From Candidatus Pacearchaeota archaeon (lineage in GTDB: Archaea; Nanobdellota; Nanobdellia; Pacearchaeales; GW2011-AR1): a stretch of DNA of 64,000 nt. The stretch is from positions 11,057 to 75,056 of the forward strand of contig JBAZCR010000001.1 in assembly GCA_041654895.1 (NCBI GenBank), read 5' to 3'. Shown here one piece after another: positions 1 through 64,000 of this stretch. How positions within the stretch are numbered: the stretch's first letter is position 1; each line of letters begins with the position of its first letter. The position numbers and the translations under genes were made by a program. The notes below the pieces were generated by a model. It was not told where the DNA came from. It ran no database searches and saw only the letters and a list, made by a program, of their open reading frames with translations.

Positions 1-318
1 ATTTTCATTAATCTTTAAAGTGAATGGAGCCATAAAAAAACTTTGATAATCTTTTGTAAATGTTCCTGATTTAATAGTATAACTTGCTTGAGATGACGGA
101 TCTAGAGTAAAAGGATAATTTTCTACAATTCCTAAAGAGATATCTCCACACTCATTTGAACTAATACCATTTACCTGAAAAACTATTTTAACTGTTTCTC
201 CGGGAACTGCTGGATAAGGCTCTTGATTTAAAAGAGATATATCTAAATTACAAGCATTTGCTAAAATAAAGTTAAAACTAAGGCAAAATATAAATAAAAA
301 TAATAAACCTCTTTTCAT
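1..318 (-). CDS. Secreted protein, N-terminal part only (gene runs off the left edge of the window)
   Basis: Minus-strand ATG at 316-318 opens a frame reading MKRGLLFLFIFCLSFNFILANA... (signal-peptide-like) that stays open to position 1. It is not in the ORF track because it is partial. Confidence 0.35.
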   Translation of the reverse strand, partial: MKRGLLFLFIFCLSFNFILANACNLDISLLNQEPYPAVPGETVKIVFQVNGISSNECGDISLGIVENYPFTLDPSSQASYTIKSGTFTKDYQSFFMAPFTLKINEN

Positions 319-432
319 AAATAGGATAAAATAAAATTGTTTTTAAGTCTTTTGTTCTCTTTATTAAAAATTATATAACAAGACTCTATAAATATTTAAA
401 AAGAACCTTATTAAATTTGTTTAAAAGAAGAG

Positions 433-639
433 ATGGTAAAGAAATGTATATATTGCTCTGAAGAAATAGAAGATTATTGCGTTGTAGATATGTGTTCGAG
501 ATGTATGTATCAAGTTTGGGGAGAAAAAATGACTAGAGCAATTATAGAAAATATGGAAAAAGAGAAAAAAAATGGAAACCTTGAATTAGGTAGAGTTAGT
601 GAAGAGTCAAAAGTTAAATTAGAAACAGAAGATTTTTGA
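433..639 (+). CDS. Small Cys-rich (zinc-finger-like) hypothetical protein
   Basis: CxxC...CxxC spacing in the 68-aa ORF. No recognisable family. Confidence 0.3.
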
Positions 640-759
640 ATTTAGGTGCTTGTGAAAACATTTTTAAAGGGTTTTTTTCTTAACATAATAGGATAGTTTT
701 GTCCGAGTTGGAAACAGCGAGAAAATAGAGGAGTTCTTGTTGTTATTTAAAAAAATAAA

Positions 760-1008
760 ATGGTTAGAGGAAAAAGAATTAGGCAAAAGGGAAAAATAAA
801 ACTTAGTGAATACTTTAAAAAATTAGATGATGGAGAAAGAGTTGCAGTTGTTGTTGAAAAAGGTTTAAGAGCTTCTTTTCCAAAAAGATTACAAGGACGA
901 AGTGGAGCAATAATTGGAACAAGAGGAAAATTTAAATTAGTTAAAATAAATGATAAGAACAAGTTAAAAACATATATAATACACCCTGTTCATTTAAAGA
1001 GATTATAA
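760..1008 (+). CDS. rpl21e: 50S ribosomal protein L21e
   Basis: Has the size (82 aa), basic N-terminus and the GxRxxxxxExG...F...GR(S/T)G motif pattern of L21e. Lies directly upstream of the conserved archaeal RpoF/DUF655 pair. Confidence 0.6.
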   Translation: MVRGKRIRQKGKIKLSEYFKKLDDGERVAVVVEKGLRASFPKRLQGRSGAIIGTRGKFKLVKINDKNKLKTYIIHPVHLKRL

Positions 1009-1310
1009 TGGTTATAAAAGAAGAAAAAGCATTAACAATTACCGAAGTAATAGACTTAGTTGAAAAATCAAGTAAAGAATATGAAATAAAAAACTTCTTA
1101 AAACAATTTAATAAAAATACTTTAGAAGATGTAAAAAATATGAAAGAAGAATTAAAAAATCTAGAAATATTAAAATTAAAAGAAATACATATTACTAAGA
1201 TAATTGATTTTAAACCTACTGAAGTTTCTGAATTAAATAAAATAATTAGTGATGTTAGTCTAGATAATGACGAAATTACTAAGATAATTGATGTTATCAA
1301 GAAATATTAA
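1008..1310 (+). CDS. rpoF: Putative RNA polymerase subunit Rpo4/F
   Basis: A 100-aa acidic helical protein in the conserved archaeal gene order L21e-RpoF-DUF655. Start overlaps the L21e stop (ATAATGG). Assignment rests mostly on synteny. Confidence 0.4.
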   Translation: MVIKEEKALTITEVIDLVEKSSKEYEIKNFLKQFNKNTLEDVKNMKEELKNLEILKLKEIHITKIIDFKPTEVSELNKIISDVSLDNDEITKIIDVIKKY

Positions 1311-1852
1311 TGAAAATGGCAAGAGAAGACTATGCAATAATATTAGATTTTTTACCTTATGGTTATCCTTTAGAGAACAAAATGATACCAATAGCCCAGG
1401 CTATTGGAAAAAATAATTTTACTCTCTTACAAATTGTTCCTAGAAAGGGAATGAAATTTGAGATAGGAGAGGAAGTGTATATTGGAGAAAAGAAACGAGA
1501 TAAAGTTCAATATATTTTAGGGAGATGTCCTAGAGAAAAATTGACACAAAACTCAAAAATGCAATTATTAGAGCATATTAAAAAATCAATAGATGAAGAC
1601 GAAGAAAGATTTGTTTCTTTTTTTAATAAGGCTGAACCTATTAATACAAGACTTCACCAATTTGAATTACTTCCAGGATTTGGAAAAAAGCACACTCTAA
1701 CAATATTAAATGCAAGAAATGAAAAAGAATTTAAATCGTTTCAAGATATTAAAGAAAGAGCTTCAAATATTCCAGACCCAAAAAAAGCAATTGAAAGGAG
1801 AATATTTGAAGAATTAACTAACATCGAAAGATATAATATGTTTATAAGTTAA
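1310..1852 (+). CDS. DUF655-family predicted RNA-binding protein (COG1491-like)
   Basis: N-terminus MKMAREDYAIILDFLPYGYP... and HhH-like C-terminal half are typical of DUF655, which follows rpoF in many archaea. Start is coupled to the rpoF stop. Confidence 0.5.
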   Translation: MKMAREDYAIILDFLPYGYPLENKMIPIAQAIGKNNFTLLQIVPRKGMKFEIGEEVYIGEKKRDKVQYILGRCPREKLTQNSKMQLLEHIKKSIDEDEERFVSFFNKAEPINTRLHQFELLPGFGKKHTLTILNARNEKEFKSFQDIKERASNIPDPKKAIERRIFEELTNIERYNMFIS

Positions 1853-1853
1853 A

Positions 1854-2321
1854 ATGGAAGGAAAAAAAGTAAAACACGAAGAAGAAAGCTATCAAGTCAG
1901 AAGATTACTTGGAAAGGACATTAGAGGTAATAAAAAAGTTTTAGCTGGTTTAACCAAAATAAAGGGGATAAGCTGGTCCTATTCTAATGCTATTTGTAAA
2001 ATACTAGATATTGATCAAAATAAAAGAGTGGGCGATTTAACAAATGAAGAAATAGACAAAATAGAAGAATTTATGAAAGACCCAAAAATGCATTCATTTT
2101 TAATGAATAGACAAAAAGATTTCTCAACAGGAGAAGATTATCATTATTATGGTGCTGATTTAAGCTTAAGAAATGAGTTTGATATTAAAAGATTAAAAAA
2201 AATTAGATCTTATAGAGGAATTAGACATACAACAAAACTTCCTGTGAGAGGTCAAAGGACTAAATCAAATTTTAGACTAAATAAAAATAAAAGTGGTGCA
2301 GGAATAAAAAAGAAAGCATAA
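1854..2321 (+). CDS. rps13: 30S ribosomal protein S13 (uS13)
   Basis: Motifs NKKVLAGLTKIKGIS, RHTTKLPVRGQRTK and a basic C-terminus. First gene of the archaeal S13-S4-S11-RpoD cluster. Confidence 0.8.
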   Translation: MEGKKVKHEEESYQVRRLLGKDIRGNKKVLAGLTKIKGISWSYSNAICKILDIDQNKRVGDLTNEEIDKIEEFMKDPKMHSFLMNRQKDFSTGEDYHYYGADLSLRNEFDIKRLKKIRSYRGIRHTTKLPVRGQRTKSNFRLNKNKSGAGIKKKA

Positions 2322-2332
2322 GGAGCGATTAA

Positions 2333-2836
2333 ATGGGAGAAATTAAAAGAAAAAGAAAAAAATACTCTAGACCAAGAAAAATGTTTGATAGAGCTAGAAT
2401 TGATGCTGAAAATTTAATTGTAGAGGAATATGGTTTAAAGAATAAAAAAGAAATTTGGAGAGTAAATAGTCAAGTATCTAAACTAAGGTCTCGTGCAAAA
2501 GAATTAATTAGATCAAATAGCGAAGAGCAAAAATCTTACTTTGAAAAATTAAATAAATTAGGCTTTAATATTAAAGAAATTAGTGATGTTCTTGCTTTAA
2601 CTGAAAGAGATTTATTAGAAAGAAGATTGCAAACCATTGTTTATAAAAAGGGGTTATCTAACAGTATTAAACAAGCAAGACAACTAATAGCACATAAACA
2701 TGTTCTTGTTGATGGTTGTGCGGTAAGTGCTCCTTCTTTTTGGGTTGAAAAAGACTTAGAGAATAAAATTTCTTTAAAACCAAGAAAAGAAAAGAGAATA
2801 AAGTCTAATAAATCAGAGGATATTGAAGAAGAATAA
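2333..2836 (+). CDS. rps4: 30S ribosomal protein S4 (uS4)
   Basis: N-terminus KYSRPRKMFDRARIDAE plus an S4 RNA-binding domain (LERRLQTIVYKKGLSNSIKQARQLIAHKHVLVDG). Confidence 0.8.
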   Translation: MGEIKRKRKKYSRPRKMFDRARIDAENLIVEEYGLKNKKEIWRVNSQVSKLRSRAKELIRSNSEEQKSYFEKLNKLGFNIKEISDVLALTERDLLERRLQTIVYKKGLSNSIKQARQLIAHKHVLVDGCAVSAPSFWVEKDLENKISLKPRKEKRIKSNKSEDIEEE

Positions 2837-3230
2837 AATGGCTAAGAAGAAAAATGATGAACATACAGGGATACTACATATTTATGCTAGTTTTAATAAT
2901 ACTATTGCAACACTTACAGATTTATCTGGAACAACTATTGGAAGAACAAGTGGCGGTCAGATAACAAAACATGACAGAATGAAGGCAAATCCTACAATTG
3001 CGATGTTTATTGCTAAAAAGATATTGGAGATTTGTAAAGATTATAAAATTACAAATTTATATATTAAGATGAAAGGTCAAACTGGAGAAAAAGGTATTGG
3101 TCCTGGTGCTCATACAATAGTTAAAACACTAACAAAAGAAGGATTAAAGATATTAAGCTTAACAGAAGTAACTTGTGTTCCAAGAGGCGGACCAAAGAAG
3201 AGTGGGGGAAGGAGGGGAAGAAGAGTATAA
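2823..3230 (+). CDS. rps11: 30S ribosomal protein S11 (uS11)
   Basis: GILHIYASFNNTIATLTDLSG, the C-terminal VTCVPRGGPKKSGGRRGRR and synteny. Confidence 0.8.
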   Translation: MKKNKMAKKKNDEHTGILHIYASFNNTIATLTDLSGTTIGRTSGGQITKHDRMKANPTIAMFIAKKILEICKDYKITNLYIKMKGQTGEKGIGPGAHTIVKTLTKEGLKILSLTEVTCVPRGGPKKSGGRRGRRV

Positions 3231-3262
3231 ATTTATAAATAAATTTAAATCAAAAATATATA

Positions 3263-3967
3263 ATGGAAATAATCGAACAAAATAAAGAAAAAATAAAATT
3301 TATTGCTGAGACAAATGTAAGCCTAGCAAATGCTATTAGAAGGAGTGTCAGTGAAATTCCAACTTTGGCGATTAAAGAAGTTGATTTCTATAAAAATGAT
3401 AGTGCATTATATGATGAAATTATAGCCCATAGGTTAGGTTTAATCCCTTTAAAAAACCAAAAATTAAAACAAGGTGAATTAATAGAGTTAAAATTAAAGA
3501 AAAAATCTAAAGATGAGAATACTTTTGTTAAGGCTGGAGAATTAGGAAATGATGTTGTTTATTCTGAAATGCCAATTGTTTTATTAGGAAAGAATCAAGA
3601 AATTGAGCTTGTAGCAAAAGCAGGTGTAGGTATTGGTTTAGAACATTCAAAATATGTCCCAGGATTATTATATTATAAACAATTACCCAAAATAAAAATA
3701 ACAAAAGAAGGTGAATCACATATTGAATTAGCTAATGATTATCCAGATGTTTTTGAATTCAAAGATAAATTAAGAGTAAAAGATGCAACACAATGTGAAA
3801 TTGATAATGATGACTTAAAGAATTTCCCAGGCGTTGAGATTAGTTTAAGTAAGGAAATAGTATTTAATATAGAATCTTGGGGACAAATTGATGCAAAAAA
3901 TATATTTAATGAAGCTTGTAAAGTATTAAAATCAAACCTCTTGGAAGTATCTCGGGCATTAAAATAA
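3263..3967 (+). CDS. rpoD: DNA-directed RNA polymerase subunit D (Rpo3)
   Basis: N-terminal dimerisation motif NAIRRSVSEIPTLAIKEVDFYKNDSALYDEIIAHRLGLIPLK. Sits at the conserved position after S11. Confidence 0.8.
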   Translation: MEIIEQNKEKIKFIAETNVSLANAIRRSVSEIPTLAIKEVDFYKNDSALYDEIIAHRLGLIPLKNQKLKQGELIELKLKKKSKDENTFVKAGELGNDVVYSEMPIVLLGKNQEIELVAKAGVGIGLEHSKYVPGLLYYKQLPKIKITKEGESHIELANDYPDVFEFKDKLRVKDATQCEIDNDDLKNFPGVEISLSKEIVFNIESWGQIDAKNIFNEACKVLKSNLLEVSRALK

Positions 3968-3971
3968 AAAT

Positions 3972-4054
3972 GAGGAGATGCCGGAGCGGTCAAACGGGGT
4001 ACGTTAAGGGCGTATTGGTTTTTACCTACGGGGGTTCGAATCCTCCTCTCCTCA
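3972..4054 (+). tRNA. tRNA-Leu (type II, long variable arm); anticodon reads AAG by standard numbering
   Basis: Acceptor GAGGAGA/UCUCCUC, D-arm CCG-GAGCGGUCAAA-CGG, anticodon arm GUACG-UUAAGGG-CGUAU, about 14-nt variable arm, T-arm GGGGG-UUCGAAU-CCUCC, discriminator A73, no encoded CCA. A34 is unusual, so the anticodon call is less certain than the Leu/type-II call. Confidence 0.75.
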
Positions 4055-4066
4055 TTAAAATAAAAA

Positions 4067-4423
4067 ATGAAAATAAGTAAAACGAAAATAGAAAATAGAA
4101 TGAAAAAAAAGAAAGATTTACTTTTAGTTAAAACGATAATTCTTTTAAAAAAGACTAATCCAGAGGTAGCCAAAGAATTAGCAAAACCAAAAAGAAAATG
4201 GCCCTCAATTAATTTAAAGGATTTACAATTAGTTGAAGGAGATATTGTTGTTGCTGGAAAAGTTTTAAGTGCTGGAGAGATAAGTGATCCTAAAAAAATA
4301 GTTGCTTGGTCTTTTAGCCAAAAAGCAAAAGAAAAAATAGAAGAATCTAAAGGAAAAGCAATTTTAATAAGTGAAGAAATTAAAAAAAATCCTGAATTAA
4401 ATAATTTGATTATAGTAAAATAA
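4067..4423 (+). CDS. rpl18e: 50S ribosomal protein L18e (eL18)
   Basis: C-terminal half VVAGKVLSAGEISDPKKIVAWSFSQKAKEKIEESKGKA matches L18e. Expected position after rpoD/tRNA in the archaeal cluster. Confidence 0.7.
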   Translation: MKISKTKIENRMKKKKDLLLVKTIILLKKTNPEVAKELAKPKRKWPSINLKDLQLVEGDIVVAGKVLSAGEISDPKKIVAWSFSQKAKEKIEESKGKAILISEEIKKNPELNNLIIVK

Positions 4424-4424
4424 A

Positions 4425-4838
4425 ATGGTAAAAATAATAGTTAATGGTAAAGATGCAATTTTAGGTAGAATGGGTAGTTATGTTTCTAAGGAATTGCTAA
4501 AAGGAAACTCTATTGATATAATTAATAGTGAAGAAGTTGTTATCTCTGGGAAAAAAGAATATATGATTGAAAAAATAAAGAGAAAAAGAAGAATGGGACA
4601 AGGAAGTTCATTAAAAGGCCCAAGATATATTAGAAGGGAAGACATGTTATTAAAAAGAATGATTAGAGGAATGTTACCCTGGGATAGGCAAAAGGGAAGA
4701 GATGCCTATAAGAGATTAAGATGTTATATAGGGGATAATAATTTAACAGAGGAACAAAAGAAAAAAACTAAAAATTTTGAACATCACTTGCCATTAAATC
4801 ATTATAAATTAAAAGAAGTTGTTAAGGGGTTAATATGA
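4425..4838 (+). CDS. rpl13: 50S ribosomal protein L13 (uL13)
   Basis: IIVNGKDAILGRMGSYVSKELLKG and MLPW.R.KGR motifs, plus synteny. Confidence 0.8.
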   Translation: MVKIIVNGKDAILGRMGSYVSKELLKGNSIDIINSEEVVISGKKEYMIEKIKRKRRMGQGSSLKGPRYIRREDMLLKRMIRGMLPWDRQKGRDAYKRLRCYIGDNNLTEEQKKKTKNFEHHLPLNHYKLKEVVKGLI

Positions 4839-5236
4839 ATAATATTGTAGTTACAGGAAAAAGAAAGAGTGCTATTGCAAAAGCCACAATAAAAGAAGGA
4901 ACAGGAAACATTACTATAAACAGAAGACCAATTTCTCAATTACCTTATTTACAACAATTAGAGGTAAATGAGCCCTTAATATTAACTCATGAAATATTAG
5001 GTAATTTAAATTTTGACGTTAGTGTAAATGTTAAGGGTGGTGGAACTTCATCAAGAATTGAGGCATCAAGACTTGCTATAGCAAGAGCAATTTTAAAATA
5101 TTTTAATAACGAAGAACTTAGAAGAACTTTTATTACCTATGATAGAAATATGGTGGTAGCAGATACTAGAAGAAAAGAAGCCTGTAAACCCGGGGATTCT
5201 AAAGCAAGAGCAAAAAGACAAACAAGTTTTAGATAA
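4835..5236 (+). CDS. rps9: 30S ribosomal protein S9 (uS9)
   Basis: GKRKSAIAKATIKEGTG, GGGTSSRIEASRLAIARAIL, and the C-terminal ARAKRQTSFR. Confidence 0.8.
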   Translation: MNNIVVTGKRKSAIAKATIKEGTGNITINRRPISQLPYLQQLEVNEPLILTHEILGNLNFDVSVNVKGGGTSSRIEASRLAIARAILKYFNNEELRRTFITYDRNMVVADTRRKEACKPGDSKARAKRQTSFR

Positions 5237-6386
5237 GATTAAAAATTAATTTTAAAAAGTGAACAATTTTTTCTCCACCCAATTGTATTACAATTCCAAA
5301 GATAAATACTAAACTTAACAAAAAAATTGCAATTTTATTTAATGGAACTGAATACTCGGGAATTCTTTTTCCTTTTTGTTTTGATTTAAAATTCATAACT
5401 AATATTAAAATGCCAGTTGAACCTCCTGTAACTACTCCAGCAAAGGATAAAATTTGAACAAAAGAAGCTAATTTAAAAAAATGAATTATTAAGAACATAA
5501 TGATTGGAGCAATTGAGCAGATGAGCCATGCGTGATTTCTTTTAACATTAAAATCAAACCTAAACATGTCTCTTAGTGATATATTAAGGGATAAATAACT
5601 TGTAAAAATAGCTATAGCTCCTAAAACAGCAAAACCTCTTCCCAAAGCTAATGTTGCAATCTCAGGAACTTGTTTTCCAAAATTTCCTAGTAAGACCAAA
5701 GTGAATAAAGAATAAACTACAAAAGGAATTAAAACTCCAAGAATAATAGATTTTTTCATCCAATTTTCTTTTCCTAATAGCAATCTTTTAGCTGAAGGAA
5801 TAGAAGAGAAAGATGTGAAAGAGAACAATACAATCCCAAAAGGAAAGAAGAAATTTTCTGGTTCAACAAATGTTAAGTTATCCATTTTTATTGAAGGAGT
5901 ATAAAATAATATAATTAAAAAAATAAATCCTAATATAAAATAAAACCCTACTTTTCCATATAGTTTTAATGCTCTAAGTCCGATATATGTTAGAATAGAA
6001 AGTAAAATCCAGAAAATAATTGAAAAAAGTAAGGCATAATTATTTGTTCCAGAAAAAATATAAGATAGGCTCTCACCTCCACCAATTATATATGCAATTA
6101 ATGTTGAAAAAATGTAAAAAATCATAATGAAAAGAGTTAATTTTTTTCCTTTATTACCTAAATATCTCTTTGCATAACCTGTTAATTGGCTATTTCCCTT
6201 TGTTCTTAAAATAATTTCTCCTAAACAAAGTTGAACAAATAAAACAAATAAACCAATTAAAATTAGATAGATAAAACCAATCAAAAATCCGGTTTTAGCA
6301 ATGATATAAGGTAAGCCTAAAAAACCTGCACCCATTGCCGTCCCTGCAATTAATGAAACAGGGTTTGATAATTTTTTTTTCACCAT
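5229..6386 (-). CDS. Amino-acid permease-like polytopic membrane protein (HAAAP/Aa_trans-like)
   Basis: About 11 predicted TM helices. N-terminus SLIAGTAMGAGFLGLPYIIAKTGF resembles hydroxy/aromatic amino-acid permeases. Confidence 0.45.
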   Translation of the reverse strand: MVKKKLSNPVSLIAGTAMGAGFLGLPYIIAKTGFLIGFIYLILIGLFVLFVQLCLGEIILRTKGNSQLTGYAKRYLGNKGKKLTLFIMIFYIFSTLIAYIIGGGESLSYIFSGTNNYALLFSIIFWILLSILTYIGLRALKLYGKVGFYFILGFIFLIILFYTPSIKMDNLTFVEPENFFFPFGIVLFSFTSFSSIPSAKRLLLGKENWMKKSIILGVLIPFVVYSLFTLVLLGNFGKQVPEIATLALGRGFAVLGAIAIFTSYLSLNISLRDMFRFDFNVKRNHAWLICSIAPIIMFLIIHFFKLASFVQILSFAGVVTGGSTGILILVMNFKSKQKGKRIPEYSVPLNKIAIFLLSLVFIFGIVIQLGGEKIVHFLKLIFNLI

Positions 6387-6470
6387 CTTATAAATAACAA
6401 ATTAAGTCTAAACTTAAATATCTTTTGAAAAAAATAAAATATTTATAAATTAAATCAAATTAATAATTAA

Positions 6471-9128
6471 ATGAAGAAAGAGGAGATTGTTGGTTTATCT
6501 AGTGCAGAATCTAAAAAAAGATTAGAAGAACACGGGTTTAATGAAATTAAAGATGTAAATAAAATATCTTCTTTTAAAATATTAATTAGACAAGTAAAAA
6601 GTAATTTCATTATTTATCTTTTGTTAGTTGCTATGATTTTATCTTTTCTTGTAAGTAAAAATATTACAGCCTACGTTTTACTTTTTGTTATACTAATATT
6701 AGTTACAACAGGATTTATTCAGGAATATAAGGCAGAAAAGTCAGTCCAAGCTCTTAAAAAAATGATTACTTCTACATGTCTTGTATTAAGAGATGGAAAA
6801 GAAAAAGAAATATATGTAAAAGAGCTTGTTCCAGGAGATATTTTAATTTTGAGAAATGGAGAAAAAATTCCTGCAGATTGTTTAATATTATATAAAAAGG
6901 AATTGTTAGTTAATGAATCTGTTTTAACCGGAGAAGCACATGAAATAAAAAAGGAGATAGCTATAGATCCTCAAAAATATGAAGATAAAAATGTGTTATT
7001 TATGGGTTCTTTTATTGTCCGTGGAAAAGCAATAGCAAAAGTAATTCATACTGGAATGAATACTAAATTTGGAAAGATTGCTAAATTAATATCCAAGAGT
7101 GAAAAAGAATTACTTTTACAAAAAAAAGTAAATAATATTGCAAAGTACATGGCCACCATAGGTCTATTTTTTTCAATTTTAACTGGACTAATAATTTTAT
7201 TTAGAGCTCCAGAGTTGAATAACCAAGTAATTGTTGAAGCATTAATTCTTGTTATTGCTGTTGCAGTATCATCATTTCCTGAAGGGTTTCCTGTTGTTTT
7301 AATTACAGCATTAGCCACAGGCTCATATAGGATGGCAAAGAAAAATGCCATTGTAAATAGAATGTCAATTATTGAAACATTAGGAGAAACGACAGTTATT
7401 TGTTCAGATAAAACTGGAACAATTACAAAAGGGGAAATGACAGTTACAAACATTTATTCTGATAATAAAGAATATACACTTTCTGGAACTGGTTATAATG
7501 ACAAAGGGAATTTTTATTTAGATAATAAGCCCGTAACTCTAGATAAAGAAAAATCCTTACAATTGTTATTAAAAGCAGGAATATATTGTAATGATGCGCA
7601 TATATATAGGAGTGGTCAAGAAGAGGGTGATTTTGATATAAATGGAACTCCAACAGAGGCTTCATTATTAATTGCAGCTTCAAAGGCAAAATTGTTTTAT
7701 GAGGATTTGTATTTTGATAGAAAAGAAGAGAATCCATTTTCATCTGAAAGAAAAATGATGTCTGTTTTAATTAAAGAAAAAAAAGAGAACTTTATTTACG
7801 CAAAAGGGGCCTTAGAAGTTTTATTAGATAAGTGCTCTTTTATTCAGAGAAATTCTGGAGTATATAGGCTTCTTGAAAAAGATAAAAAGAAAATATTAGA
7901 AGAAAATAAAAGATTTGGGAGTGAGTCATTAAGAACTTTAGCCTTTGCATATAAAATAACAAAAAATAATTTTAATAAAAAAATAGATTTTGAAAAGGAT
8001 TTAATCTTTTTAGGATTTGTAGGTATTAGAGACCCACCAAGAGAAGAGGTTAAAGAGTCTGTTAGGATGTGTAAAAAAGCAGGAATCAAAGTAAAGATGA
8101 TTACAGGAGATAGTAAAGAAACAGCTTATTCAATTGCAAAACAAATTGGTTTAGATAAAGGAAAAATTTTAGAAGGATTTGATATTGATAAATTAACTGA
8201 TGATGAACTAACAAGAATTGTTAATAAGACCGTTATTTTCGCGAGAGTAAGACCAGAACACAAATTAAGGATTGTAAAAGCACTAAAGGAGAATGGTGAA
8301 ATTGTTACAATGACAGGAGATGGAGTTAATGATGCTCCTGCACTAAAAGAAGCACATATTGGAGTTGCAATGGGCAAGAGCGGGACTGATGTTTCTCGTT
8401 CTGTTGCAGATTTAATTATTAAGGACGATGATTTCTCCACTATTGTTGATGCTATAAAAGAAGGAAGAACTATATTCAATAATATTAGAAAGTTTGTAAC
8501 ATATCAATTATCAGCTAATATAGCAGAATTAATAATTATTGTCATAGGCGCCTTATTAGTTCCTATTTTCGGTTGGCCAATCCCATTATTATTAGCATTG
8601 CAAATATTATTTATGAATATTGTAACTGATAATCTTCCTGCAATAACTTTAGGTTTAAACAAATCTTCTCAAGATATTATGGATGATAAACCAAGAGTAA
8701 AAGCACAGATTTTAAATAAGAATTTTGTACTAATTTTAATTTTCTCAGGAATATTTATGGCTTTGTTAGTCTTAATTACATTTTACTTTACATATAATAT
8801 CTTAGGTCAAACTATTGAAAGTGCAAGAACAACATCTTTAATTGCGCTAATATTTTTAGAAATTGCCGGTGCTTTTAATTTTAGAAGCTTCAGAAAAGGA
8901 ACAATTGGAAGATCTCTATTAACTAACCCTTCTTTAGCAATAGCTTCTTTTGTTTCAATTCTTGCAACAGTTTTGATAATTTATACTCCATTAAACATTA
9001 TATTTGAAACAGTTCATATACCTCTAATTGATTGGATTTTTGCTACAGGTCTTGGAATATTTTATATTATTGTATTTGATATTTTTAAAAAAATAAATGT
9101 AAAGAATCAAATACTAGATTTCAATTAA
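6471..9128 (+). CDS. Cation-transporting P-type ATPase (P2-type, Ca2+/Na+-K+ ATPase-like)
   Basis: CSDKTGTITKGEM phosphorylation motif, MITGDSKETA, TGDGVNDAPALK, TGE actuator motif, and 8-10 TM helices. Confidence 0.85.
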   Translation: MKKEEIVGLSSAESKKRLEEHGFNEIKDVNKISSFKILIRQVKSNFIIYLLLVAMILSFLVSKNITAYVLLFVILILVTTGFIQEYKAEKSVQALKKMITSTCLVLRDGKEKEIYVKELVPGDILILRNGEKIPADCLILYKKELLVNESVLTGEAHEIKKEIAIDPQKYEDKNVLFMGSFIVRGKAIAKVIHTGMNTKFGKIAKLISKSEKELLLQKKVNNIAKYMATIGLFFSILTGLIILFRAPELNNQVIVEALILVIAVAVSSFPEGFPVVLITALATGSYRMAKKNAIVNRMSIIETLGETTVICSDKTGTITKGEMTVTNIYSDNKEYTLSGTGYNDKGNFYLDNKPVTLDKEKSLQLLLKAGIYCNDAHIYRSGQEEGDFDINGTPTEASLLIAASKAKLFYEDLYFDRKEENPFSSERKMMSVLIKEKKENFIYAKGALEVLLDKCSFIQRNSGVYRLLEKDKKKILEENKRFGSESLRTLAFAYKITKNNFNKKIDFEKDLIFLGFVGIRDPPREEVKESVRMCKKAGIKVKMITGDSKETAYSIAKQIGLDKGKILEGFDIDKLTDDELTRIVNKTVIFARVRPEHKLRIVKALKENGEIVTMTGDGVNDAPALKEAHIGVAMGKSGTDVSRSVADLIIKDDDFSTIVDAIKEGRTIFNNIRKFVTYQLSANIAELIIIVIGALLVPIFGWPIPLLLALQILFMNIVTDNLPAITLGLNKSSQDIMDDKPRVKAQILNKNFVLILIFSGIFMALLVLITFYFTYNILGQTIESARTTSLIALIFLEIAGAFNFRSFRKGTIGRSLLTNPSLAIASFVSILATVLIIYTPLNIIFETVHIPLIDWIFATGLGIFYIIVFDIFKKINVKNQILDFN

Positions 9129-9682
9129 GGATATCTCTCAACAAAATTTTTATTGTTACGAGGTTTTAGAATTTTATTTAGCTTTCTCTGAGTAGCATAA
9201 AAAATCTCTGGATTAACTAAAGGAGTATGATTAGAAGGATACAATTGATTATTAAATTTTATTTCGCCTAGATAGGTCCTATTTTTTAAAATTTTTTTTA
9301 GACCATTTAATGAAATCCCGAAATCTTTAGAGAGCTTATTTAAAGAAATGTTTGAATTTAAAAATGTTTTAAAAATTAAAATAACTTTTGTTGAGTCTTC
9401 ATTTAATGTAAGAGCATTATTATGGATAGTATAACCAAAAGGAGCTCTTGTAACAGGATAACCCTGCTTTGCCTTAGCTTGCATTCCGGATAACTGTTTT
9501 TTTCCTGGTGTCGAATTATAAATCCTAAAAGTATCTAACATCTTCCAATCTATTTTTTCATTAATGTATTTTTCAAAATCCTTCTTGTTTTCTGGAGAAA
9601 ATGTCGAACAAATATTACATAGTGGCTGGTTAAATTTTAGGATATATCTTTTTTCATGATAACCACATTTTATGCATTTCAT
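9125..9682 (-). CDS. Zn-ribbon plus large-serine-recombinase 'Recombinase' domain protein that lacks the resolvase catalytic domain
   Basis: CIKCGYHE...CNIC ribbon, then GYPVTRAPFGYT...VILIFKTFL..ISLNKLSKDFGISLNGLKKILKNRTYLGEI...HTPLVNPEIFYATQ. This matches the pPyGY / vrrIf / iL.N..Y.GE / HePii..e.F..vQ blocks of the PF07508-type domain. Start trimmed to the internal ATG at 9680-9682, because the track's longer start overlaps the upstream gene. Confidence 0.5.
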   Translation of the reverse strand: MKCIKCGYHEKRYILKFNQPLCNICSTFSPENKKDFEKYINEKIDWKMLDTFRIYNSTPGKKQLSGMQAKAKQGYPVTRAPFGYTIHNNALTLNEDSTKVILIFKTFLNSNISLNKLSKDFGISLNGLKKILKNRTYLGEIKFNNQLYPSNHTPLVNPEIFYATQRKLNKILKPRNNKNFVERYP

Positions 9683-9704
9683 AACTAAATAAAAGGAGGG
9701 GTAT

Positions 9705-10220
9705 TTATAAAATAAGGGGACAATAATGCTTATCTTGAGAAATACTCTCAAGAGTTTTTTTTCTAAAAACATAATGTGCAAGGCCATCTGCCAAATAAAC
9801 CAAATAATTATTTTGGTCTAAATAATCTTGTGAAATAATTTCTAATTGAGATTCTTCTAAATTAAACTTATCAAAAAACATGTTAGAAATAGAATCTATC
9901 TCTTTGTCTTCCTTTAAACCATCGATATATAAGGTTAACTTAGTTACATCACTAAAATCAAAAGGATAAAATAAACTATAGACTATTTGTGGGAGTAATT
10001 TGCCTGAAGGTATTTCAGATTTTAATTTTTCATGTAATAATAGATAAGAATAATCTCTTCTATAAACTTTTTTTAGAAAAGAAGAATAATTTTTTCTGTT
10101 TTTCTCAAAATGGTTTTTTTGTGTGTCCTTTTCTTTATTTGATAATATTAATGCAAAAACTTCTGGGAATCGTCCATGATTTGACTCATCTATTCCTGCA
10201 TAAAGGTTTTTCTTTTTCAT
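9705..10220 (-). CDS. DUF3800-like protein (predicted RNase H-like fold)
   Basis: N-terminal YAGIDESNHG (y.DESG motif) and C-terminal YLVYLADGLAHYV (QxADl.ag-like), characteristic of DUF3800. Start overlaps the xerA stop. Confidence 0.45.
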   Translation of the reverse strand: MKKKNLYAGIDESNHGRFPEVFALILSNKEKDTQKNHFEKNRKNYSSFLKKVYRRDYSYLLLHEKLKSEIPSGKLLPQIVYSLFYPFDFSDVTKLTLYIDGLKEDKEIDSISNMFFDKFNLEESQLEIISQDYLDQNNYLVYLADGLAHYVFRKKTLESISQDKHYCPLIL

Positions 10221-11053
10221 TACAGATTCAGAGAATCTATTGGGCTTTTTATCTTTTTCAGTTCCTGAGTTGATATATGGGTGTATATTTGAGTTGTTGA
10301 TAAATTTGAATGACCTAATAATTCTTGGATTTTCCTTATATCTACATTATTCTCTAATAAATGGGTTGCGAAAGAATGTCTAAGTGTATGACAATGAACT
10401 CTTTTGTTTATATTTGCTTTTCTTGCAGCAGTTGTAACAATTTTTTGAATATTCCTTGTTGTCAACTTTTGTTTTGGACCTGAAAATAGGTAGATATTAT
10501 TATACTTTTTTTGTTTTTCCACTTGTTCCTTTAAATCCTCCATTAAAAAAAGAGGCAAATTAAAAATTCTATCTTTATTTCCTTTTGATTGTTTTATACG
10601 TCCTACTCTTTCATTAAAATCTAAATCATCTAGCCTTAAATTAACCAACTCTGAAACTCTTAAGCCACATGCGTACATTAAAGATATGATCAATTTTGAC
10701 TTTTCGTTGTTTGTTGAATTTATTAGGAATTTTATTTCATCTTTTGTTAAGACCGTAGGCAATATTTTATTTTTCTTAGGCCTTTTAACGCCCAAAGTTG
10801 GATCTTGATTTAATAAATTTGAATAAGCATATCTTATTGCAGCTAGAAAAAGAATTATTGAGCTTGAAGATTTATCTGAATATTTTTCTGCTAAAAAAAA
10901 CTTTATGTCTTCTGTATTTATCTGATTTGGGTTCTTTTCTAAGAAATCTATTAATTCGCTATTAGCTCTTAAATAATTTCGAATAGTATAATTTGAATTT
11001 TTTGTTATTTTTAATTCTATTTCTAATTTTTTTAAAAAATCTTCTTTATTCAT
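10220..11053 (-). CDS. xerA: Tyrosine recombinase XerA (XerC/D family)
   Basis: C-terminal catalytic box HTLRHSFATHLLENNVDIRKIQELLGHSNLSTTQIYTH, with R..K..H..R..H/W..Y residues. 277 aa, as for archaeal XerA. Confidence 0.8.
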   Translation of the reverse strand: MNKEDFLKKLEIELKITKNSNYTIRNYLRANSELIDFLEKNPNQINTEDIKFFLAEKYSDKSSSSIILFLAAIRYAYSNLLNQDPTLGVKRPKKNKILPTVLTKDEIKFLINSTNNEKSKLIISLMYACGLRVSELVNLRLDDLDFNERVGRIKQSKGNKDRIFNLPLFLMEDLKEQVEKQKKYNNIYLFSGPKQKLTTRNIQKIVTTAARKANINKRVHCHTLRHSFATHLLENNVDIRKIQELLGHSNLSTTQIYTHISTQELKKIKSPIDSLNL

Positions 11054-11216
11054 AATTTCACCTATTTTACTTCATAGATTGTACGAACAAGTATTTATAT
11101 TTTTGTTTTAACATTAAAAGATATTTGTTTTTGAAAAAAAAGGTTTTTCGGTTTAACGAATAATTAAATCGAAGTATTTTAAATTTAAATTAAACTTGAA
11201 TAAAAATTTTTTGTCG

Positions 11217-11244
11217 AGGATATAAAGAAAGATTTTATATATCT
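11217..11244. promoter_or_regulatory. Candidate dif-like Xer recombination site
   Basis: 28-bp AGGATATAAAG-AAAGAT-TTTATATATCT with inverted ATATAAA arms, about 165 bp upstream of xerA. The GGATATAA...TTATAT..CTAA arrangement resembles, from memory, the Pyrococcus dif. Unverified. Confidence 0.25.
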
Positions 11245-11453
11245 AAAAGTTAAAAAGACTCACTTTTTCTAAAATAAATTATGAAAAAAAAGAAATAAAT
11301 TAAGTTTTGCTTATTTTTTAACTCTCACTTTCTAAACTATTTTTTAAGCCTTTTTTAAGGTTGTACGAACTAATTAAACAGAAGTTTTAGAGATTTTTGG
11401 AAAAGCTAAAATAGAAAAGGAAATATCTTTTTTAAGTAAAAACACTAATCAGC

Positions 11454-11924
11454 TTAAATAAGCTCCTTAGAGATACTTTTTTCATAAAAGGGTGTTTTAT
11501 ACCCTAATTCTTGTAATCTTTGATATAATTCAAATCTAAAACGAGAATTATTGATCATTCTATGGTGATTTGGGCATAAGCCGACTAAATTTCCAAAAGA
11601 GTTATTTTTTTTATTTTTGTCTAGATGATAAATATCAACAATTTTATCAAATCCACAAATTACGCAAGATTTTGTTATTTTTCTGAAAGTCTTTAAATCA
11701 ATATTATTTGACTTTCTTTGTTGATAGGCTCTTAGTTTTTCACTTTGGTAAACATAGTTATAACAGGAGGCACATAAACCTTTTGCATGAATGGCTTTTT
11801 TCTGTTTGCATCTTCCACAAATTTTAAATTTTGGCGACCAATTTAGTTTTTTATAACAAGAATAACAAAGACCTTTCGCATGGTGCTCCTTTTCTTCATG
11901 ACAATTAATACATTTTTTAATCAT
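11454..11924 (-). CDS. HNH endonuclease with N-terminal Cys4 zinc fingers
   Basis: HNH motif VDIYHLDKNKKNNSFGNLVGLCPNHHRMIN, and two N-terminal CxxC...CxxC pairs. Confidence 0.6.
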   Translation of the reverse strand: MIKKCINCHEEKEHHAKGLCYSCYKKLNWSPKFKICGRCKQKKAIHAKGLCASCYNYVYQSEKLRAYQQRKSNNIDLKTFRKITKSCVICGFDKIVDIYHLDKNKKNNSFGNLVGLCPNHHRMINNSRFRFELYQRLQELGYKTPFYEKSISKELI

Positions 11925-12070
11925 TTTAAAAAAAAGTCGTTCGCATATAAAAATTTATGTTAGAACGGGTAGAATAAGTTCGATTTATACTATTAGAACT
12001 TCATACAAGGTATATTATACGAACCTTGCTAAATTTCTTGTTATTTTATGGATTTTAAAATAGTTTTGAA

Positions 12071-12394
12071 TCATCTAAAAGCTAATTTTGCAAAATTTAC
12101 GAATTCCTCTAAATTTTTTAGTTTTTCTTTTTGTTTGTATATTTCCTCAGTCATTTCCAGTATATTTTGTTTGGCCAAAGAATTTACTTCTTCTTGAGAT
12201 ATGATAGAAAGATTATATTCTGTTCGACAATTAGGGCAATAAAAACCCTTATCAAGAGCATTATAATAAGAGAGAATTCTTGTTTTATCATAAGGACAAA
12301 TTAAATCTGTTATTCTTTCGATAGGATTAAAATTACTTAATGAAATTACTCTTACTTCCTTTGTTTTCCAATCTATAAACGAAAGAGATTCCAT
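12071..12394 (-). CDS. Hypothetical Zn-ribbon protein
   Basis: CPYD...CPNC pair. No family assignable. Confidence 0.3.
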   Translation of the reverse strand: MESLSFIDWKTKEVRVISLSNFNPIERITDLICPYDKTRILSYYNALDKGFYCPNCRTEYNLSIISQEEVNSLAKQNILEMTEEIYKQKEKLKNLEEFVNFAKLAFR

Positions 12395-12629
12395 ATATAA
12401 TTCATAAGATTAAAGATATTTAAAATTTTCTATATTCTTTGACAATAAAGAAATTCTAAGAAAATTTATCCTATAAGATAAAGCCTATTATTTTATCTAA
12501 TAAATAAAATTCAGGACTTAATAGATCATTTATTGCAGGGCAAGTTTGCACAAAGGTAAACAAAGTGACAATATTAATTTAAGTACAATTACTCAAAATT
12601 TTAAAATAAAAAAAAGTTTTTTTACATCC

Positions 12630-12929
12630 CTATTTATTTTTTCTTCCTAGCTTATGAGAAATAAGATAATTTAATATAAAGCAGATCGAAAATGATAAAA
12701 TAATTAAAATTAGATAAGTCATCCTTATAGAAGAAATCATTCCAAAAAATTTTATAAAGGAATTTGAAAGAAAATAATTTTCTGGATCTAAAGAACATAA
12801 AGACCATGAATAAGTTGGATTCGGAACTTTTGGAGCAAATTTACAAGGGATAAATGGAATAAAAAGGGAAAGGATTAAGAGAAACAAAGAAACTAAAGCA
12901 GAAATTGTTAAATAATTTTTTACTTCCAT
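12630..12929 (-). CDS. Small hypothetical membrane protein
   Basis: Two hydrophobic segments, 99 aa. Confidence 0.25.
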   Translation of the reverse strand: MEVKNYLTISALVSLFLLILSLFIPFIPCKFAPKVPNPTYSWSLCSLDPENYFLSNSFIKFFGMISSIRMTYLILIILSFSICFILNYLISHKLGRKNK

Positions 12930-13024
12930 AATTAGAATATAAGATACTTCTCTTTTTAATACTTTTTATAATAGTCAATAGAAAACAAACAGCCGTTTAA
13001 AACATAAACAAACAGTCAAAAAAG

Positions 13025-13555
13025 CTGTTTGGACAGCAAACAACAAACAAACAGCCAAAAATAAAAAATTAAATAAAAATATTAAAAAAGGATGTTTTAT
13101 CTTTGATGTTTATAAGAAAACAGATAACCATTAAAAAAGAAAGAAGACTAAGAATACTAAAAAAATAGAACTTAGCTGTTTGGACAGCTGTCCAAAAAAT
13201 GGAAAAACTTATAAAGATAAACAATATTATTATAATATGTTTGGTGGTAAAAAGAGAGTAGAAATTCTAAGAAAAGAAGTGATAGAATCCTTTAATAATG
13301 TTAAAAACGATTTGGCGAAAGTGGGTAAATGGATTAAAGTTATAGACGATAAAAACAATTTAAATGAAAAAAACAATAGAGAATTGAAAGAAGAATTAAA
13401 ACAAATAAGAGAAGATTTAGAAGAAGTAAAAGGTAGCATAGAATTCTTTGGACAAGGATTGTCCAAACAGCTGTCCAAACACAAACAAACAAGTATAAAC
13501 AAACAACAAACAGTGTTTCCTGTCCAAACAGCTGTCCAAACAGCTGTCCAAACAG
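13025..13555. repeat. Dispersed and tandem copies of the 12-mer CTGTCCAAACAG / CTGTTTGGACAG
   Basis: Copies at 13025-13036 (rc), 13176-13187 (rc) adjoining 13188-13196, which gives the perfect 18-bp palindrome TTTGGACAGCTGTCCAAA at 13179-13196 spanning the ATG. Further copies at 13460-13481 (x2) and 13520-13555 (x3 tandem, encoding VQTAVQTAVQT). Related AAACAAACAG(C/T)C repeats occur 3 times at 12970-13070. Confidence 0.7.
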
Positions 13556-13848
13556 TTAAAATAGAGAAATTAACAGTTATGGAAAGGGCAATTATTTTTG
13601 CATTATTAAATAGCGAAATAAAATTAAGTTATGAAGATTTGGCAGCAATGTTTGGGAAAAGTAAAAGTACTATAAGAGGCCAAATTAATAATATTAAACA
13701 AAAAAATGTCAATTTAATTGAAGAATACACAGAACCAAATGGAAAAAAGAGACTATTTTTACCAGAAAAAGTCAAAAGCGACATTACAAAAGACATTAAA
13801 GTGAAAATAAAGCGTGAAAAACCTAAAAAGGCGAAAAGTGAGAGTTAA
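13180..13848 (+). CDS. Coiled-coil / low-complexity repeat / C-terminal winged-helix protein (putative DNA-binding)
   Basis: N-terminal heptad-rich segment, central Q/T-rich repeat encoded by the 12-mer repeats, and a C-terminal wHTH-like ERAIIFALLNSEIKLSYEDLAAMFGKSKSTIRGQINNIKQ. Paralogous in architecture to 14021..14728. Confidence 0.4.
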   Translation: MDSCPKNGKTYKDKQYYYNMFGGKKRVEILRKEVIESFNNVKNDLAKVGKWIKVIDDKNNLNEKNNRELKEELKQIREDLEEVKGSIEFFGQGLSKQLSKHKQTSINKQQTVFPVQTAVQTAVQTVKIEKLTVMERAIIFALLNSEIKLSYEDLAAMFGKSKSTIRGQINNIKQKNVNLIEEYTEPNGKKRLFLPEKVKSDITKDIKVKIKREKPKKAKSES

Positions 13849-14020
13849 AAATAATAAAAAGATATAGAAAAATCATTGAAAAGTGAGGGATTAATAAAAA
13901 AATTAAATTTTAAAAAGAGGTAAAAGAGAGAACAAGAATAAATATAGAGAGAATAAAAAGATTCAGAAACTGACTAAAGAAGAAAGATGAAGATAGTTAT
14001 TCGCTTAAACGAATAGTATC

Positions 14021-14728
14021 TTATAAATCTCTAAGTTTAATTATTGTTGATAAATTTGTAATCTCTTTAAGGGTTGAAGAGATAGAAAGTATAACTTTTT
14101 TGTTATTTAGCCTTCTTTTTGTTATAGGAATTCCTTTTTTAATCAATTTATTGACATAATCTCTTATAGAAGATTCGCTTAAATTTAATTTATCTGAAAT
14201 TAATTTATAGTTTATATTTTCATATTTTTGATCCTCATATGTATATATCGTTGAAAAGACTAACATTTCCTGGGATGTTAAATTTTTGAATGTCTTTCTT
14301 ATATCCTTTTTAACATCATCTAAAGAAGAAATTATTATATGAGCCTTTTCAAAATTAGATGAAATATTTAAAAAACCACTATTTTCATTTGAATTATTGA
14401 AATTTATGCCTATATTGTCTGTTGGTTTGTCTGTTGGTTTGTTTGTTGGAACCCCTTCATTTCCTGTGGAAAAAATGAAATTTTGAGCTTTTAAGCCATT
14501 TAAGAGGAGATTTTCATTAAGATCTATTGCTGGTTTGTTGGACTTATTATATTCACCTAATAGGTAATGTGTTGGAATTGCCTTTTTTTCTATTGAATCA
14601 ATTTTATTAGAATTTAGGTTTTGATAAGATCTTATAGCGTTTAATTCATTTTTCAATAAATCTAGTTCCTTTTTTAAAAAATTTATTTCTTCTTTGATTT
14701 TAGAAAATGCCTCTTTTAACATATCCAT
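14021..14728 (-). CDS. Coiled-coil / repeat / C-terminal winged-helix protein (paralog of 13180..13848)
   Basis: N-terminal LKEAFSKIKEEINFLKKELDLLKNELNAI coiled coil, KPTDKPTD tandem repeat (DNA GGTTTGTCTGTTGGTTTGTCTGTTGGTTTGTTTGTTGG at about 14418-14455), and the C-terminal wHTH MLVFSTIYTYEDQKYENINYKLISDKLNLSESSIRDYVNKLIKKG. Confidence 0.4.
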   Translation of the reverse strand: MDMLKEAFSKIKEEINFLKKELDLLKNELNAIRSYQNLNSNKIDSIEKKAIPTHYLLGEYNKSNKPAIDLNENLLLNGLKAQNFIFSTGNEGVPTNKPTDKPTDNIGINFNNSNENSGFLNISSNFEKAHIIISSLDDVKKDIRKTFKNLTSQEMLVFSTIYTYEDQKYENINYKLISDKLNLSESSIRDYVNKLIKKGIPITKRRLNNKKVILSISSTLKEITNLSTIIKLRDL

Positions 14729-14783
14729 AAGAAAAGATAATCAAAATTATTTATATTTATGATTGTTTTTAATTATAATAATT

Positions 14784-15053
14784 TCATTGCATTTGTTTGT
14801 ATGCTTCATATGTTTTATTTGAAAGTCTCCATCTTAATCTTCTTTCATAAATTTGACCTAAAGAATTTCTATTTATTTTAACAACTAAACCCTTATTATT
14901 TAAGTCAAGAAGTAATTTCTTTATGAATTCTTCATCCCTTGCTAATTCTTTTGCTATATTACTTGTAAATACTTGTTTGGGTGAAATTAAAAACAAATAA
15001 GATAATATTTGTTCTGAAATTTTCTTTTTTTTTGACTCTGATATTCTTGGCAT
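14784..15053 (-). CDS. Small winged-helix transcriptional regulator-like protein
   Basis: 89 aa. ISEQILSYLFLISPKQVFTSNIAKELARDEEFIKKLLLDLNNKGLV is HTH/wing-like. Confidence 0.4.
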   Translation of the reverse strand: MPRISESKKKKISEQILSYLFLISPKQVFTSNIAKELARDEEFIKKLLLDLNNKGLVVKINRNSLGQIYERRLRWRLSNKTYEAYKQMQ

Positions 15054-15153
15054 AACTAGATAAATAATATTTGTTTTATATAATTTACCAATTAAGAAAA
15101 TAAATGTCTTCGACTACACAAACATTTATAAATTATTTCTATTTAAACAAGAT

Positions 15154-15408
15154 ATGGAAAAAAGACCTTTTAAAAACTTTCTTGGAAAACAAGTTGTTAC
15201 AAAAGAAGGTAAAAAACTAGGGTTAGTTAAAGATATTACTTTTGAAGCAAGAACAGGTGAATTAATCCATTTAGTTATAAAAGATTTAACTAATTATACC
15301 AGTAACTTATCTATTGAAAGAACTAAGGAAAAGGAAGCTTTAATACCTTATAATTCTGTTATTGCAATTGGAGATTTTATTGTGATTTCAGAAGAAGATT
15401 TAATTTAA
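15154..15408 (+). CDS. PRC-barrel domain protein
   Basis: FLGKQVVTKEGKKLGLVKDITFEARTGELIHLVI pattern. A paralog lies at 58146..58430. Confidence 0.5.
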   Translation: MEKRPFKNFLGKQVVTKEGKKLGLVKDITFEARTGELIHLVIKDLTNYTSNLSIERTKEKEALIPYNSVIAIGDFIVISEEDLI

Positions 15409-15438
15409 ATAAATAATAAAATTTAAAAAGATATTTGG

Positions 15439-15861
15439 GTGAATAAAAATATGATAAAATTATTAGCATCAAAAATAACAAGTATTTTGGCTCAAAGAGA
15501 TCCTACTTTTAATGGGAAAATTGAATTGAATCAAAATATTAAAATAAAAAAAATAGAGAAATTTGCCTTGGAAGGTTCAAAAAAAGATTCTCTAAAAGTA
15601 AATTATATTTATGATATTGATTATAAAAAACTTGGTAAAATAAGTATTGAAGGTATATTATATTTAGATGTTGAACAAAAAATAATGAAAGAAATTATAA
15701 AAGACTGGAAAGAAAATAAAAAAAATGAAGAAAGACAATTAGAAATTATTAATATAATTATTCAAAAAGCTTCAATTAAGGCTATAGAATTAGAGGATCA
15801 ATTAGGGCTTCCAATTCATTTTAGATTGCCTTTTTTAAAAAGAAAAAAAGAAAATGACTAA
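15439..15861 (+). CDS. Hypothetical protein
   Basis: 140-aa Lys-rich ORF with no recognisable motifs. Confidence 0.3.
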
Positions 15862-16066
15862 GAAAAAAAGAAAAGTAAATTGGATATTAACTCTTTTAAT
15901 GTCTATATTTTTTGGTGGTATTGGAGTAGATAGATTTATTTTAGGGCATATTTTTTTAGGATTACTTAAATTATTTACTTTTGGTGGTTTAGGTATTTGG
16001 TGGCTAATAGATTTGATATTAATTGCTACAAAATATAATTTTAAAAATATTATATGGGTTGATTAA
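15854..16066 (+). CDS. TM2-domain small membrane protein
   Basis: [35 protein letters not shown] matches the TM2 signature (GxxGxxRFYLG...T.GG.GIW...D). Confidence 0.5.
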
Positions 16067-16085
16067 TTAATTTAATTTTAAAAAA

Positions 16086-16341
16086 TACAGTCACCCTATA
16101 ATTTCTTATGGAATTTATTTAAATAATTAATTTAAATTAATTATTTTTATATTTTTATTTATAAATATTTATATTATATAATATATATTATATTATGATT
16201 GTTTTCTAATATATACATTTAATATTAAATTATTTGTATTTTTAATTTTTTCAATTTCATGTGGAATAGAAATTAAGGGGTGACTGTATAAAATTTTTCT
16301 TCGATAAATAAAAAATGTTCTTTTTATATTTCCATAAGAAA
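16086..16341. promoter_or_regulatory. Candidate chromosomal replication origin (oriC): ORB-like inverted repeats flanking an AT-rich unwinding element
   Basis: TACAGTCACCC (16086-16096) pairs with GGGTGACTGTA (16277-16287). ATTTCTTATGGAA (16101-16113) pairs with TTCCATAAGAAAT (16329-16341). Both are perfect inverted pairs. They enclose about 160 bp that is over 90% AT (ATATTATATAATATATATTATATTATG...). The region lies directly upstream of orc1/cdc6. The TTCCA-N3-GAAAT dyad resembles the archaeal mini-ORB TTCCA-N3-GGAAA. Confidence 0.6.
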
Positions 16342-16408
16342 TGATGGTAAGGATTCTTATCTTTCAATTATATTAAACTTTATATAGTTTAAATTTATAT
16401 TTTAATTA

Positions 16409-17623
16409 ATGGCTGTTGAATTAAATAATATTTTTGAAAATGCTGTTAAAAATAGTTTATTTAAGAATAAAAGTGTTTTACAAGTAAAATATACTCCTGA
16501 AAGTATTCCTCATAGAGATGAACAGATAAAATCTATTGCAAGTATTTTAGCTTCTTGTTTAAGAAATGAAAGGCCAAGTAATTTATTTGTTTATGGTAAA
16601 ACAGGAACAGGAAAAACATTGAGCATTCAATATGTAATGAGAGAATTAACAAAAAAAGCAAAAGAAGTAGATGTTGAAGTTAGTTTTGAATATATTAATT
16701 GTAAATTGAGAAAAGTTGCAGATACAGAATATAGAATATTAGCTGCTTTAATTAAGCAATTAGGTGGTGATATTCCTGCAACAGGCCTTCCAACAGATAA
16801 AGTATGGAATAAATTTATTGAAATGGTTGATAAAAAGAAACAATTAATAGTTTTTATTTTTGATGAAATTGATCAGGCTATTAAAAAAATGAGTGATACT
16901 TTCTTATATTCTTTAACAAGATTAAATCAAGAATTAAATAATGCTCAAATATCTATTATTGGTATTAGTAATGATGTAACTTTTTTAGAAAATATAGATC
17001 CTAGAGTAAGAAGTAGTTTGGGTGAAGAAGAATTTATATTTCCCCCATATAATGCTATTCAATTGCAAGATATTTTAAATGAAAGGTGTTCTATAGCTTT
17101 TAAGGAAAAAGTAATAAAAGAAGGGGTTATTGCAAAATGTGCAGCTTATGCTGCAAGAGAACATGGCGATGCAAGACGTGCTTTAGATTTATTAAGAATT
17201 GCAGCAGAACTTTGTGAGAGAGAAGGAAAATTAGAAGTAGAGGAAAAATATATTGATTTAGCAAATCAAAAAATTGAAAAGGACAAAATTCTAGATATTG
17301 TAGAGACAATTCCAAAGCAACATCAATTAGTTTTACTATCTATTATAAATCTAAATAAAAAACAAAAAAATAAGAAAATAGAAAAATATTTCACTGGGGA
17401 TGTTTATAATTCCTATCAAGAATTATGCTTTCAAACAAAGACAGAAAGTTTAACTCAAAGAAGAATTAGTGATATATTAGCTGATATTGATATGTTGGGG
17501 ATAATTAATGCAAAAGTGATTAGTAAAGGAAGACATGGAAGAACAAGAGAAATTAAATTAAGTGTTCCAGATAATTTACTTAATAAAATAGAAAATTTAT
17601 TAAGGAATAGCTTAGGATTATAA
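16409..17623 (+). CDS. orc1: Orc1/Cdc6 replication initiator
   Basis: Walker A VYGKTGTGKT, Walker B FIFDEID, sensor motifs, C-terminal winged helix, and the typical N-terminus (...YTPESIPHRDEQI). Confidence 0.9.
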   Translation: MAVELNNIFENAVKNSLFKNKSVLQVKYTPESIPHRDEQIKSIASILASCLRNERPSNLFVYGKTGTGKTLSIQYVMRELTKKAKEVDVEVSFEYINCKLRKVADTEYRILAALIKQLGGDIPATGLPTDKVWNKFIEMVDKKKQLIVFIFDEIDQAIKKMSDTFLYSLTRLNQELNNAQISIIGISNDVTFLENIDPRVRSSLGEEEFIFPPYNAIQLQDILNERCSIAFKEKVIKEGVIAKCAAYAAREHGDARRALDLLRIAAELCEREGKLEVEEKYIDLANQKIEKDKILDIVETIPKQHQLVLLSIINLNKKQKNKKIEKYFTGDVYNSYQELCFQTKTESLTQRRISDILADIDMLGIINAKVISKGRHGRTREIKLSVPDNLLNKIENLLRNSLGL

Positions 17624-17674
17624 TATCTTATTTTTTACAACTATATATATAAATTAATTTTATTTTCTTATAAA

Positions 17675-19270
17675 ATGGTTAATGAGGTATTTAAAAAGTG
17701 TATAAAAAAAGGTTTTTTATTAGATAAAGAAATTTTAAATCTATTTAATGAATTAGGTGAAAAGGAATCCTCTGAAATTATTGATATTATAAGTAGTCTG
17801 AAAATGAATGAGAGAATCATCACAAAAAAAGTTTTAACTAAATTTATTCCAAAAATTAAGGCAAATTTATCTTTTGATTTTGAAAAAATAAATTTTTTCT
17901 TTGATTACTTTGAAGAAGGAAAAGTTATTAATGAATTAAAAAAAGAGAATAGTAATTTCAAGATATTAAGTGCTCCCTTCTTTCCTCAGAGGAAAATATC
18001 TGTTTCTGATTTTGTTAACCATTTTAAAGATAGATTTGAAAGCATAAAAAGTATCTTAGAAACAAAGAATCTGGAAAACTTAACAACTATTAGAAAAATT
18101 AAAGGGAATACAGGTAATTTTAGTTTTATAGGGGCTGTTTTAGATAAAAGAACTACTAAGAATAAAAATATTATGCTTGAAGTAGAAGATTTAACAGGCT
18201 CTATTAGTGTATTAGTTAATTCAAACAAAAAAGAAATATATGATAAAGCAAAAGATATTATATTAGATGATATTATTGGATTTAATATAAGTTCAAGTAG
18301 TAATTTTTTATACTGTAATGATTTAATATATCCTGATTGTATTTTAAATGAAAAAAAAAGAATTAAGGAAGATTCTTGGGCGGTTTTTATTAGTGATTTA
18401 CATTGTGGTTCTAAACTTTTTTTAGAAGAAAATTTTCTTAAATTTATAAAATGGATTAATGGGAAACAAGGAGACGAGGAATATAGAAAAATAGCTGAGA
18501 AGGTAAAATATTTATTCATTACAGGAGATTTAGTTGATGGTGTGAGTCATTATCCAGGACAAGAAAAGGATTTAAAGATTATGACTAGTGTAGGTCAATA
18601 TGCTAAGGTCGAAGAGCTTTTAAAATTGATAAGAAATGATATTCAAATATTTGCTTGTCCGGGAAATCATGATGCTGTTTGGGTTGGAGAACCTCAACCA
18701 ATTATAAGTGAAAGGTGGGCAGAAGGATTACATAAAATATCAAACTTAGAACTAGTAACTAATCCTTGCTTAATTGAAATTGATGGAGGTTTTAAGATTT
18801 TGATGTATCATGGTGCGAGTCTTAATCCTTTTGTTGAAGAACTTCCGGAAATAAGAGCAAAATATGGAAAGCATTCTCCTACAACGATTGTTAAAGAGAT
18901 TTTAAAGAGAAGGCATCTTTCTCCAATGCATGGATTAGTAGATTACATTCCTTGTGATAAAGATTCTTTAGTTATTAATACTATTCCGGATATTGTTTTA
19001 ACTGGAGATTTGCATAGATGTGAGGTTTCTATGCATAATAATATTTTATTGGTTGCTGGCTCTTGTTGGCAAGCACAAACGAATTTTATGGAAAAAGTTG
19101 GTGTTGAAGCAGATCCAAATAAAGCCATATTATTTAATTTAAAAACTAGAGAAATAAAAATAATAGATTTTAGTGAAGAAGATAAAAATGTTCAATGGTT
19201 AAAGAATCCTGAATTATATTGTCCTTATGATTGCAATTTTAATGGGGGGGATGAAAATAAAAGCATTTAA
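17675..19270 (+). CDS. polD1: DNA polymerase II (PolD) small subunit DP1, a calcineurin-like phosphoesterase
   Basis: OB-fold region followed by phosphoesterase motifs (FISDLHCGS, ITGDLVDG, CPGNHD, GDLH). Conserved position next to orc1. Confidence 0.8.
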   Translation: MVNEVFKKCIKKGFLLDKEILNLFNELGEKESSEIIDIISSLKMNERIITKKVLTKFIPKIKANLSFDFEKINFFFDYFEEGKVINELKKENSNFKILSAPFFPQRKISVSDFVNHFKDRFESIKSILETKNLENLTTIRKIKGNTGNFSFIGAVLDKRTTKNKNIMLEVEDLTGSISVLVNSNKKEIYDKAKDIILDDIIGFNISSSSNFLYCNDLIYPDCILNEKKRIKEDSWAVFISDLHCGSKLFLEENFLKFIKWINGKQGDEEYRKIAEKVKYLFITGDLVDGVSHYPGQEKDLKIMTSVGQYAKVEELLKLIRNDIQIFACPGNHDAVWVGEPQPIISERWAEGLHKISNLELVTNPCLIEIDGGFKILMYHGASLNPFVEELPEIRAKYGKHSPTTIVKEILKRRHLSPMHGLVDYIPCDKDSLVINTIPDIVLTGDLHRCEVSMHNNILLVAGSCWQAQTNFMEKVGVEADPNKAILFNLKTREIKIIDFSEEDKNVQWLKNPELYCPYDCNFNGGDENKSI

Positions 19271-19294
19271 AAAATGTTTTTTTGAATATTTATT

Positions 19295-20527
19295 ATGGAG
19301 ACATTAATAATTTTTTATTTTATATATTCTTTCATAGCATTTTATTTTTTAATAATGTATTTTTTAGTTTATATCAAGAATAAAAAAGATATATTTTATA
19401 CCCCTAAAACTGAGAGTAAAAGAGATTTAACTATTGTTATCCCTTGTTATAATGAACAAGAAAGTGTAGGTAAAACAATTGAATGTTTTTTAAAATCTGA
19501 TTATCCTTATTTGAAAAAGATAATTGTTGTAGATGATTGTTCTAAAGATAATTCATATAAAATAATTAAAAAATATGAACAAAAATATCCTGATTTGGTT
19601 TTAGCACTTAAAACTCCAAAAAATACTGGGAAAGCTGCAGGTTCTAAAAATTATGGTTTAAAATTTGTTAAAACAGAATTAGTTGGTTTTTCTGATTCTG
19701 ATTCTATGCCTAAAATAAATGCAATTACAAATATGATTGGTTTTTTTGACGATGAGACTGTTGGGGGAGTTACGTCGAGAGTTTTGGTTAAAAATAAAAC
19801 GAACTTTTTAGAATCATTGCAGTCTATTGAATATAAAGTAATAGCATTTACTCGTAAGTTAATGGGTTTTATAGATTCTATTTATGTTACAACAGGACCT
19901 CTTTCCATATATAGAACTAAAATTGTTAAGGATGATTTAGGGGGTTTTGATGAAAATAATTTAACTGAGGATATTGAGCTTACATGGAATGTAGTAAAAT
20001 CAGGATGGAGGGTTGAAATGTCTATGAATTCATTAGTTTATACTTATGTTCCTAGAACTTTAAAAGTTTGGTTTAAACAAAGAATTCGTTGGAATGTGGG
20101 GGGTATGCAAACAGTAAAAAAATATTTACCTTCAATTCATAAATGTGGTTTTTTAGGAAAATTTATTATGCCCTTCTTTTTATTTTCATGGTTTATTGGT
20201 TTAAGTGGACTTTTTGTGATAGTTTATAGATATTCTAGAGAAATATTTATTAAATATATGTCTGCTTATCTTTCTACAAAATCAGAAATAGCCATTATTA
20301 CTTTTAGAGATTTAGCAATAAACCCCACTATATTGTTCTTTTTAGGAATCATTTTATTTGCATTAGGATTGAGTTTTATGCTTGCTTCTTTAGTTTATTC
20401 AAAAGAAAAAGGCTACAGTCATGCCTTGCACGAAATATTTATATATTCTTTTTTTTATGTTGTATTATATCCTGCAATATTAATAACATCATTATTTAAT
20501 TTTATGAGGGGTTATAATAAATGGTAA
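19295..20527 (+). CDS. Family-2 glycosyltransferase, membrane-embedded processive type
   Basis: VIPCYNEQ, VVDDCSKDNS (DxD) and the QRIRW (QxxRW) motif, with N- and C-terminal TM helices. Confidence 0.7.
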   Translation: METLIIFYFIYSFIAFYFLIMYFLVYIKNKKDIFYTPKTESKRDLTIVIPCYNEQESVGKTIECFLKSDYPYLKKIIVVDDCSKDNSYKIIKKYEQKYPDLVLALKTPKNTGKAAGSKNYGLKFVKTELVGFSDSDSMPKINAITNMIGFFDDETVGGVTSRVLVKNKTNFLESLQSIEYKVIAFTRKLMGFIDSIYVTTGPLSIYRTKIVKDDLGGFDENNLTEDIELTWNVVKSGWRVEMSMNSLVYTYVPRTLKVWFKQRIRWNVGGMQTVKKYLPSIHKCGFLGKFIMPFFLFSWFIGLSGLFVIVYRYSREIFIKYMSAYLSTKSEIAIITFRDLAINPTILFFLGIILFALGLSFMLASLVYSKEKGYSHALHEIFIYSFFYVVLYPAILITSLFNFMRGYNKW

Positions 20528-20539
20528 AATGGAGAAAAA

Positions 20540-21190
20540 ATGTTACTTAAAAATAAATTTATTTTTTTAGAAGCACTTTTAATAACAATTTTAATTTTTG
20601 TAATTGGTATATTTATAGGGATTAGTATTGAAAATAAGAACAATTATAATTCTCAAGTATTTTATATGAATTCTGAAGCAGATTTAATGGATAGTTATAT
20701 TTTAACAAATTTAATTTCTGAAGAGAAAAATTGTGATATAGTAACTAAAGAAACAATTAATTTTGCTAATAAGGTTTATGAGAAATCTTTGTTGCTTGAA
20801 GATTATGATAAATTTGCCCTTTTAATGGATGATTTAACTATGTTGAATAAAAGATATACTTTAATGAAAACATTTTTATGGAAATCAAATTTAGATAACT
20901 TAAATTGTTTAAATAATACAAAAATGATTGTTTATCTTTATAATTATAATACGGATGATTTGGCTATTGAGGCTGAGCAAAATGTATGGTCAAGATTATT
21001 AATGCAAATTAAACAAGATGATAAAAATTTAATTTTACTACCAATTGCTGCTAATTTAGATGTTTCTTCATTAGATTTCATTTTAAATGAATTTAATATT
21101 GAAAAAGTACCTGCCGTTATTGTAAATAATAAAGAAATATTCTATGATTTAGAAAAAAAAGATGACTTAAAAAATATTATTTATAACTAA
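20540..21190 (+). CDS. Hypothetical membrane-anchored protein
   Basis: Single N-terminal TM helix. No motifs. Confidence 0.3.
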   Translation: MLLKNKFIFLEALLITILIFVIGIFIGISIENKNNYNSQVFYMNSEADLMDSYILTNLISEEKNCDIVTKETINFANKVYEKSLLLEDYDKFALLMDDLTMLNKRYTLMKTFLWKSNLDNLNCLNNTKMIVYLYNYNTDDLAIEAEQNVWSRLLMQIKQDDKNLILLPIAANLDVSSLDFILNEFNIEKVPAVIVNNKEIFYDLEKKDDLKNIIYN

Positions 21191-21246
21191 TTTATTCTAT
21201 GTTTTAGTTTACAGTCATTTATATAAAAGACATTCTTATTTTATAT

Positions 21247-24200
21247 TTGATGGAGAAAACTTTAGCAAAACCAGGTTATTGGGATGTTGATTCTTACTTT
21301 ATTGATTTAGAAAATAGTGTTAAAAAAGAGTATGAGGTTGCAAATAAGGCGAGGAAAGTTGGAATTGATCCAAAAGATAAAGTTGAAATTCCTCTAGCAA
21401 CAAGTATGGCTGAAAAGTGTGTTGGCTTAATCTCTACGGTTTACCCTCAATTACCGATTCAAGAAATAACTTCTCGTATGTTAGAATTAGAACAAAAATA
21501 TGGCCAATTAGATACGACTGTTAGTTTTATCATTGCAAAAGAAATTGCTGAAGAAAAGTTTTGTAATTTTAAAAATAAACTTGAAGGAATTGATGCAGGA
21601 ATAAGATTGGGGTTTGCATATTTGACTTTAGGTGTTGTTGCCTCTCCTATTGAAGGATATACGGGTTTAGAAATTGGCAAAACAAAAGATGGAAAAGAAT
21701 ATTTCATTGTAAATTTTAGTGGACCAATTAGATCTGCTGGAACAACAGCTACTTGTGTTATTTTAATGTTAATTGATTTTTTAAGAGACTATTTTGGCTA
21801 TGCAAAATATGATCCAGATGAAATTGAGGTTAAAAGGTATGTTACAGAATGTACTGATTATCATGAAAGAATAACAAATTTACAATATTTTCCAACAGAA
21901 GAAGAAATGATTTTTTTAGCAAAAAATTTGCCGATTCAGATTTCTGGGGATCCTACTGAAAGTAAAGAGGTTAGTAATTATAAGGATTTATCGAGGGTTA
22001 ATACTAATTATATTCGAGGAGGAATGTGTCTTACTTTTGCAGAGGGATTAGCACAAAAGGCTGCAAAAGGTCTTAAAAGGTTAAATAGCCCTAAAAAAAA
22101 TGGTTTAAAATGTGATGGTTGGGATTTTTTAAATGAATATTTAGAGATACATTCTAAGAGAGAAAAGGGAGGTGAAGATATTATAGCAACTTATATTAAG
22201 GATTTAGTTGCAGGTCGTCCGGTTTATGGTCATCCTTCAAGAAGTGGCGGATTTAGGTTTAGGTATGGTAGAAGTAGGATTAGTGGTTTTAGTTCTGTAA
22301 GTATTCATCCTGCAACAATGGGTGTTACAAATGGTTTTTTGTCTCATGGGACTCAATTAAAAATAGAAAAACCTACAAAAGGGTGTATTATTACTTCTTG
22401 TGATAGTATTGATGGACCTATTGTAAAATTGAGAAAAGGAAGTGTTAGAAAATTAAATGATTTAAATGAGGCCTTAAAATTATATAAGGATGTTAAAGAA
22501 ATCATTTACTTGGGAGATATTCTTTTTCCACTAGGAGATGTGATGGATAGGAATCATAATTTAATAAAATCAGGATATGTCGAGGAGTGGTGGGATTTAG
22601 AATTAAAGAAAAAGTTAGAAATTACTGGAGAAGTATTAGAATATGATTATAATAATATTAATTTCGAAGAAGCATTAATTATAAGTGAGAAATATTCTAT
22701 GAGTCTTTATCCAAAGTATATTTATTATTGGAATCAAATTGATATAGATTCTTTTTTATGGCTGCTTGATTGGTTAAGAAATGGTATATGGAGAGGAGAT
22801 GAAGACGGAAAACTAGTTTTACCTTGGAGTGAAATGGTAAGAGATAAGTTCTCAAAGGGAAAGAGAGCTTTAGAATTGATTGGGTTGCCTCATGAAGTAG
22901 TTTTTGACAATGTTGTTTTAGATAATATTAATTCTAAAGCATTATTAACTAATTTAGGAATTTTGGTTGAAAAAAAAGAGGGAGAAACAATAAAAGAGAA
23001 GATTAATATTATTTTAGAAAAAAAAGAAGATTTTGTTGAAGATGTTCTTAAAAATATTAATTTTTTGTCTGAATATGAAATTAAAGATAAATCAGGTGAA
23101 TTTATTGGCTCTAGAATGGGTCGTCCTGAAAAAGCTAAATTAAGAAAATTAAAAGGTAGTCCTAATTGTTTATTTCCTGTTTCAGAACAAGGAGGAAGAT
23201 TAAGAAGTGTATTAGAGACAGTTAAGGTCGGTTATATTAAATCAAGCTGGCCATTATATAAATGTGATTGTGGTAATGAAACAATTTATCCTCTTTGTGA
23301 AAAATGTGGAAATAAAACAAAAAGAAATTATTATTGTAGGATTTGTGATAAGGTTAGCGAAATTCCTTGTCAAGAACATGAGAATGTTGTAAGTGCATTA
23401 AACAAAAAAATAGATTCTTCTTATTATTTTGATGATGCATTAAAAAAATTAGGCTATGATAAAGGTCAAATTCCAAATTTAATTAAGGGGGTTAGGGGTT
23501 TAACTAATGAAAATTCTGATTTAGAACATTTGGGAAAAGGAATTTTGAGAGCAAAATATAATTTGTGCGTAAATAAAGATGGTACTATAAGATATGATGG
23601 TACTGAGTTTTGTTTAACACATTTTAAACCTCAAGAAATAGGAACTAGTATTGAGCTCTTAAAAAAATTAGGTTATGAAAAAGATATTTATGGAGATAAT
23701 TTAATTGATGAATCTCAAATTTTAGAATTAAAGCCACATGACGTTGTTTTACCTTCTTGTAAAGATACTCCCGATGAAAAAGCAGATGATGTTTTTATGA
23801 ATATATCTCAATTTATAGATGAAGAATTAGAAAAACTATATGGCTTGGAAAAATATTATAATTTGAAAAAGAGAGAAGATTTAATTGGCCAGTTAATAGT
23901 ATGTATGGCTCCTCATAATTGTGCAGGAGTTATAGGAAGAATAATTGGATTTAGCCAGTTGCAAGGTATTGTAGCAAGCCCTTATATGCATGCTGCTATG
24001 AGGAGAGATTGTGATGGGGATGAAGCTGCTGTTATGATGTTAATGGATGTTTTGATTAATTTTAGTAAGGAATATTTGCCTAGTCATAGGGGTGGGACTC
24101 AAGATGCTCCTTTAGTATTAAATACGAAAATTCAAGCAGGAGAAGTAGACGATCAGATTTTGGATTTTGAAACTTGTAGTTCTTATCCTTTAGAAATGTA

Positions 24201-24759
24201 TGAATTATCTCAAGAGAATGTTCATTCGAGTAATGTTAAAATGGAAAGGGTTAAAGATAGATTAAAGGAAAATATTTGTCCTTTTAGTGGCACTGGTTTT
24301 ACGCATGATTGTAAAGACTTCAATATTGGTATTTTAAATGGAGCATATAAGGTTTTACCTACAATGAAAGATAAAGTTGAAAAGCAAATGGAATTAGTTG
24401 AAAAGATTCGTGCAGTTGATACTGACGATGTTGCTCGTTTAGTTATTGAAAGGCACTTTATTAGGGATATAAGAGGTAATTTAAGAAAATTTTCTCATCA
24501 ACAATTTAGATGTGTTAAATGTAATACTAAATTTAGAAGACCTCCTTTAATTGGGATTTGTACAAAATGTGGTGGAAAGATAATTTTTACAATTAGTGAA
24601 GGTTCAATTAAAAAGTATTTAGAACCTGCATTATCTTTAGCAAAAAATTATAAAATATCTGAATACACTCGAGAAGGTTTGGAATTAACAAAGTTATATA
24701 TTGAGAGTATTTTTGGTAAAGATACTGAAAAACAAGAAGATTTAAAGAAATGGTTTTAA
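21247..24759 (+). CDS. polD2: DNA polymerase II (PolD) large catalytic subunit DP2
   Basis: 1170 aa. Has multiple Cys4 Zn modules (CDCGNETIYPLCEKCGN; CRICDK...C; C-terminal CVKCNTKFRRPPLIGICTKCGG), the DP2 catalytic region (...AMRRDCDGDEAAVMMLMDVLINFS...), and is located near DP1. Confidence 0.85.
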   Translation: MMEKTLAKPGYWDVDSYFIDLENSVKKEYEVANKARKVGIDPKDKVEIPLATSMAEKCVGLISTVYPQLPIQEITSRMLELEQKYGQLDTTVSFIIAKEIAEEKFCNFKNKLEGIDAGIRLGFAYLTLGVVASPIEGYTGLEIGKTKDGKEYFIVNFSGPIRSAGTTATCVILMLIDFLRDYFGYAKYDPDEIEVKRYVTECTDYHERITNLQYFPTEEEMIFLAKNLPIQISGDPTESKEVSNYKDLSRVNTNYIRGGMCLTFAEGLAQKAAKGLKRLNSPKKNGLKCDGWDFLNEYLEIHSKREKGGEDIIATYIKDLVAGRPVYGHPSRSGGFRFRYGRSRISGFSSVSIHPATMGVTNGFLSHGTQLKIEKPTKGCIITSCDSIDGPIVKLRKGSVRKLNDLNEALKLYKDVKEIIYLGDILFPLGDVMDRNHNLIKSGYVEEWWDLELKKKLEITGEVLEYDYNNINFEEALIISEKYSMSLYPKYIYYWNQIDIDSFLWLLDWLRNGIWRGDEDGKLVLPWSEMVRDKFSKGKRALELIGLPHEVVFDNVVLDNINSKALLTNLGILVEKKEGETIKEKINIILEKKEDFVEDVLKNINFLSEYEIKDKSGEFIGSRMGRPEKAKLRKLKGSPNCLFPVSEQGGRLRSVLETVKVGYIKSSWPLYKCDCGNETIYPLCEKCGNKTKRNYYCRICDKVSEIPCQEHENVVSALNKKIDSSYYFDDALKKLGYDKGQIPNLIKGVRGLTNENSDLEHLGKGILRAKYNLCVNKDGTIRYDGTEFCLTHFKPQEIGTSIELLKKLGYEKDIYGDNLIDESQILELKPHDVVLPSCKDTPDEKADDVFMNISQFIDEELEKLYGLEKYYNLKKREDLIGQLIVCMAPHNCAGVIGRIIGFSQLQGIVASPYMHAAMRRDCDGDEAAVMMLMDVLINFSKEYLPSHRGGTQDAPLVLNTKIQAGEVDDQILDFETCSSYPLEMYELSQENVHSSNVKMERVKDRLKENICPFSGTGFTHDCKDFNIGILNGAYKVLPTMKDKVEKQMELVEKIRAVDTDDVARLVIERHFIRDIRGNLRKFSHQQFRCVKCNTKFRRPPLIGICTKCGGKIIFTISEGSIKKYLEPALSLAKNYKISEYTREGLELTKLYIESIFGKDTEKQEDLKKWF

Positions 24760-24802
24760 TCTTTAACCAAAGATTTATAAATTTAAAATTTAGTTGTTAA
24801 AT

Positions 24803-24952
24803 ATGAATAAATGTGTTAGTTGTGATAAAAGATCTTTAGATAGTGTTAAATTTCCTTGTCCAAAATGTAAAAATGGGATGATGAGATGTAATAAATGTAG
24901 AAGTTTATCTGTGGATTATACTTGTCCTAAATGTGGATATAGGGGGCCTTAA
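24803..24952 (+). CDS. Small double Zn-ribbon protein (COG2888-like), upstream partner of aEF-1beta
   Basis: 49-aa ORF MNKCVSCDKRSLDSVKFPCPKCKNGMMRCNKCRSLSVDYTCPKCGYRGP, absent from the ORF track. This Zn-ribbon/EF1B gene pair is conserved in archaea. Confidence 0.5.
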   Translation: MNKCVSCDKRSLDSVKFPCPKCKNGMMRCNKCRSLSVDYTCPKCGYRGP

Positions 24953-24953
24953 G

Positions 24954-25226
24954 ATGGGGATAAGTGCTGTTCAATATAAAGTTTTACCAGAAAACATAGA
25001 CATTAATTTGGATATCTTAAAAGAAAAAATAAAAAGGGTTATTGAAGAGAATAAGGGTCTTGTTTCTGATGTTGTAGAACAACCAATTGCTTTTGGGTTA
25101 AAAGCCCTAATTTTTTCTTTTGCATTTCCTGAAGAAAATGATGTAGAGCAAATAGAAAATTTTATTAAAGGTGTTGAAGGGGTTTCAAGTTGTGAATTAA
25201 TTGACTATAGAAGGGCTTTGGGATAG
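24954..25226 (+). CDS. ef1b: Translation elongation factor aEF-1 beta
   Basis: MGISAVQYKVLPENIDINLDIL...PIAFGLKALIFSFAFPEE...VEGVSSCELIDYRRALG. Start trimmed to the ATG at 24954 (the track's start is probably TTG/GTG-extended). Confidence 0.75.
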   Translation: MGISAVQYKVLPENIDINLDILKEKIKRVIEENKGLVSDVVEQPIAFGLKALIFSFAFPEENDVEQIENFIKGVEGVSSCELIDYRRALG

Positions 25227-25299
25227 TTTTTAATCTTTATTAAAAAAATTAAAGGTTATGTGAAGTTAAATTTATAATTATCAATTTATTAGTATTTTT

Positions 25300-25935
25300 A
25301 TGACATTAAGCGATTTTGAAATAAGGGAAATTAAGGAAAAACTTCTTTCTCAAGTAAATAATTTACCTCCTGAAAAAAGAAAAGAAGTTGAAAATCAAAT
25401 TAAGAATATGTCTTCGAAAGATTTTGAAAAATTTTTAGAAAAAAACGAAAGTATTTCTAAGTGTCTTTTTTGTTCTATACTTGAAGGTGAAGTTGAAAGC
25501 GTTAAGATTTATGAAGATAAGTTAAGCTCTTATATATTGGATATAAATCCTTTAAGCTATGGCCATACTCTTGTTATTCCTAAAGATCATGGGATTCAAG
25601 ATGTTGAAAGATATAAAGAAGGAATAGAATATATTTCAGAAATATTTAAACAGATTTTTGTTCCTAAAGAAATTAAAATCTTGAGCAAGTCTCCTTTTGG
25701 GCACACTATTTTTGAAATTGTTCCAGATTATGGAGAACCCTTAATAAAGAAGAAGGTTGAGTTAAAGGAATTAAAAAGGATTAAAAATACATTTGAAAAA
25801 TTTTTACAAAAACCTGAAGAAAAGTCTCAAGAAGATTTTGAGGATAATTTAAATAGCAAAGAAGAACCTAAAATAAAAACTTTTAATAAAGAAGTTAAAG
25901 ATGAATTTCCTAAATTTTACTCTAGAATTCCTTAA
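25300..25935 (+). CDS. HIT-like domain protein with a charged C-terminal extension
   Basis: CLFCSILEGE...IYEDKLSSYILDINPLSYGHTLVIPKDH parallels the Hint/Fhit N-terminal block, but the His triad HxHxHxx is not canonical. Confidence 0.4.
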   Translation: MTLSDFEIREIKEKLLSQVNNLPPEKRKEVENQIKNMSSKDFEKFLEKNESISKCLFCSILEGEVESVKIYEDKLSSYILDINPLSYGHTLVIPKDHGIQDVERYKEGIEYISEIFKQIFVPKEIKILSKSPFGHTIFEIVPDYGEPLIKKKVELKELKRIKNTFEKFLQKPEEKSQEDFEDNLNSKEEPKIKTFNKEVKDEFPKFYSRIP

Positions 25936-25936
25936 T

Positions 25937-26767
25937 CTAAAATAAAAATAGAAGATAAGTAATTAAATTATCTTTAAATAATAAATAACAAACAAAAGCT
26001 ATTGCAAAGGCAGGTGCAAAGGGAATTCCTTCTTTTATAGTAACAGATTTTTTACTCTTTTGTATTAACTCTAATTCTTTTAATGAAATGCCTTTAAAAT
26101 CAGATTTTATTATTCTATTTTTTATTTTAATATTACTTGCTAACCAATCGCCTTGTTTTAAATCCTTTACATTAATTTTCTTTGTTAAAACTTTTTCTTG
26201 TAAGATTTTTGCAATAGAGAATAAAACTGGTGTAATTAAGAGTAAAATGGGGACTAGAATTAAAGTATTATTAATAAACGTTAGAGGAGTTGTTAATATT
26301 GAAAGGACTAAAAATAATTTTATTTTGTTTTTGATAAACTCTTTTCTTATTTCTTCCTTTATTTTCTTGAAATTTTTAAAATAAAGGAAAATCAAAAATA
26401 GAAGTCCATATATGCTGCCTGAAAAAATTAGTAAAATTAGGAAGAGAATTATATTTGAAAAAACTAATTTTATTTGGTTTGTTACAAATAATGGTGTTAA
26501 GGCTATAAGAAGATGATAATCACCTCCAGCAAAAATATTTGAATAATAAAGTATGTTTGCTAACAAAAATACTCCTACGAAGGTTATTAAAAAATAAATG
26601 AGAATTAAATATTCTTTGGTGATTAACGATTTTAAGATAAGATAAATTGCTCCAGAAATAAAAATTAATAAATTTAACCAATTATCTATTTCTCTTCTTT
26701 TAATATCTTGGATTATTGCTAATACTAATCCAAAAGAAATCACGCCAATTAAAAAAGAATTAATCAT
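25937..26767 (-). CDS. A24-family prepilin/preflagellin peptidase (PibD/FlaK-like)
   Basis: Polytopic membrane protein. Asp residues at about 21 (IIQDIKRREID) and about 83 in FAGGDYHL (GGD motif), spaced as in PibD D23/D80. Terminal gene of a pilin operon. Confidence 0.6.
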   Translation of the reverse strand: MINSFLIGVISFGLVLAIIQDIKRREIDNWLNLLIFISGAIYLILKSLITKEYLILIYFLITFVGVFLLANILYYSNIFAGGDYHLLIALTPLFVTNQIKLVFSNIILFLILLIFSGSIYGLLFLIFLYFKNFKKIKEEIRKEFIKNKIKLFLVLSILTTPLTFINNTLILVPILLLITPVLFSIAKILQEKVLTKKINVKDLKQGDWLASNIKIKNRIIKSDFKGISLKELELIQKSKKSVTIKEGIPFAPAFAIAFVCYLLFKDNLITYLLFLF

Positions 26768-26909
26768 CTTTACTTTTACTTTTATTTTGTTCTTCTATTT
26801 TTTCTAAATTAATTGTCCTATATTTTCCACCTTTTTTATAAACTCTATATTGTCTTTTTCTTTTAAGATCTTTTTTTGTTTTTCTTTTTTCTGTTGAATT
26901 TAGTTTCAT
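26760..26909 (-). CDS. Small basic hypothetical ORF, translationally coupled to the peptidase gene
   Basis: 49-aa ORF MKLNSTEKRKTKKDLKRKRQYRVYKKGGKYRTINLEK... Its stop overlaps the peptidase ATG (GATGATTAA). Not in the ORF track and could be spurious. Confidence 0.2.
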   Translation of the reverse strand: MKLNSTEKRKTKKDLKRKRQYRVYKKGGKYRTINLEKIEEQNKSKSKDD

Positions 26910-26919
26910 TTTTATTTTC

Positions 26920-27447
26920 CTAGCAATTTATATTATACTCTTTATTATAAGTATAATCTAATATTGTTTTAAATTTTACTTTTTCAAATTGGCTTTTTTC
27001 TGAATCTAAGGGTTCTAAAATTATTTTTTTATTTAAATTTTTTCTAGATATTATTAAGTTTTCATTCTCTATTTTAATAACATAAAGTTCTTCGCAAAAG
27101 TTAATCCAACTTTCTTTATTTTGCCAACTTGATTCCACTATTCTTTGGTTGTCAACATATAAATCTTCTTTTAAGTATTCAGAATAAGGTTCTAATTTCT
27201 CACAAAAATTGATTTTATTAAACCTTTCATTAGGTGAATCCTCACAGAATAGTTCTTTAATTAATTTTTCTTCATTATACTCAAAAATTCTTTGTTTGTC
27301 TTCTATTAATAATACTTTAATTGGAGAAATTAAAGAAGCGTTTATATTTTTTTGATTTTGAATATACCCTAAAAAGACTAAACCTAAAAAAAATAAGGTA
27401 ATTAAAACAAGATACAATGAGAACAATTGTCCTTTTTTATTTTTCAT
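26920..27447 (-). CDS. Type IV pilin-like protein (class III signal peptide)
   Basis: MKNKKGQ-LFSLYLVLITLFFLGLVFLGY: short basic n-region, KG/Q cleavage-like site, then about 20 hydrophobic residues. Confidence 0.5.
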   Translation of the reverse strand: MKNKKGQLFSLYLVLITLFFLGLVFLGYIQNQKNINASLISPIKVLLIEDKQRIFEYNEEKLIKELFCEDSPNERFNKINFCEKLEPYSEYLKEDLYVDNQRIVESSWQNKESWINFCEELYVIKIENENLIISRKNLNKKIILEPLDSEKSQFEKVKFKTILDYTYNKEYNINC

Positions 27448-27992
27448 CTTAAAATTTCCTTATAAAAATTTAGTTTTATTGAAGAAATATCTTTCTCTTG
27501 ATTTAAAAGATTTAAACTTTTTTGATATTCTGAATCTTTTAGATTATTTAATAATTCAAAATTTTCTTTAGAGATTGTTCTTCCTGAACCACCGTCTAAG
27601 ATAATAGAATGTATTGTCATACCCTGTCCCTTCTTTGAATCAAGTTTAATTGAATTTAAAGAGATTAATTTTTCCTCTTGAATTAAATATAATTTTCCTC
27701 CTGAATCTAATAGTTCAATTGACTTAAAATTTTCATTACTTATTTCAAAGATGGCCAAATTATTTTTGATGAATTTGTTATTTAACTTGTCTTCTGTATT
27801 TTGTTCTAATATTTGATTAAATAATATCTGATAAAAATCCAGAGCTAATTTATCTTGGCTTATCGGGTTGTGACTTTTATTTTTGATGGTAGAACTAAAT
27901 ACCAAAGAGAGAATTAGTAATATAATAATGATTATTGTTGCTATAAACAAAGATAAAAAACCTCCAATAAGTGCCCTCTTATTCATTAACAT
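27444..27992 (-). CDS. Type IV pilin-like protein
   Basis: MLMNKRALIGGFLSLFIATIIIIILLILSLVF class III-like N-terminus. Stop/start overlap with neighbours. Confidence 0.5.
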   Translation of the reverse strand: MLMNKRALIGGFLSLFIATIIIIILLILSLVFSSTIKNKSHNPISQDKLALDFYQILFNQILEQNTEDKLNNKFIKNNLAIFEISNENFKSIELLDSGGKLYLIQEEKLISLNSIKLDSKKGQGMTIHSIILDGGSGRTISKENFELLNNLKDSEYQKSLNLLNQEKDISSIKLNFYKEILR

Positions 27993-28458
27993 AAACCTCT
28001 AAATTTAGTTTTGTTTTTTTGTCATTTAATATAATTGTATTTTCAATTGAGGAATAACCTTGTTTAAATTCTCCTAAATCTTTTGTATTTGTTTTTAATA
28101 TTTCGTTTACCCATGATCTTCCATCATCACCGAACATTATTGTTTCTTCGTCTAATTTTATACTTATAAAATATTTATTGTATAATTCGTCTTCAGTATT
28201 ATATTTGAAATCACAATATTTTAAAATATTTGAATTAAAATCTTTTTTTATTTTTTCAATATTAAATTCTTCAGCATCCCTTATACAATTTGTTATTTTT
28301 TTTGATAGGATTATTGCCTCACTATCTTTAACATTGATATTAGGCATATATATTCCATTTGAAATTCCCATAATTAAAAGTACCACTATTATTAATAAAA
28401 AAATTCTATACATCGTTACAATAGACTCGCCTATTGCCTCTGCTTTTTTATTTTTCAT
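27979..28458 (-). CDS. Type IV pilin-like protein
   Basis: MKNKKAEAIGESIVTMYRIFLLIIVVLLIMGI class III-like N-terminus. Confidence 0.5.
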   Translation of the reverse strand: MKNKKAEAIGESIVTMYRIFLLIIVVLLIMGISNGIYMPNINVKDSEAIILSKKITNCIRDAEEFNIEKIKKDFNSNILKYCDFKYNTEDELYNKYFISIKLDEETIMFGDDGRSWVNEILKTNTKDLGEFKQGYSSIENTIILNDKKTKLNLEVYVNE

Positions 28459-28814
28459 TTTATCTGGATTATATATTCAGTTTGATCTTCATCTTCAATT
28501 AATTGAATTAAGTGTTGTGTTATAATTGGATATCCTCTCAAAGATACAAGCCCGTCTATTTGAATAAAAATTTTATTATCTTTAATCTCTATTTTACTAA
28601 TATATCCATTAACATTATTTTTTTGAATAATAAAATTCATTCCTGGTATTGCAGAGTCTATTAAAAGTGCTGTTTGTTTTTCTAATACTTGTTGTTTTAC
28701 GCTTCTACTATCTATTTTGGAAGATAAATTTAAAATAAATAATGTGGTGATTAATAAAATTAAAATTAGGTGAACAATTACTTCTTGCATACTAGTCCCT
28801 CTTTTATTTTTCAT
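28455..28814 (-). CDS. Type IV pilin-like protein
   Basis: True start is probably the internal ATG giving MKNKRGTSMQEVIVHLILILLITTLFIL. The track's start at 28862 is a TTG. Confidence 0.5.
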   Translation of the reverse strand: MKNKRGTSMQEVIVHLILILLITTLFILNLSSKIDSRSVKQQVLEKQTALLIDSAIPGMNFIIQKNNVNGYISKIEIKDNKIFIQIDGLVSLRGYPIITQHLIQLIEDEDQTEYIIQIK

Positions 28815-28815
28815 T

Positions 28816-28929
28816 TTAATTGAATAGTTTAAATAGCGAATAAATTCCAAGTGAAGTTGCAACTATTATTGCTATATAAATAATCCATTTAATTATCTCG
28901 TCTGTTGATTGTGCTTTTTTATTTTTCAT
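28816..28929 (-). CDS. Small pilin-like protein (37 aa)
   Basis: MKNKKAQSTDEIIKWIIYIAIIVATSLGIYSLFKLFN. Not in the ORF track. Sits between two pilin genes with coupled overlaps. Confidence 0.35.
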   Translation of the reverse strand: MKNKKAQSTDEIIKWIIYIAIIVATSLGIYSLFKLFN

Positions 28930-29746
28930 TTCTTAATTTATAATTTTGTATATTATACCTTATTGATACCTGATCTTTGTATATAATGCACTCTTCTATT
29001 TGGTTTTGATAAAATTCCTTTTCTTTATTTTTATCCAATTTAAACTCTTCAAAATATTCTTCAATTAGAGATTCACAATTAGAAGGAGTATTCAAAAGAG
29101 ACTCTAATTTTATTGTTTTTGATCCTGATATGCATTCTTGATAAAACTCATTATAATCGTAAGTAGAATATAGTTTTGAACAGAAATCCTCTATTTTGGA
29201 TTCATCCTTTACAGAACTAATTATTTTTTCAAGAGTTACATCTCCATTATTTACTATTTTTAAATTATAATTATTATCTTCAAAGTTTATTTTGATTCTT
29301 GTTAGTGTATCTAGAGCTATAAAATTATTTTCTATATTTACTTTTTCTTTTATATTTATGCACTTCTCACAGATAACTATTTTATCTTGGATATTCTCGG
29401 TTGAACAAACACATAATTGGTTTTTTTTACTAAAGAAATTTGTAGTTAATGCATCGTTAAACTCTTTAATTTCAATCTTATTTTTATCCTGAAAATTAAC
29501 TAAAAAATATCTTTCTTTATTAGATAATTCTTGGTAGATAGTTATTTCTGATGTTGAATATTTTTTTGCTTCTTCAATCGAGTTTTCTATTTGTGTAAAT
29601 AAGCTTTGAAGAATTTGGTCTGATTTACTTTCTCTTAATAAGAAGGATAATGCTAAAGATAATAAGGTTACTACAACAATTACTCCGATTATTAGTCCAA
29701 TAGAAGTTTCTGATAATAATGAAGAACCTCTTTTAGTTTTATGCAT
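28919..29746 (-). CDS. Larger pilin-like protein with Cys-containing C-terminal domain
   Basis: MHKTKRGSSLLSETSIGLIIGVIVVVTLLSLALSF N-terminus. First gene of the minus-strand pilin operon. Confidence 0.5.
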   Translation of the reverse strand: MHKTKRGSSLLSETSIGLIIGVIVVVTLLSLALSFLLRESKSDQILQSLFTQIENSIEEAKKYSTSEITIYQELSNKERYFLVNFQDKNKIEIKEFNDALTTNFFSKKNQLCVCSTENIQDKIVICEKCINIKEKVNIENNFIALDTLTRIKINFEDNNYNLKIVNNGDVTLEKIISSVKDESKIEDFCSKLYSTYDYNEFYQECISGSKTIKLESLLNTPSNCESLIEEYFEEFKLDKNKEKEFYQNQIEECIIYKDQVSIRYNIQNYKLRNEK

Positions 29747-29835
29747 GATATAATTAGAATTATTTGATTAATAAAAATATGGGTTTATCCTGTTTTTTAA
29801 ATATGTTTTTTATATACTTTTGATTAAGATGGTTT

Positions 29836-30864
29836 ATGGGTTTGGGATTTAAAAAAATACTTTCTGGAAGTTTGATTGGTTTAAGTTTATTATTCCCTTC
29901 TTATGCAGATACATATGATTTTTTATTTTCTGGAGAAGAGAGATGTATAATATATAATTCTCCTATTGTAGATAGTTTAAAAAATAGTCCTGGAAGAAAA
30001 AATTTAGAATCAAAATTATTTTATGATACTGGAGACTTTTTTGATTCTTATGAAGGAAATTTTATTAATTATGGTGAGTTTATAGGAAAAGATAAATTTG
30101 ATCATTCTACTGGTATTTACTTTTGTTTTAAAAAAGATTCAAATAATTCTTTTATTTTTTCATATTTTAATAGAGGAGATAATTCAATTAGTTTAAGAGA
30201 TAGAACAAAACTTTTACCTTTGAGTTCTTATACTTTTGTGGAAGATAGAAATAATACTTTTCTATATCTTGTCCTGCCAAAGAAAGTTGGTTTAGAAAAA
30301 TTAGAACAAACTTTATTTGTTTTAGAAAAGAATCAGTCCCAGTTAACATATATTAAGGCCTATCCTAATGAAGAAACCCAAGTTTACAAATTTTTTGAAA
30401 ATTTAGATAATTATCTTGAAAGTAAATTAGGTAATCTTGAAACAGATATAACTAAATTAGAAGACCTTGAAGAAGAATATTTTACAAACATTTCTCATGA
30501 AAGTCCTTATGTTTCTTTGCTTCGAAAAATCCCTGGAAAAGCAGGTGTTTTGATTGATTATACGATTTTCTTAGGCAAACTTTTTAGTGAAATTAAAGAA
30601 GATCAAAGGAAGAAAATACTTCAAGAAGAATTTGGTGGGAATTATGATTTTTATAGAATTCCATTTTATGATAGCAAAGAGGGATTTAATCCTTTTATTG
30701 TAGGAAGGGGAATAAGATGGGACTTAGACTTAAAAGATCTTAAATGGTATGATGCAGGATATTTAGCAATTCCTTTAATTACATTTAATAAACAAGATAA
30801 AAACTTAGAACAATCCTCTTTAGAAAATATGTTGTTTAAATTTGAATTAAATCCTTTTTTATAA
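29836..30864 (+). CDS. Secreted hypothetical protein (Sec signal peptide)
   Basis: MGLGFKKILSGSLIGLSLLFPSYADTYDF: signal peptide with an A-D cleavage-like site. Confidence 0.4.
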   Translation: MGLGFKKILSGSLIGLSLLFPSYADTYDFLFSGEERCIIYNSPIVDSLKNSPGRKNLESKLFYDTGDFFDSYEGNFINYGEFIGKDKFDHSTGIYFCFKKDSNNSFIFSYFNRGDNSISLRDRTKLLPLSSYTFVEDRNNTFLYLVLPKKVGLEKLEQTLFVLEKNQSQLTYIKAYPNEETQVYKFFENLDNYLESKLGNLETDITKLEDLEEEYFTNISHESPYVSLLRKIPGKAGVLIDYTIFLGKLFSEIKEDQRKKILQEEFGGNYDFYRIPFYDSKEGFNPFIVGRGIRWDLDLKDLKWYDAGYLAIPLITFNKQDKNLEQSSLENMLFKFELNPFL

Positions 30865-30868
30865 CCTT

Positions 30869-32719
30869 TTAACAAACTTTATTTAGATATTCAATGATAG
30901 TACTCATATCTTTTTTTATTTCTACTGGAACTGTAGTAAAATAAACTTTATTACCAGAATCTATTTCATTCCAATTTCCATCTTTAAATTCAAACATTTT
31001 TAAATCAGGGTAATCTATTTCTAATACATCTTTATCTTTATTTTTTGAAATCCCATATTTCTTATCTATACTTAGCATCATACGTCCATCTCCATAATCA
31101 AATAATTCTATTTCCTTCTCTTGCTTAGATAGATAGCTCTGAAAAAGTTGTTTTATACGTTCTGTTTCATCTTGATTTTGTGTTAGATTTGACACTAAAT
31201 ATTGATAGAATTCTTCTTTATTTTGTTCATTTAAAGGATTAAATGAATATGATAAATATTGTTTTTCGCCAATAAAATTAGTGGTAACTGTTCCGTGATA
31301 TACGCTATATTTATTGTCTGACATTTTTAGTATTTCATTTATTACATCATTTATTGTTTCTATATCTCTTTTGAATATCCAGAAACCTTTCTTTAAACTT
31401 TTTATTTCTTCTTCTGAGCTAGAAAATTTTTCTTTTAAATACCACTTTTCTCCATTTTTTATAATCAATGTTCCTGGTTTCGATTCACTATTTTTTTTCA
31501 TTTTAAAATTGTCTACAAAAATATAATAGATATCATTTTTAGAAAAAATCTTGTTTAAAATACTCTTTTCTTCTAGTTTTTCGCATCTTTTAACATCTTC
31601 TGATTTACTAATTATTTTTGGACACTTATTATTATAACAAACTATTTTTGTTGTGCTCCCTGATTTTACTTCTGTAAGTGCTATAAAGCATTCACAATCT
31701 TCTCCATCTAAAGCACATTTATACTTTTTATTACAAACTATTTCGTCTTCTTGAGTTTGTAAATTTTTATTTACTTTTTCTATATACTCCTTAAAGGTTG
31801 TAGTTCTTATCTCAAGAATACACTCTTCTAAATATTTATTATTTTTAATCCACTCTTTTTGGTTTAAATTAAGAGAGCTTTCATATTCTGAAATTAGTTT
31901 TATTTTATTCTCCCTAGTTACATGTCCGACAACACCTAAAGAATACCATAATCTTCCGAATTCATCTAAATATGCACTATTTTGCTTTTTATTATTAATA
32001 TACAAATACCATTTATGATAAGGATATTTTTCAAAAGGTTTTTTTATATCGTTTGATAATGAAGGATAATATTGCGTAAGGCCTCCAGACGATTCTATAT
32101 TAAAATAAGTATTTTGACAATAATTGGGATTTTTCACTTCAAAATCATCACAAAAATATCCTATTGGACAATCTTCATTTGAGTTGCATGTTTCTGGTAG
32201 TTCCTCTGTTGTTTCTGGATCTATTTCTTTTGAAAAATCTTCTAGAATCTTTTTTAGAATCTCAAAATTTTCATTTGTTTCTACTTCTTCTTTAATTTCT
32301 TCTGAATTTGTTTTTGTTATAGCTTCCCATTTGCCTTCAGGAGTATTAGAATTTTCTCCTTGTGATTGTGTATGATCTGTGTTTTCTAAAAATCTATATA
32401 TCCCTGTAGTATTAATTTTAAATTTTGAACTTGGACCTATCTTTTTGTCTAAGGTCAATTTACATTCACTTGGGCAAATTTCTAAATGACCTTGAAATTC
32501 TTTTTCATTTACACTTTTTTCAAAGCATAATCCTTCTTCAGTTGTTTTTCCTTTTTGATTAAAAAAAATTAATATTTTGTCCATTTGAGAACCCATTTTT
32601 TGAATCCCACTGACCAACCAACCGTTATATGCTCCTACAGCAATTAGAACTAGTAATAATAAGGCCATTATAATTACAACTAATTTACTTACCGTCATTC
32701 CACCTCCTTCTTCTGCCAT
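30869..32719 (-). CDS. Large Cys-rich surface protein with pilin-like N-terminus (candidate pilus-associated adhesin)
   Basis: MAEEGGGMTVSKLVVIIMALLLLVLIAVGAYNGW N-terminus, 616 aa, with many Cys pairs (CNKKYKCALDGEDCECF, CYNNKCPKI, CNSNEDCPIGYFCDD). Confidence 0.45.
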   Translation of the reverse strand: MAEEGGGMTVSKLVVIIMALLLLVLIAVGAYNGWLVSGIQKMGSQMDKILIFFNQKGKTTEEGLCFEKSVNEKEFQGHLEICPSECKLTLDKKIGPSSKFKINTTGIYRFLENTDHTQSQGENSNTPEGKWEAITKTNSEEIKEEVETNENFEILKKILEDFSKEIDPETTEELPETCNSNEDCPIGYFCDDFEVKNPNYCQNTYFNIESSGGLTQYYPSLSNDIKKPFEKYPYHKWYLYINNKKQNSAYLDEFGRLWYSLGVVGHVTRENKIKLISEYESSLNLNQKEWIKNNKYLEECILEIRTTTFKEYIEKVNKNLQTQEDEIVCNKKYKCALDGEDCECFIALTEVKSGSTTKIVCYNNKCPKIISKSEDVKRCEKLEEKSILNKIFSKNDIYYIFVDNFKMKKNSESKPGTLIIKNGEKWYLKEKFSSSEEEIKSLKKGFWIFKRDIETINDVINEILKMSDNKYSVYHGTVTTNFIGEKQYLSYSFNPLNEQNKEEFYQYLVSNLTQNQDETERIKQLFQSYLSKQEKEIELFDYGDGRMMLSIDKKYGISKNKDKDVLEIDYPDLKMFEFKDGNWNEIDSGNKVYFTTVPVEIKKDMSTIIEYLNKVC

Positions 32720-32883
32720 TAGAATCCAAACCTGAATATGTTTTTAATTGAATTTATAATTTCAGTCCCTTTTCCACTAAGTAATATATAAATTGCAAAA
32801 GCCATAATTGCTATAAATAAAAATAATAAAATTCCTTTAATGAGATAATCTATCTCTAAATCTCCTCTTTTATTTGTTTTCAT
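32719..32883 (-). CDS. Small pilin-like protein (54 aa)
   Basis: MKTNKRGDLEIDYLIKGILLFLIAIMAFAIYILLSG... Its stop overlaps the ATG of 30869..32719 (TAATG). Not in the ORF track. Confidence 0.35.
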   Translation of the reverse strand: MKTNKRGDLEIDYLIKGILLFLFIAIMAFAIYILLSGKGTEIINSIKNIFRFGF

Positions 32884-32920
32884 AAAATAACAATTGTTTT
32901 ATATTTAATAAATATTTAGT

Positions 32921-33247
32921 CTAATCGCATAATTTCGGACAAGATTTTATTTCAAATCCTTCAAATGATTGAATAGATAATTTTTCACATGTTTCTTTTA
33001 TTTGTTTTTCTTCATTTATTTTTAATTTTTGAATATCCTTACAATATGTTTTGACATCTTTTTGAATGCAAGCTAATTCACATTTATTTTGAATTACTTC
33101 TATATTTTGTTCATATGAGCCTAAAATATTAATCTTTTGTCCTATTGTTTTCCATTGTCCTGTTACACTAATTATGACTACAATAAGTACAAGAAGGATT
33201 AAGATTAATGTAACAACTAAATTTATTTGTGCTTTTTTTAATTGCAT
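32921..33247 (-). CDS. Pilin-like protein with Cys-containing globular part
   Basis: MQLKKAQINLVVTLILILLVLIVVIISV, then a 4-Cys domain. Confidence 0.45.
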   Translation of the reverse strand: MQLKKAQINLVVTLILILLVLIVVIISVTGQWKTIGQKINILGSYEQNIEVIQNKCELACIQKDVKTYCKDIQKLKINEEKQIKETCEKLSIQSFEGFEIKSCPKLCD

Positions 33248-33293
33248 AAAAGAATTGAGAATTTATATTTAATAAAGGTTTTGAAAATAAAAG

Positions 33294-33737
33294 TTAACAA
33301 AGGCCAGGGCATTCTTCAAAAATATTTGTTAATTCAAACCTATCGTCTGTTGCTAGAGAATTACAAGTTACTTTTATATAAACTGGTTCATAATCTTTCT
33401 TTTCATTATCTTCTAATTTATTATAGTCTTCAATTGTTTTTTTTATGTCTTCTTTTTTATGTTTGTATTCTTCAATAACTTCTGATTTTATTTTAGAACC
33501 ATCTTCTTTTATAATTTCTCTTTCTGCATTACAAAATCTATAAGCGTCTTGACTTTGACATGCCATTAAACAGGCCTGAGCAATCTCGTTAACATTTGTT
33601 TTTCCACCACCAAAGATATTTACTTTATTCCAAAAATTTCCCCATCCAGTAGAAAAGCCATAAATTAAAAATACTAAAATAGCAACAGCCAAAACTATTG
33701 CAATAATAGTTGTAATTGTCATTTCACCTTTTTTCAT
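33294..33737 (-). CDS. Pilin-like protein with Cys-containing globular part
   Basis: MKKGEMTITTIIAIVLAVAILVFLIYGF, then a 6-Cys domain. Confidence 0.45.
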   Translation of the reverse strand: MKKGEMTITTIIAIVLAVAILVFLIYGFSTGWGNFWNKVNIFGGGKTNVNEIAQACLMACQSQDAYRFCNAEREIIKEDGSKIKSEVIEEYKHKKEDIKKTIEDYNKLEDNEKKDYEPVYIKVTCNSLATDDRFELTNIFEECPGLC

Positions 33738-33782
33738 ACTTTAATTAAATGCTATTTCTTTATAAATGTTTTTATTTTTTGA

Positions 33783-33865
33783 TGAGGAGAGGAGGATTCG
33801 AACCCCCGTAGGCAAAAACCACCAGGTCCTAAGCCTGGCCCGTTTGACCGCTCCGGCATCTCCTC
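33783..33865 (-). tRNA. tRNA-Leu(UAG), type II
   Basis: The reverse complement gives GAGGAGA-UG-CCG-GAGCGGUCAAA-CGG-G-CCAGG-CUUAGGA-CCUGG-variable arm-GGGGG-UUCGAAU-CCUCC-UCUCCUC-A. Identical to the tRNA at 3972-4054 except for the anticodon arm and one variable-arm base. Confidence 0.8.
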
Positions 33866-33935
33866 GTTAAAATATTTTCGAATTAAATCTTAATAAGTTT
33901 AATGGAACTTTTAAAAAGACTAAATTTAAATATTC

Positions 33936-35825
33936 TTGTTATTTGTTTTTATTAATATGTTATTAAAAGAAGGTGATAGAAAAGGTCAAGTTACTCTTTT
34001 TATTATAATAAGTATCTTAATTGTTAGTCTTGTTATTCTTTTTTTTGTATTTAAAGATAATTTTTTTGATAAAAATATTGACCCTGAATTTAAACCTATA
34101 TATAATAGTTATATTGAATGTGTTAAAGGTACAGCGAAAGAGGGTATTTATTTAATGGGTCAACAAGGGGGTTATATTGATTTACCTGATTTTGAACCTG
34201 GAAGTAGATTTATGCCTTTTTCTTCTCAATTAGATTTTTTAGGAGAAAAAATTCCTTATTGGTTTTATATTTCTGGAAATAATTTAATGAAAAAACAAGT
34301 TCCTTCAAAAAGAGATATGGAAATTCAATTAGAAAAATTTATTTCTGATAGATTAGATTTTTGTGATTTAAGCATTTATGAATCTCAAGGATTTAATTAT
34401 ATTTTGAATGATTCAGGTGACGTTAGTGTTAAAATAAATGATTTAAGCGTCGATATTTATTTTAATAATCGATTAAATTTTTATTTTGAAGATAAAAGTG
34501 TTTTAATTAATACACATGAATTTAATATCCCTTCAAAATTAGGTAAATTTTATTCATCTTCTGTTGATATTTATAATCATGAAATGCAAACAACATTTTT
34601 AGAAAAATATGCATATGATGTTTTAATGAATTATGTCCCGGTTGTTGGTTTTGAATTACAATGTAATCCTTTAATTTTTAATAAGGAAGATATAAAGAAT
34701 AATATTACTAATGGTCTTGTTGCGAATATTAATTCTATTAGGATGAAAGGCAATTATTATCAATTAAATGATGTTAAAGAAGAGTATTTTGTTGTGGATA
34801 GTGGAAATTCTTTTGATGAATTAGTTAATGTTTTTTATAATTCAAATTGGCCATTGAAATTAGAAATTAAAGGAGATTTAATTAATGAACCTGTTGGTTT
34901 ACAAGGAGGTTTAGAAATGTTGGGTTTTTGTTATGTTCCTTACAAATTAAATTATGACCTTGTTTTTCCAGTATTAATCCAATTTATAGAAGATGATTTT
35001 ATTTTTCAATTTCCTATTAATGTGATTATTGAGAATACGCAAGTAAGGGAAAGTATTAATCAAACCTTTTTTGAAGTAGAATCTAATTATTATGATGTTT
35101 GTAATTATAAAAATTCAAATTTAGTAGTAAATACTTATGATTATAATTTAAACCCTTTAGAATCTTCTTTGACTTTTAAGTGCTTAGATAGTAATTGTTA
35201 TTTGGGAGAATCAAAATTAGAAGGTTCTTTTGCAACTTTTAATGGGATGGTGCCTCAATGTATTAATGGTTTACTTCTTATAAGTTCTGAAGGTTATTTG
35301 GATTTTCAGAAAAAGATTTCAACAAATGAGAACTTAATTTTAGATGTTTGGTTAAAGAAAAAATATACTTTTAATTTAGATATGACTAATTTGGAAAATG
35401 AAAAAGCATTAATTAGTTTTGAAGGAAAGGATTATTCTACTAGTATTGTTTATCCTGAAATGAAAAGTTTGGAATTAGTAGAAGATAATTATAATATTAG
35501 CATCTTTGTCTATTCTGAAAGTTCTTTAGTCTTGCCTGAAATAAATGAAGAATATTGTGTAAGTGTTCCTGTTGGTGGTATGGGTAGTGTATTTGGCTAT
35601 GAAGAAGAAAGATGCGAAAATATAAATATTCCTTCTATGACTATAAATTCTGCTGTTGTTGGGGGAGGTAGTTTAACAAATTATTACATTACTGAGGATA
35701 TTTTAATAAGTTCTAAAAATTTAAATATTGTACCAACTTTATTTGATTTACCTAAGGATTTAAATGACTTACAAAAAAATTATATTAAAGTGGAGGATTC
35801 AGTTGTTTATTTGAACTTTAATTAA
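33936..35825 (+). CDS. Large protein with pilin-like (class III) N-terminus
   Basis: MLFVFINMLLKEGDRKGQ-VTLFIIISILIVSLVILFFVF. 629 aa. Stop is adjacent to the start of the giant ORF. Confidence 0.45.
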   Translation: MLFVFINMLLKEGDRKGQVTLFIIISILIVSLVILFFVFKDNFFDKNIDPEFKPIYNSYIECVKGTAKEGIYLMGQQGGYIDLPDFEPGSRFMPFSSQLDFLGEKIPYWFYISGNNLMKKQVPSKRDMEIQLEKFISDRLDFCDLSIYESQGFNYILNDSGDVSVKINDLSVDIYFNNRLNFYFEDKSVLINTHEFNIPSKLGKFYSSSVDIYNHEMQTTFLEKYAYDVLMNYVPVVGFELQCNPLIFNKEDIKNNITNGLVANINSIRMKGNYYQLNDVKEEYFVVDSGNSFDELVNVFYNSNWPLKLEIKGDLINEPVGLQGGLEMLGFCYVPYKLNYDLVFPVLIQFIEDDFIFQFPINVIIENTQVRESINQTFFEVESNYYDVCNYKNSNLVVNTYDYNLNPLESSLTFKCLDSNCYLGESKLEGSFATFNGMVPQCINGLLLISSEGYLDFQKKISTNENLILDVWLKKKYTFNLDMTNLENEKALISFEGKDYSTSIVYPEMKSLELVEDNYNISIFVYSESSLVLPEINEEYCVSVPVGGMGSVFGYEEERCENINIPSMTINSAVVGGGSLTNYYITEDILISSKNLNIVPTLFDLPKDLNDLQKNYIKVEDSVVYLNFN

Positions 35826-35826
35826 A

Positions 35827-38800
35827 ATGATTGATAGTATAAGAAAAAGAGTTAAAGAAAAAAGGCTTATTCTTTTTTTTAGTTTAATTTTAATTTCAAT
35901 GTCTCTTGTTTTAGGTTTTGATAGTTCTTTTAGTTATGACGAAGTTTATAATAATATTCTTAATTCAGGAGATTGTAGTTCTGGGGATAATTTTGATTTT
36001 TTGGTTATGATTCCGCCAAATGGTTGCCAACCAAGTCTTGTTAGAAGTGATTTATTATCGAGCCAAAATACTCCTGTTTTCTGTCAATTAGAAGCAATTA
36101 AATTAAATCCTTTGATTGAATCTGCTAGTATTACTTCTATTTCTTTTCAAGGAGATTATCCTGAGGAAGTTGCAGGAATAAGCTTTCATCCTACTAGAGC
36201 TGCAATAAAAAATTATAATAGTTTAGCAGATAATTCTATTTCTAAAAATATTGGTTATGTTGTTATTTTATTGAAGAAGCAACCAAATGAATCAAAAATG
36301 GAAGATTGGGTCAGTGGTGTTTTAACAGCGAATATTAAATATGACTATCAAAAAACTTATGGTGTTGGTCAATCTGATTTTTATTTAAATTTAAATGATA
36401 ATTCTAATTGGGATAGTGTCTTTAATAAATATAATTTTTGGTCTGGTCGAGGATATTTAAGATTAAAATCAATTGGTTCTGATTCTGCAGAGATAGAGGT
36501 TTTAGAAAATAAAAATAAAGTTTATACTAATGTTATCTTAGAAGAAGGAAATACAAGTAACACTATTTATTTTCCTGGGGATTATTGTAAGGCTGGATTT
36601 AAACTAAAATTAAATGAAATAACTTCTGCAAGAGATGAAGTTTTATTAAACATTAACGGAGATTATGTTTGGGTTAGAGAAGGTTCAAGAATAGCAAATA
36701 ACAATTGTATTATTAAAGAAATCAACCTAAAAAATGATTTAGAAAAAGATGTTAAGATTAGCTGTCCTGGAAATATTTTTACATTGAGTATTAAAATTAA
36801 GGATATTGATACAGAAATTACAGAAGATTCATCTTCAGAGAAAGATTTGGGTGAACATCTGAAAGAAGCCCAGGTAAATTTAATGGATTTATTAAATAGT
36901 TATCCTTATGAAAAAGACGATGCTAATTCTTTTTTTGGAGAAATTGCCTTACGTAAACAAATAGATTTGCCTAAAATAGGAAAACTCAAATCAGAATTAA
37001 TAGATATGTTCTTAAAAAATTATCAAGATTCTGTATATTATGAATCTATACGAAGTTTAAAAAATAATAATTATGATTATTCTTTATCTGAAAACTCTTT
37101 TAAATTAAATAATAATAATTATTTTATTTCTTTTAGGGATTTTATTTCAGTTGATAATTCTGCTAAAAAAGCTACTTTTAGTATTGACGGTGTTTCAACA
37201 GGTTTGGTTAATGAAGGATGGCGTAAGGAATATACAGAGGGTATATTAACCCTAAAAATGATTGAACATAACTTTCTTATCTTTGAATTTCAAGGTTCAA
37301 AAGACAAAATTATAACAATTAAAGTTTTTGAAGGAGAAGAAAAAATAATAAATAATCTAAGAATTAATATTCAGAATATTAATACTATTAGGACAGCTCA
37401 TGTTAGCCTACTACCTGTAATTGAATCTGATTATTCAAAGGCCAATTTTACATTTAAAATAGGTATTGAAAAAAGATTAATTCAAATAAGTCCTGAGATC
37501 GCTCAAGATAGAATAGAATCTTTAAATAAAACAATTGAATCTTTAGATAAATTTATTGAAGGATTTGATAAAACTTTAAGTGTTTGGAAAGGAACTTGTA
37601 TTACAACAAGTGCAATATTTAATGCTAAAGCATTTATTAGTGGTTTTAGTGGAGAAGGTATTGCAAGAAAAGAAGTAATGACTTATTATAAGAACTTTTG
37701 TGATGGTAAAATATCTGAGGGTCTTTTTAGGACAAGAGAAGGATGTTATTTTGAGCATTCTGACGAAATAGAAAAAAATGTTCAATCTTATAAAGAAAGT
37801 TTAGGCAATGTTAATGAGATAATTAAAGAAGTTCAAAAAGGAAAAGGGGTTGTTGAGTCTGGTTCAATTGTAAATAACGCAGAATATACTAGTAAATTAA
37901 AAGAAAAAATAACTAACCCTAAAATTGATAAAAATGAATTGACTACAGTTACTCAGATTAGAAGTGCTTTGTTGTATCAAGATTTATTGAAAGGAGATCC
38001 AAGTTGTGAATCTATTTCATGTCGTCTTGCTAAAGAAGAGTATGGTGGTTCAGGCATTAATCAAAATTTTAATAATGATGAGAGCATTAGTTCAGGAGAT
38101 ATTTGTAGCAATCAATTTTTGAATCCTCAAGTAAGATATTATGATTCTGGTAAGAATAAAGGATTGCCTTCTGTTGTTCCTCTTGATTTAAAAAAAGGGT
38201 GGTATGCTTATATTTCAAATTCAGAGGGTAGTTTGATTGAAACAGAAATTAAGAGTTATGATACTAGTGGCCGAGTTAATTATTTTTATATTTGTAATGT
38301 TGGGGAAAATGGCCAAATGGAATATAGAGGAGGAGACGATTTCTGTCAAGGATTTAGTTCTTATCAATCAAGTTATGACTCAATTATGTTTTGTCCTAAT
38401 ATGGGTGATAAAGATGTTTCAAGATTATACAATAGTGCAAAAGAAGCCATTATTAGTGCTTCAGAACAATATGGAAAAAATAAAGTTTATATCCTAGGAA
38501 ATTATTTTGAAGTGGGTCAAACAATGACTGATAGTGGCATTTTTGAATGTACTGATTTTATGAGTGTTAAAGATTGTCAAACAATGTTTAATATTTGCGA
38601 TCCTGTTTTATGTCCTTCTAGTAGGTGTGATGCTGGTGGGAGATATCCTGTGAGTAATGTTCCTCAACAAGGAATTATTGGTAGTTTAATATTATGTTGG
38701 CCTAATAAAGATGAGGGTATTAAAATTCCTATTTGTTTAACAGGGATTAATGCAGGTTTACAGAATTTAAATTCTATTTTAAAACAAACAAGACAGTGTT

Positions 38801-40650
38801 TACAAACTAATATTGATACTGGAGAATATGTTGGTGTGTGTGATGCTATAACAAGTGTTTATTTTTGTAACATGTTTTGGGAACAAAGTTCTTTAATGAT
38901 TAATGCTCTTAGTTCTCCTTCAAATAGAGTAACTGGCGGAGTTCAGGGAGGAGGAGAATATTTATTTGCTCAGCAAAATTTCCAAAACATGGAATCAGCT
39001 TTATCTAATTATATTTCAAACTATGGTGATGAAATTTTAAAGGCTTATAAATTTGAGAATTTTGAGAGCATTGGAACAGAGTTTTGCAGAAATTTTATTG
39101 GTGTAGATTTACCGACTAAACTTAAGAATGGTTTAGGTATTTTGTCTGAACCTGAAAGTCCTGCACAATTTAATGCTTACTTTAGTGAATCTTTATATGA
39201 AGACATTAGTGTTCCTTCAAGATCTCAATATAAAGTAACTTATCAAATTTATGCTGGTAGAAATGAGGGTTTAAGCTATAAAGTTTATTTGAAAAATCCT
39301 CCTGCTAATTATGTTAATGTTAATCCTACTTACGAGGTTGCTAGCGGATACTTAGAGGCAGATGATGGAAAAATAGATACGTTAACATTTGTTGCAGTAT
39401 CTGGATATAGTACTTTATGTGTAAACTTAAATGGCGTTGAGAATTGTGGTTTTGGTTCTGTAACTAGTAATTTAATGGGAGAATATATAAAAGAAAAATA
39501 TGTAGAAACAGAGGTTCGTAAAAATAAAATAACTACAGAAAAGGATTGTATTTCAAGTAGTCCTTCTATTTTTAATATTAATGGTAAAAATATAGAATTA
39601 TTAGGAATAACTAGAATTTGTGCTAGTTCTGATCCAAATAGCAAAGAAGATATTAACTCTGAAAATCAATGGATTGAAGTTGGTTATTGTGGTAATGAAA
39701 ACATTAAATGTTGGTTGGATGTTGAGAGTATTCAAGAAGATTTTAATGCGATAAGTACAATATCTGGTAAAAGTATTTTAGATAATTTAATTTATGGTGA
39801 TACTTATGAATCAATACTTCAATCATATAAAGATGTTAGAGAAAAAATTTTAGAATTAAAAAGGGATATAAATATAGCAGAAGATTTATCTAAAGAAAAA
39901 GATTCTTTAATTGAGAAGTTAGATAAGATTATAGGTGTTTCAGGAGAAGATCTTGGTGAAGGCACGAATAGAGATAAAGCTGAAGCACTTTATCTAAAAG
40001 TTATACTTTATCAAAAGCTTTATCAAAATTCTAATAAACCAAATGATATTAGTAAAGTAATTTCAGATAAAGAAGAAACAAAGGAATCAGAGGGAGAAAC
40101 TCCTATTGAAGAATTAACCAAAGTTAGTGTTTGGACATTATCATCTGAAAATGAGATTTGTTTAGATGGTGAACCTCTAGGATATTATTTAGATCCTATT
40201 AACCTTAACGAGAATAAATATAGAATTTTAAATTCTAAAGATGATGATGGATGGCAAATAGGATTAATCACCAAAGACAATATTAGTATTTATTCAAATA
40301 TTTATTCTGGTTCTATAGTAAATTTAGAGAATTATATTTTTGATGGTAAGAAATTTATATTAAAAGAAGGTTGGGCATTATCGCCTAAAAATGAGATTTG
40401 TTTAGATGGTGAACCTCTAGGATATTATTTAGATCCTATTAACCTTAACGAGAATAAATATAGAATTTTAAATTCTAAAGATGATGATGGATGGCAAATA
40501 GGATTAATCATCAATGATAGAATTAGTATTTATTCTGATTCTATAGTAAATTTAGAGAATTATATTTTTGATGGTAAAAAATTTATATTAAAAGAGAGTA
40601 ATACTCAAGAAATAAGAAATTCAGAGATGTTCAGCCTGGAGGAAAGATAA
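35827..40650 (+). CDS. Giant (1607 aa) secreted/surface protein with duplicated C-terminal module
   Basis: N-terminal signal/anchor RLILFFSLILISMSLVLGF. Cys-rich segments. Two near-identical 80-aa C-terminal modules (ICLDGEPLGYYLDPINLNENKYRILNSKDDDGWQIGLI...). Confidence 0.5.
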   Translation: MIDSIRKRVKEKRLILFFSLILISMSLVLGFDSSFSYDEVYNNILNSGDCSSGDNFDFLVMIPPNGCQPSLVRSDLLSSQNTPVFCQLEAIKLNPLIESASITSISFQGDYPEEVAGISFHPTRAAIKNYNSLADNSISKNIGYVVILLKKQPNESKMEDWVSGVLTANIKYDYQKTYGVGQSDFYLNLNDNSNWDSVFNKYNFWSGRGYLRLKSIGSDSAEIEVLENKNKVYTNVILEEGNTSNTIYFPGDYCKAGFKLKLNEITSARDEVLLNINGDYVWVREGSRIANNNCIIKEINLKNDLEKDVKISCPGNIFTLSIKIKDIDTEITEDSSSEKDLGEHLKEAQVNLMDLLNSYPYEKDDANSFFGEIALRKQIDLPKIGKLKSELIDMFLKNYQDSVYYESIRSLKNNNYDYSLSENSFKLNNNNYFISFRDFISVDNSAKKATFSIDGVSTGLVNEGWRKEYTEGILTLKMIEHNFLIFEFQGSKDKIITIKVFEGEEKIINNLRINIQNINTIRTAHVSLLPVIESDYSKANFTFKIGIEKRLIQISPEIAQDRIESLNKTIESLDKFIEGFDKTLSVWKGTCITTSAIFNAKAFISGFSGEGIARKEVMTYYKNFCDGKISEGLFRTREGCYFEHSDEIEKNVQSYKESLGNVNEIIKEVQKGKGVVESGSIVNNAEYTSKLKEKITNPKIDKNELTTVTQIRSALLYQDLLKGDPSCESISCRLAKEEYGGSGINQNFNNDESISSGDICSNQFLNPQVRYYDSGKNKGLPSVVPLDLKKGWYAYISNSEGSLIETEIKSYDTSGRVNYFYICNVGENGQMEYRGGDDFCQGFSSYQSSYDSIMFCPNMGDKDVSRLYNSAKEAIISASEQYGKNKVYILGNYFEVGQTMTDSGIFECTDFMSVKDCQTMFNICDPVLCPSSRCDAGGRYPVSNVPQQGIIGSLILCWPNKDEGIKIPICLTGINAGLQNLNSILKQTRQCLQTNIDTGEYVGVCDAITSVYFCNMFWEQSSLMINALSSPSNRVTGGVQGGGEYLFAQQNFQNMESALSNYISNYGDEILKAYKFENFESIGTEFCRNFIGVDLPTKLKNGLGILSEPESPAQFNAYFSESLYEDISVPSRSQYKVTYQIYAGRNEGLSYKVYLKNPPANYVNVNPTYEVASGYLEADDGKIDTLTFVAVSGYSTLCVNLNGVENCGFGSVTSNLMGEYIKEKYVETEVRKNKITTEKDCISSSPSIFNINGKNIELLGITRICASSDPNSKEDINSENQWIEVGYCGNENIKCWLDVESIQEDFNAISTISGKSILDNLIYGDTYESILQSYKDVREKILELKRDINIAEDLSKEKDSLIEKLDKIIGVSGEDLGEGTNRDKAEALYLKVILYQKLYQNSNKPNDISKVISDKEETKESEGETPIEELTKVSVWTLSSENEICLDGEPLGYYLDPINLNENKYRILNSKDDDGWQIGLITKDNISIYSNIYSGSIVNLENYIFDGKKFILKEGWALSPKNEICLDGEPLGYYLDPINLNENKYRILNSKDDDGWQIGLIINDRISIYSDSIVNLENYIFDGKKFILKESNTQEIRNSEMFSLEER
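40133..40612 (+). repeat. Tandem duplication of a 240-bp coding module (2 copies)
   Basis: 40150-40274 is base-for-base identical to 40390-40514. The flanks are about 85-90% identical. Period 240 bp, which is 80 codons and keeps the frame. Confidence 0.85.
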
Positions 40651-40767
40651 AATAGAATATATAGGAGAAAACTCTTATCATCTTCAAATTAAAGAAGGTG
40701 AAGTAGTAAAACATGAAACCCTAACAAATGAACAGGTTGGTGATTTAATCAATAGAAAATTAAAATA

Positions 40768-41721
40768 TTAGTTTTTATCTTTTATTTTAGCCAATTTTTT
40801 CTTTTTTCTTGCTTCATTTTCTTTTATTTTTATTTTCTCTTCAAGTTCTAACTTTGTTAATAATTCTTTATATCGATTTCTTATTGTTACTTCTGTTATT
40901 CCCGCAATATCTGCTACTTCTCTTTGTGTTCTTTTCTCATCGTTTAATAGTGCGGCTACATAAAGCGCAGCTGCTGCAATTCCTGCAGGGCCTCTACCTG
41001 AAGATAATTCTGCAATTTCTTCTCTACTTAATATTTTTAGTGCCTCATTTTGAGATTTTGGAGATAAGTGTAATGTAGAGCCAAATCTTGAGATGTAATC
41101 TTTTGGAGAAGATGGGATTAACTTTAAGCCAATTTTTCTTATAATAAATCTATATGTTCTGCCAATTTCCTTTCGTTCTACTTCGCTCGCATGTGAAATT
41201 TCATCTAAAGTCCTAGGAATATTATAAGACCTACAAGCAGCATAAACACAAGATGCGATAACTGATTCCATTGATCTTCCCCTAACTAGTCCTCGCTGTA
41301 ATACGTAATTATAAATTCTTGCAGCCTCGTCTTTTACAACATTAGGCAAATCTAAGTATGATGCTACTCTTCTTAATTCAGACATTGCAAGCCTTAGATT
41401 TCTTTCGATAGAAGTTGAAACTCTTTCTTGCCACTTTTTTAATCTTAAATATTTTCTTGTTTGTTGGGATGAATCTAACCTATAGATATCAGATATTTCT
41501 CCTATATTTGTTGTTAATCCTCTATCAAATTTTTGCATAGAAATTGGAGCTCCTCCTCGAGATTTTTTTTCGGTTTTATCAAAAGCTCTCATTTCTTGGC
41601 CTGTATCAACCATTCCTTCTTCAATTAAAAGGCCACAATCACCACAAATTAGTTCACCTTTATTATCATCATAAATTAGATGTGTACTATTACATTCAGG
41701 ACATCTTTTAGGAGAGTTCAT
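40768..41721 (-). CDS. tfb: Transcription initiation factor TFB (TFIIB homolog)
   Basis: N-terminal Zn ribbon CPECNSTHLIYDDNKGELICGDCG, B-reader region, and two cyclin repeats (...RGRSMESVIASCVYAACR..., ...GRGPAGIAAAALYVAAL...). Lys-rich C-terminal tail. Confidence 0.85.
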   Translation of the reverse strand: MNSPKRCPECNSTHLIYDDNKGELICGDCGLLIEEGMVDTGQEMRAFDKTEKKSRGGAPISMQKFDRGLTTNIGEISDIYRLDSSQQTRKYLRLKKWQERVSTSIERNLRLAMSELRRVASYLDLPNVVKDEAARIYNYVLQRGLVRGRSMESVIASCVYAACRSYNIPRTLDEISHASEVERKEIGRTYRFIIRKIGLKLIPSSPKDYISRFGSTLHLSPKSQNEALKILSREEIAELSSGRGPAGIAAAALYVAALLNDEKRTQREVADIAGITEVTIRNRYKELLTKLELEEKIKIKENEARKKKKLAKIKDKN

Positions 41722-41841
41722 AGTAAAACTTAAAAAGGGTTTTAGTTTAAAAAGCTTTTGTTCAGACTAATTTCTCCTAGTTCATTTGTTATTGTAAAGT
41801 TTATTAAACTATCTTGTTTTTATTTTAAAGAGGTTGATTAA

Positions 41842-44034
41842 ATGAATTATAGTGTTGACGATAAGGCCGAAGACATACTTAAAAAATATAGTGCCAAAAT
41901 TGAAAAACAAATGAATCAAACGAACAGAGATTCCTTTAATTCATCAAAATTTTCTAAAAGTTATGAACAATTTAGAAAAGCAATGACTCCTGAATTTAGT
42001 CGATATGAGGGGTGGTGTAAAACTGTTGGTAATTTTATAAAAGTTAAAGCTAGTGAAAAAGATAGGATAAATATAGAAAAGAATATTAATATTTCTCATT
42101 TAAATGTTACCTCTTCGGAAGTTATGGGGTTAGCTGTTTTTATTATGCTTTCTTCTCTATTTGGTGGTTTTTTAATTTTATTAAGTGTTTATTTTATAAC
42201 TAATAAATTCAATCTTCTTTTTTTATTTTTAATTTTTATTCTAAGTTTATTTTTACTTACTTTTTATTCAAAAGCTCCTGAGAGACTTGCGATGAAGTGG
42301 AGATTAAAAGCTGGTAGTCAAATGGTTCCTGCGGTTTTGTATGTTGTCATTTACATGAAGCATACTAGTAACTTAGAAAAAGCAGTTGCTTTTGCTGCAG
42401 AAAATTTAGAAGATCCTCTATCAACTGATTTTAGGAAAGTTTTTTGGGATGTTGAAGTAGGTAAATTCTCTACGATAAAAGACAGTTTAGACAATTATTT
42501 AGAGAATTGGAGAGATTATTCTTTAGAGTTTATTGAGGCATTTCATTTAATTGAATCTAGTTTATATGAGTCTAACGAAGGAAGAAGAGTAGAAATTTTA
42601 GAGAGAAGTCTTCAGGTTATATTAGATGGTGTTTATGATAAAATGTTGAAATATACTCATGAAGTTAAGAGCCCTTTAACAAATGTTTATATGTTGGGAA
42701 TTGTTTTACCAACTCTTGCTTTAGCAATTTTACCTCTTGCTTCTACAATGGTCGGGGATCTTTTTCAAACATATCATTTAGTTTTGATGTTTAACATAAT
42801 TATTCCTTTGCTTGTTATTTATTTGACTTATAATGTAATGATGCAAAGGCCAGGGGGTCATGGTAATAGTGATTTATTAAAAAAGAATCCATTATATCCT
42901 AATTATGCTGATAAAAAGCATATAATTAAGGGTTTTATTTATTCAATCCCTTTCTTTTTAATTGGGTTATTTCCTTTAATTTGGATGTACTTTCCAATAC
43001 ATAAATTTTTAGGAATGCCAATTGATTTGACTTTTGGAGATTTAGGTTTTAATTTTATGAAGAATACTTTTTTATTGGGGATTATGGAGTCTGGTGTTAA
43101 ACCTGGTTCTTATATTGGTCCTTTTGGCCCACTGTCGGTAATTATGGGAATATTTCTTCCATTAGGTATTGCTAATGTGTTTATTTATTCTTCTAAAAAA
43201 AGAACTGCTGAATTGGTTAAAGAAAAGAAAAAATATAATGAGGTTGAGAGTGAATTTACTTCTTCTTTATTTCAATTAGGAAATAGAATTGGAGATGGTT
43301 CTCCTGCTGAAATTGCTTTTGGGAAGGTTTCTGAGTCTAGTAGGGGAACGGCTACTGAAGGTTTTTTTAGGATTGTTAATGAAAATATTAATAGGTTTGG
43401 AATGAATTTAGATAGGGCTTTATTTGATTCTAAAAGAGGTGCTGTTATTTTTTATCCATCTCATTTAGTAATCACATCTATGAGGATATTAGTTGAATCT
43501 GTTAAAAAAGGTTTAAAAGTCGCTGCACGAAGTTTAATGAGTATTTCTGAGTATGTGAAAAATATTAGAAAGGTTGATGCAAGATTAAATGATTTATTGG
43601 CAGATATTATTAGTGATATGAAGAGTAACATGACTTTTTTAGCTCCTTTATTAAGTGGAATAATTGTAGGATTAAGTGGAATGATTACATTGATTTTAGG
43701 AAATCTGAAAAATTTGATGGGTTCTTTAGGTTCGGGAAATGAATTAACAAGTAGTTTTGGAAACCTTTCTGATATAATGAGTATGTTTCAATTAGAGACT
43801 ATGATTCCTACTTATTGGATTCAGGTCGTTGTAGGAATTTATTTAATCCAGGTAGTTTTTATATTGACCTCAACACTAGTTACTATAAAAGCAGGTAAAG
43901 ATGATTTAATGCAAACTGTTGAAATAGGAACTAATCTTAAAAAAACAATTCTTCTTTATATTCTTGTTTCAATTATTTCTACTGTTGCTTTAACATTAGT
44001 TGGTGGAATTGCATTAATTGGCTTAGGCGTTTAG
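41842..44034 (+). CDS. TadC/FlaJ/GspF-like type IV pilus membrane platform protein
   Basis: Two T2SSF-like cytoplasmic domains (...NLEKAVAFAAENLEDPLSTDFRKVFWDVEVGKFSTIKDSL... and ...EFTSSLFQLGNRIGDGSPAEIAFGKVSESSRGTATEGFFRIVNEN...) alternating with TM bundles. 730 aa. Confidence 0.55.
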   Translation: MNYSVDDKAEDILKKYSAKIEKQMNQTNRDSFNSSKFSKSYEQFRKAMTPEFSRYEGWCKTVGNFIKVKASEKDRINIEKNINISHLNVTSSEVMGLAVFIMLSSLFGGFLILLSVYFITNKFNLLFLFLIFILSLFLLTFYSKAPERLAMKWRLKAGSQMVPAVLYVVIYMKHTSNLEKAVAFAAENLEDPLSTDFRKVFWDVEVGKFSTIKDSLDNYLENWRDYSLEFIEAFHLIESSLYESNEGRRVEILERSLQVILDGVYDKMLKYTHEVKSPLTNVYMLGIVLPTLALAILPLASTMVGDLFQTYHLVLMFNIIIPLLVIYLTYNVMMQRPGGHGNSDLLKKNPLYPNYADKKHIIKGFIYSIPFFLIGLFPLIWMYFPIHKFLGMPIDLTFGDLGFNFMKNTFLLGIMESGVKPGSYIGPFGPLSVIMGIFLPLGIANVFIYSSKKRTAELVKEKKKYNEVESEFTSSLFQLGNRIGDGSPAEIAFGKVSESSRGTATEGFFRIVNENINRFGMNLDRALFDSKRGAVIFYPSHLVITSMRILVESVKKGLKVAARSLMSISEYVKNIRKVDARLNDLLADIISDMKSNMTFLAPLLSGIIVGLSGMITLILGNLKNLMGSLGSGNELTSSFGNLSDIMSMFQLETMIPTYWIQVVVGIYLIQVVFILTSTLVTIKAGKDDLMQTVEIGTNLKKTILLYILVSIISTVALTLVGGIALIGLGV

Positions 44035-44654
44035 AATGTTAGAGTAATCATGAAAAAAAGAATTGTTAAGACTGTTGTAAATGTCCATAATTTTTTACTT
44101 CCAAAAAAGAGTTTACTTCCATCTAAATTTGATAAAGGTAATAAAGACCATAATGCAAAATAAATACTAATTTTACTCAATAAAAAAAAATTAAAAAAAT
44201 AACTAATAAGACAAATTAAAATTAAAGAGATTATTGAAATGCAAGTGATTTGTGCTTTTTCCCATTCTGTAACTTCTGAATATCTATGCATCCCTTTATA
44301 CTTTGTAACTCTTTCAATTGTCTTTTCTTCTTTTGTAATTAATATTGGCATCCATAATATTGTTCCCTTTGAGACGAAAGATAACATTAAAGGTAACCAA
44401 GCCATTGTTAAAGGTTTTTTTAGATGTCCTTTTTCCAATAAAGATGTTTGATAGATAGACCAAAATTGAAAATTTAATTTAATATTTAAATAATTTGCAA
44501 AGATTTTTTTAGAGATTATACTTATAGATAAAACAATTGTAAAAATAAAAAGGATATTAAAGAAATTTGTATTATCTTTGAATGTATAAGATATTGATAA
44601 AATAATTATCGCTACTAAAATACTCAAAAGTTCATTAATCTTTTCTTGGTCCAT
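44031..44654 (-). CDS. Polytopic membrane protein with an M50-like LDG motif but no HExxH
   Basis: LLPLSNLDGSKLF resembles the site-2-protease NxxPxxxLDG motif. No zinc-binding HExxH was found, so probably not catalytic. Confidence 0.3.
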   Translation of the reverse strand: MDQEKINELLSILVAIIILSISYTFKDNTNFFNILFIFTIVLSISIISKKIFANYLNIKLNFQFWSIYQTSLLEKGHLKKPLTMAWLPLMLSFVSKGTILWMPILITKEEKTIERVTKYKGMHRYSEVTEWEKAQITCISIISLILICLISYFFNFFLLSKISIYFALWSLLPLSNLDGSKLFFGSKKLWTFTTVLTILFFMITLTF

Positions 44655-45313
44655 TATTTCTTCTTAGTAGAACTACTTTTTCTTTCATTTGTTTTTTGTA
44701 ATTCTCTATAATTATCTATTAATGGGTTCATTAATTTTGAAGTTGTATCATGTAAAGATTCTAAATCCTTCTTAATTATTTGAGTATTTTCTCCAAACTC
44801 CCCAATCTTTTGAATAATTGCTTGTTGTAATTTATCTATTGTTGATTCAATTCTTTTTAATCTTGTATTGATGTCGTCTACTTTGTCTTGTATAGTATTT
44901 TTGAAGCTGACAATATCACCTGTTTTTTTATTATATTCTCTAAATTTTTCAGATATCACTTGTTCGGTAATTTCAGTTATGGTTTCTGTATCAAAAGAAG
45001 GTTGTTGATAATATTCTTCTCCTGAATATGCTTGAGGTGTTTGAGTATAATAATTTTCTTGAGGGTAATTTTCTTGTTGGGGATCATTATATTGTTGATT
45101 CTGGTTAAAATCCTGAGGCTGATTAAAATTTTGGGGTTGGTTAAAAGGGTCTTGTTGATTTTGTGTATCCATTGGTTGAGTTGTTATTTTTATTTGATTT
45201 ATCGCGTCATTTATTTGTGTTGGGTTATATCCTTGTCTTTGAAGATTTTCAAAGATTCCTTGATTGGAAATTCCTTGACTTTGCATCTCTGCTATTATAT
45301 CTAATAATTCCAT
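44654..45313 (-). CDS. Q/N-rich low-complexity plus coiled-coil protein
   Basis: Central QNQQDPFNQPQNFNQPQDFNQNQQYNDPQQENYPQENYYTQTPQ tract, followed by a heptad-repeat C-terminus. Confidence 0.3.
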   Translation of the reverse strand: MELLDIIAEMQSQGISNQGIFENLQRQGYNPTQINDAINQIKITTQPMDTQNQQDPFNQPQNFNQPQDFNQNQQYNDPQQENYPQENYYTQTPQAYSGEEYYQQPSFDTETITEITEQVISEKFREYNKKTGDIVSFKNTIQDKVDDINTRLKRIESTIDKLQQAIIQKIGEFGENTQIIKKDLESLHDTTSKLMNPLIDNYRELQKTNERKSSSTKKK

Positions 45314-45317
45314 TTTA

Positions 45318-45710
45318 CTATTTATTTCTTTTGGTTAAGTTGTTTTTTGTTTCAAGGAATTTTTTATTAATTATTTCTTCTAAGTCTTTCATCCTAACAA
45401 ATTCTAGGGGTTGAAAATCTTTTAACATTCTTTCTACTTTATTCATTTCCTCTTTTTTTATATATTTTCCAGTTTCATTAATTAAAGCATTAGTTAAGGA
45501 TTTTAATCTTTCAATGTCTCTTTCCATTTGCGTTGTTTTTTGCTTTAGAATTTTTATTTCTTCTTTTATTTCTTCTTTGAAATCAATTAGATTTTTACTG
45601 ACTATATGAGTTCGTTCTTTTATTATTCTATTTCTTTCTTCTAAATCCCTAATTCTTATACTAACATCATTTGAATAAGGTTGTGTTTGAGGATTATTAT
45701 CACCAGCCAT
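45318..45710 (-). CDS. Coiled-coil hypothetical protein
   Basis: 130 aa, predominantly heptad-repeat charged sequence. Confidence 0.3.
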   Translation of the reverse strand: MAGDNNPQTQPYSNDVSIRIRDLEERNRIIKERTHIVSKNLIDFKEEIKEEIKILKQKTTQMERDIERLKSLTNALINETGKYIKKEEMNKVERMLKDFQPLEFVRMKDLEEIINKKFLETKNNLTKRNK

Positions 45711-45801
45711 GTTTTAAATAAAGTTTTTTGATTTATATATTTGTGGTTATTTAAAAATTAATTACCCAAAACCTTTTAAACAAACATTATGTAAAAATTC
45801 T

Positions 45802-46170
45802 ATGAAGGCAGGAAGAAAATTAACAGGTGGAAGGTATAAGAAAGTTAAAAAGAAAAAAAAGACAGATATGCCTGGTCAAAATAGAGTTGTTAAAATCGGA
45901 GAAAGAAAAGTGAAATTCCTTCGAGGGAGAGGAGGAAATAAGAAAACAATCTCTTTTAAGGGTAATGTTGCGAATGTAAATATTAATGGTAAATCTAAAA
46001 ATGTTAAAATTTTAAAGGTTATTGAAACTCCTTCAAATATTTTTCTTGCTAGACAAAATGTTTTAGTTAAGGGTGCTATTATTGATACAGAAATTGGTAA
46101 GGCGAAAATTACAAATAGGCCTTCTAAAGAAGGGCAAATTCAGGCAATTTTGATAGAAAAAAAAGATTAA
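45802..46170 (+). CDS. rps8e: 30S ribosomal protein S8e
   Basis: MKAGRKLTGGRYKKVKKKKK N-terminus and ...KILKVIETPSN...ARQNVLVKGAIIDTEIGKAKITNRPSKEG. Confidence 0.75.
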   Translation: MKAGRKLTGGRYKKVKKKKKTDMPGQNRVVKIGERKVKFLRGRGGNKKTISFKGNVANVNINGKSKNVKILKVIETPSNIFLARQNVLVKGAIIDTEIGKAKITNRPSKEGQIQAILIEKKD

Positions 46171-46215
46171 TTTATACAAATATTTTAATAGTTTTGTTTC
46201 TGTTTTATATTTAAT

Positions 46216-48480
46216 ATGTTTAAAGAAAATAGTCCATTATATTCCTTTGATATTGTTCGAGAAAGTGGAGAGAATGTAGCTTATGTTAATTATCTTGGAG
46301 CTAATTATGTTCCAAATTTAGCAGATTATTTTGATGTGATGGCTAGGACTGTTGATCTTTTAATGGAAGATTCTAATATAAGTCGGATTGTTTATGTTCA
46401 ACAAAGAAATTATAGTCATAATTTTGAACAAGTGAATATGTTAATTGAGGTAGCACAGTTATATAATCATCTTACAAAGCAGGAAAAAGTTGTTTCTATT
46501 GCTGTTTTAGAAAAATTAGGTTATTTTTATGAAGAGGCTTATTCTTTTTTGAATTATATTATTAATGAGGTTTTAAAAGGAGATCCTGTTAGAGCTTATA
46601 GAGAATTAAAAGGCGCCTTATTTGAACAAAGAGCACTATCTGAAAAAGGCTATGATAATATTAATTATTTGAGATTAATTGAAAAAATAATCAATTCTTT
46701 TGATAGACTTTTATTGATTCAAAAATCCAAAGAGTTATTTAACAATTTTAAAATTGGAGACAGAGGGGTTTATTCTGATTTTTTTAGATCAGATATTATG
46801 CCTAATTTTACTTTCACTAGGATGATTGCAAGTTTACCTAAAAATGCTGAAATAATTAAAGAGTATGAAATTGCTAAAAATTATGATAAGAGTATAGTAA
46901 CCATTTTTAAGGAACCAAATAAAACTAAATTTTATTATCATTTAGTCCCACCAGAATATAACTTGAGTGAAGATTATCATATGCTTCTTAATTTAGCAAG
47001 AAATGTTTTAATAGAACATAAGCCAACACAAGAGGAATTTAATGATAGTCAAAGGACAAGAAGTGTTTTTTTGAATGTTAGTAAAGATTTATTGAGGGAT
47101 TTAGCGAATAATAAGGGCATTAATTTGTCTTATGATGATTTAAATTTATTATCTAATATCCTTGTTAGACATACTATTGGCTTTGGTGTTTTAGAGGTTC
47201 TTTTAGAGGATGAATCATTACAAGATTTGATGATTAACGCACCTGTTAGTTTGACTCCTATTTTCGTAAGACATAATGATTATGGAGAATGTGCTACAAA
47301 TTTAATTCCTTCAAAAGAAGATGCTGATTCTTGGGCTACTAAATTTAGAATGAGTAGTGGGAGGGCATTAGACGAAGCAAATCCTATTTTAGATACTAAT
47401 TTAGAATTACCTAACTCTAGTGCAAGAGTCGCAATAATTCAACAACCCTTAAGTAATGGGGGGCTTGCATATGCTTTAAGAAGACATAGAAATAAACCTT
47501 GGACATTGCCTTTATTTATGAAAGTAAATATGATTGATGGGCTTGGTGCAGGACTATTAAGCTTTATTATTGATGGAGCTAGAACATTATTAGTTGCAGG
47601 AACAAGGTCTAGTGGTAAAACTTCTTTGCTTGGTAGTTTGCTATTAGAAATTATGCCTAATTTAAGAATTATAACTATTGAGGATACATTAGAATTACCT
47701 GTTGCTGAAATGAGAAGACTTGATTATGATATATTGAGTATGAAAGTTAGAAGTTCATTAGGAGGAGAAAGTAATGAAGTTGACGCTAGTGAAGGTATTA
47801 GAGCTAGTCTACGTCTTGGTGATTCTTCTTTAATAGTCGGTGAAATTAGGAGTGAAGAAGCAAAATCATTATATGAAGCAATGAGAGTTGGTGCTCTAGC
47901 AAATGTTGTTGCAGGTACAATTCATGGTGGAAGTCCTTATTCTGTTTTTGATAGGGTTGTTAATGATTTACAAGTTCCCATTACAAGTTTTAAGGCAACA
48001 GACCTGATTATTGTTTGTAATCCTGTTAAATCTGTTGATGGTTTACGTTCTTATCGAAGAGTTTTGTCTATTAGTGAAGTTAGGAAACACTGGGAAAAGG
48101 ACCCTTTGAGCGAGGGGGGATTTGTAGATTTGATGAAGTATGATGTTTATGAAGACAAATTAAAACCTACCGATGATTTGATAAATGGTGATTCAGAAAT
48201 CTTAAAAGAGATTGCTGCAAATGTTAAAGGTTGGGCTGGAAATTGGGATGCTGTTTGGGATAATATTCTTCTTAGACAAAAGATAAAAGAAGAACTAGTT
48301 AATGTTGCAACAAAACTAAATAATTTTGATTTATTAGAAGCAGAATTTATAGTTAAATCAAATAATGCTTTTCACCAAATAAGCAATCAAGTCAGCAATG
48401 AGTTTGAATTACCTAAAAGTGAAGAAGTTTTTCCAAGATGGAAGAAATGGTTAGAAAAAGAAATTAAAAATTACCTTTAA
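46216..48480 (+). CDS. Type IV pilus / archaellum-type assembly ATPase (FlaI/TadA/VirB11 family) with a long N-terminal extension
   Basis: Walker A LVAGTRSSGKTSLLGSLL, ITIEDTLEL, Asp-box/Walker B, LIVGEIRSEEA, and His box. 754 aa against about 550 for FlaI. Confidence 0.75.
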   Translation: MFKENSPLYSFDIVRESGENVAYVNYLGANYVPNLADYFDVMARTVDLLMEDSNISRIVYVQQRNYSHNFEQVNMLIEVAQLYNHLTKQEKVVSIAVLEKLGYFYEEAYSFLNYIINEVLKGDPVRAYRELKGALFEQRALSEKGYDNINYLRLIEKIINSFDRLLLIQKSKELFNNFKIGDRGVYSDFFRSDIMPNFTFTRMIASLPKNAEIIKEYEIAKNYDKSIVTIFKEPNKTKFYYHLVPPEYNLSEDYHMLLNLARNVLIEHKPTQEEFNDSQRTRSVFLNVSKDLLRDLANNKGINLSYDDLNLLSNILVRHTIGFGVLEVLLEDESLQDLMINAPVSLTPIFVRHNDYGECATNLIPSKEDADSWATKFRMSSGRALDEANPILDTNLELPNSSARVAIIQQPLSNGGLAYALRRHRNKPWTLPLFMKVNMIDGLGAGLLSFIIDGARTLLVAGTRSSGKTSLLGSLLLEIMPNLRIITIEDTLELPVAEMRRLDYDILSMKVRSSLGGESNEVDASEGIRASLRLGDSSLIVGEIRSEEAKSLYEAMRVGALANVVAGTIHGGSPYSVFDRVVNDLQVPITSFKATDLIIVCNPVKSVDGLRSYRRVLSISEVRKHWEKDPLSEGGFVDLMKYDVYEDKLKPTDDLINGDSEILKEIAANVKGWAGNWDAVWDNILLRQKIKEELVNVATKLNNFDLLEAEFIVKSNNAFHQISNQVSNEFELPKSEEVFPRWKKWLEKEIKNYL

Positions 48481-48954
48481 TTATTTTGCTTTTTTTGTTA
48501 GTTGAACAGAAACAATTATGGCTATAATTATTGTTATTAAAAAACTAAACCAACTATTTGAGCCTGTCTCTTCAAAGAAGTTCCAATTAATTGTCCAATG
48601 AAAAATATATGACGATGTAGTAATGAATAGTATAATTAATATAATAACTACTAGCCATTTTAACCAATTTGCTTTTGATAGGAAATCTAATGGTTTTTCT
48701 GAAGGCAAAAATGCAATTAGTATTAAAAATAAAAATACTAGGAGAATTATAACTGTTACCCAAGAAGTTGTTAATGCAATAAAATCAACTAATTGAACTT
48801 CTACTATAAAGAATATTGCAAAAATAAAAGAAATTAATAAACTTACAATTTCTGCATCTCCAAGTATTTTAGTCTTTTTTAAAATTGCATATACTACAAT
48901 AAAGACTAAGAGAAATGAGGCAATAGGTAGGAGTAGTCCAAATGGTGTTGCCAT
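48481..48954 (-). CDS. Small 4-TM membrane protein, paralog family member B
   Basis: LLVFIVVYAILKKTKILGD motif shared with 48956..49468 and 58913..59407. Confidence 0.35.
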   Translation of the reverse strand: MATPFGLLLPIASFLLVFIVVYAILKKTKILGDAEIVSLLISFIFAIFFIVEVQLVDFIALTTSWVTVIILLVFLFLILIAFLPSEKPLDFLSKANWLKWLVVIILIILFITTSSYIFHWTINWNFFEETGSNSWFSFLITIIIAIIVSVQLTKKAK

Positions 48955-48955
48955 T

Positions 48956-49468
48956 TTATTCTGTTGTTGGAGTATTAGTTCCTTTTTTAGTTGTTAAGTA
49001 GATAATTAATACAATAATTCCTAATACAATAATTCCCCAAATATAATCTTTTAAAAAATAGAATGGACTTAATGTACTAAACCAGTTATTCCAACTTGTT
49101 AATGCCCACAATACTATTGATATTGCAATAACCCAACCTATCCATCCAACTTTTTTAATCCAATCTTTAGTATCATTATCCTTATAGTAAAAGAAACTTA
49201 AAAAAATAATTATTACTAAAAATATTGCAAGCCCTACTCCAAATTTTGGAAAAATATTTGCAAAAAAATAAGATACTGTATTAAATTGTAGTGCTAATAA
49301 GCCTATGGCTATAGAAATAATTACTTTTATTGCATTATTATCACCAAGCAATTTTGATTTTTCTAAGATAGCATAAACAACAGCAAAAATTAATAGGAAT
49401 GGTATAACATACGAAAAAAATCCAATATTATTTAATTGATTTATTATTTCTGATGTTGTAAAAGCCAT
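48956..49468 (-). CDS. Small 4-TM membrane protein, paralog family member A
   Basis: LLIFAVVYAILEKSKLLGD motif. Tandem with 48481..48954. Confidence 0.35.
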   Translation of the reverse strand: MAFTTSEIINQLNNIGFFSYVIPFLLIFAVVYAILEKSKLLGDNNAIKVIISIAIGLLALQFNTVSYFFANIFPKFGVGLAIFLVIIIFLSFFYYKDNDTKDWIKKVGWIGWVIAISIVLWALTSWNNWFSTLSPFYFLKDYIWGIIVLGIIVLIIYLTTKKGTNTPTTE

Positions 49469-49507
49469 ATAAAAAAAAGAGGATTCTTGTTTAAATATGT
49501 TTTGGAA

Positions 49508-50689
49508 TTAAAAAATATAGTTAATAATTGTAGGTATTATAATACTACTCATCATTATTGTCCTGTTACATCTTTCTCTAATAGTCATTAACCCAATTAG
49601 TGTTGATGTAATAAGAACAATTAGTCCGATCATTTTTGAAATTAAAATAGTTAAGAAAATAATAAGAATAATAATAGAATAACTTAATTTTTTGTAATTT
49701 ATCTTGTTGATATTTTTTGCAAAGAATTTTGATAAAAATATTGTTAAAATTGATGCAAAAATTGTTGTAAAAAAAATAGTTAAAAATATTGTTAAAAGAT
49801 GTTCTTTACCTAGAATTATTATTTGAGAAATAAAACTTGCTAAACCCGTTCTTTTTTTATTAATTAAAAATAGCGTGAATATAGAAGTAGATAAAACTAG
49901 TGTGTTTATGGAACCCAATAAAATTAAATATTGTTTCTTTGACTTATTTTTATTTATTATTTGTCCAAATGTTGCAGCTTGACTTGCCCCTAATCCTGGT
50001 AATATAGAACATATTGGAGAAAGAAAAATAGTGGTTAGCGTCGGACTGATTAATTCTTTTTTAGGAATTTTTATTTTTTTTATTTCTTGAACAGGAGGAT
50101 TAGAATTATTATTGATTGAGGTAATCATTTGAGAAAGTCCAAAAAAACCGGTTAGTAAAGGAAGTAAAGGTTGAGTTATATTAGAATTTAATACTATTAA
50201 TCCTAAAATAGAAGAAAAAATAATTATAATAAATGCTTTTATTTTTTTTCCTTTAGAGTTATAAATTAAAAATAAGATAGTTAAGGTTAATAGAAAAGGA
50301 AAAAATAATTCAAGGAAGTCATAAATTTTTGATAAAGCAAAATAAAAAAAAGGAAAAATAAAAATTAAGGAAATTATTGCAATAACTGAACCATATAATG
50401 TATAGATTACAGCTTCGTGTGCTCTTTTATTTAACAAGTATTTATGTCCTGGACTAACACTTAATAATGTATCTTCAGATGGGGCTCCAAAATAAACTGA
50501 TGGAATAAAGTCAATAAAGGTATTTGTTATTGCGGTTGTTATAGAATAAACTAACAGATAGTTAGTATTTATTTTTAAATTTATTAAAACTAATAAACTC
50601 ATAATTAAATTTGTATGTATTCCGGGAACTAATCCTGTGAAAGTCCCTGTAATTAATCCTAAAATAAAAGATAAAAAATAAAAGAACAT
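49508..50689 (-). CDS. TctA/DUF112-like polytopic membrane protein
   Basis: Duplicated GxxPGxx segments (TGLVPGIHTN; ILPGLGASQAATF) in a protein of about 12 TM helices. Confidence 0.35.
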   Translation of the reverse strand: MFFYFLSFILGLITGTFTGLVPGIHTNLIMSLLVLINLKINTNYLLVYSITTAITNTFIDFIPSVYFGAPSEDTLLSVSPGHKYLLNKRAHEAVIYTLYGSVIAIISLIFIFPFFYFALSKIYDFLELFFPFLLTLTILFLIYNSKGKKIKAFIIIIFSSILGLIVLNSNITQPLLPLLTGFFGLSQMITSINNNSNPPVQEIKKIKIPKKELISPTLTTIFLSPICSILPGLGASQAATFGQIINKNKSKKQYLILLGSINTLVLSTSIFTLFLINKKRTGLASFISQIIILGKEHLLTIFLTIFFTTIFASILTIFLSKFFAKNINKINYKKLSYSIIILIIFLTILISKMIGLIVLITSTLIGLMTIRERCNRTIMMSSIIIPTIINYIF

Positions 50690-50741
50690 AAAATTCTCTT
50701 GTTTTTGTTTTTTAAGAGACTTATTTAATTTCTTGGATAAA

Positions 50742-51023
50742 TTATTTTAATGAATATATTTCATTTACGATTATTTGCTTATTTCCCTTATATATTTCTT
50801 CTTTTCCAGTTATTTTAATCTGATCTTTAATTTTTAAATTTAAAATATCTTTAGTAAATATTACAAATTGAATATTGTGGTTTTCTAATTCAAGAAAAGT
50901 TACTTCTTCTTTTATTGTTATTCTTTTAATTATTCCAGAGTATGTAAGCTCTTGAGTATTATTTACAATAGTTGTTAGAAATATTAAAAAAAATAAAGTT
51001 GTTAAAATTAATTTTAAGTTCAT
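50742..51023 (-). CDS. Small secreted hypothetical protein
   Basis: N-terminal signal-like hydrophobic segment. 93 aa. Confidence 0.3.
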   Translation of the reverse strand: MNLKLILTTLFFLIFLTTIVNNTQELTYSGIIKRITIKEEVTFLELENHNIQFVIFTKDILNLKIKDQIKITGKEEIYKGNKQIIVNEIYSLK

Positions 51024-51364
51024 ATATTTAAGGCCTTTAATTTTTCTTGAATTTCTCTTAACTCTTTATCTATTTCTGAAAAAGGAGCATCCAAATTATA
51101 AACCTTTGATCTTTGTAATTTTGTTTTAGGTAATCTTTTTTCAAATCTTTCTATTTCTTTTTTTAATTCATCAAATTTTTTCTTAAATTCTCTTTTTTTT
51201 AAATCCTTAATTTTTTTTGTCTCTTCTATTTGTTTTAGAAATATTTGTGTTTTTTTAAGATATAGTTGTGCTTTTAATCCTTTTATTTTATTTTCTTTAT
51301 ATTTATCAAATAAAATTGGCACAAAAATTTCTTGTTTGTCATTCTTCATTTTAGAGTCTTCCAA
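51020..51364 (-). CDS. Hypothetical charged/coiled-coil protein
   Basis: ORF only. Confidence 0.25.
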   Translation of the reverse strand: MEDSKMKNDKQEIFVPILFDKYKENKIKGLKAQLYLKKTQIFLKQIEETKKIKDLKKREFKKKFDELKKEIERFEKRLPKTKLQRSKVYNLDAPFSEIDKELREIQEKLKALNI

Positions 51365-51815
51365 AAATTTCTTTGTCTATTTGTATTAAAAATTCTCTAA
51401 TTTGTTTTGAGTTTTCCTTCCAACTTTCTAATTCTTTTTCTTCTTTTTCTTTTACTTCTTCTAATGTTTTTAATATCTCTTCTAATTCATCTAGTCTTTT
51501 ATTTATCTTCTCAAATTGCTCTTTAGATTCGTTAAATTTGTCAATTCTTACAAAAAATGGGTGATCTTCTTTTTGTTGTGCAGGACTTAGTTCCCTTGTC
51601 GTAGTAGGTATTTTTCTTTCAGGGGATTCTTCTTTTAGCGGATTTGAAAAAGGATTATATTCTGGATTGACTTGTGCAGGTTTAATTGTTTGAATATTAA
51701 AAGGATTATTAGTTTCAACTTGTATAGGTTGGATTTGTTTTGGTTGGATTGGAGGAATATTAAGATTATCTTTTTTTTGTTCTATTTTCGTTTTCTTCTC
51801 TTTGAATAAAGCCAT
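51351..51815 (-). CDS. Hypothetical protein with Pro/Gln-rich N-terminal half and coiled-coil C-terminal half
   Basis: ORF only. Overlaps its downstream neighbour by 14 nt. Confidence 0.25.
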   Translation of the reverse strand: MALFKEKKTKIEQKKDNLNIPPIQPKQIQPIQVETNNPFNIQTIKPAQVNPEYNPFSNPLKEESPERKIPTTTRELSPAQQKEDHPFFVRIDKFNESKEQFEKINKRLDELEEILKTLEEVKEKEEKELESWKENSKQIREFLIQIDKEIFGRL

Positions 51816-51871
51816 ACTTTTAATTTCCTTTTTTAATTTAAATATATTTGTTGTAATTTCTTAGTTAATAC

Positions 51872-52786
51872 TTATTTTATTTTTAACTCAACAACGTCTT
51901 TATCTTTTAAAACATGATCTAAACCTACTGTTTGTTCAATAAATTTTGCAGAAGGACCTGTTATTTTTGCTATCTTAATCTTTTTTGATAATCCCTTTAA
52001 AATTTTTTCAGCAACATCTGAAACTTTTGAGCCTTGTTTTAAAATTAATGGTATTTTTGAAGGTTCTTTAGAGGGTTCTTTGGTATAAATCCTTATTATC
52101 GGAAATGATTTAAAAATCTCTTTTTTTAATTCTTCTAACTGATAATTATCTTCTTTTTTTGAAAATAATAAAAAATTAATTTTATTATATTTTGATTTTA
52201 TTGTTTCTTTTAATTTTCTTTTTTCTTGATCATTTAATAAATCTGTTTTATTAAAAATATATATTCGCTCTGCATTACTCTTTTGTATCTCTCCTTCTAT
52301 TTTTTTAATTTGTTCTAAATTATCAATAACTATCAATAGTGTATCTGTAGTATTTATTATAGATTTGTTTTGGTTTGGTATTGGAGCGTCGTCTATTATT
52401 TGAATTTGGGTATCTTGATAGCTGAAAGTTCCAAGTTTTGGCTCGTATGTTGTAAAAGGATGAGGAGATATTTTTGTTTCTAGGTTTGTTAGTTTTTTAA
52501 AAATAGTAGATTTTCCTGTATTTGGATAACCAATTAAAACACATTGAATTTCTGCTTTTCTTATTCCTTGTTGGTTTGATTTTCCTTTTTTTGATTGTTT
52601 ATTAAATTGCTCTTTTAATTTTTTTTGTCTTGTTTTTAATTGTGCTAGCATCTTTTCAGCACCCTTATGTTTTGGACATTCTTTTATCATTATGTCTAAG
52701 CATTTCATTTTTTCTTCTAAGGTTGTAGCTTTTAGAAAATCTTCTTCAGCTCTTTGATAAAAAGGTGATTGATTAGTTGATGCCAT
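51872..52786 (-). CDS. DRG/Obg-family GTPase (DRG-like) with divergent G3 motif
   Basis: DRG-type N-terminal helix (...KHKGAEKMLAQLKTRQKKLKEQ), G1 GYPNTGKST, G2 HPFTTYEPKLG, G4 NKTD, and a TGS-like C-terminus. G3 reads IDDAP instead of DLPG. Confidence 0.55.
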   Translation of the reverse strand: MASTNQSPFYQRAEEDFLKATTLEEKMKCLDIMIKECPKHKGAEKMLAQLKTRQKKLKEQFNKQSKKGKSNQQGIRKAEIQCVLIGYPNTGKSTIFKKLTNLETKISPHPFTTYEPKLGTFSYQDTQIQIIDDAPIPNQNKSIINTTDTLLIVIDNLEQIKKIEGEIQKSNAERIYIFNKTDLLNDQEKRKLKETIKSKYNKINFLLFSKKEDNYQLEELKKEIFKSFPIIRIYTKEPSKEPSKIPLILKQGSKVSDVAEKILKGLSKKIKIAKITGPSAKFIEQTVGLDHVLKDKDVVELKIK

Positions 52787-52866
52787 GCTAAATTAAGGAG
52801 TCTCTCTTTTAATTATTTTTCTTTAGTTTTCAAAAGATTTAAATAAATTTATTTGAATAGTTTATT

Positions 52867-53130
52867 ATGGAAGGATTTTTTTATACTAATGAATTTTATT
52901 TATCTATAGGTTTAGGAATTTTAGGAATAATCTTTTTGATTTTCTTAATTTTTTTTATTTTCAAAAAACCTAAACCAAATAAATTTGATCCAGTTATGCC
53001 AAAAGGAATTGTAAAAGAGAAAAAGAAGGATATTTCTAGTGATAAAAAAATAACTGAACCTGTTTTAATGAACAATAAAAATAATTTTTTACAATCTCCT
53101 AAGAAATATCAAAGAACATCCTTTAGATAG
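52867..53130 (+). CDS. Small hypothetical membrane protein
   Basis: One TM helix. 87 aa. Confidence 0.25.
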   Translation: MEGFFYTNEFYLSIGLGILGIIFLIFLIFFIFKKPKPNKFDPVMPKGIVKEKKKDISSDKKITEPVLMNNKNNFLQSPKKYQRTSFR

Positions 53131-53165
53131 GTAAATTAATTAAATCTCTTTTTATATTTTTATTT

Positions 53166-53846
53166 ATGAAAGTTGGAGTATTATTTAGTGGAGGAAAAGA
53201 TTCTGTTTTTTCTGCATTTATTGCTAAAAAAAAGGGTTTTGAAATTTGTTGTTTGATTAGTTTGTTTAGTGAAAATAAGGAAAGTTACATGTTTCATACT
53301 CCAAATATTAGTTTAACTAAATTTCAGGCAAAGAGTATGAATCTGCCTCTGGTTATAAAAAAAACAAAAGGAAATAAAGAGGAGGAATTAAGTGACTTAT
53401 ATAATATTTTAAGAAATGTTAAGCGAAAATATTCTCTAGATGCAATTATTTCTGGTGCTGTTTATTCTGTTTATCAATTTAGTAGAATTAAAAAAATTTG
53501 TGATGATTTAGATTTAAAATTATTTAATCCTTTATGGCAGATGAAAGAGGAAAAATTGTTGAAAGGTTTAATTAAAAATAATTTTGAAGTTATTCTTGTA
53601 GGGGTTTTTGCATATCCATTAGATAAATCTTTTTTAGGCATTAAAATTGATGAAATTTTTGTTAAAAAATTTAAAGAATTAAACAAAAAATATGGAGTGA
53701 GTATAATTGGAGAAGGTGGAGAGTTTGAGAGTTTTGTTTTAAATTGCCCTTTATTTAATCAAAAATTAGTTGTTGAAAGTTTTCAAGACTTCTGTGATTC
53801 TGAGAATTCCTGTGTGAGGAAAATAAAATTAAGCAAAAATATTTAA
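53166..53846 (+). CDS. PP-loop ATP pyrophosphatase of the diphthine-ammonia ligase (Dph6 / MJ0570-like, COG2102) family
   Basis: MKVGVLFSGGKDS PP-loop at the N-terminus. The length and ...EGGEFES... C-terminal block are typical of the family. Confidence 0.55.
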   Translation: MKVGVLFSGGKDSVFSAFIAKKKGFEICCLISLFSENKESYMFHTPNISLTKFQAKSMNLPLVIKKTKGNKEEELSDLYNILRNVKRKYSLDAIISGAVYSVYQFSRIKKICDDLDLKLFNPLWQMKEEKLLKGLIKNNFEVILVGVFAYPLDKSFLGIKIDEIFVKKFKELNKKYGVSIIGEGGEFESFVLNCPLFNQKLVVESFQDFCDSENSCVRKIKLSKNI

Positions 53847-53864
53847 AATCTTCCTTGTTTTTAT

Positions 53865-54653
53865 TTGTTTATGGATATCATCTCAGAAATTAAAGAAAAA
53901 AAGGAATTTAAGAATTTACCTAATGAAATTGTCGAGGTTGTTTTGAGTGAATTTAAGAATTTAGACGACGAATCTGAAATTATTAAAAGATCAAGAGAAA
54001 AATTAAGAAAATATTTTGGTATTTTTTTGACAAATAGGATTGTTAAGCCTAGAAATATTTTGAATTTTGACTTAATGTTAAAATCCCATCTTTCAAGTTC
54101 AAAGAGGGATTATAATTTATTTTATACAAAACTATTTGATTTTGAATTTAAGGGTTTTGATCGTGTTTTAGATTTTGGTTGTGGAGTTAATGGTTTTAGT
54201 TATCCTTATCTTCAGAAAATTTTAAAAAATATTGAATATATTTGCTTTGATGTTAGCATTGATATTATAAGAAATACTAATACTTTCTTTGATAAAATGA
54301 AATTAAATAACTGCACATGTTTTTATAAGAATCTTTTTGATTTTGAAGGAACAGATTATTTTTTTAAGAAGGATAAAAATATATGTGTTTTTTGTTTTCA
54401 AATTTTGGATGCTCTTGATGGATTAAAAAAGAATTTTTCATTAGATTTTTTAAATCACTTAAAATCATTTATGAAAGAAAATGATGTTCTTATAATTAGT
54501 TATTCTTTGGAAAGTATTAGTGGTAAAAATCGTTTTAGGACGAAAAGAAAAAAATTATTAGAATTTATTAATTCAGAATTTGAAATTTTAAAGAATTTTA
54601 ATATGTATGGGGAACGTTTTTTAATTTTAAAACCCAAATTATTAAAAACTTAA
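53865..54653 (+). CDS. Putative SAM-dependent methyltransferase
   Basis: Motif I-like VLDFGCGVNG, with a downstream acidic residue. Otherwise unassigned. Confidence 0.35.
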   Translation: MFMDIISEIKEKKEFKNLPNEIVEVVLSEFKNLDDESEIIKRSREKLRKYFGIFLTNRIVKPRNILNFDLMLKSHLSSSKRDYNLFYTKLFDFEFKGFDRVLDFGCGVNGFSYPYLQKILKNIEYICFDVSIDIIRNTNTFFDKMKLNNCTCFYKNLFDFEGTDYFFKKDKNICVFCFQILDALDGLKKNFSLDFLNHLKSFMKENDVLIISYSLESISGKNRFRTKRKKLLEFINSEFEILKNFNMYGERFLILKPKLLKT

Positions 54654-54666
54654 TTTTTTTTATAGA

Positions 54667-55863
54667 ATGATGGTTATATTTAATAAGGGTAAGTTGAAGA
54701 ATGGTTTAAGAGTTATTTGTGAAGAAAGAGAGAGTGATGTTTCAACTATTATGTTTGCAGTACCTTTTGGTGCAATGTATGAAGAAAAAGAAGAGAAGGG
54801 TATTGCCCACTTTATAGAACATTTATGTTTTAAGGGTACAGAAAAAAGAAATAGTGCAGAAATAGCCAAAACTTTAGAGAAATATGGGGGAGAATTAAAT
54901 GCTTTTACACATGAAGAAATGACTGCATATTATGTTAAGATACCAAATGAATTCTTAGAAATTGCAATTGATGTTTTAAGTGATATTTTTTTTAATCCTA
55001 TTTTTCCAGAAGAAGAGATAGAAAAAGAAAGAAATGTAATTTTAGAAGAGATAAAGATGTACTATGATAATCCTCGAGCACAGAGTTATAAAAAGATTAA
55101 AGAGAATTTGTTTTTTGAACCTCATGGTTTGTTTATTGCAGGAAGTGAAGAAAGTTTGATAAAAATGGACAGAGAGAAACTATTAGAGAAACATAGAAGT
55201 GTTTATTGTCCTGAAAAATGTATTCTTTGTGTTGTTGGAGGAAATAAATTTGAAGAAGTAATTGATATCTCAAATAAATATATTTCTTTAATTGAAAGAG
55301 AAATTAAACCATTAAAAAAAATTTCAATTGAAAAGAGAACGTTGAACAATTTTGAGACTAGGATTAATTTATCTCAATCAAACCTTTGTTTAGGGATTCA
55401 TTTTCCTTCTTTTTTAGATGATTTAAGATATTCTGCAGAAATTTTTAATATGATCTTGGGTGTTGGTATGAGTAGTAAATTATTTAGCGAGGTTAGAGAA
55501 AAAAAAGGTTTAGTATATGGAGTAAAATCTGAATTAGATTTGGGAAGAAATTATGGTTATATGGTTATTTGGGCTGGGTGCGATAAAAAAAATATTGAAG
55601 AAGTTTTTGGAATTTTTAAAGAAGAATTTAAAAAAATGGAGTTTATTAGCGAAAGAGAATTAGAGGATGCGAAAATTCAATTAATTGGAAGTAAAAAAGT
55701 TCGTTCTGACTTAAATGAGGTTGCAATTAATTTAATTATGGAAGAACTTAGTTCTAATGCCGAGAATTATTATAATTATGAAACTAATGTTTCTAAAGTC
55801 AAAATAGAAGATATCAAAAAATTATGTTCTAATTTAGATTTTGCAAGTTATTATTTGGCTTAA
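54667..55863 (+). CDS. M16-family zinc peptidase (pitrilysin-like)
   Basis: Inverted zinc motif HFIEHLCFKGT (HxxEH) and a downstream E. 398 aa. Confidence 0.7.
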   Translation: MMVIFNKGKLKNGLRVICEERESDVSTIMFAVPFGAMYEEKEEKGIAHFIEHLCFKGTEKRNSAEIAKTLEKYGGELNAFTHEEMTAYYVKIPNEFLEIAIDVLSDIFFNPIFPEEEIEKERNVILEEIKMYYDNPRAQSYKKIKENLFFEPHGLFIAGSEESLIKMDREKLLEKHRSVYCPEKCILCVVGGNKFEEVIDISNKYISLIEREIKPLKKISIEKRTLNNFETRINLSQSNLCLGIHFPSFLDDLRYSAEIFNMILGVGMSSKLFSEVREKKGLVYGVKSELDLGRNYGYMVIWAGCDKKNIEEVFGIFKEEFKKMEFISERELEDAKIQLIGSKKVRSDLNEVAINLIMEELSSNAENYYNYETNVSKVKIEDIKKLCSNLDFASYYLA

Positions 55864-56516
55864 TTATTTATTATCTCTAAAAATTCCTTTGTAGTTTTTT
55901 CATCTAAAATTTTTTCTAAATTTTCTTGCTTTTGATTTATTATATTTTTAATTGTTTTAAATTTCTTAATTAGCTCTTTTGATTTTTTAATCCCTATATT
56001 TTGAAAGCCTTGTAAAATATATTCTTTTTTTTCTTGTAATGTTTTTCTATTCTTCAAGATACGAATAGAATATTGTTTTTTTGTTTTAGTTAGTATTTTT
56101 ATTAAAATTTTTGAAGTCTCTAATTCATTTGATGAATAAAGAATCGGTATTTGGAATTTAACATTAATTGACAAAATTAATCCCTTAATAATTTTTATTT
56201 TTTCTTGGCTTAAATTATTATAATCTCCCTCTAGAATCAATATTTTCCTTGGATATTTTTTAATATTTGTTAATTGATTAATCAGTCTTTTTGAATAAAA
56301 GGAAGATAAAAAATCATTAAAGGTTTTCCTTTCAATTATTAAATCTGAAATTAAATAATCACCAATTTCTAATTTTTCTTTTTGATAAGGTATTCCTTCT
56401 TTGATAAGATATGTTGGAACAAGAGAATTTTTTTCTCTAGTATCTATTATTATTTTTGAAGTATAGGTTGGTTTTATTTTTCTTATTTTCGAACTGCTAA
56501 AAATATCTTCTATCAT
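55860..56516 (-). CDS. XPF/ERCC4-type structure-specific nuclease domain protein with C-terminal HhH2
   Basis: IIIDTREKNS...IGDYLISDLIIERKTFNDF matches the ERCC4 motif (V.vD.RE...GDY...ERK..D). C-terminal GIKKSKELIKKFKTIKNI is HhH-like. Confidence 0.6.
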   Translation of the reverse strand: MIEDIFSSSKIRKIKPTYTSKIIIDTREKNSLVPTYLIKEGIPYQKEKLEIGDYLISDLIIERKTFNDFLSSFYSKRLINQLTNIKKYPRKILILEGDYNNLSQEKIKIIKGLILSINVKFQIPILYSSNELETSKILIKILTKTKKQYSIRILKNRKTLQEKKEYILQGFQNIGIKKSKELIKKFKTIKNIINQKQENLEKILDEKTTKEFLEIINN

Positions 56517-56566
56517 TTAAGAAAAAACTCTTTGGATTTAAAAAAGTAATAAATAATTCTGGATAA

Positions 56567-58111
56567 TTAAAATAAGGTTTTTTGTGCTTGTTTTTCTTTG
56601 TTAGAAATTTCTTTTTGTATTTCTTCAATTGCACTATGCATTCTTTTTTCTTTGTGAAATGAGGCATAATGATAAATTTGGTCTTTTGTATTTTTCGTAA
56701 CTAAAATTTTTAATTCTCCTGGTTTTAATCTTGCAGTTCTTCCTGCTCTTTGAATCTTTCTAATTGCTGAAGGAACTGGCTCGTAAAATATTACCATTGA
56801 AACTTCAGGGATATCTAAACCTTCTTCTCCAATAGATGTTGAGATTAATACATTTAATTTACCTTCTTTAAAATCTTCAATAATCTTTTTTTGTTCTTTT
56901 TGTTTTAGGCCTGTTGATTCTCCATAAGAATTTTGTTTAATTGCTTGTCCGACAAAGATTCCTGACTTTATATTTTCTATTTTATTTAGTTCTAGATTAA
57001 TCTTATTTACTGTTTCTCTAAACTGGGCAAATACAATTATTTTTGACTTCTTGTTTTGATTAATCTTTTCTTTTATTTGTTTTTTTAATTCTTCTAACTT
57101 CGGATGTTCTTCTGAGATTATTAAACTTAGAGAATAAGCTTTTGTAAATCTTGGATCTTTTGTTATTTGTTGAACTGCTCTTGATTGTTTTTCTGACGAC
57201 TGTTTAAATAAACCTTTCATATATTCTATAAAAGAAGTTAGTGTCTGGGTTTCAATTAAATCAATTGCATGCGAAATTTTTAATGCCTGAGCACAGAGAG
57301 AAACACCTTGCATTTTGTTTCCATCTTTTGATCTTTTTAATTCTTGCATTAATCTTGATTGTAATTTTAATATTTGAATTTTGTTTATCGGCCCGAATAC
57401 TAGTTTTCTTTCTTTTAATTGTCTTATCTTTTCATAATATATTTCTTCTAATAATATTTTTATTTCTAAAAACTCTTTTGGGAAATTAACTTCTATTTTT
57501 TCGAAATTAAGTTCTTGGAGATATTTTTTTACATCAGGAGAATCTCTAGTTCTTATTTCTACAGATTCTATTGCTAAATTATCACATACTTCTTTTATTG
57601 TTTTTTTATCTCCTCCGGGTGAGGCTGTTAAAGCTAATATTCTTGGATTTTGAGCTTGTATTTTATAGATTTTAGTAACAACATTATATGCATAATTTTT
57701 CATACATCTATGGGCCTCGTCGACAATTAAGAGAGATACTTCTTCTAAGTCATATAGCTTTTTTTTAAGATCATTTGCGATACATTGAGGTGTTGAAAAA
57801 ATAAATTCCGCAGTTTTCCATATCTTTTTTCTTAGATCTGATTTAGTTTTTCCAGTAAACAATTGCATATCTGCCCAATTACTAGGTAAAATGTTTTCGA
57901 AAGAATTAATATGTTGTTCTATTAATGGTTTAGTTGGTGCTAGGATTAGTATTTTTTGTAATGGATATTTCTTGAATCTTTCAACTGCCAACATAATCGC
58001 GATTAGTGTCTTTCCTGTTCCTGTAGGAAGTATTACTAGTGTATTCTTTTCTTTAGCAGTATTTAGAATATTTATTTGATAATCTCGAGGTTTTAAAGAT
58101 ATTTCATCCAT
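56567..58111 (-). CDS. hef: Hef-type (FANCM-like) SF2 helicase
   Basis: LKPRDYQINILNTAKEKNTLVILPTGTGKTLIAIM, IVDEAHRC (DEAH), SAT-like TASPGG, and helicase C motifs (...QRAGRTAR). Confidence 0.75.
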   Translation of the reverse strand: MDEISLKPRDYQINILNTAKEKNTLVILPTGTGKTLIAIMLAVERFKKYPLQKILILAPTKPLIEQHINSFENILPSNWADMQLFTGKTKSDLRKKIWKTAEFIFSTPQCIANDLKKKLYDLEEVSLLIVDEAHRCMKNYAYNVVTKIYKIQAQNPRILALTASPGGDKKTIKEVCDNLAIESVEIRTRDSPDVKKYLQELNFEKIEVNFPKEFLEIKILLEEIYYEKIRQLKERKLVFGPINKIQILKLQSRLMQELKRSKDGNKMQGVSLCAQALKISHAIDLIETQTLTSFIEYMKGLFKQSSEKQSRAVQQITKDPRFTKAYSLSLIISEEHPKLEELKKQIKEKINQNKKSKIIVFAQFRETVNKINLELNKIENIKSGIFVGQAIKQNSYGESTGLKQKEQKKIIEDFKEGKLNVLISTSIGEEGLDIPEVSMVIFYEPVPSAIRKIQRAGRTARLKPGELKILVTKNTKDQIYHYASFHKEKRMHSAIEEIQKEISNKEKQAQKTLF

Positions 58112-58145
58112 TTAGAAAAAATGTTAAAAGGGTTTATTAATATTT

Positions 58146-58430
58146 TTAAAGAAGTTCTTCTTCAAGAGGTAAATTTTCTCTTCTATCCAAAGGGATTGCA
58201 TTTTTACTAATAATTACAATATCTCCAATTGCTTTTACAAATTGCTGAGGAACTACGATGCCTCTTGCACCAGCAAGTAAGCTAATTATTTCTGCATCTT
58301 TTGCAACAATTCTCCAACCATCAATTCTATTCTCTGTAACTGTTAATTCATCTACTTTACCAAAAAATTCTCCATTATCAATATATACTTGTTTATCGAT
58401 AACATCTCCTATTTTTTTTATGTTTAACAT
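58146..58430 (-). CDS. PRC-barrel domain protein (paralog of 15154..15408)
   Basis: VIDKQVYIDNGEFFGKVDELTVTENRIDGWRIVAKD. Confidence 0.5.
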   Translation of the reverse strand: MLNIKKIGDVIDKQVYIDNGEFFGKVDELTVTENRIDGWRIVAKDAEIISLLAGARGIVVPQQFVKAIGDIVIISKNAIPLDRRENLPLEEELL

Positions 58431-58488
58431 ACTTATTTTTATTAGTCTTTATTTAAATATATTTCTATTTGTTTGAATATAATTTTTA

Positions 58489-58860
58489 TTAAATTAGGTA
58501 ATCAAATATGTTAAAATTGAAGAAAGGTATTCCTATATAATTTAAGGCAATAATTCCAAAAATACTAAGTAATAGTAGCACAAAAAATACTAGTAATATT
58601 ACTTTTGCTTTAGATAATTTTTTCTTTGTTTTCTTAGGTTTTCCTTTTTTATTAAGATTTTGTTCTGGGACTTTCCATTTTCCTATTTTTTCCAAATCCT
58701 TTCCAAAATTTTCATCAGATTTTGAGCCAGTTACAAATGTTAGAGCTTCATTAAAATCCTCTTCACTATAACCCTTAGAAACTATCTCTTTTTTTAATCC
58801 TTCAAGAGGGTATTTATCTTTATAAGAATTTAAATAATCTACGATAATTTGATTTACCAC
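58489..58860 (-). CDS. Hypothetical protein with Lys-rich linker and C-terminal TM anchor
   Basis: ORF only. Confidence 0.25.
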   Translation of the reverse strand: MVNQIIVDYLNSYKDKYPLEGLKKEIVSKGYSEEDFNEALTFVTGSKSDENFGKDLEKIGKWKVPEQNLNKKGKPKKTKKKLSKAKVILLVFFVLLLLSIFGIIALNYIGIPFFNFNIFDYLI

Positions 58861-58912
58861 TTGTCACCTCTTAAAATAAGTACTCTTAATAATTATTTAA
58901 AGCTTACTATTC

Positions 58913-59407
58913 TCAATTTTCTTTTTTATTATTCGTTTTTTTGCTACTAATTATTACCCAAATGATTAAACCAATTACTACAATTAAAAAAAAGAAATTT
59001 AAGAAGGAATTGTTTCCTATACTACTAAACCAACTGGAGATTTTATCATATAAATTTGTCACACTTAAAATAACTCCTATAACAAATATTCCTACTAGTA
59101 TTCCTATTCCTATTTTTAATTTGTTTGGCAAACCATTTGATAAATCTCCATAAACAAATCCAAATAATATCATGAACAACAATAAAGCTGTGACGCCAAC
59201 TGCTAACCAGGGCATAAACTCTACAACTATATCTCTAGGTCCTGGAAATGTAATTAAAATTAAACCTATTAAAAGAGATATTAAAGAATTTATTTGATGT
59301 TTACCATCGCCAAAAACTTTTGATTTTTCTAAAATTGCAAAAATTACTACAAAGACAAGTAAAAATGGTAATAACATTGTTGTCAAAAAAGTTTCTGCAA
59401 ACACCAT
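58913..59407 (-). CDS. Small 4-TM membrane protein, paralog family member C
   Basis: LLVFVVIFAILEKSKVFGD motif, as in the two genes at 48.5-49.5 kb. Confidence 0.35.
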   Translation of the reverse strand: MVFAETFLTTMLLPFLLVFVVIFAILEKSKVFGDGKHQINSLISLLIGLILITFPGPRDIVVEFMPWLAVGVTALLLFMILFGFVYGDLSNGLPNKLKIGIGILVGIFVIGVILSVTNLYDKISSWFSSIGNNSFLNFFFLIVVIGLIIWVIISSKKTNNKKEN

Positions 59408-59481
59408 ATTATTTTTATTAAAGAGAAGTTTAAATACTTTTAGATAAACTATTTAAAAATGATTTGACTACTTTAAATTAT

Positions 59482-59552
59482 GATCCTGTAGTCTAATGGT
59501 AGAACACATCGCTGACTTCGATGAGGTCCAAGTCCGATTCTTGGCAGGATCA
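59482..59552 (+). tRNA. Probable tRNA-Val(GAC) with atypical T-loop
   Basis: Acceptor GAUCCUG/CAGGAUC, U8, 7-nt D-loop containing GG, anticodon arm CAUCG-CUGACUU-CGAUG (U33, anticodon GAC), T-arm CCAAG-UCCGAUU-CUUGG, discriminator A. One D-stem mismatch. U37 and C55 are unusual. Confidence 0.5.
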
Positions 59553-59602
59553 TTTGATTATAATAATAAACTTTAAAAATAACCTTTGAATCTAGATTTT
59601 AT

Positions 59603-59675
59603 GCCTGCATAGCTCAGATGTTAGAGCATCTGCCTTGTAAGCAGAGGGTCGGGGGTTAGAATCCCTCTGCAGGCT
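59603..59675 (+). tRNA. tRNA-Thr(UGU)
   Basis: GCCUGCA-UA-GCUC-AGAUGUUA-GAGC-A-UCUGC-CUUGUAA-GCAGA-GGGUC-GGGGG-UUAGAAU-CCCUC-UGCAGGC-U. Anticodon UGU. Confidence 0.75.
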
Positions 59676-59717
59676 TTTGATAATTAACCTTATAAATTTT
59701 ATTCTATTTTTGGTTTT

Positions 59718-61235
59718 ATGGTTATATCTTTAAAAAAACTTTTTCCTTTAAAGAAGTCAGAATTAACGTTATTATTTATGGTAATAATTTTATTATCTTT
59801 ATCTAATATTTTACCTTATTTCTTTCAGGACTCAATTAATAGAGGGTTTCCATTACATAATGATGAGTTATTTCATTTAAACCAAGCAAAACATCTTAGA
59901 AGTGGTAGTTATGAATTTAATTCTTTAAGTGGTTTAGAAATTGGTTTTCACTTTTTTTTATTTTTCTTAGACCTTTTTTTTGATTTAATTAAGATTTACC
60001 CACTTTTATCTCTTATTTGGATGTTTATTACTTCAATAATTATTTTTTTAGTTACTTTTAATTTGACAGAGAAGAATTATTTTGTTTCTTTATTTACACT
60101 TATCTTTTTTGGTTCTATAGGAATAGATAATCTTTTTTTAGGAATGTCTTTTTTTACACCATTAGCATTTTCAATTCCATTTATCTTTATCTATATTTAT
60201 TTGTTTTTTGAAGGATTAAGAACTGAAAATAAAAAATTTCTTTTCTATAGTTTTTTATTTATGATGCTTTTATTATTTTTTCATCCTGCTTCAATTGTAT
60301 TTTTTATACCTCTTATGGTATTCCAACTTTTCAAATATAAGCCCTTTATAATAAAAGAAAAGAAATTTTTCTCAATTTTTTTAGTGATACCTTTAGTTGC
60401 TTTATTCTTTTATATTCTTTTAATAAAAGGTTATTTTAAATTTGATTTTATTTTAAATTTAATCTATTTTCAGAAAGACTGGGCTAGTATTGAAACTCTT
60501 AAAAAAATAAAATTCACTAAACTTTATTCACCCTTTAATTTTTTTTTATCTCTTATTGGAATTTTTTATTTATTTTTGAAAAGAAAAAAGAAATATTACC
60601 CTTATATTTTACTGGTTTTCTCTTTATTTCTAATCATTATATGCTTTAATCTTTTTTCTTTTTCTTTATTTGGCCCAGCCCAAAGAATCTACTTTTATTT
60701 TTTAATTTTTCTCCCTTTATTTAGTGCTTTTGGGCTTTTTTTTATCTTTAGAACGATACTTGATTTTTTAAACCAAAAGAAAATTAGTAAATTATTTATA
60801 ATTATGATTCTTATCTTAATTTTATCTATTTCTTTATTTTTATCTTATTCTTCTTCCATTTCTGAAAAAATAAACTTTAATTCTTTTATTAATTTGAATA
60901 AAAATGAATATGATGTATTGAGATTCTTATCTAAAATAGACTCTGGGAATATTATTGTTCCATTGAATCATTTATCTCCTTTTATTAAGTCGTTTGCGGG
61001 TCAAGAGCCTGTTAGTACATGGTATTTCTATCATCCTGAAAGAAGGCAGACAGTAGACTCTTTTTATTCAATAGATGATTGTAATTTAAAAGACTCTGTA
61101 ATTAAATATTATCATTTAGATTATGTTTTATCTACGAGATTAATTTTATGTGAAGAATTTAAATTAATATATCCTGTAGGACCTTATGTTTATGATGTTT
61201 CTTATTTGTCTAAAAACTATTATACTAAGGTGTAA
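59718..61235 (+). CDS. Polytopic membrane protein, possibly a GT-C-fold glycosyltransferase
   Basis: About 11 N-terminal TM helices followed by a C-terminal soluble domain of about 100 aa. No diagnostic motif such as WWDYG was found. Confidence 0.3.
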   Translation: MVISLKKLFPLKKSELTLLFMVIILLSLSNILPYFFQDSINRGFPLHNDELFHLNQAKHLRSGSYEFNSLSGLEIGFHFFLFFLDLFFDLIKIYPLLSLIWMFITSIIIFLVTFNLTEKNYFVSLFTLIFFGSIGIDNLFLGMSFFTPLAFSIPFIFIYIYLFFEGLRTENKKFLFYSFLFMMLLLFFHPASIVFFIPLMVFQLFKYKPFIIKEKKFFSIFLVIPLVALFFYILLIKGYFKFDFILNLIYFQKDWASIETLKKIKFTKLYSPFNFFLSLIGIFYLFLKRKKKYYPYILLVFSLFLIIICFNLFSFSLFGPAQRIYFYFLIFLPLFSAFGLFFIFRTILDFLNQKKISKLFIIMILILILSISLFLSYSSSISEKINFNSFINLNKNEYDVLRFLSKIDSGNIIVPLNHLSPFIKSFAGQEPVSTWYFYHPERRQTVDSFYSIDDCNLKDSVIKYYHLDYVLSTRLILCEEFKLIYPVGPYVYDVSYLSKNYYTKV

Positions 61236-61457
61236 ATAAAAGGACTAATTGCAGAACTTTGACCTATGTAGATTAATAAGCCTGCAATTATTAAGATAAT
61301 TATTAGTGGTATCAACCACCATGCCTTTCTTTCTTTTAAAAAGCCCCATATTTGTTTTAAAAAACTTTTATTGTTCATTCTTTTTCAACAAACTTAGAAG
61401 ATAAAAATCTTTTGTTTATATAATTAATCTTTTAAATCTTATTAGTTTATTTTATCT

Positions 61458-63290
61458 ATGATATTCTTAATTCTTCTTTTTGGAACTTTATTTTTTTTTA
61501 TGTCTGGTTTTTTATTAGTTTATCTATTTTATAAAAAACTATCTTTAAGTGAATGCATTGTTTATACTAGTATTTCTTCTATTTTTATAATTACTCTGAT
61601 TTGTTTTTTATTAGTCCAATTTAAATTGTTCAATTTTATTAATATTATTTTTTCCCTTTCATTTGTTCAGGTTTTCCTTTTAATTATTATTCTTTTTAAG
61701 AGAAAAACTTTATCTATTTATTATGATCCTTCTTTTCATTTCCATTTTCTATTTTCTATCTTGGGGATATGCTGGAGATGGTTTTTCAGAATTTCTTCTT
61801 TTAAATGGGGTGATGGAATTACGAGCCATATTGATAAGATAATTATAGAAAATTTTTTTATACAGGGTTTTAATCTTTCTATCCCTAATGTTGGTTTTTA
61901 TACTGGGATGTTATTTGATCATTCAACCCTAATTGCAGGAGATCTTGCAAATTATTTTTATTCTTTAATAGGATTTAGTAAGTTCTTTACTACGTTTATA
62001 TCTGTTTTCCTTCTTTCTTTTTTTACTTATAAGCTTATTTTTATCTATACAAAAAAAAATAATTTAGCTTTATTAGGCTCATTTATTCTTGCTTCTCTTG
62101 GACCTATAGAAATTTGGTTTAACACTTTTTCTTTTTTTGGATGGAGAACTTCTTATATTGGTCTAATAAGTTTATTTATTTTATATTTAACTAAAGAAAA
62201 ACCTTTTTTTTATTTAACTTTATTAATTATAATTCCGTTATCTTTAAGTTATTATACTGCTTCAATAGTTTTAATCTTAACTTGTTTAGGCTTTTTATTT
62301 TCTTTAATAATTTCCAATATTCTAAATTCTGAAATAAGGAATGTCAAAACTGCATTTAAAAAAATAATAAAAGATAAAAAATTTCAAGAATTTTTATTTA
62401 TTCTTGTTCTTTTAATTTTGTTTTTTATCCTTTTTGCAGGGAATTCTTTAATTAAACATGCAAGCGATACTACTTCTTCAATTTTATCTTTATATGATTC
62501 TTCTTATTTTAGTTCTATAAGCTCTAATTTATCTTTTATATCTAAACCTCTTTATCCTTATCAAAATAAGTTTAAATTTATGAATATAAGTGCTTTAAAT
62601 TGGCAAAATTTATTATTTTTATTATTTATTTTCCTTTTCTTTGTTCAAATCCTTTTTCTTAAAAAGAAAAATAAATATTTATTCTTTAGCTATGATAAGA
62701 ATCTTTTTTTTATTTTAATTCCTGCATTTTTTGTTTTTTTATCATTTTGTTTAGTAAACTATGAACAAAGAGGTTTTTCATATCTTTTTTTTCTCACCTT
62801 TTTGATTTTAAATATACCTAAAAAATATTTTTCTATATTTGCGACACTTTTAATTTCATTCTTTTTGATTACAGGTTATTTTGAAAATATAGAGAGGAGC
62901 TCTTTTTTTAAGTATGATGAAGAAGAAATATCTGGTATAAAATGGGTTATTCAAAATTTAGATGGAAAAATTTTAAGTGATGAAAGATTTATTAGCCTTT
63001 TAATTGAAGAAGGATATTATAATGTTACAGGTTTTTCGGATAATTCTTTTTTTATAAATACTCTTTTTTATGATAATAATACTTCAAATATTAGAGAATC
63101 CTTTTCTTTTTTGGATGTTGATTATTTTGTAATAACTAGAAGAATGAAGGAAGACTATATTTTAATGTTGAGTTTTCCTCAAGAACCTATGAATAATTCA
63201 CAGATTTACGATTCTTTTTTTAAAAAAATCTATTCAAATAAAGAAATAGAAGTATATTCTATTCGCCGTGGACTGTTAAATATTTCTTAA
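61458..63290 (+). CDS. Polytopic membrane protein with C-terminal soluble domain, possibly a GT-C-fold glycosyltransferase
   Basis: About 13 TM helices and a C-terminal domain of about 150 aa. Neighbours a polysaccharide-export-type ABC ATPase. Confidence 0.3.
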   Translation: MIFLILLFGTLFFFMSGFLLVYLFYKKLSLSECIVYTSISSIFIITLICFLLVQFKLFNFINIIFSLSFVQVFLLIIILFKRKTLSIYYDPSFHFHFLFSILGICWRWFFRISSFKWGDGITSHIDKIIIENFFIQGFNLSIPNVGFYTGMLFDHSTLIAGDLANYFYSLIGFSKFFTTFISVFLLSFFTYKLIFIYTKKNNLALLGSFILASLGPIEIWFNTFSFFGWRTSYIGLISLFILYLTKEKPFFYLTLLIIIPLSLSYYTASIVLILTCLGFLFSLIISNILNSEIRNVKTAFKKIIKDKKFQEFLFILVLLILFFILFAGNSLIKHASDTTSSILSLYDSSYFSSISSNLSFISKPLYPYQNKFKFMNISALNWQNLLFLLFIFLFFVQILFLKKKNKYLFFSYDKNLFFILIPAFFVFLSFCLVNYEQRGFSYLFFLTFLILNIPKKYFSIFATLLISFFLITGYFENIERSSFFKYDEEEISGIKWVIQNLDGKILSDERFISLLIEEGYYNVTGFSDNSFFINTLFYDNNTSNIRESFSFLDVDYFVITRRMKEDYILMLSFPQEPMNNSQIYDSFFKKIYSNKEIEVYSIRRGLLNIS

Positions 63291-63990
63291 TTGTATCTTT
63301 GGGGTTTCCTTCTTCTTTTATGACTCCATCCTCTATCCAAATAACTTTATTACAATATTTTTCAATCATTTCTAAATCATGACTTACTAAGATAATACTT
63401 ATACCTTCCTTAACAAGCTGTTTCATTTTTCTAATACTTTTTTTTCTAAACTTTTCATCTCCAATTTCAAAAACTTCATCTAACAATAATATTTTTGGGT
63501 TACAATAAATTGCTGTTGAAAACGCGATTCTTTGTAACATTCCATTGGAGAATTTATATAATTTGGTATTAACATATTCTTCTAATTCAGAAAATTTGAT
63601 TATCTCCTTTATTCTATTTTTAATCTCTTTTTTACTCAATCCAAATAGAATTCCTAATAAATAAATATTTTCTTTCATTGTTAGCATATCTTGAAGTCCA
63701 GTGTATAAATTAATCATAGAGATTATTTTTCCATTTATTTTTATCTTACCTTTATCTTGCTTATATATTCCTGAGATGATTCTTAATAGCGTGCTCTTTC
63801 CTGATCCATTTTTTCCTATAAGTCCAACTATCTCATTAGAATTTATCTTAAATGAAATATCTCTTAATACTTTAGTAGATTCTTTTTTAAATTTTAAGAG
63901 GTTCAGATTTAATATTGTTTTTAGAATAGGCTTGGAATATTTTTCCTTCTTAAATTCTTTAGAAATATTTTTTATAATCATTCTTTCCAT
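63259..63990 (-). CDS. ABC transporter ATP-binding protein of the TagH/Wzt/KpsT polysaccharide-export type
   Basis: Walker A GKNGSGKSTLLRIISG, signature FSNGMLQRIAFS, Walker B ILLLDEVF, H-loop SH, and the TagH-like linker ...GLQDMLTMKENIYLLGILFGLSKKEIK. Confidence 0.7.
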   Translation of the reverse strand: MERMIIKNISKEFKKEKYSKPILKTILNLNLLKFKKESTKVLRDISFKINSNEIVGLIGKNGSGKSTLLRIISGIYKQDKGKIKINGKIISMINLYTGLQDMLTMKENIYLLGILFGLSKKEIKNRIKEIIKFSELEEYVNTKLYKFSNGMLQRIAFSTAIYCNPKILLLDEVFEIGDEKFRKKSIRKMKQLVKEGISIILVSHDLEMIEKYCNKVIWIEDGVIKEEGNPKDTIKKYLTVHGE

Positions 63991-64000
63991 GTCTAAATCC

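What the first reader, a model, noticed from the sequence alone, without database searches (positions are those of the whole stretch)
9125..12400. Accessory-looking recombinase/nuclease island next to the origin
Four tightly packed or coupled minus-strand genes (xerA, then DUF3800, then Zn-ribbon/Recombinase-domain protein, and further on an HNH endonuclease and a Zn-ribbon protein) are separated by unusually long non-coding spacers (11054-11453, 11925-12070, 12395-12629, 12930-13179) in an otherwise compact genome. The combination of an RNase-H-like DUF3800 protein, a DNA-binding Recombinase domain without a catalytic domain, and an HNH nuclease has no obvious housekeeping role. It could be an integrated element remnant or an uncharacterised DNA-targeting or defence module co-opted next to the chromosomal Xer system.
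Basis: partly seen in the sequence, partly recalled or inferred. Interest (0 to 1): 0.6.

Follow-up and report, generated by a model that had tools for sequence, protein, structure and literature searches.

The report
Conserved DPANN recombinase–nuclease gene block
What looked like a foreign recombinase/nuclease island is a gene block inherited by hundreds of tiny DPANN archaea, and it contains two undescribed protein families (a catalytically dead recombinase-derived DNA binder and a miniature RNase HII-like nuclease) plus strongly conserved non-coding elements.

Summary
The window is a Candidatus Pacearchaeota contig.

- **Zn-ribbon/Recombinase-domain protein (P3, 9125-9682):** relatives occur in at least 242 species genomes. 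It lies convergent with the rpS9 operon in 60 of 61 testable loci. XerA is upstream in 47 of 70. P3 is about as conserved as ribosomal proteins (54% identity; S9 63%, L13 48%). Its N-terminus is a degenerate HNH zinc finger, followed by a large-serine-recombinase DNA-binding domain, with no catalytic domain.
- **"DUF3800" protein (P2, 9705-10220):** it matches no DUF3800 model. It is a 171-aa RNase HII-like fold with an intact DEDD tetrad.
- **Island signatures:** GC matches the background. There are no att repeats, no adjacent tRNA and no defence-model hits.
- **Accessory parts:** only the 107-aa Zn-ribbon ORF, and the ATPase/transporter insert beside P3, are species-specific.
- **Spacers:** they hold conserved elements. 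An 87-nt element upstream of HNH is more conserved than the HNH coding sequence. GTTYGYAYAA boxes are shared by the xerA and HNH promoters.
- **Recombinase swap:** in four relatives a small serine recombinase occupies the xerA slot.

Function is inferred: chromosome maintenance, with P3 as a site-specific DNA binder.

The parts
10220..11053 (-). xerA, archaeal Xer-type tyrosine recombinase (277 aa)
   Evidence: NF040815 recomb_XerA_Arch scores 235.2 bits, above the 220 cutoff. Phage_integrase E 3.9e-47 plus SAM-like N-terminal domains. The R, HxxR, H and Y catalytic residues are readable in the translation. Median identity to relatives is 62%.
9705..10220 (-). P2: compact RNase HII-like (type 2 RNase H-like) DEDD nuclease, 171 aa, translationally coupled to xerA
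   Evidence: No Pfam or NCBIfam hit. The family has at least 115 clusters at 90% identity and 372 representatives at 50% identity, with DPANN names wherever a source names the protein, apart from one 'Patescibacteria group bacterium' label. The AlphaFold model has pLDDT 95.3. Best PDB folds are archaeal RNase HII 1eke (E 7e-7, TM 0.61) and 2dfh, then RNase HIII and human RNASEH2A. The family profile hits 1eke at E 4.5e-4. D100 aligns with IYIDA and D135 with KADAKY of 1eke. D11, E12, D100 and D145 are invariant or nearly invariant in the 98-sequence alignment; D135 is invariant in the 3- and 32-sequence alignments. The start codon overlaps the xerA stop.
9125..9682 (-). P3: degenerate HNH zinc finger + end of helix alphaE + serine-recombinase 'recombinase domain' (RD). 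No catalytic domain and no zinc-ribbon/coiled-coil domain. 185 aa.
   Evidence: PF07508 scores 25 bits, above the 21.1 cutoff. phrog_95 E 3e-16. The model has pLDDT 88. Foldseek gives the LSR-DNA complex 4kis at E 3e-6, rmsd 2.0-3.9 A. BLASTP to a true HNH+RD paralogue (L044) gives 38% identity, E 2e-39, starting at the LCxIC cysteine pair. Residues 66-169 align to a DPANN small serine recombinase at 40% identity, E 5e-24. Its own TATA box, TTTTATAAAT, sits 30 nt before the ATG and overlaps the P2 stop.
11454..11924 (-). Conserved small HNH nuclease with two N-terminal CxxC...HAKGLCxxCY zinc ribbons (156 aa)
   Evidence: PHROG HNH families at E 1e-7 to 1e-6. Pfam HNH_3 and HNH_2 are below threshold. 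Found in 24 of the 80 related loci, in the same upstream position (20 of the 59 loci with at least 5.5 kb of upstream DNA), at a median 64% identity. No close relative in viral contigs.
11938..12024 (-). 87-nt conserved non-coding element directly upstream of HNH. It holds GTTCGYAYAA, two inverted-repeat pairs (CGTTC/GAACG and CGTTTGCA/TGCGAACG) and a TATA-like TTTTTAATAT about 29 nt before the ATG.
   Evidence: Fixed 87-nt length. Mean pairwise identity is 81.5% in 19 species, against 70.8% for the HNH coding sequence, 49.5% for third codon positions and 42.9% for the upstream flank. No Rfam match. Covariation is weak or inconclusive.
11079..11088 (-). GTTCGTACAA box between the TATA box and the start of xerA
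   Evidence: Conserved between the window and the 80%-identity relatives L007 and L013. The motif lies within 400 nt upstream of xerA in 18 of 52 species, in gene orientation.
11361..11370 (-). Second GTTCGTACAA box in the 400-nt xerA-HNH spacer
   Evidence: Four of the window's 6 matches (up to 1 mismatch) lie in 11079-12553.
12071..12394 (-). 107-aa Zn-ribbon ORF. Species-specific ORFan and the only truly accessory member of the block.
   Evidence: No tblastn match in the 80%-identity relative L007 or in L009. The corresponding L007 DNA does not align as coding sequence. No homologue in the 80 related loci. Its 90% cluster has 3 members.
12630..12929 (-). 99-aa small membrane protein, syntenic in relatives
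   Evidence: Homologue upstream of P3 in 23 of 59 loci, median 37% identity.
13237..13848 (+). 203-aa coiled-coil + HTH protein (weak ParB-HTH similarity), syntenic in relatives, with palindromic repeats in and before its own gene
   Evidence: HTH_DeoR E 1.2e-4, HTH_ParB E 2e-3, TIGR00180 E 2e-3. Homologue in 30 of 59 loci. Repeats.

Best explanation
The block is a vertically inherited chromosome-maintenance neighbourhood of Pacearchaeota/Woesearchaeota-type DPANN archaea. It is not an inserted island.

Shown:
1. xerA is a bona fide archaeal Xer recombinase.
2. P2 is a 171-aa type-2 RNase H-like nuclease. It keeps the four RNase HII carboxylates (D11, E12, D100, D135) but lacks the C-terminal domain.
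3. P3 is a catalytically dead derivative of a DPANN HNH+RD / small-serine-recombinase lineage. It has a Cys4 beta-beta-alpha finger that has lost the HNH His and Asn residues, the end of helix alphaE, and the DNA-binding recombinase domain.
4. P3 is a single-copy gene fixed beside the S13-S4-S11-RpoD-L18e-L13-S9 operon. It has its own consensus promoter and evolves about as slowly as ribosomal proteins.
5. The long spacers carry promoters and conserved cis elements shared by xerA and HNH.

Inferred:
- P2 cleaves RNA/DNA hybrids or embedded ribonucleotides, for primer removal or ribonucleotide excision. It may be the lineage's fast-evolving RNase HII.
- P3 binds a specific double-stranded DNA site through its RD. 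My estimates for its role are:
  - about 0.3: it acts with the recombinase encoded beside it, selecting or regulating the resolution site. That recombinase is XerA in 67% of species and a small serine recombinase with a homologous RD in about 6%.
  - about 0.25: it is a transcriptional repressor, for example of the GTTYGYAYAA-box genes.
  - the rest: some other chromosome-organisation role.
- The conserved HNH nuclease is a domesticated housekeeping nuclease co-regulated with xerA.
For: Synteny and breadth:
- 242 species genomes encode a tblastn-confirmed relative of P3.
- P3 is convergent with rpS9 within 4 kb in 60 of 61 loci.
- XerA is upstream on the same strand in 47 of 70 loci. HTH222 is upstream in 30 of 59, HTH235 in 28 of 59, TM99 in 23 of 59 and HNH in 20 of 59.
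- The same order is seen in L009 and L095.

Purifying selection: median identity to the window is S9 63, XerA 62, HNH 64, P3 54 and L13 48%. P3 has 33 invariant columns in 112 sequences.

Domains.

Not foreign:
- Island-gene GC is 0.24-0.29, against a background of 0.256 +/- 0.03.
- No att-like repeats. The nearest tRNA gene (3971-4055) is about 5 kb outside the block.
- No PADLOC hits for P2 or P3.
- Viral contigs hold only the RD of ordinary phage integrases at 23-43% identity.

Linkage of P2 to XerA and P3 despite rearrangement: at least four different orders and orientations occur among the 23 loci with P2.

Recombinase slot: in L063, L080, L082 and L087 a 252-257-aa Resolvase+Recombinase protein replaces XerA between the HTH genes and P3. 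The nearest relatives of those genomes carry XerA there.

Cis elements.
Against: - No function was measured. No dif site was identified, either in the spacers or elsewhere.
- P3 has its own promoter and is usually 0.5-1 kb from xerA (median gap 834 nt; 100 nt or less in only 2 of 47). In 19 of 70 loci it has no recombinase within 4.5 kb. Adjacency may therefore reflect frozen synteny rather than function.
- P2 lies next to P3 in only 18 of 69 loci and sits in unrelated contexts in more distant DPANN.
- P2 is below the Pfam RNase_HII threshold and lacks the C-terminal substrate-binding domain.
- Whether these genomes also carry a canonical rnhB could not be checked.
- The codon adaptation index of the block genes (0.58-0.65) is 1-2.5 SD below the window's long genes. 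This may be a strand or expression effect.
- The origin assignment rests only on orc1/cdc6-polD adjacency.
Confidence: 0.6

Rival explanations
1. Integrated mobile-element remnant or genomic island. xerA-like integrase, nuclease genes and a truncated serine-recombinase pseudogene were left behind by an element that inserted near the origin.
For: - The gene content looks element-like: an integrase-family gene, HNH, and a recombinase domain without a catalytic domain.
- P3's closest full-length relatives are HNH+RD and small serine recombinases, which look mobile in L044.
- The codon adaptation index is slightly low.
- The 107-aa ORF is species-specific.
Against: - The order and position are conserved across dozens of species-level genomes.
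- P3, XerA and HNH are conserved at ribosomal-protein level.
- P3 is full length with 33 invariant columns in 112 sequences, so it is not a decaying pseudogene.
- GC equals the background. There are no att repeats and no adjacent tRNA.
- xerA passes the XerA equivalog cutoff.
- No full-length P3 occurs in viral contigs.
Confidence: 0.04
2. Uncharacterised anti-virus defence or DNA-targeting module combining an RNase-H-like nuclease, an HNH nuclease and a DNA-binding targeting protein.
For: Nuclease plus DNA-binding domain combinations are typical of defence systems. The HNH protein has a weak PADLOC hit to a homing-endonuclease model (E 9e-4).
Against: - No PADLOC hits for P2 or P3.
- Defence genes are normally patchy, fast-evolving and located in variable islands. 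Here P3 and HNH are slow-evolving and positionally fixed.
- The components do not co-occur as a unit. P2 is beside P3 in 26% of loci and HNH in about a third.
- P2 is stand-alone among housekeeping genes in other DPANN.
Confidence: 0.04
3. No functional module at all. These are unrelated housekeeping genes (XerA, a divergent RNase HII, a lineage-specific DNA-binding or transcription factor, an HNH nuclease) that sit together only because this part of a small, rarely rearranged genome has kept its ancestral order.
For: - P3 has its own promoter and is separable from XerA: 19 of 70 loci have no recombinase nearby, and the median gap is 834 nt.
- P3's most constant neighbour is the convergent rpS9 operon, which is not co-transcribed.
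- P2 occurs in unrelated contexts elsewhere.
Against: - P2 stays next to XerA and P3 through at least four different rearrangements.
- xerA and P2 are translationally coupled in this species and its near relatives.
- The xerA slot is refilled by a serine recombinase, not by a random gene, in at least two separate lineages.
- xerA and HNH share a promoter-proximal motif.
Confidence: 0.3

Closest known systems
Archaeal XerA/dif chromosome-dimer resolution (Cortez et al. 2010, PMC2958812; XerA structure PMC3646895)
   Same: The window's xerA passes the XerA equivalog model and has the SAM-like and catalytic domains. As in Thermococcales, no dif site is evident next to the gene.
   Different: No partner protein is part of the XerA work consulted here, and to my knowledge XerA acts without accessory proteins. 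In this lineage, xerA is translationally coupled to an RNase HII-like gene in this species and sits upstream of a dead-HNH/RD DNA-binding protein in 67% of related species. In a few relatives it is positionally replaced by a serine recombinase.
Large serine recombinases / phage serine integrases (Listeria A118-type integrase-DNA complex 4kis; Bxb1; phiC31)
   Same: P3 residues ~66-170 have the end of helix alphaE plus the RD. The sequence evidence is PF07508 and phrog_95; the fold match is 4kis at E 3e-6, 23-25% identity.
   Different: There is no resolvase catalytic domain and no Ser nucleophile. There is no zinc-ribbon/coiled-coil domain. The N-terminus is a degenerate HNH finger. P3 is a 170-185-aa single-copy core chromosomal gene, absent as such from viral contigs.
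Archaeal RNase HII (M. jannaschii 1eke, T. kodakarensis 2dfh; Pfam PF01351)
   Same: Best structural and only recurring sequence match. The GIDE motif, the (I/Y)ID(G/A) motif and the (L/A)D motif align, which gives a complete DEDD tetrad.
   Different: P2 is 171 aa, against 220-230 aa for the matched RNase HII chains; the profile alignment to 1eke ends at residue 163 of 230, so the C-terminal part has no counterpart. GRG is replaced by an invariant SNHGRFPE. There is an extra invariant ADxxA motif. It is below the Pfam threshold. Identity is about 18%.
DUF3800
   Same: An N-terminal 'IDES' motif and a C-terminal 'AD' motif. By my own recollection it also has an RNase-H-like fold.
   Different: No HMM match for the window protein or for any of 98 relatives, even at E<=10.
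Xer accessory or regulatory proteins in bacteria (FtsK-gamma/XerD, PepA/ArgR at cer/psi, XafT) and truncated recombinase-derived regulators. Analogy from general knowledge.
   Same: A non-catalytic DNA-binding protein encoded with, or acting with, a Xer recombinase to select or license the site. This is the working model for P3.
   Different: No homology to any of them, and the functional link here is only inferred from gene neighbourhood.

Membership tests
Archaeal XerA (NCBIfam NF040815) | Whole-protein score above the curated equivalog cutoff | tested here: met
   235.2 bits against a cutoff of 220, covering 11-268 of 277 aa.
Archaeal XerA (NCBIfam NF040815) | Tyrosine-recombinase catalytic domain with the R..K..HxxR..H..Y residues, plus a SAM-like N-terminal domain | tested here: met
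   PF00589 E 3.9e-47, PF02899 and PF13495. LRVSE, HTLRHSFA, GHS and IYTH are readable in the translation.
Archaeal XerA (NCBIfam NF040815) | Acts on a chromosomal dif site | not tested
   No convincing 11-6-11 inverted repeat that is conserved in relatives was found in the spacers. A genome-wide search was not possible.
DUF3800 (Pfam) | Match to the family HMM | tested here: not met
   No hit at E<=1 for the window protein. No hit in any of 98 family members at E<=10.
RNase HII / type 2 RNase H (PF01351) | Match to the family HMM above the gathering score | tested here: not met
   The window protein has no hit. 8 of 98 relatives have weak hits, best E 0.0033. The family profile against the 1eke sequence gives E 4.5e-4.
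RNase HII / type 2 RNase H (PF01351) | RNase H-like fold closest to RNase HII | tested here: met
   Model pLDDT 95.3. The top Foldseek PDB hits are 1eke, 2dfh and 1x1p, then RNase HIII and RNASEH2A, with TM 0.56-0.64.
RNase HII / type 2 RNase H (PF01351) | Conserved DEDD catalytic carboxylates | tested here: met
   D11, E12 and D100 are invariant in 98 sequences. D135 is invariant in the 3- and 32-sequence alignments. D100 aligns to IYIDA and D135 to KADAKY of 1eke.
RNase HII / type 2 RNase H (PF01351) | C-terminal helical substrate-binding domain and GRG/Tyr junction-recognition motif | tested here: not met
   The protein ends about 50 residues short. The alignment covers 1eke only to residue 163 of 230. 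GRG is replaced by SNHGRF.
RNase HII / type 2 RNase H (PF01351) | Cleaves RNA/DNA hybrids or single embedded ribonucleotides | not testable with these tools
   Needs an enzyme assay.
Large serine recombinase | N-terminal resolvase catalytic domain with a serine nucleophile (PF00239) | tested here: not met
   P3 has no PF00239 hit, and only PF07508 is on record for the 120 listed relatives. The neighbouring DPANN recombinases score 130-150 bits.
Large serine recombinase | Recombinase domain (PF07508) with the LSR RD fold | tested here: met
   25.0 bits, above the 21.1 cutoff. Foldseek 4kis E 3e-6, rmsd 2.0-3.9 A over 121-132 columns.
Large serine recombinase | C-terminal zinc-ribbon domain with a coiled-coil | tested here: not met
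   The protein ends about 15 residues after the RD. The C-terminal tail is disordered in the model.
HNH endonuclease (P3 N-terminus) | Catalytic His-Asn-His on a beta-beta-alpha-metal finger | tested here: not met
   The Cys4 scaffold and a predicted strand-strand-helix element are kept. The HH...N...CH residues present in the paralogue L044 (PF01844, 41.8 bits) are missing from P3.
HNH endonuclease (ORF 11454-11924) | HNH motif and family match | tested here: inconclusive
   Pfam HNH_3 at 15.1 and HNH_2 at 13.3 bits are below their cutoffs. PHROG HNH families reach E 1e-7 to 1e-6. YHLD...GNL...NHH is readable.
Genomic island / integrated element | Patchy presence among relatives, or a variable insertion site | tested here: not met
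   Conserved position and order in dozens of species. Present in all contigs of the same species.
Genomic island / integrated element | Flanking direct repeats, a tRNA target, or deviant composition | tested here: not met
   No att-like repeats. The nearest tRNA is at 3971-4055, outside the block. GC equals the background; only the codon adaptation index is slightly low.
Known anti-phage defence systems (PADLOC-DB 2.0) | Match of the components to defence-system models | tested here: not met
   No hits for P2, P3, Zn107 or TM99. HNH has only weak hits: E 9e-4 to a homing-endonuclease model and E 0.0028 to PDC-M68A.

The most novel reading that the evidence does not exclude
P3 is an essential, DPANN-wide protein exapted from a serine-recombinase/HNH mobile element. 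It would serve as the non-catalytic, site-selecting or licensing subunit of chromosome-dimer resolution. Its catalytic partner would be XerA in most lineages, or a small serine recombinase with a homologous RD where XerA was displaced in situ. The RNase HII-like P2 and the HNH nuclease would be co-regulated through the GTTYGYAYAA boxes. This would be the first accessory factor described for an archaeal Xer system. It would also be a case of a tyrosine recombinase and a serine recombinase being interchangeable at one chromosomal function.
Probability: 0.15. Interest if true: 0.75.

Novelty: new variant of a known kind. Interest (0 to 1): 0.5.

Why it matters
DPANN archaea have minimal genomes, and a large share of their conserved genes have no known function.

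- **Two named families.** One is a dead-HNH + recombinase-domain DNA binder that is about as conserved as ribosomal proteins and sits at a fixed chromosomal position. The other is a miniature RNase HII-like nuclease with no Pfam model. Both come with testable biochemical predictions.
- **Possible partner for XerA.** If P3 works with the neighbouring recombinase, archaeal Xer recombination, so far thought to need no partner, has an accessory factor in this lineage.
- **New regulatory elements.** The conserved 87-nt element and the shared promoter boxes point to an undescribed regulatory circuit for recombination and repair genes in organisms that cannot yet be grown alone.
- **A caution for genome scans.** Recombinase-plus-nuclease gene content alone is a poor predictor of mobility or defence.

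Tried and rejected
- **Rfam.** At E<=1 over 8500-17000 the only match was a chance snoRNA hit. No tRNA lies in the block.
- **Sequence searches of P2 alone.** A single-sequence search against the PDB found nothing. The first profile search was dominated by spurious TALE-repeat matches to the HGRFPE..S motif. I removed these by trimming the N-terminus.
- **dif site.** A short-range inverted-repeat search in 9000-17000 gave only AT-rich low-complexity palindromes. One dif-like candidate seen by eye (about 11215-11245) is not conserved in L007 or L013, so I dropped it.
- **Origin.** No ORB-type repeats were found upstream of orc1/cdc6.
- **RNA structure for the 87-nt element.** RNAalifold gave -5.6 kcal/mol with almost no covariation. 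My two-hairpin model is 92% paired, but one pair is broken in 8 of 21 sequences. Single-sequence minimum-free-energy folds disagree between species. RNA versus DNA-site therefore remains open.
- **Canonical RNase HII.** A regex for the G[IV]DEAG[RK]G motif found none in the window or in 835 kb of related loci. That sampling is far too small to show absence.
- **ORFs between xerA and P3.** In relatives without a detectable P2, these are unrelated small membrane proteins, not divergent P2.
- **Literature.** Searches found nothing on these families.

Full report
**What is there.** The window is a contig of a Candidatus Pacearchaeota (DPANN) metagenome-assembled genome. The same sequence is in NCBI assembly GCA_964595795.1 and in 15 other metagenomic contigs.

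On the minus strand, running 5' to 3', the block holds:
- a 99-aa membrane protein (12630-12929);
- a 107-aa Zn-ribbon ORF (12071-12394);
- a 156-aa HNH protein (11454-11924);
- xerA (10220-11053);
- a 171-aa protein, P2 (9705-10220);
- a Zn-ribbon/Recombinase-domain protein, P3.

The longest ORF for P3 starts at 9787. All homologues begin at the Met-x-Cys-x-Lys-Cys that corresponds to 9682, so the gene is 9125-9682 and encodes 185 aa. The xerA stop and the P2 start overlap by one base, TAATG. P3 starts 22 nt after the P2 stop. It keeps its own TATA box (TTTTATAAAT, 30 nt before the ATG), which overlaps the P2 stop codon.

The median gap between greedy ATG-ORF calls in the window is 42 nt. Excluding one gene-call artefact, 6 of the 13 gaps of at least 140 nt lie between 11054 and 16408.

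**Domain checks.** xerA passes the curated archaeal XerA model, at 235 bits against a cutoff of 220. It has the integrase catalytic and SAM-like domains.

P3 passes PF07508, at 25.0 bits against a cutoff of 21.1. It matches the serine-integrase PHROG at E 3e-16 over integrase positions 226-372.

The HNH protein is below the Pfam thresholds. It matches several PHROG HNH families at E 1e-7 to 1e-6, and the H-N-HH motif is readable.

P2 has no Pfam, NCBIfam, PHROG or PADLOC hit at a meaningful level. DUF3800 in particular is absent. It is also absent from all 98 family members scanned at E<=10, where the only recurring family is RNase_HII, in 8 members with best E 0.0033.

**P2 is a miniature RNase HII-like nuclease.** A single-sequence search found only three clusters. 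A profile of those three found 115 clusters at 90% identity. It also found 372 representatives at 50% identity. They are 150-220 aa and, wherever a source names them, carry DPANN names, apart from one 'Patescibacteria group bacterium' label.

In a 98-sequence alignment, D11-E12-S13-N14-H15-G16 and D100 are invariant. P19, E20, K40, G101, A144, D145 and A148 are nearly invariant. The AlphaFold model is very confident, with pLDDT 95.3 and pTM 0.90.

Its best PDB neighbours are the archaeal RNase HII structures 1eke (E 7e-7, TM 0.61-0.63) and 2dfh/1x1p. RNase HIII and human RNASEH2A follow.

By sequence profile the family hits 1eke at E 4.5e-4. After trimming the N-terminal motif, which had caused spurious TALE-repeat hits, the alignment places P2's IDG (D100) on IYIDA of 1eke. 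It places LD (D135) on KADAKY. With the N-terminal GIDE (D11, E12) this gives a complete DEDD tetrad.

P2 is about 50 residues shorter than RNase HII and lacks its C-terminal domain. It replaces the GRG motif with SNHGRFPE. It therefore works like a type-2 RNase H but does not pass the family's membership threshold.

**P3 is a catalytically dead, domesticated recombinase derivative.** The family search returned 217 clusters. The best 120 are nearly all 164-189 aa, 48-62% identical to the query over at least 86% of its length, apart from two closer relatives (74 and 84%), one 119-aa fragment and eight longer gene calls (203-270 aa), and carry DPANN names wherever a source names them. In 112 sequences, 33 columns are invariant, including four cysteines (C3, C6, C22, C25).

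The model (pLDDT 88) shows two short beta strands and a helix, then three helices, then the RD. Foldseek puts the RD on the Listeria integrase-DNA complex 4kis (E 3e-6, rmsd 2.0-3.9 A, 23-25% identity). It also matches recent full-length serine integrase structures.

Two relatives found in related loci explain its origin. Locus L044 encodes a paralogue with a bona fide HNH domain (PF01844, 41.8 bits) fused to the same linker and RD. BLASTP against P3 gives 38% identity and E 2e-39, starting exactly at the second cysteine pair: LCNICSTFSP against LCSICHHYAP. P3 therefore keeps the zinc scaffold of an HNH finger but has lost the HH, N and CH catalytic residues.

Several loci also encode 252-261-aa Resolvase+Recombinase proteins (PF00239 at 130-150 bits). 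Their helix-alphaE end and RD are 40% identical to P3 residues 66-169, at E 5e-24.

In 2.9 million viral contigs only the RD part matches, at 23-43% identity, so there is no viral P3. I take these matches to be ordinary phage integrases but did not inspect them.

**The block is core, not accessory.** A pattern scan of one genome per GTDB species confirmed a relative of P3 in 242 genomes. I analysed the 80 best loci, each with 6-kb flanks, using my own HMM and phmmer searches. The results were:
- rpS9 lies convergent with P3 within 4 kb in 60 of 61 loci with enough downstream DNA, and within 1.5 kb in 55 of 72.
- XerA lies upstream on the same strand in 47 of 70 loci.
- HTH222 is upstream in 30 of 59 loci, HTH235 in 28 of 59, the 99-aa membrane protein in 23 of 59 and HNH in 20 of 59.
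- All of these keep the window's order and orientation.

The pre-annotated contigs L009, L093, L094 and L095 show the same picture.

Median identity to the window proteins is S9 63%, HNH 64%, XerA 62%, P3 54%, L13 48%, the membrane protein 37% and P2 29%. P3, XerA and HNH therefore evolve like ribosomal proteins.

Other island signatures are missing:
- GC of the block genes (0.24-0.29) equals the window background of 0.256 +/- 0.03. The codon adaptation index is 1-2.5 SD lower, which I regard as inconclusive because most reference genes are on the other strand.
- There are no att-like direct repeats.
- The nearest tRNA gene (3971-4055) lies about 5 kb outside the block.
- There are no defence-model hits for P2 or P3.

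The truly variable pieces are the 107-aa Zn-ribbon ORF and a 3.9-kb segment. The ORF has no counterpart even in the relative whose proteins are 80-87% identical. The segment carries a P-type ATPase and an amino-acid transporter (5229-9128). In this species it separates P3 from rpS9, whereas in most relatives the two abut.

**How tight is the XerA-P2-P3 link?** In most species P3 has its own consensus promoter, ACATTTTATAAATTCT, about 30 nt before the ATG, which suggests a leaderless transcript. It is usually 0.5-1 kb from xerA. The median gap is 834 nt, and the two are directly adjacent in only 2 of 47 loci. In 19 of 70 loci no recombinase lies within 4.5 kb.

P2 is within 1.2 kb of P3 in 18 of 69 loci. 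Where present it occurs in at least four arrangements: XerA>P2>P3, XerA>P2(reverse)>P3, XerA>P3>P2 and P2>XerA>P3. It therefore stays in the neighbourhood through rearrangements. In more distant DPANN, P2 is stand-alone among housekeeping genes, near gyrB in one case and near orc1/polD in another.

In L063, L080, L082 and L087 the xerA (and HNH) position between the HTH genes and P3 is occupied by a small serine recombinase. By P3+S9 similarity, the nearest relatives of those genomes carry XerA there. L063 is separate from the L080/L082/L087 group, which implies at least two replacement events. Whether XerA survives elsewhere in those genomes could not be checked.

**What the spacers contain.** The 400-nt spacer upstream of xerA has islands identical between the window and the 80%-identity relatives. 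They include two GTTCGTACAA boxes, one between the xerA TATA box and the start codon.

The roughly 100 nt upstream of HNH are almost invariant between those relatives and across more than 20 species. The core is a fixed 87-nt element (window 11938-12024). Its mean pairwise identity in 19 species is 81.5%. The comparison figures are 70.8% for the HNH coding DNA, 49.5% for third codon positions and 42.9% for the next 150 nt upstream.

The element contains GTTCGYAYAA and two inverted-repeat pairs. It also contains a TATA-like TTTTTAATAT, placed the same distance (about 29-30 nt) from the ATG as the P3 TATA box.

It has no Rfam match. Evidence for an RNA structure is weak:
- RNAalifold gives -5.6 kcal/mol.
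- My two-hairpin model is 92% paired, but has only four single-sequence compensatory changes and one pair broken in 8 of 21 sequences.
- Single-sequence folds disagree between species.

I therefore favour a promoter with flanking operator half-sites, without excluding a small RNA or attenuator.

Across the 80 loci, GTTYGYAYAA occurs 123 times in 835 kb. Of these, 46 lie within 400 nt upstream of HNH (21 of 24 loci) and 19 upstream of xerA (18 of 52 loci), almost always in gene orientation. Other genes that follow it closely are:
- a recurrent 167-aa unknown protein;
- a pyrimidine-dimer glycosylase (PF03013, E 1.6e-15);
- an HD hydrolase;
- a HAD hydrolase.

This hints at a recombination/repair regulon or a special promoter class. 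In the window, four of six copies (up to 1 mismatch) lie in 11079-12553.

**Mechanism, with the status of each step.**

Shown:
- the domain identities;
- the loss of the catalytic residues in P3;
- the retention of the DEDD tetrad in P2;
- the core synteny and purifying selection;
- the shared cis motifs.

Inferred:
- P2 is an active Mg-dependent nuclease on RNA/DNA hybrids. It may be the lineage's divergent RNase HII. RNase HII is a near-universal single-copy archaeal replication protein (PMC3914693), and no canonical copy was seen in the small amount of sequence available.
- P3 binds a specific double-stranded DNA site with its RD, as the RD does in serine integrases.
- My probabilities for P3's role are about 0.3 for a site-selecting or licensing partner of the adjacent recombinase, about 0.25 for a transcriptional repressor (possibly of the box genes), and the remainder for another chromosome-organisation role.
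- The HNH protein is a domesticated, co-regulated housekeeping nuclease.

The claim 'next to the origin' is only weakly supported. orc1/cdc6 and polD are 5.4 kb away behind a spacer of about 19-20% GC, but there are no ORB repeats and no skew inflection.

**Comparison with known systems and novelty.** The closest known systems are archaeal XerA/dif (PMC2958812), serine integrases and archaeal RNase HII.

No partner protein figures in the XerA work I consulted, and there dif is not next to xerA. In serine integrases the RD is always attached to a catalytic domain and a zinc/coiled-coil domain.

P3 fails two of three defining features of a large serine recombinase. P2 fails the HMM threshold and the C-terminal-domain feature of RNase HII. 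Both are best described as new variants of known kinds.

Public annotation calls them 'recombinase family protein' and 'hypothetical protein'. Full-text searches found no description of either family.

**Verdict.** The accessory, defence or integrated-element interpretation is not supported. What remains is of moderate interest:
- a conserved DPANN maintenance block with two uncharacterised protein families;
- a strongly conserved non-coding element;
- a possible tyrosine-to-serine recombinase swap in situ.

Noticed in passing
window 11938-12024 (minus strand); same element in L013, L019, L023, L025, L029, L030, L034, L035, L040, L042, L045, L046, L051, L055, L056, L059, L065, L069, L072, L073: An 87-nt non-coding element directly upstream of the HNH gene. 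It has a fixed length and 81.5% mean pairwise identity across 19 species, higher than the adjacent coding sequence (70.8%) and far above third codon positions (49.5%). It has no Rfam match. Whether it is a promoter/operator array, a small RNA or an attenuator is unresolved.
   Followed up: partly
window 11079-11088, 11361-11370, 12015-12024 (minus), 12544-12553 (plus); 80 related loci: The GTTYGYAYAA box recurs just upstream of xerA, HNH, a 167-aa unknown protein, a pyrimidine-dimer glycosylase, an HD hydrolase and a HAD hydrolase in related genomes, almost always in gene orientation. It may mark a recombination/repair regulon or a special promoter class.
   Followed up: partly
window 13179-13196 and 13458-13556, around and inside gene 13237-13848 (+); also L007, L030, L051, L056, L059, L063, L064: A perfect 18-bp palindrome, TTTGGACAGCTGTCCAAA, sits in the promoter of a coiled-coil/HTH protein with weak ParB-HTH similarity. 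Tandem TGTCCAAACAGC repeats lie inside its coding sequence, where they encode QTAVQTAVQT. The 12-mer is conserved in or near the homologous gene in several species. The arrangement resembles parS sites inside parB, or autoregulatory sites.
   Followed up: partly
L063 4622-5377, L080 4609-5379, L082 ~4600-5370, L087 4138-4902; L044 850-1632 and 1613-2215: Small serine recombinases (Resolvase+Recombinase, ~255 aa) occupy the xerA slot upstream of P3 in four species whose nearest relatives carry XerA there. L044 has such a recombinase overlapping an active HNH+RD gene. That pair looks like the mobile ancestor type of P3.
   Followed up: partly
window 5229-9128: An amino-acid transporter and a P-type cation ATPase lie between rpS9 and P3 in this species. 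In 55 of 72 relatives rpS9 lies within 1.5 kb of P3, so this 3.9-kb segment, not the recombinase block, is the lineage-specific insertion. In one metagenome (L002) the ATPase is split into two ORFs of 563 and 322 aa.
   Followed up: no
window 12071-12394: The 107-aa Zn-ribbon ORF has no homologue in the 80%-identity relative L007 or in any of the 80 related loci. It is either a young or fast-evolving gene or not a gene at all.
   Followed up: partly
window 16067-16408: A 342-nt spacer of about 19-20% GC lies upstream of orc1/cdc6 (16409-17623) and the PolD small subunit (17675-19270). It is a plausible origin. No ORB-type repeats were detected, and the cumulative GC skew turns only near 26 kb.
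   Followed up: partly
upstream of P3 in L019, L023, L025, L027, L029, L030, L034, L035, L036, L040, L042 and others; window 9683-9715: The P3 promoter, ACATTTTATAAATTCT, is nearly identical across species and lies about 30 nt before the ATG. This suggests a leaderless transcript and independent transcription of P3, even where it follows P2 by only 22 nt.
   Followed up: no

Follow-up and report, generated by a model that had tools for sequence, protein, structure and literature searches.

The Recombinase domain (Pfam PF07508) commonly serves as a marker for integrases or lysogeny. I-TevI and I-HmuI are modular homing endonucleases, in which a nuclease is joined by a linker to a DNA-binding module. 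Inactive His-Me finger domains that retain DNA or substrate binding are found in Smad MH1 and the nuclease-like domains of Enpp, and in PacI a Tyr replaces the catalytic His (PMC5714182). The archaeal tyrosine recombinase XerA of P. abyssi recombines dif in vitro without a partner; no partner of an archaeal XerA is known, and Cortez et al. 2010 explicitly left undecided whether a second protein works with XerA in vivo (PMC2958812).

The stretch of DNA analysed here, referred to as the window, is 64 kb in length and carries at 9125..9682, on the minus strand, an intact ORF for a 185-aa protein (N-terminus MKCIKCGY...LCNICSTF) composed of a Cys4 knuckle, the tail of a serine-recombinase alphaE helix and a Recombinase domain (RD), as defined from the ORF listing, Pfam, 217 homologues and dN/dS. 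The protein is basic (pI 9.85), and an identical protein (P0001) is annotated as 'recombinase family protein [Candidatus Pacearchaeota archaeon]'. An earlier note on this DNA described it as a stand-alone DNA-binding module of a serine recombinase without the Ser-nucleophile domain, and this description holds. The match to PF07508 is significant, scoring 25.5 bits (E 1.6e-5, residues 124-169) against a curated cut-off of 21.1 bits, and the Pfam search found no match to Resolvase (PF00239) at E<=1. The sequence blocks quoted for the RD in the earlier note (APFGYT, VILIFKTFL, ISLNGLKKILKNRTYLGEI and HTPLVNPEIFYATQ) are all present in the translation. It is almost certain that the architecture is as described and that the gene is not a pseudogene.

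The RD, which is the DNA-binding domain of large serine recombinases, occupies residues 78-172 (9167..9451, minus strand) according to profile, Foldseek and BLASTP comparisons. Residues 64-179 align to 136-260 of NCBIfam CcrA, the PHROG integrase family phrog_95 matches residues 63-185 (E 1.9e-16), and the family profile matches the RD of the A118/LI integrase (PDB 4kis) over residues 80-172 (E 2.7e-9). The predicted structure agrees with the assignment, as the AlphaFold (AF2) model (mean pLDDT 88.4) matches the LI integrase RD in 4kis/6dnw with a Foldseek E of 3e-6 and an rmsd of 1.8 Å over 120 columns. The domain also shares 39% identity (E 2e-25) with its counterpart in a DPANN short serine recombinase. 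Ahead of it, residues ~46-75 (9458..9547, minus strand) form a helical linker homologous to the C-terminal part of the alphaE helix, with the signature 'DTFRK...KQxxGMxxKAKxG'. Profile positions from ~41-60 onward match full serine recombinases at their residues ~125-140, and the BLASTP alignment with the short serine recombinase of locus L088 begins at 'GMEQKAKQG'. Of the features of a large serine recombinase, an RD following alphaE is present, and the resolvase domain and C-terminal zinc domain are missing. The protein ends 13 residues past the RD, leaving no C-terminal zinc/coiled-coil domain, and has no match to Zn_ribbon_recom (PF13408) in the Pfam search. A DPANN serine recombinase compared with all 64 kb by tblastn matched over its RD part only (9149-9487), and its catalytic domain was found nowhere.

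The four cysteines of the protein (C3, C6, C22 and C25) are all N-terminal and make up a predicted CxxC-15aa-CxxC zinc knuckle (residues 1-30; 9593..9682, minus strand). They are invariant across 61 homologues, and the AF2 model places a beta-hairpin at residues 14-21 and a helix at 23-27 (pLDDT ~88-90). The earlier note had recognised the N-terminal Cys4 ribbon, and this part stands, but it had read the ribbon as the recombinase zinc ribbon moved ahead of the RD. Such a relocation was rejected in favour of an HNH (His-Me finger) origin, as the family aligns by hhalign with HNH-bearing relatives over residues 1-172 (E 1.2e-50). In this alignment the four Cys fall on the zinc knuckles of the Pfam-HNH-positive relatives, and a 17-residue gap falls exactly over the catalytic insert 'LEIHHI..G.D'. 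These relatives (P0131, P0135, P0138 and P0245) carry 'CxxC..ELEIHHI..GG..NLVTLCSICH' and match Pfam HNH, and the alignment includes a graded series of degenerate HNH forms. The protein itself has the beta-beta-alpha core with CxxC...CxxC knuckles of a His-Me finger and lacks the catalytic His and the Asn/His ligands; it has no HNH match in Pfam or PHROGs, and none of the 61 sequences has a conserved His or Asn between or after the knuckles. Judged from these alignments, the knuckle is very probably what was left of an HNH nuclease once its His-His...Asn catalytic insert had been lost. All three HNH-intact relatives (3/3) directly follow a gene for a 254-259-aa Resolvase+Recombinase protein, and this two-gene module of serine recombinase and HNH-RD protein was seen in L087, L088/L089 and L091. 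HNH-RD fusion proteins encoded after short serine-recombinase genes are apparently undescribed. The gene in the window is not part of such a module, its upstream neighbours being a 171-aa gene and xerA.

That this is a real gene under selection is evident from a dN/dS of 0.07-0.08 against an 84%-identical orthologue and from conservation across the family. The 217 homologues are 170-185 aa in length with 38 invariant columns, and the start 'M-x-C-x-K-C' is identical in 61/61 homologues despite differing upstream genes. The family was found at 79 loci in species-level DPANN genomes labelled Pacearchaeota or Woesearchaeota, at about one per genome. Median identity within the family is 55%, compared with 50% for L13, 58% for RpoD and 64% for S9, and by this measure it is conserved to the same degree as ribosomal protein L13 or RpoD.

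The gene is part of a conserved block with the order orc1/oriC, dif-like site, HNH gene, xerA, target gene and S9 ribosomal operon. Just 22 bp separate it from the intact 171-aa gene upstream ('YAGIDESNHG...ADGLAHY'; 9705..10220, minus strand), which has no Pfam, NCBIfam, PHROG or PADLOC match. In 16 loci a relative of the 171-aa gene, in either orientation, separates xerA from the RD gene, and the 171-aa gene is weakly similar to a 205-aa gene in L006. A TATA-like element, ATTTTATAAAT, is located 21-31 nt 5' of the target ATG (9703..9713, minus strand), where it overlaps the stop codon of the 171-aa gene, and the element (A)CATTTTATAAAT(T)CT is found at an equal distance in most of 73 orthologous loci. 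This element would give the gene a promoter of its own and, by implication, a leaderless or short-leader mRNA. Next upstream is xerA (10220..11053, minus strand), identified as an archaeal Xer-type tyrosine recombinase by NCBIfam recomb_XerA_Arch (235 bits, cut-off 220) and Pfam Phage_integrase (E 3.9e-47). The adjacency to xerA pointed out in the earlier note is recurrent, with a same-strand xerA found within 3 kb upstream of the family gene in 41/62 genomes and a dif-like site beside it. The two genes are contiguous (gaps 1-48 bp) in L007, L053, L056, L078 and L095, and one of the orthologues at such tight junctions is 44% identical. In one third of genomes no xerA is found within 3 kb, and the genes that separate xerA from the family gene are variable and often on the opposite strand.

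The dif-like site, a 10-6-10 imperfect inverted repeat (GTTCGTATAA-TATACC-TTGTATGAAG; 11999..12024, minus strand), is the only one in the window and lies ~2.3 kb from the target gene and ~4 kb from oriC. A total of 37 such sites were found in 35/84 related sequences against 0.6 expected from shuffles, nearly all of them upstream of xerA. Between the site and xerA is a gene for a 156-aa double zinc-ribbon HNH endonuclease (11454..11924, minus strand), assigned by PHROG HNH endonuclease families (E 1e-7) and weak Pfam HNH matches, which starts 99-104 bp past the dif-like site in ~25 genome loci and ~33 metagenome contigs. The dif-like arrangement recurs in metagenome contigs; the Xer gene of other lineages, 40-48% identical, begins ~95 bp from the site. 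One dif-like arm, the half-site GTTCGTACAA, is present just after the xerA TATA box (11079..11088, minus strand) and again in the spacer between the HNH gene and xerA (11361..11370, minus strand). Counts of this 10-mer gave 59 copies in 29/83 loci, almost always on the xerA strand. In at least 15 loci, and also in L095, it precedes the xerA ATG by 15-37 nt; the copy at 11079..11088 is a candidate autoregulatory half-site of xerA. A further motif, GAAAGTGAGAGTTAA (11318..11332, minus strand), has an inverted partner at 13834-13848 that overlaps the 3' end of a wHTH gene. This 14-mer occurs in 36/78 loci, mostly as two inverted copies ~2.5 kb apart.

The explanation that best accounts for the locus as a whole is an exapted, non-catalytic, sequence-specific DNA-binding protein with a role, by preference, on the neighbouring Xer module, and this is given a probability of roughly 0.45. 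That the protein binds DNA without catalysis is likely; that its role is linked to XerA/dif is doubtful. Relatives suggest a path that would have begun with a short DPANN serine recombinase (catalytic domain plus RD), from which a swap of the catalytic domain may have produced an HNH-RD protein. The HNH-RD form would survive as the second gene of the recombinase/HNH-RD pair, and a copy fixed beside the S9 ribosomal operon would then have shed its nuclease residues and passed by vertical descent to present-day Pacearchaeota/Woesearchaeota-type archaea as a core gene in roughly single copy. By analogy with the structure of LI integrase on DNA, roughly one turn of the double helix would be held in its major and minor grooves by the RD together with the 'TRxPxGY' linker ahead of it; a further contact, to DNA or protein, could come from the basic zinc knuckle, and no strand cleavage would be performed. 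On the favoured reading it would either assist at the dif-like site, as an architectural or accessory factor, or regulate xerA and the HNH gene. The recurrent xerA adjacency and the nearby dif-like site speak for such a role, as does the replacement of the xerA/HNH/dif unit by a serine-recombinase gene, in the same slot, in L061 and L082; the partner-free recombination by P. abyssi XerA in vitro (PMC2958812) speaks against it. The block is a syntenic, origin-proximal unit of ~15 kb and inherited synteny therefore explains much of the xerA adjacency; an accessory role for XerA is plausible, and cannot be separated from inherited gene order. It is rather unlikely that the protein is a dedicated DNA-binding partner of XerA, its RD acquired via a nuclease-dead HNH intermediate and recruited to control or assemble Xer recombination at the dif-like site.

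A protein made of DNA-binding parts only, with a pI of 9.85 and its own conserved TATA box, might instead be a sequence-specific transcription factor or nucleoid-associated protein, a recombinase DNA-binding domain domesticated for regulation, that is functionally unconnected to XerA and owes its position to conserved origin-proximal gene order. Its ribosomal-protein-like conservation, in genomes that are very small, suggests a housekeeping function, and the whole block beside orc1 is syntenic. The most constant neighbour of the family is the ribosomal protein S9 gene (4835..5236, plus strand), at the end of an S13-S4-S11-RpoD-L18e-L13-S9 operon. It is convergent within 3 kb in 61/65 loci, a stronger association than that with xerA (41/62); in the window an inserted P-type ATPase and transporter separate S9 from the target. 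The xerA and family genes can also uncouple, as L144 retains dif-like site, HNH, xerA and S9 with a different gene in the family's slot, and the more distant orthologue P0124 keeps its position by S9 where xerA is absent. However, the tight xerA-RD junctions recur, even with the 44%-identical orthologue, the upstream neighbour in most genomes is a site-specific recombinase of either class, and a search for a candidate operator found none. A regulator of this kind is possible, if unlikely.

DPANN short serine recombinases have the most similar RDs, and through the common RD and alphaE tail the protein could act as a regulator or antagonist of these enzymes at their sites, providing immunity, repression or directionality. 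Short serine-recombinase genes immediately precede family members in L061, L088 and L089, and a serine recombinase fills the family's own slot in L082 and L083, with that of L082 bearing the family RD signature. The HNH-RD relatives are, in addition, operon partners of short serine recombinases. This role is nevertheless improbable: the recombinases occur sporadically, unlike the near-universal family with its vertical descent, and the window contains no serine-recombinase catalytic domain.

Somewhat less probable again is a replication-origin or chromosome-segregation factor, whether centromere-like or initiator-associated. A probable replication origin, read from the sequence as inverted ORB-like repeats (…GGGTGACTG / TTCCATAAGAAAT…) around an AT-rich stretch (16066..16408, no strand assigned), adjoins the orc1/cdc6 initiator gene (16409..17623, plus strand; Pfam Cdc6_C E 6e-27, Cdc6_lid E 9e-23). 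The target is ~6.4 kb from this ORB/DUE-type origin, and at least 14 related loci encode Orc1 upstream of the RD gene at a distance of up to 10 kb. This support is entirely positional, several other wHTH genes are closer to the origin, and no motif is common to the oriC region and the surroundings of the target.

Descent from HNH-RD proteins, the invariant Tyr8 and Lys5, and the precedent of PacI with Tyr in place of the catalytic His (PMC5714182) could be taken to indicate a site-specific nuclease or nickase with a non-canonical active site in a shortened His-Me finger. This is most improbable, as neither the beta1-His nor the Asn nor the helix His is present, 17 core residues are deleted, and the Tyr8 position is Phe in most HNH-intact relatives, so that Tyr8 looks structural. 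A decayed or frameshifted serine recombinase, the alternative raised in the earlier note and suggested by homology to just part of such an enzyme, is excluded for practical purposes by the dN/dS of 0.07-0.08, the invariant start and family-wide conservation, and the upstream resolvase remnant that might have betrayed it was found in no frame of the window, where tblastn detects no catalytic domain and an intact gene begins 22 bp away.

The proposed exaptation path, from serine recombinase via an HNH-RD nuclease partner to a nuclease-dead, vertically inherited core gene, would be one in which the intermediates can still be observed. The protein is among the few uncharacterised ones conserved like ribosomal proteins in the very small Pacearchaeota/Woesearchaeota-type genomes. 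With xerA and a candidate dif site nearby, it offers a testable candidate for the XerA partner in question since Cortez et al. 2010. If that reading were true, a serine-recombinase module would serve a tyrosine recombinase in a cross-family hybrid system, and a first answer would be at hand to what, if anything, replaces FtsK-type Xer control in archaea. Although the products of the family cannot be recombinases, their genes carry the annotation 'recombinase family protein' or 'DNA invertase Pin-like', and will therefore give rise to spurious calls of mobile elements or prophages in DPANN genomes. With the short serine recombinases that they accompany, the HNH-RD proteins form a compact module of protein-guided nuclease and recombinase, and merit study of their own.

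Amongst the closest systems, the A118/LI integrase RD (4KIS, 6DNW) has the same fold and the signature R-x-P-x-G-Y linker and N-x-x-Y-x-G-E...H..i.s.e.F..vq, and the protein probably binds DNA in the same way as the RD of a large serine recombinase. It differs from LI integrase in having neither the front resolvase domain nor the rear zinc-ribbon/coiled-coil domain, and is encoded by a free-standing chromosomal core gene rather than being the integrase of a phage or mobile element. The DPANN short serine recombinases (Resolvase plus RD, ~250-260 aa; for example L088 922-1701, L061 8622-9380, P0150 and P0168) have the closest RD and alphaE-tail sequences and occur in the same organisms as the family, sometimes at the same locus, but keep a 'YxRVSTxEQ' Ser-nucleophile domain where the Cys4 knuckle is found here. 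The HNH-RD proteins P0131, P0135 and P0138 are homologous over the full length, including the 'FAP....Y..EKID...L.TFRK' linker, and retain both the H-N-H residues and a serine-recombinase operon partner that the protein in the window lacks. As in Smad MH1 and Enpp (PMC5714182), a zinc-stabilised scaffold has outlived the loss of the catalytic His, but the knuckle of ~30 residues, with its putative DNA contact, is far more reduced than those domains. Likeness to Xer accessory factors (the FtsK gamma domain, and PepA/ArgR/ArcA at cer/psi) and to directionality factors is confined to the hypothesised role, and the accessory factors have no sequence or fold relationship to the protein. The HNH-RD ancestors follow the logic of I-TevI and I-HmuI, in which a linker ties a small nuclease to a domain that binds DNA sequence-specifically, except that the DNA-binding module is a serine-recombinase RD and that the protein described here has itself lost the nuclease.

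The gene at 9125-9682 (-) is an intact ORF predicting a 185 aa protein with N-terminus MKCIKCGYHEKRYILKFNQPLCNICSTF, a pI of 9.85 and exactly four cysteines (C3, C6, C22 and C25), and all of the sequence blocks quoted for it in the earlier note are present. The Recombinase domain (RD, PF07508) of serine recombinases is recognised in Pfam at 25.5 bits against a cut-off of 21.1, so the RD score is not insignificant. Residues 64-179 align with residues 136-260 of CcrA (NCBIfam alignment), a PHROG integrase is matched at E 1.9e-16, and the BFVD matches are to full-length phage serine integrases only. A 61-sequence family profile matches the RD of A118/LI integrase (PDB 4kis/6dnw) at E 2.7e-9 over residues 80-172, and the AlphaFold model (pLDDT 88.4) superposes on the same RD (Foldseek E 3e-6; rmsd 1.8 Å, 120 columns). 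The RD assignment is significant at all levels tested. Neither Resolvase (PF00239) nor Zn_ribbon_recom (PF13408) was matched by the protein in Pfam, and PADLOC returned nothing for it. Upstream, where a resolvase remnant was to be sought, there are 22 bp and then a different intact gene, and no serine recombinase catalytic domain was found in the whole 64 kb, where tblastn with a DPANN serine recombinase matches the RD alone. With a significant RD and no PF00239 domain, the proposal of a stand-alone DNA-binding module of a serine recombinase, lacking the catalytic domain, is borne out.

The origin of the N-terminal segment is indicated by relatives with an intact HNH nuclease (P0131, P0135, P0138, P0189 and P0245), which are homologous to the family over its full length. 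Their N-terminus reads 'CQKCGF...ELEIHHI.P...GG...NLVTLCSICH.FAP', and they match Pfam HNH and give many PHROG HNH matches. The alignment forms a graded series, from intact HNH through one-His forms and a full-length loop without His to the family in the window, in which ~17 residues are deleted. Profile-profile comparison of the Cys4-RD family with these HNH-RD proteins gives E 1.2e-50 over residues 1-172, and the sole long gap falls exactly on 'LEIHHI..G.D'. The graded series and the position of this gap identify the two CxxC pairs as the predicted zinc knuckles of a His-Me finger without its catalytic residues. The Cys4 ribbon does precede the RD, as previously noted, but its identity as a relocated C-terminal zinc domain (ZD) of a recombinase gives way to homology with the HNH knuckle. 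The segment 'FAP....Y..EKIDW..LDTFRK' is specific to the HNH-RD/Cys4-RD clade, and the stretch that starts at 'KQxxGMxxKAKxG..TRxPxGY' can be aligned with serine recombinases, namely with their linker and the C-terminal part of alphaE. The protein is composed of a zinc-knuckle remnant, an alphaE tail and an RD, with neither a catalytic serine domain nor HNH catalytic residues.

The database entry for an identical protein reads 'recombinase family protein [Candidatus Pacearchaeota archaeon]'; this label and 'DNA invertase Pin-like' are misleading. Homologues form 216 further clusters (170-190 aa, 52-84% identity); an alignment of 61 of them has 38 invariant columns, among which are the four Cys and the initial M-x-C-x-K-C. 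When 1.84 billion representatives were searched exhaustively with the profile, 18 clusters scored E<1e-30, comprising the family itself, full-length orthologues at greater distance and those HNH-bearing proteins that are most closely related. The 3,720 weaker matches are mostly ordinary serine recombinases aligned from profile position ~45-60 on (the alphaE end and RD). A scan of one genome per species found the gene in 79 loci, essentially in single copy per genome. The hosts are DPANN MAGs with the labels Pacearchaeota, Woesearchaeota or Nanoarchaeota, apart from two contigs that are evidently mis-binned. In these two, from MAGs labelled 'Bacteroidetes bacterium' (L035, JABMPI010000196) and 'Patescibacteria group bacterium' (L069, JBNMFJ010000045), the gene lies beside archaeal-type S9/L13/RpoD genes, and both are probably DPANN contigs. 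Median identity to the window protein is 55% within the family, a value between those for L13 (50%) and RpoD (58%). Homologues P0022 and P0121 (also P0068 and P0112) carry an acidic/lysine-rich C-terminal tail of 60-90 aa ending in 'GLYKS(I/V)FD', a motif that may be a partner-binding peptide.

All three HNH-intact relatives with readable contigs are encoded directly 3′ of, or overlapping, a gene for a 254-259 aa Resolvase+Recombinase protein. This partner, a short serine recombinase, has the 'AAIYIRVSTQEQ' nucleophile motif but lacks a ZD, and its RD and the window protein share 39% identity (E 2e-25). Two-gene modules of a short serine recombinase (~255 aa) and an HNH-RD were located at L087 2345-3713, L088 922-2305, L089 72-1455 and L091 428-2366. 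In these the HNH-RD has intact catalytic residues and adjoins or overlaps its partner; P0131 has an extra C-terminal domain of ~180 aa. In L088 and L089 the pair lies ~550 bp upstream of a bona fide family member. The pair could be a mobile element, with a protein-guided nuclease that shares the DNA-binding module of the recombinase. A scan of IMG/VR with the HNH-RD proteins returned HNH-domain matches only. In locus L061 a short serine recombinase stands alone at the position upstream of the family member (compare 8622-10519), and in L082 a 255 aa serine recombinase (9566-10333) fills the slot of the family by S9. The C-terminal half of the L082 RD carries the family signature 'NRTYLGEIKF...SPEIFYAVERKL', and the gene looks like the product of a deletion between two RD-coding segments that fused a recombinase gene to the downstream family gene. 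Neither locus has xerA, the HNH gene or a dif-like element in the 10 kb upstream. The molecular identity of the protein and the evolutionary path connecting these forms are solid and somewhat surprising, and we infer the direction of the path. A short serine recombinase with catalytic domain and RD would be the starting form, exchange of the catalytic domain with retention of the alphaE tail and RD would give HNH-RD, and HNH-RD would then give rise to the nuclease-dead gene fixed in the chromosome. No description of the Cys4-RD family, of the HNH-RD/short recombinase pairs or of a Xer/dif module in these archaea was found in the literature.

The most constant neighbour of the RD gene is the convergent S13-S4-S11-RpoD-L18e-L13-S9 operon, found within 3 kb in 61 of 65 loci and retained by the distant orthologue P0124. 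In the window the two are separated by genes for a P-type cation ATPase (885 aa) and an amino-acid permease (5229-9128), an insertion confined to this lineage. In L002 the ATPase is present as two ORFs (563 and 322 aa; 6555-9211), which suggests a frameshift or assembly error. On the other side, xerA (10220-11053 (-)) predicts a tyrosine recombinase scoring above the NCBIfam XerA equivalog cut-off. Counted by locus, xerA precedes the RD gene, on the same strand and at no more than 3 kb, in 41 of 62 cases. The two genes are contiguous, with gaps of 1-48 bp, in L007, L053, L056, L078 and L095, the last encoding an RD protein only 44% identical. A general xerA-RD operon was rejected, as the genes between the two differ from locus to locus and in many cases lie on the other strand. 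Nearly all RD genes also have their own 'CATTTTATAAAT' TATA-like element ~25-30 nt before the ATG, which together with the varying intervening genes disfavours a simple operon. In the window this element (9703-9713 (-)) overlaps the stop of the upstream gene. A search for an operator upstream of the RD gene revealed the conserved TATA/BRE-like element alone. The intervening gene (9705-10220 (-)) predicts a 171 aa protein with an N-terminal 'YAGIDESNHG' and a C-terminal 'LADGLAHY', motifs perhaps reminiscent of RNase H-like or DUF3800-type proteins. It has no match in Pfam, NCBIfam, PHROGs or PADLOC, and relatives of 171-348 aa lie between xerA and the RD gene, on either strand, in 16 loci.

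Unbiased k-mer counting in the related loci uncovered a dif-like site upstream of xerA. A dif consensus (AGATATAA-N6-TTATATCT) had matched at chance level only and was dropped. Of 83 loci, 29 contain the decamer GTTCG(C/T)ACAA, with 59 copies in all; nearly every copy is on the strand of xerA, and none lies downstream of that gene. The decamer forms the left arm of a 10-6-10 inverted repeat, GTTCGCACAA-TATACA-TTGTATGACG, and in some genomes the repeat is perfectly palindromic. The pattern GTTCG[CT]A[CT]AA-N6-TTGTATGA[CA]G was found 37 times in 35 of 84 related sequences (0.6 expected in shuffles), and all except three of the sites are upstream of xerA, at ~1-1.6 kb. The single site in the 64 kb is at 11999-12024 (-), ~4 kb from oriC; others include L070:7458, L039:6946, L062:7513 and L078:9052. 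In other lineages a Xer gene 40-48% identical starts ~95 bp from the site. Published dif sites have 11-bp arms and a 6-bp spacer, and in Sulfolobales lie close to xerA (PMC2958812). Because its pattern fits this definition and its placement resembles that in Sulfolobales, it is the probable site of XerA recombination in these DPANN archaea. Single half-sites are at 11079-11088, in the xerA promoter, and 11361-11370 (both (-)), and at 2393-2402 in L095. The half-site directly follows the xerA TATA box, before the ATG, in at least 15 loci as well as in the window, suggesting autoregulation by XerA or control by another arm-binding protein. It is also seen in promoters of other upstream genes, such as that of a 167 aa 'MKKRVVVNDLMQKNY' protein.

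In genome loci and metagenome contigs alike, the start of a gene for a 156 aa HNH protein with two zinc ribbons (11454-11924 (-)) always lies 99-104 bp beyond the dif-like site. An HNH nuclease hard-wired to a dif/xerA unit appears to be undescribed. A second dif-like element, of 11-6-11 form (consensus GTTTGCACAAA-GTTTTT-AATATGCGAAC) seems to overlap the TATA box of this gene. A scan of metagenome contigs centred on the site gave the same succession of site, HNH gene, xerA, RD gene and S9, with the RD gene present in 8 of 9 contigs with enough flank. The exception, L144, has a 342 aa class-I aminoacyl-tRNA-synthetase-like gene (HLGN...KMSKR; 3662-4690 (-)) in the slot on one metagenome contig, and the RD gene is therefore not obligatory between xerA and S9. 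A motif, AAAAGTGAGAGTTA(A), is present in 36 of 78 loci, usually as an inverted pair spaced by ~2.5 kb, with the dif-like site and HNH gene lying between the copies (11318-11332 (-) and 13834-13848 (+) in the window), each followed after 25-70 nt by GAAAAGTGAG. One of the copies runs into the lysine-rich 3′-end of a wHTH gene, and in L019, L026 and L037 the motif forms a GAGAGTTAACTCTC palindrome. It is real and local, and is possibly an operator, ncRNA or terminator. The motif 'GTCCAAACAGC' was rejected, being mostly coding (QTAVQT repeats, 25 of 32 occurrences). Rfam returned nothing in 9000-14500, and a sigma-70/terminator scan was uninformative, the host being archaeal.

The RD gene is ~6.4 kb from a probable replication origin. 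An origin-like region (16066-16408) with inverted ORB-like repeats (...GGGTGACTG) around a nearly pure A+T stretch of ~130 bp adjoins orc1/cdc6 (16409-17623; Pfam Cdc6_C, E 6e-27), and in at least 14 other loci orc1 likewise lies no more than 10 kb from the RD gene. Three genes for coiled-coil/winged-helix proteins, conserved in ~35 loci, lie between the dif-like site and oriC (13180-13848 (+), 14021-14728 (-) and 14784-15053 (-)), with weak HTH_DeoR/ParB-HTH, HTH_36/DnaD_N/MCM_WH and TrmB-like matches. Two of the proteins contain QT(A/D)(V/R)QT peptide repeats that give rise to DNA repeats (GTCTGTCTGT..., ACAGCTGTCCAAACAGCT).

By analogy with the LI integrase-DNA complex, the RD and 'TRxPxGY' linker would bind a specific DNA segment of ~10 bp, and the invariance of RD surface residues suggests that the target sequence is conserved across the family. 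Our tentative preference (probability about 0.3) is for an accessory, architectural or regulatory factor of the adjacent XerA/dif-like/HNH unit. This role is favoured because most genomes have a site-specific recombinase gene next upstream, because tight xerA junctions recur even in a distant orthologue, because a serine recombinase replaces the xerA/HNH/dif unit in the same slot in L061 and L082, and because whether XerA has a partner is an open question in the literature. About equally probable is a housekeeping role, as a transcription factor or nucleoid protein, with the position reflecting inherited synteny, since a conserved origin-proximal block can by itself preserve gene order around the RD gene without a functional link. 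Less likely roles are those of a competitor or regulator of the short serine recombinases, of an origin or segregation factor, and of a nuclease with residual activity in the knuckle remnant. A pseudogene, and with it the decayed serine recombinase offered earlier as an alternative, is excluded by a dN/dS of 0.07-0.08 (window gene versus the 84% identical orthologue in L008) and the family-wide invariant columns; the gene is under strong purifying selection.

The Cys4-RD protein departs from the large serine recombinases in two of their three defining features, and is for that reason not a recombinase; from the HNH nucleases, to which its N-terminus is related, it differs in the catalytic residues.

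Follow-up and report, generated by a model that had tools for sequence, protein, structure and literature searches.

Candidate protein-binding sites within and upstream of an origin-proximal winged-helix gene of Nanoarchaeota

Intragenic binding sites in described systems

Intragenic operators such as lac O2 in lacZ and gal OI in galE co-operate with promoter sites by looping, and in Bacillus subtilis a centromere-like site, parS, is located near oriC inside spo0J/parB, the gene of its own binder. Lrs14 binds and represses its own promoter, MarR dimers bind pseudo-palindromes, and the iterons of lambda sit in O between the DNA-binding and C-terminal domains. Ori-lambda, which lies inside gene O, consists of inverted-repeat iterons bound by O dimers (PMC5043065). 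In repABC plasmids, oriV is located inside repC, RepC acts in cis, and silent mutations in this region abolish function (PMC3155836).

Here, we describe an archaeal gene, gene 1, located in a 64-kb stretch of DNA that was analysed as a whole (the window). Like O, gene 1 holds an array of inverted-repeat sites inside the coding sequence of their own, in this case probable, binder, and the position of the lambda iterons would match the logic of sites encoded in a linker. However, gene 1 is chromosomal and archaeal and lacks a Rep- or O-like domain, its sites are 10–12 bp long as compared with 19 bp in lambda, a second array lies upstream of its promoter, and a canonical Orc1-type oriC is located 3 kb away, a replication role of gene 1 itself being only conjectured. 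Gene 1 resembles the repABC system in having a cis element within the gene of the protein that would use it, and hence in dual coding, but repC has an A+T-rich region without iterons, is carried by bacterial plasmids and belongs to an unrelated protein family. In the lac, gal and spo0J cases, a single site places few constraints on the encoded protein, whereas at gene 1 five or more sites in two frames appear to dictate a whole conserved linker. The likeness to ParB/parS, namely palindromic sites clustered near oriC, some of them in the gene of the likely binder, is a resemblance in the possible mode of action and not family membership; a ParB N-terminal domain and a ParA partner were not found at gene 1. 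Structurally, the C-terminal domain is matched best by Lrs14, AbfR and MarR proteins, but no profile of these families reaches its cut-off for gene 1, and these families are not known to have intragenic site arrays.

Gene 1, its product and its chromosomal setting

Gene 1 and the coding features next to and within it are:
12630..12929, minus strand: divergent gene for a small membrane protein of 99 aa, from the list of open reading frames
13237..13848, plus strand: gene 1, encoding a 203-aa protein, with start and length from the NCBI protein P0001 and homologue alignments
13561..13761, plus strand: region encoding the winged-helix DNA-binding domain, from alignments, AlphaFold2 and Foldseek

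Over its full length of 203 aa, the gene 1 product is the same as P0001 (identity and coverage both 100%), and its start at ATG 13237 (MFGGKK...) agrees in the alignments with the start of all homologues; ATG 13199 is in a different frame from the gene 1 ORF, and TTG 13180 is merely a mechanical ORF start. Gene 1 is kept in at least 348 Nanoarchaeota species, and its homologues share 50–59% protein identity, an unusually high conservation for DPANN. Across a synteny sample of 80 species-level genomes/loci from Nanoarchaeota, the gene order is fixed, running from Xer to gene 1, its paralogue, wHTH89, a PRC barrel protein, oriC, orc1/cdc6 and PolD DP1/DP2. Gene 1 is a core chromosomal gene. The initial annotation had been reminded of plasmid or viral replication or partition control; an origin from a mobile element, virus or plasmid is ruled out by the conserved chromosomal synteny and by IMG/VR viral contigs, which contained 0 motif matches and 0 gene 1 homologues, and Rep and ParB domains were also not found. 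Between gene 1 and the divergent membrane-protein gene lies an intergenic region of ~307 bp that contains the upstream site array. By tblastn, the divergent gene is present in 43/80 loci, always on the minus strand and ~300–640 bp upstream of gene 1; Pfam and NCBIfam searches with its 99-aa product gave no match.

The gene 1 protein begins with a hydrophobic-basic peptide, which is followed by a long helix (residues 4–78), a linker (~75–108), a winged helix-turn-helix (wHTH) domain (114–193) and a basic tail; all subfamilies share the N-terminal motif MxFWFFxKK. In an AlphaFold2 model (pLDDT 78), the wHTH elements, three helices (H114-125, H132-139 and H143-156) and then the beta-hairpin wing (E162-165 and E171-174), have pLDDT values > 90, and residues 75–105 are predicted to be disordered (pLDDT < 50); nonetheless, the linker is among the best-conserved sequence stretches of the protein. 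The recognition helix, KSTIRGQINNIKQK, is nearly unchanged among homologues and is the most invariant part. The best Foldseek matches are AbfR2/Lrs14 (6cmv), MepR/MarR, ST1889 and SmtB (probability 1.00), with E-values of 6e-5 to 1e-3 for AbfR2 6cmv, ST1889, MepR and MarR. Model and matches bear out the C-terminal winged helix read earlier from the sequence, and the protein has a predicted DNA-binding fold. The MarR, TrmB and Rep winged-helix profiles that had been suggested for it gave no match at their cut-offs: the sole Pfam match is HTH_DeoR (22.5 bits, cut-off 21, over 40 residues), with neither MarR nor TrmB matching, and in NCBIfam Sta1 scored 19.4 against a cut-off of 80 and Lrs14 did not match. 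Pfam and NCBIfam searches also found no Rep-type domains (Rep_3/RepA WH1-WH2, lambda O, RCR Rep) and no ParBc/ParB N-terminal domain; HTH_ParB (18.9 bits vs 22.6, E = 0.0017) and TIGR00180 (18 bits vs 58) remained below threshold. A PDB sequence search with the protein returned coiled-coil matches only, and no ParA/SegA-type ATPase is present among the conserved neighbours identified within +/-6 kb. Neither a MarR-type dimer interface, in which N- and C-terminal helices pack around the wHTH, nor the compact ~100-aa dimer of Lrs14 is seen in the model, in which the helix 4–78 is continuous and is followed by a disordered 30-residue linker. Dimerisation would be through this separate 75-residue N-terminal helix and not through the N/C-terminal helical bundle of MarR.

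Site arrays of gene 1 and the neighbouring gene 2

In the window, the exact 12-mer CTGTCCAAACAG is found at 13025 and 13176 on the minus strand and at 13520, 13532 and 13544 on the plus strand, and copies with one mismatch start at 13459 and 13471. These 7 matches at <=1 mismatch compare with 0.09 expected, none of 100 shuffles contained as many as 7, and an eighth copy with 2 mismatches, CTGTCCAAAAAA, forms the right arm of a palindrome (13188), in agreement with the at least eight copies first counted. The related motif AAACAAACAGYC, also reported before, occurs three times upstream (12983, 13006 and 13045; 0.03 expected), and the perfect 18-bp palindrome TTTGGACAGCTGTCCAAA (13179–13196) has its single occurrence in the window here. 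Expressed as TGTYYRRACA, 7/8 sites of the window fall at the gene 1 locus. In +/-6 kb windows from 75 other species, the 10-mers gave 139 matches at -400..-1 and 221 at +200..+400, as compared with a rate of about 0.02 per 200 bp elsewhere, and ~118/120 metagenome matches to the double motif lie inside gene 1 homologues. A dispersed repeat family, named at the outset as the counter-explanation, is ruled out by this confinement of the motif to the gene 1 locus, both in the window and within +/-6 kb in relatives. XerA is a conserved neighbour; however, an Xer/dif site is ruled out, as the sites are multicopy with 12-bp spacing and as the long CAGCTG-centred palindrome is confined to 4 loci.

The upstream and intragenic elements are:
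12983..13056, unstranded: distal upstream array, three copies of AAACAAACAGYC and one full 12-mer/10-bp site
13057..13173, unstranded: A+T-rich spacer that separates the distal array from the proximal palindrome, read directly
13174..13198, unstranded: promoter-proximal site AGCTGTTTGGACAGCTGTCCAAAAA, including the perfect 18-bp palindrome
13203..13216, plus strand: BRE/TATA-like element gaaaaaCTTATAAAg, ~21–34 bp before ATG 13237, with cTTATAAAg at 13208–13216
13447..13467, plus strand: inverted repeat TTTGGACAA-gga-TTGTCCAAA, encoding FFGQGLSK
13459..13482, plus strand: two 12-mers in frame 0, encoding LSKQ-LSKH (TTG TCC AAA CAG / CTG TCC AAA CAC)
13483..13515, plus strand: AAACA-rich stretch (aaacaaacaag...aaacaaacaacaaacag), encoding KQTSINKQQT
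13520..13555, plus strand: three perfect tandem 12-mers in another frame, encoding (P)VQT-AVQT-AVQT

The full site of the distal array is TGTTTGGACA (13025–13036), and a comparable array is found at -290..-100 in 61/76 homologous loci. The A+T-rich spacer is flanked by repeats and is part of a genome with a G+C content of already only about 25%. The 18-bp palindrome had been described as spanning the start codon; it is indeed perfect, but since the real start is ATG 13237 it lies 41–58 bp upstream (-58..-41), just upstream of the BRE/TATA element. TGTYYRRACA directly upstream of BRE/TATA (-75..-45) is present in 33/76 loci, all from one clade, and the long CAGCTG-centred palindrome in 4 loci only. 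Nearly all of the 76 aligned upstream regions share the conserved sequence 'cgaaaCATTTATAAAg' at about -38..-24, and the short distance between the BRE/TATA element and ATG 13237 suggests a leaderless or near-leaderless mRNA. The motif word itself occurs in the promoter region of about 70/76 species. Within the upstream 400 bp (75 species) it runs in either orientation or takes the form of the perfect palindrome TGTTTAAACA, the commonest upstream form (58/141 copies), an arrangement that fits a dimeric binder of double-stranded DNA. Most of the upstream copies are reverse-complemented relative to those in the coding sequence. Decay of a linker duplicate is ruled out as a source of the upstream array, which is kept in 70/76 species and uses TGTTTAAACA, a form uncodable in the AVQT frame. 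Covariation of flanking dinucleotides between coding-sequence and promoter sites was not significant (p = 0.33).

Within the coding sequence, the three tandem copies are in frame and encode (P)VQTAVQTAVQT, as originally read. The pattern VQTxVQTxVQT is found in 72/76 loci with its codons fixed as nnT GTY CAA ACA: Val is encoded by GTC/GTT in 96% and by GTA in 0% of cases (background 21–30%), Gln by CAA in 100% (background 70%), and Thr by ACA in 91% and ACT in 1% (background 32–42%). The codon of the variable residue X before VQT is always T-ending (GCT 97%, GGT 93%, CCT 94%) and is homogenised within species, for instance GGT x3 or GAC x3. In the x[SF]K[QHT] tetrapeptides (72 loci), nTG-TCC/TTT-AAA-CAR/ACA is kept while residue x varies between L, V and M, and the Ser is encoded by TCC in 41/50 cases as compared with a background of 8%. 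TTGGACAG or its complement is common in homologues at the position of the inverted repeat, half-site-like words make up the AAACA-rich stretch, and the conserved KQ(T) columns have raised synonymous constraint. Overall, synonymous constraint amounts to 0.92 bits within the linker as compared with 0.35 bits elsewhere (p = 2e-11), and the motif word nnT-GTY-CAA-ACA gives LSKQ in one frame and AVQT in another. These patterns indicate that the linker word is selected as DNA, at the nucleotide level, in which case LSKQ and VQTAVQTAVQT, the peptides of the linker, arise largely as a by-product of its preservation. The earlier idea of operator- or iteron-like sites embedded in a regulator's own coding sequence is supported by this synonymous-site conservation, by the use of two frames and by the promoter word in ~70/76 species.

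Downstream of gene 1 the following elements are found:
14021..14728, minus strand: gene 2, a convergent paralogue-like gene for a 235-aa protein with a coiled coil, a repeat linker and a wHTH
14411..14449, minus strand: 12-bp tandem repeat ACCAACAGACAA x3, third copy with one mismatch, encoding PTDK/PTNK, after the gene 2 ORB
14452..14470, minus strand: ORB-like element TCCACAGGAAATGAAGGGG in the gene 2 linker, encoding STGNEGV
16086..16352, unstranded: canonical oriC, upstream of orc1/cdc6 (16409–17623)

Gene 2 is present on the minus strand in 77/80 loci, and its product matches Pfam HTH_36 and HTH_24 above their cut-offs. BLASTP between gene 1 and gene 2 detected no significant similarity; the common architecture and an S-x-I-R-x-x-I-N helix pattern were observed by eye only. 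The synonymous sites of the gene 2 ORB are invariant (TCC, GGA and GGG in 61/61 each), and an ORB regular expression matches gene 2 in about 78 loci, all of its other matches lying near orc1. ORB1 of Pyrococcus has a TTCC...GAAA core and a G-string (reverse complement TTCCAGTGGAAATGAAACTCTGGGGGG; PMC1904270), both of which are matched by the gene 2 box TCCAyAGGAAATnnnGGGG, a single box and candidate Orc1 site. Further ORB-type 13-bp repeats are mentioned for dp1 besides oriC in Pyrococcus (PMC1904270), and a downstream ORB cluster has been proposed as a negative control of an origin in Haloarcula (PMC4010727). In homologues, the tandem repeat takes the form (GACA)n or CAGACAAAC. The gene 2 linker words are confined to this linker, with none in promoters, and those common to the gene 1 motif are CAAACAG/ACAGAC in subfamily 1 and TCAATC in a single subfamily-2 case (L206). 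At oriC, ORB-like boxes (16086–16112, minus strand; 16263–16288 and 16330–16352, plus strand) flank an A+T-rich TA-repeat unwinding region, and PolD DP1 and DP2 are encoded downstream of orc1/cdc6. The gene 1 motif is absent from oriC, and an assignment of the 12-mer as an ORB or part of oriC is ruled out, as CTGTCCAAACAG lacks the TTCCAnnnGGAAAy core and G-string. GC skew was uninformative for placing the origin. Besides the gene 1 product, the conserved synteny includes three wHTH-type proteins within 3.5 kb; an 89-aa wHTH protein is encoded at 14784–15053. Our literature searches on DPANN replication-origin architecture and on self-sites inside archaeal genes returned nothing specific.

Probable recognition of the sites and their possible roles

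Distant gene 1 subfamilies with other recognition helices have other palindromes (CGTTCATGAACG, AGTGACGCGCGTCACT, AAAGGACATGTCCTTT) at the same linker position. In subfamily 2, the helix VTxRRHIND pairs with CGTTCA words, e.g. CGTTCATGAACG, of which 6–10 copies are found at +225..+370 in 7/7 loci, among them a stretch of 8-bp period that uses three frames, with a promoter copy in 1/7 loci. The helices STIKNIIY and KSIRNLIY pair with AGTGACGCGCGTCACT and AAAGGACATGTCCTTT, respectively; the helix-motif co-changes represent few independent events, types 3 and 4 coming from single loci. The site stays inside gene 1 even where the neighbourhood differs, and the linker of one distant homologue (L209) is without any repeat. 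The data thus show sites that exist, are local to gene 1, are conserved as nucleotide words used in two reading frames, and vary between subfamilies along with the recognition helix. From their co-localisation with gene 1 and these few co-changes we infer the identity of the binder, which is most likely the gene's own DNA-binding domain.

Hence, we propose, as the probable explanation, that gene 1 carries self-recognised site arrays for autogenous control, which possibly also serve as an origin-proximal landmark. The 12-mer would be one form of a 10-bp pseudo-palindromic candidate protein-binding site, TGTYY|RRACA, whose ideal form is TGTTTAAACA; as the latter would give a TAA stop in the AVQT frame, GTC/GTT-CAA-ACA is used instead. 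Candidate target words of the protein are TGTTTAAACA, TGTCCAAACA and the 13179–13196 palindrome. The gene 1 product may form a dimer via its 75-residue N-terminal helix and present two winged-helix domains on flexible linkers. One site of the upstream cluster abuts the BRE/TATA element (in this clade), with others reaching toward the divergent membrane-protein gene, and the intragenic cluster comprises five full sites and half-sites over ~110 bp, in the DNA of the protein's own disordered linker. With both clusters occupied (about 270–540 bp apart), autogenous control could be exerted by promoter-proximal contact together with an intragenic roadblock or a bridging loop, an effect of binding that we infer from the arrangement of the sites. 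However, because the promoter-proximal site is present in only 33/76 loci, and a promoter copy in 1/7 loci of subfamily 2, classical promoter autoregulation cannot be the universal role. Also, a pure regulator with its only detectable sites in its own gene makes little sense, so that a further function is probably missing.

Such a function might be that of a chromosomal landmark or a cis element for replication, in which the intragenic and upstream arrays make up a centromere-like or origin-accessory site beside oriC, with autoregulation as a side effect and the protein marking, tethering or organising the origin-proximal chromosome or modulating initiation with Orc1. This reading, which extends the preferred explanation, we hold only tentatively. 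It draws on the phylum-wide fixed synteny with oriC, orc1/cdc6 and PolD, on the single locus of the motif (in the window and within +/-6 kb in relatives), on the nucleotide-invariant ORB-type box in the linker of the convergent paralogue, on the N-terminal motif common to all subfamilies and the unusual protein conservation, and on the precedents of a replicator in the initiator's own gene (ori-lambda in O, oriV in repC). Against it, 3 kb away there already is a canonical oriC that has a DUE and inverted ORBs but not the motif, profile searches found no ParA, ParB N-terminal or Rep domain, orc1 is missing from the +/-3 kb around at least one subfamily-2 locus (L201), and GC skew gave no information. 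Binding of the sites by another factor, be it the product of gene 2, the wHTH protein of 89 aa or Orc1/Cdc6, appears improbable: further wHTH-type proteins are syntenic neighbours and the gene 2 linker repeats have words in common with the gene 1 motif, but motif type changes together with the gene 1 recognition helix in four subfamilies, the site is always inside gene 1 even with altered neighbours, and the motif is unlike ORB and absent from oriC.

That the conserved word works at the level of the mRNA and not of DNA, by folding into a structure, by being targeted by an antisense RNA or by attracting an RNA-binding protein, is very unlikely. The mRNA segment of the window does have a better fold than its shuffled versions (z = -3.1), which includes a 9-bp hairpin (UUUGGACAA/UUGUCCAAA), and the upstream copies have a reverse-complement bias; however, an RNAalifold consensus of 45 species has 0 pairs and zero energy, and Rfam identifies nothing at the locus, only three tRNAs elsewhere in the window. 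Also, the upstream copies precede the conserved BRE/TATA element and are therefore probably not transcribed with gene 1, and their commonest form is a loop-less 10-bp palindrome, typical of recognition of double-stranded DNA. That VQTA/LSKQ is a repeat of protein-level relevance only, functional or made by slippage, with a coincidental or decayed-duplicate likeness in the promoter, is scarcely credible. Tandem 12-bp repeats and X-codon homogenisation do show ongoing slippage or gene conversion, and repeats are frequent in disordered linkers; however, synonymous sites are fixed over ~75 species at 50% protein identity, nucleotides remain constant while amino acids change, the word is read in two frames (three in subfamily 2), and the 70/76 species with upstream arrays use both orientations, including the form uncodable in the AVQT frame.

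The preferred explanation, self-recognition of the arrays, would make gene 1 an unusually clean natural case of dual coding, in which a short candidate binding word fixes codons and dictates a 'conserved' disordered linker in hundreds of species, and a warning against taking linker conservation as evidence of protein function. It provides a testable DNA motif and mechanism for a protein that is among the most conserved, yet unannotated, of Woese- and Pacearchaeota, hosts that are not yet culturable alone, and the subfamily helix-palindrome pairs are a ready set for studying the evolution of winged-helix specificity. Considered jointly with the embedded ORB of gene 2, the locus points to an unexplored architecture around DPANN replication origins. 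More speculatively, and with some doubt, gene 1 and gene 2 might represent an unrecognised phylum-wide origin-proximal module, each gene being a self-contained cassette of a protein and the linker-encoded sites that it binds; with the gene 2 ORB, the two arrays would form a landmark by which the origin region is tethered, segregated or licensed, possibly with MxFWFFxKK as a putative membrane anchor. If this is true, lambda O/ori or ParB/parS would have a cellular counterpart in archaea, assembled from unrelated parts.

Gene 1, its promoter and its repeats

Exact copies of the 12-mer CTGTCCAAACAG lie at 13025(-), 13176(-), 13520(+), 13532(+) and 13544(+), and copies with one mismatch at 13459 and 13471, a total of seven matches with at most one mismatch against 0.09 expected, which 0 of 100 shuffles reached. 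Seven of the eight copies of the core GTCCAAAC in the 64-kb window fall at the locus of gene 1 (13237..13848, +), as do seven of the eight window matches to TGTYYRRACA, the degenerate 10-bp form of the repeat. The sole off-locus match to the latter (TGTTTGGACA, 40128-40137, within a 1607-aa ORF at 35827-40650) is consistent with chance, since 0.87 matches are expected per window. The perfect 18-bp palindrome TTTGGACAGCTGTCCAAA occurs once in the window, at 13179-13196; AAACAAACAGYC is present in three copies upstream of gene 1 (0.03 expected), and TRF identifies a perfect 12-bp x3 tandem array at 13520-13555.

Counts, shuffles and TRF bear out the repeats as described in the initial annotation, except that the palindrome had been placed over the start codon. 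The mechanical ORF begins at TTG 13180 and the reading frame of gene 1 does not include the ATG at 13199, whereas the database protein P0001 (NCBI 'hypothetical protein WC260_00135, Candidatus Pacearchaeota archaeon'; 203 aa, 100% identical) starts at ATG 13237 with MFGGKK, and the equivalent Met is the start in all homologues. The palindrome lies upstream of the promoter element:

13203-13216: BRE/TATA-like element gaaaaaCTTATAAAg, with the palindrome 13179-13196 directly upstream

In an alignment of 130 bp of upstream sequence from 76 loci, this archaeal BRE/TATA (cgaaaCATTTATAAAg) is conserved about 24-38 bp before the ATG, a spacing from which we infer that the gene 1 mRNA would be leaderless or near-leaderless.

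No convincing match to the gene 1 protein was found among curated family profiles. An AlphaFold2 model based on an 87-sequence alignment (pLDDT 78) contains a single helix (residues 4-78), a low-confidence segment (residues 75-105) that is exactly the site-encoded one, and a confident winged helix (wHTH, residues 114-193). Foldseek against the PDB retrieved AbfR2 (Lrs14 family), MepR, MarR, ST1889, SmtB and SSV1 F-93, and Lrs14/MarR regulators are the nearest relatives of the wHTH by fold. The linker is modelled as disordered, yet few parts of the protein are better conserved, as constraint at the DNA level would predict. Residues 1-10 (13237-13266) form a hydrophobic-basic peptide (MFGGKK in the window; MFGLFGHKK, MFWFFGKKK or MGFWFF.. 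elsewhere) that is kept across all gene 1 subfamilies and, by its sequence, resembles short membrane-targeting sequences.

A DNA word under selection in the linker

The VQTxVQTxVQT and (L/V)(S/F)K(Q/T) peptides are conserved family-wide, and their codons are constrained. Across 72 loci the VQT repeats encode Val by GTC (51%) or GTT (45%) and never by GTA (0%; background 21-30%), Gln by CAA in 100% (background 70%), and Thr by ACA in 91% and ACT in 1% (ACT background 32-42%). Residue X, which varies among A, G, P, D, V and L, takes a T-ending codon (GCT 97%, GGT 93%, CCT 94%), and each of these differences from background has p < 1e-18, Pro excepted. In the second frame, x[SF]K[QHT], x may be Leu, Val or Met, yet its codon is CTG, GTG, TTG or ATG, and 41 of 50 Ser codons are TCC (background 8%). 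Excess codon bias averages 0.92 bits per codon over residues 76-109 and 0.35 elsewhere (p = 2e-11); restricted to columns whose residues are at least 90% conserved, the values are 0.69 and 0.20. The conserved object is T-GTY-CAA-ACA / TG-TCC-AAA-CA / TG-TTT-AAA-(A)CA, i.e. the site TGTYYRRACA, and codon usage argues that conservation in the gene 1 linker acts on the DNA word rather than on the peptide. The AVQT frame uses GTC/GTT-CAA because the ideal palindrome TGTTTAAACA would read GTT-TAA there; the other frame can and does carry TTT-AAA (F-K). Codon X is mostly identical across the repeats within a species (GGT x3, GAC x3, CCT x3) and differs between species. This pattern points to concerted evolution, through slippage or conversion, that keeps three copies.

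In 75 other species, the segments 6 kb to either side of gene 1 have 10-mers only at -400..-1 (23 in CDS orientation, 58 reversed, 58 palindromic) and +200..+400 (219 in coding orientation, 2 palindromic); the remaining sequence averages about 0.02 in each 200 bp of a locus. At least one full upstream site is present in 70 of 76 loci, distal upstream sites in 61/76, a site at -75..-45, next to the BRE/TATA, in 33/76 and at least two sites within the CDS in 71/76, while half-sites number 5.7 per 375 bp upstream versus 0.22 in a control segment. Of the metagenome contigs with two adjacent sites, about 118 of 120 among the matches listed carry them inside a gene 1 homologue. The two exceptions (L173, about 8576-8630, -; L148, 2808-2830), one of which is a non-coding tandem array of four copies of GGTGTTCAAACA, come from unrelated organisms of 42-45% G+C and are probably unrelated chance or independent repeats. 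One clade (L046, L048, L053, L055-L076) lacks the promoter-proximal TGTYYRRACA and carries TCGACGA / CGTCGA against the BRE, about -60..-40 from the ATG; its distal and intragenic arrays are still present.

The origin neighbourhood and the convergent gene 2

More than 1,654 homologues of the gene 1 protein (about 200 aa, 50-59% identity) are in the database, all from Woese-/Pace-/Nanoarchaeota, and a scan of species-representative genomes found it encoded in 348 species. The family is compact: of 1.84 billion cluster representatives searched, 61 match at E <= 1e-30 and 403 at E <= 1e-3. Synteny is strongly conserved across the loci compared: a Xer recombinase(-), a Zn-ribbon/HNH protein(-), a divergent small membrane protein(-) and about 300 bp of intergenic DNA precede gene 1(+), which is followed by the convergent gene 2, an 89-aa wHTH protein, a PRC-barrel protein and, 2.7-5 kb downstream, orc1/cdc6.

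Conserved neighbours and origin elements in the window
9125-9787 (-): 220-aa protein with weak serine-recombinase similarity, upstream neighbour
10220-11053 (-): XerA-like tyrosine recombinase, upstream neighbour
11454-11924 (-): Zn-ribbon/HNH-like protein, upstream neighbour
12630-12929 (-): small two-TM protein, divergent from the shared site-rich intergenic region
14411-14449 (-): 12-bp or 4-bp repeats following the ORB (in the window and homologues ACCAACAGACAA, GACAGACA, CAGACAAAC), encoding PTDK/DRQT/NQQT
14452-14470 (-): Orc1/Cdc6-type ORB box with G-string, TCCACAGGAAATGAAGGGG, inside the gene 2 linker-coding DNA
16086-16352: canonical oriC upstream of orc1/cdc6, inverted ORB-like boxes around an A+T-rich TA-repeat region
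16086-16112 (-): oriC box TTCCATAAGAAATTATAGGGTGACTGTA
16263-16288: oriC box GGAATAGAAATTAAGGGGTGACTGTA, inverted relative to the 16086-16112 box
16330-16352: oriC box TTCCATAAGAAATGATGGTAAGG
17675-19270: PolD DP1, downstream of orc1/cdc6
21247-24759: PolD DP2, downstream of orc1/cdc6

The upstream neighbours (220-aa, XerA-like and Zn-ribbon/HNH-like proteins; window 9125-12394) are syntenic in 31-49 loci, and the two-TM protein, for which no family assignment was obtained, holds the same position in 43 of 80. This is chromosomal DNA around the origin and neither plasmid nor provirus: the plasmid or viral setting first suggested for it is contradicted by the synteny with orc1/cdc6 and PolD, and neither the motif nor the protein was found in IMG/VR.

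Gene 2 (14021-14728, -; a 235-aa wHTH protein, found in 77/80 loci) has the same architecture as gene 1. Its linker DNA is nucleotide-invariant (TCC-AyA-GGA-AAT-nnn-GGG-GTT-CCA-ACA), with TCC (background 8%), GGA and GGG each in 61/61 homologues, and reads as a putative ORB-type box with G-string, a pattern seen otherwise only upstream of orc1. The embedded box resembles Pyrococcus ORB1 (PMC1904270) and is kept even in the distant locus L206 of subfamily 2 (42% G+C). With site-encoded linkers in gene 1 and an ORB in that of gene 2, both convergent genes host cis elements in their linkers. The repeats after the ORB, (GACA)n / CAGACAAAC in homologues (L001-L080), are confined to the gene 2 linker; in L206, the sole subfamily-2 locus seen, they are replaced by (TCAA)n, parallel to the motif change in gene 1.

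Candidate protein-site pairs and their possible role

Distant gene 1 homologues (22-30% identity) share the architecture and the N-terminal MxFWFFxKK and differ in both recognition helix and linker DNA. In subfamily 2 (L201-L207), a VTxRRHIND helix accompanies CGTTCA words (CGTTCATGAACG, CGTTCGAACG, CGTTCAAT), of which CGTTCAAT recurs with an 8-bp period and, read in each of the three frames, encodes VQSFNRS; 6-10 hexamers lie at +225..+370 in 7/7 loci, with almost none elsewhere and a promoter copy beside the BRE/TATA in one locus only. A STIKNIIY helix goes with AGTGACGCGCGTCACT-type palindromes (L208), and KSIRNLIY with AAGGACA repeats plus a near-palindrome (L210), in which two abutting 12-nt arms, TCTCAAAGGACA and TGTCCTTTGTGA, are 92% complementary and the central 18 bp CAAAGGACATGTCCTTTG is perfect. 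These words, in L210 the palindromic AAAGGACATGTCCTTT, occupy the same position in the linker as the gene 1 sites. No palindromic words were found in the linker of L209 (STIRDHIT helix), and the intermediate protein P0187 retains both the RGQ helix and the TAVQTAVQ peptide. Because helix type and linker word differ together across subfamilies, each appears to have its own linker palindrome, as would be expected if protein and site were cognate partners, judging from few independent co-changes, with two motif types from single loci.

We hypothesize that a coiled-coil dimer of the gene 1 protein, with two tethered wHTH domains, would bind the pseudo-palindromes. With one site next to the BRE/TATA in this clade, more reaching the divergent promoter, and an intragenic cluster about 220-320 bp into gene 1, occupancy of these sites together would control how much of the protein is made, by promoter contact plus a roadblock or bridge. 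Binding of the sites by a protein other than the gene 1 product is less probable, being a poorer fit to the co-change of helix and motif. Against an element acting at the RNA level, the locus has no Rfam match and no conserved structure, and the predicted transcript does not include the upstream copies. A repeat conserved as peptide only is contradicted by the VQT codon fixation, the retention of nTG-TCC codons and the conserved upstream arrays, and a dispersed repeat or mobile element by a motif confined to the locus within the window and the 6-kb flanks in other species, the conserved synteny and the absence from IMG/VR. Besides autoregulation by the gene 1 protein, a second role as a landmark near the origin, serving tethering, segregation or control of initiation, is likely but unproven, since the only detectable sites lie in gene 1 itself, the promoter-proximal site is not universal and the module is locked to the origin beside an ORB-bearing paralogue.

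The searchable literature yielded no description of the gene 1 family or of DPANN origin architecture, and the gene 1 system departs from each family compared in at least one defining feature. The parS site inside spo0J and the intragenic operators of lac and gal offer analogies. Those nearest in mechanism are oriV inside repC, a cis element in the gene of its own protein (PMC3155836), and ori-lambda, which lies in gene O and has inverted-repeat iterons to which dimers of O bind (PMC5043065). The core idea of the initial annotation, binding sites embedded in the regulator's own coding sequence, holds, with binding itself predicted. The locus is best described as a further form of cis sites placed within the gene of the protein that would bind them, in this case phylum-wide, in multiple reading frames and determining the sequence of a linker.
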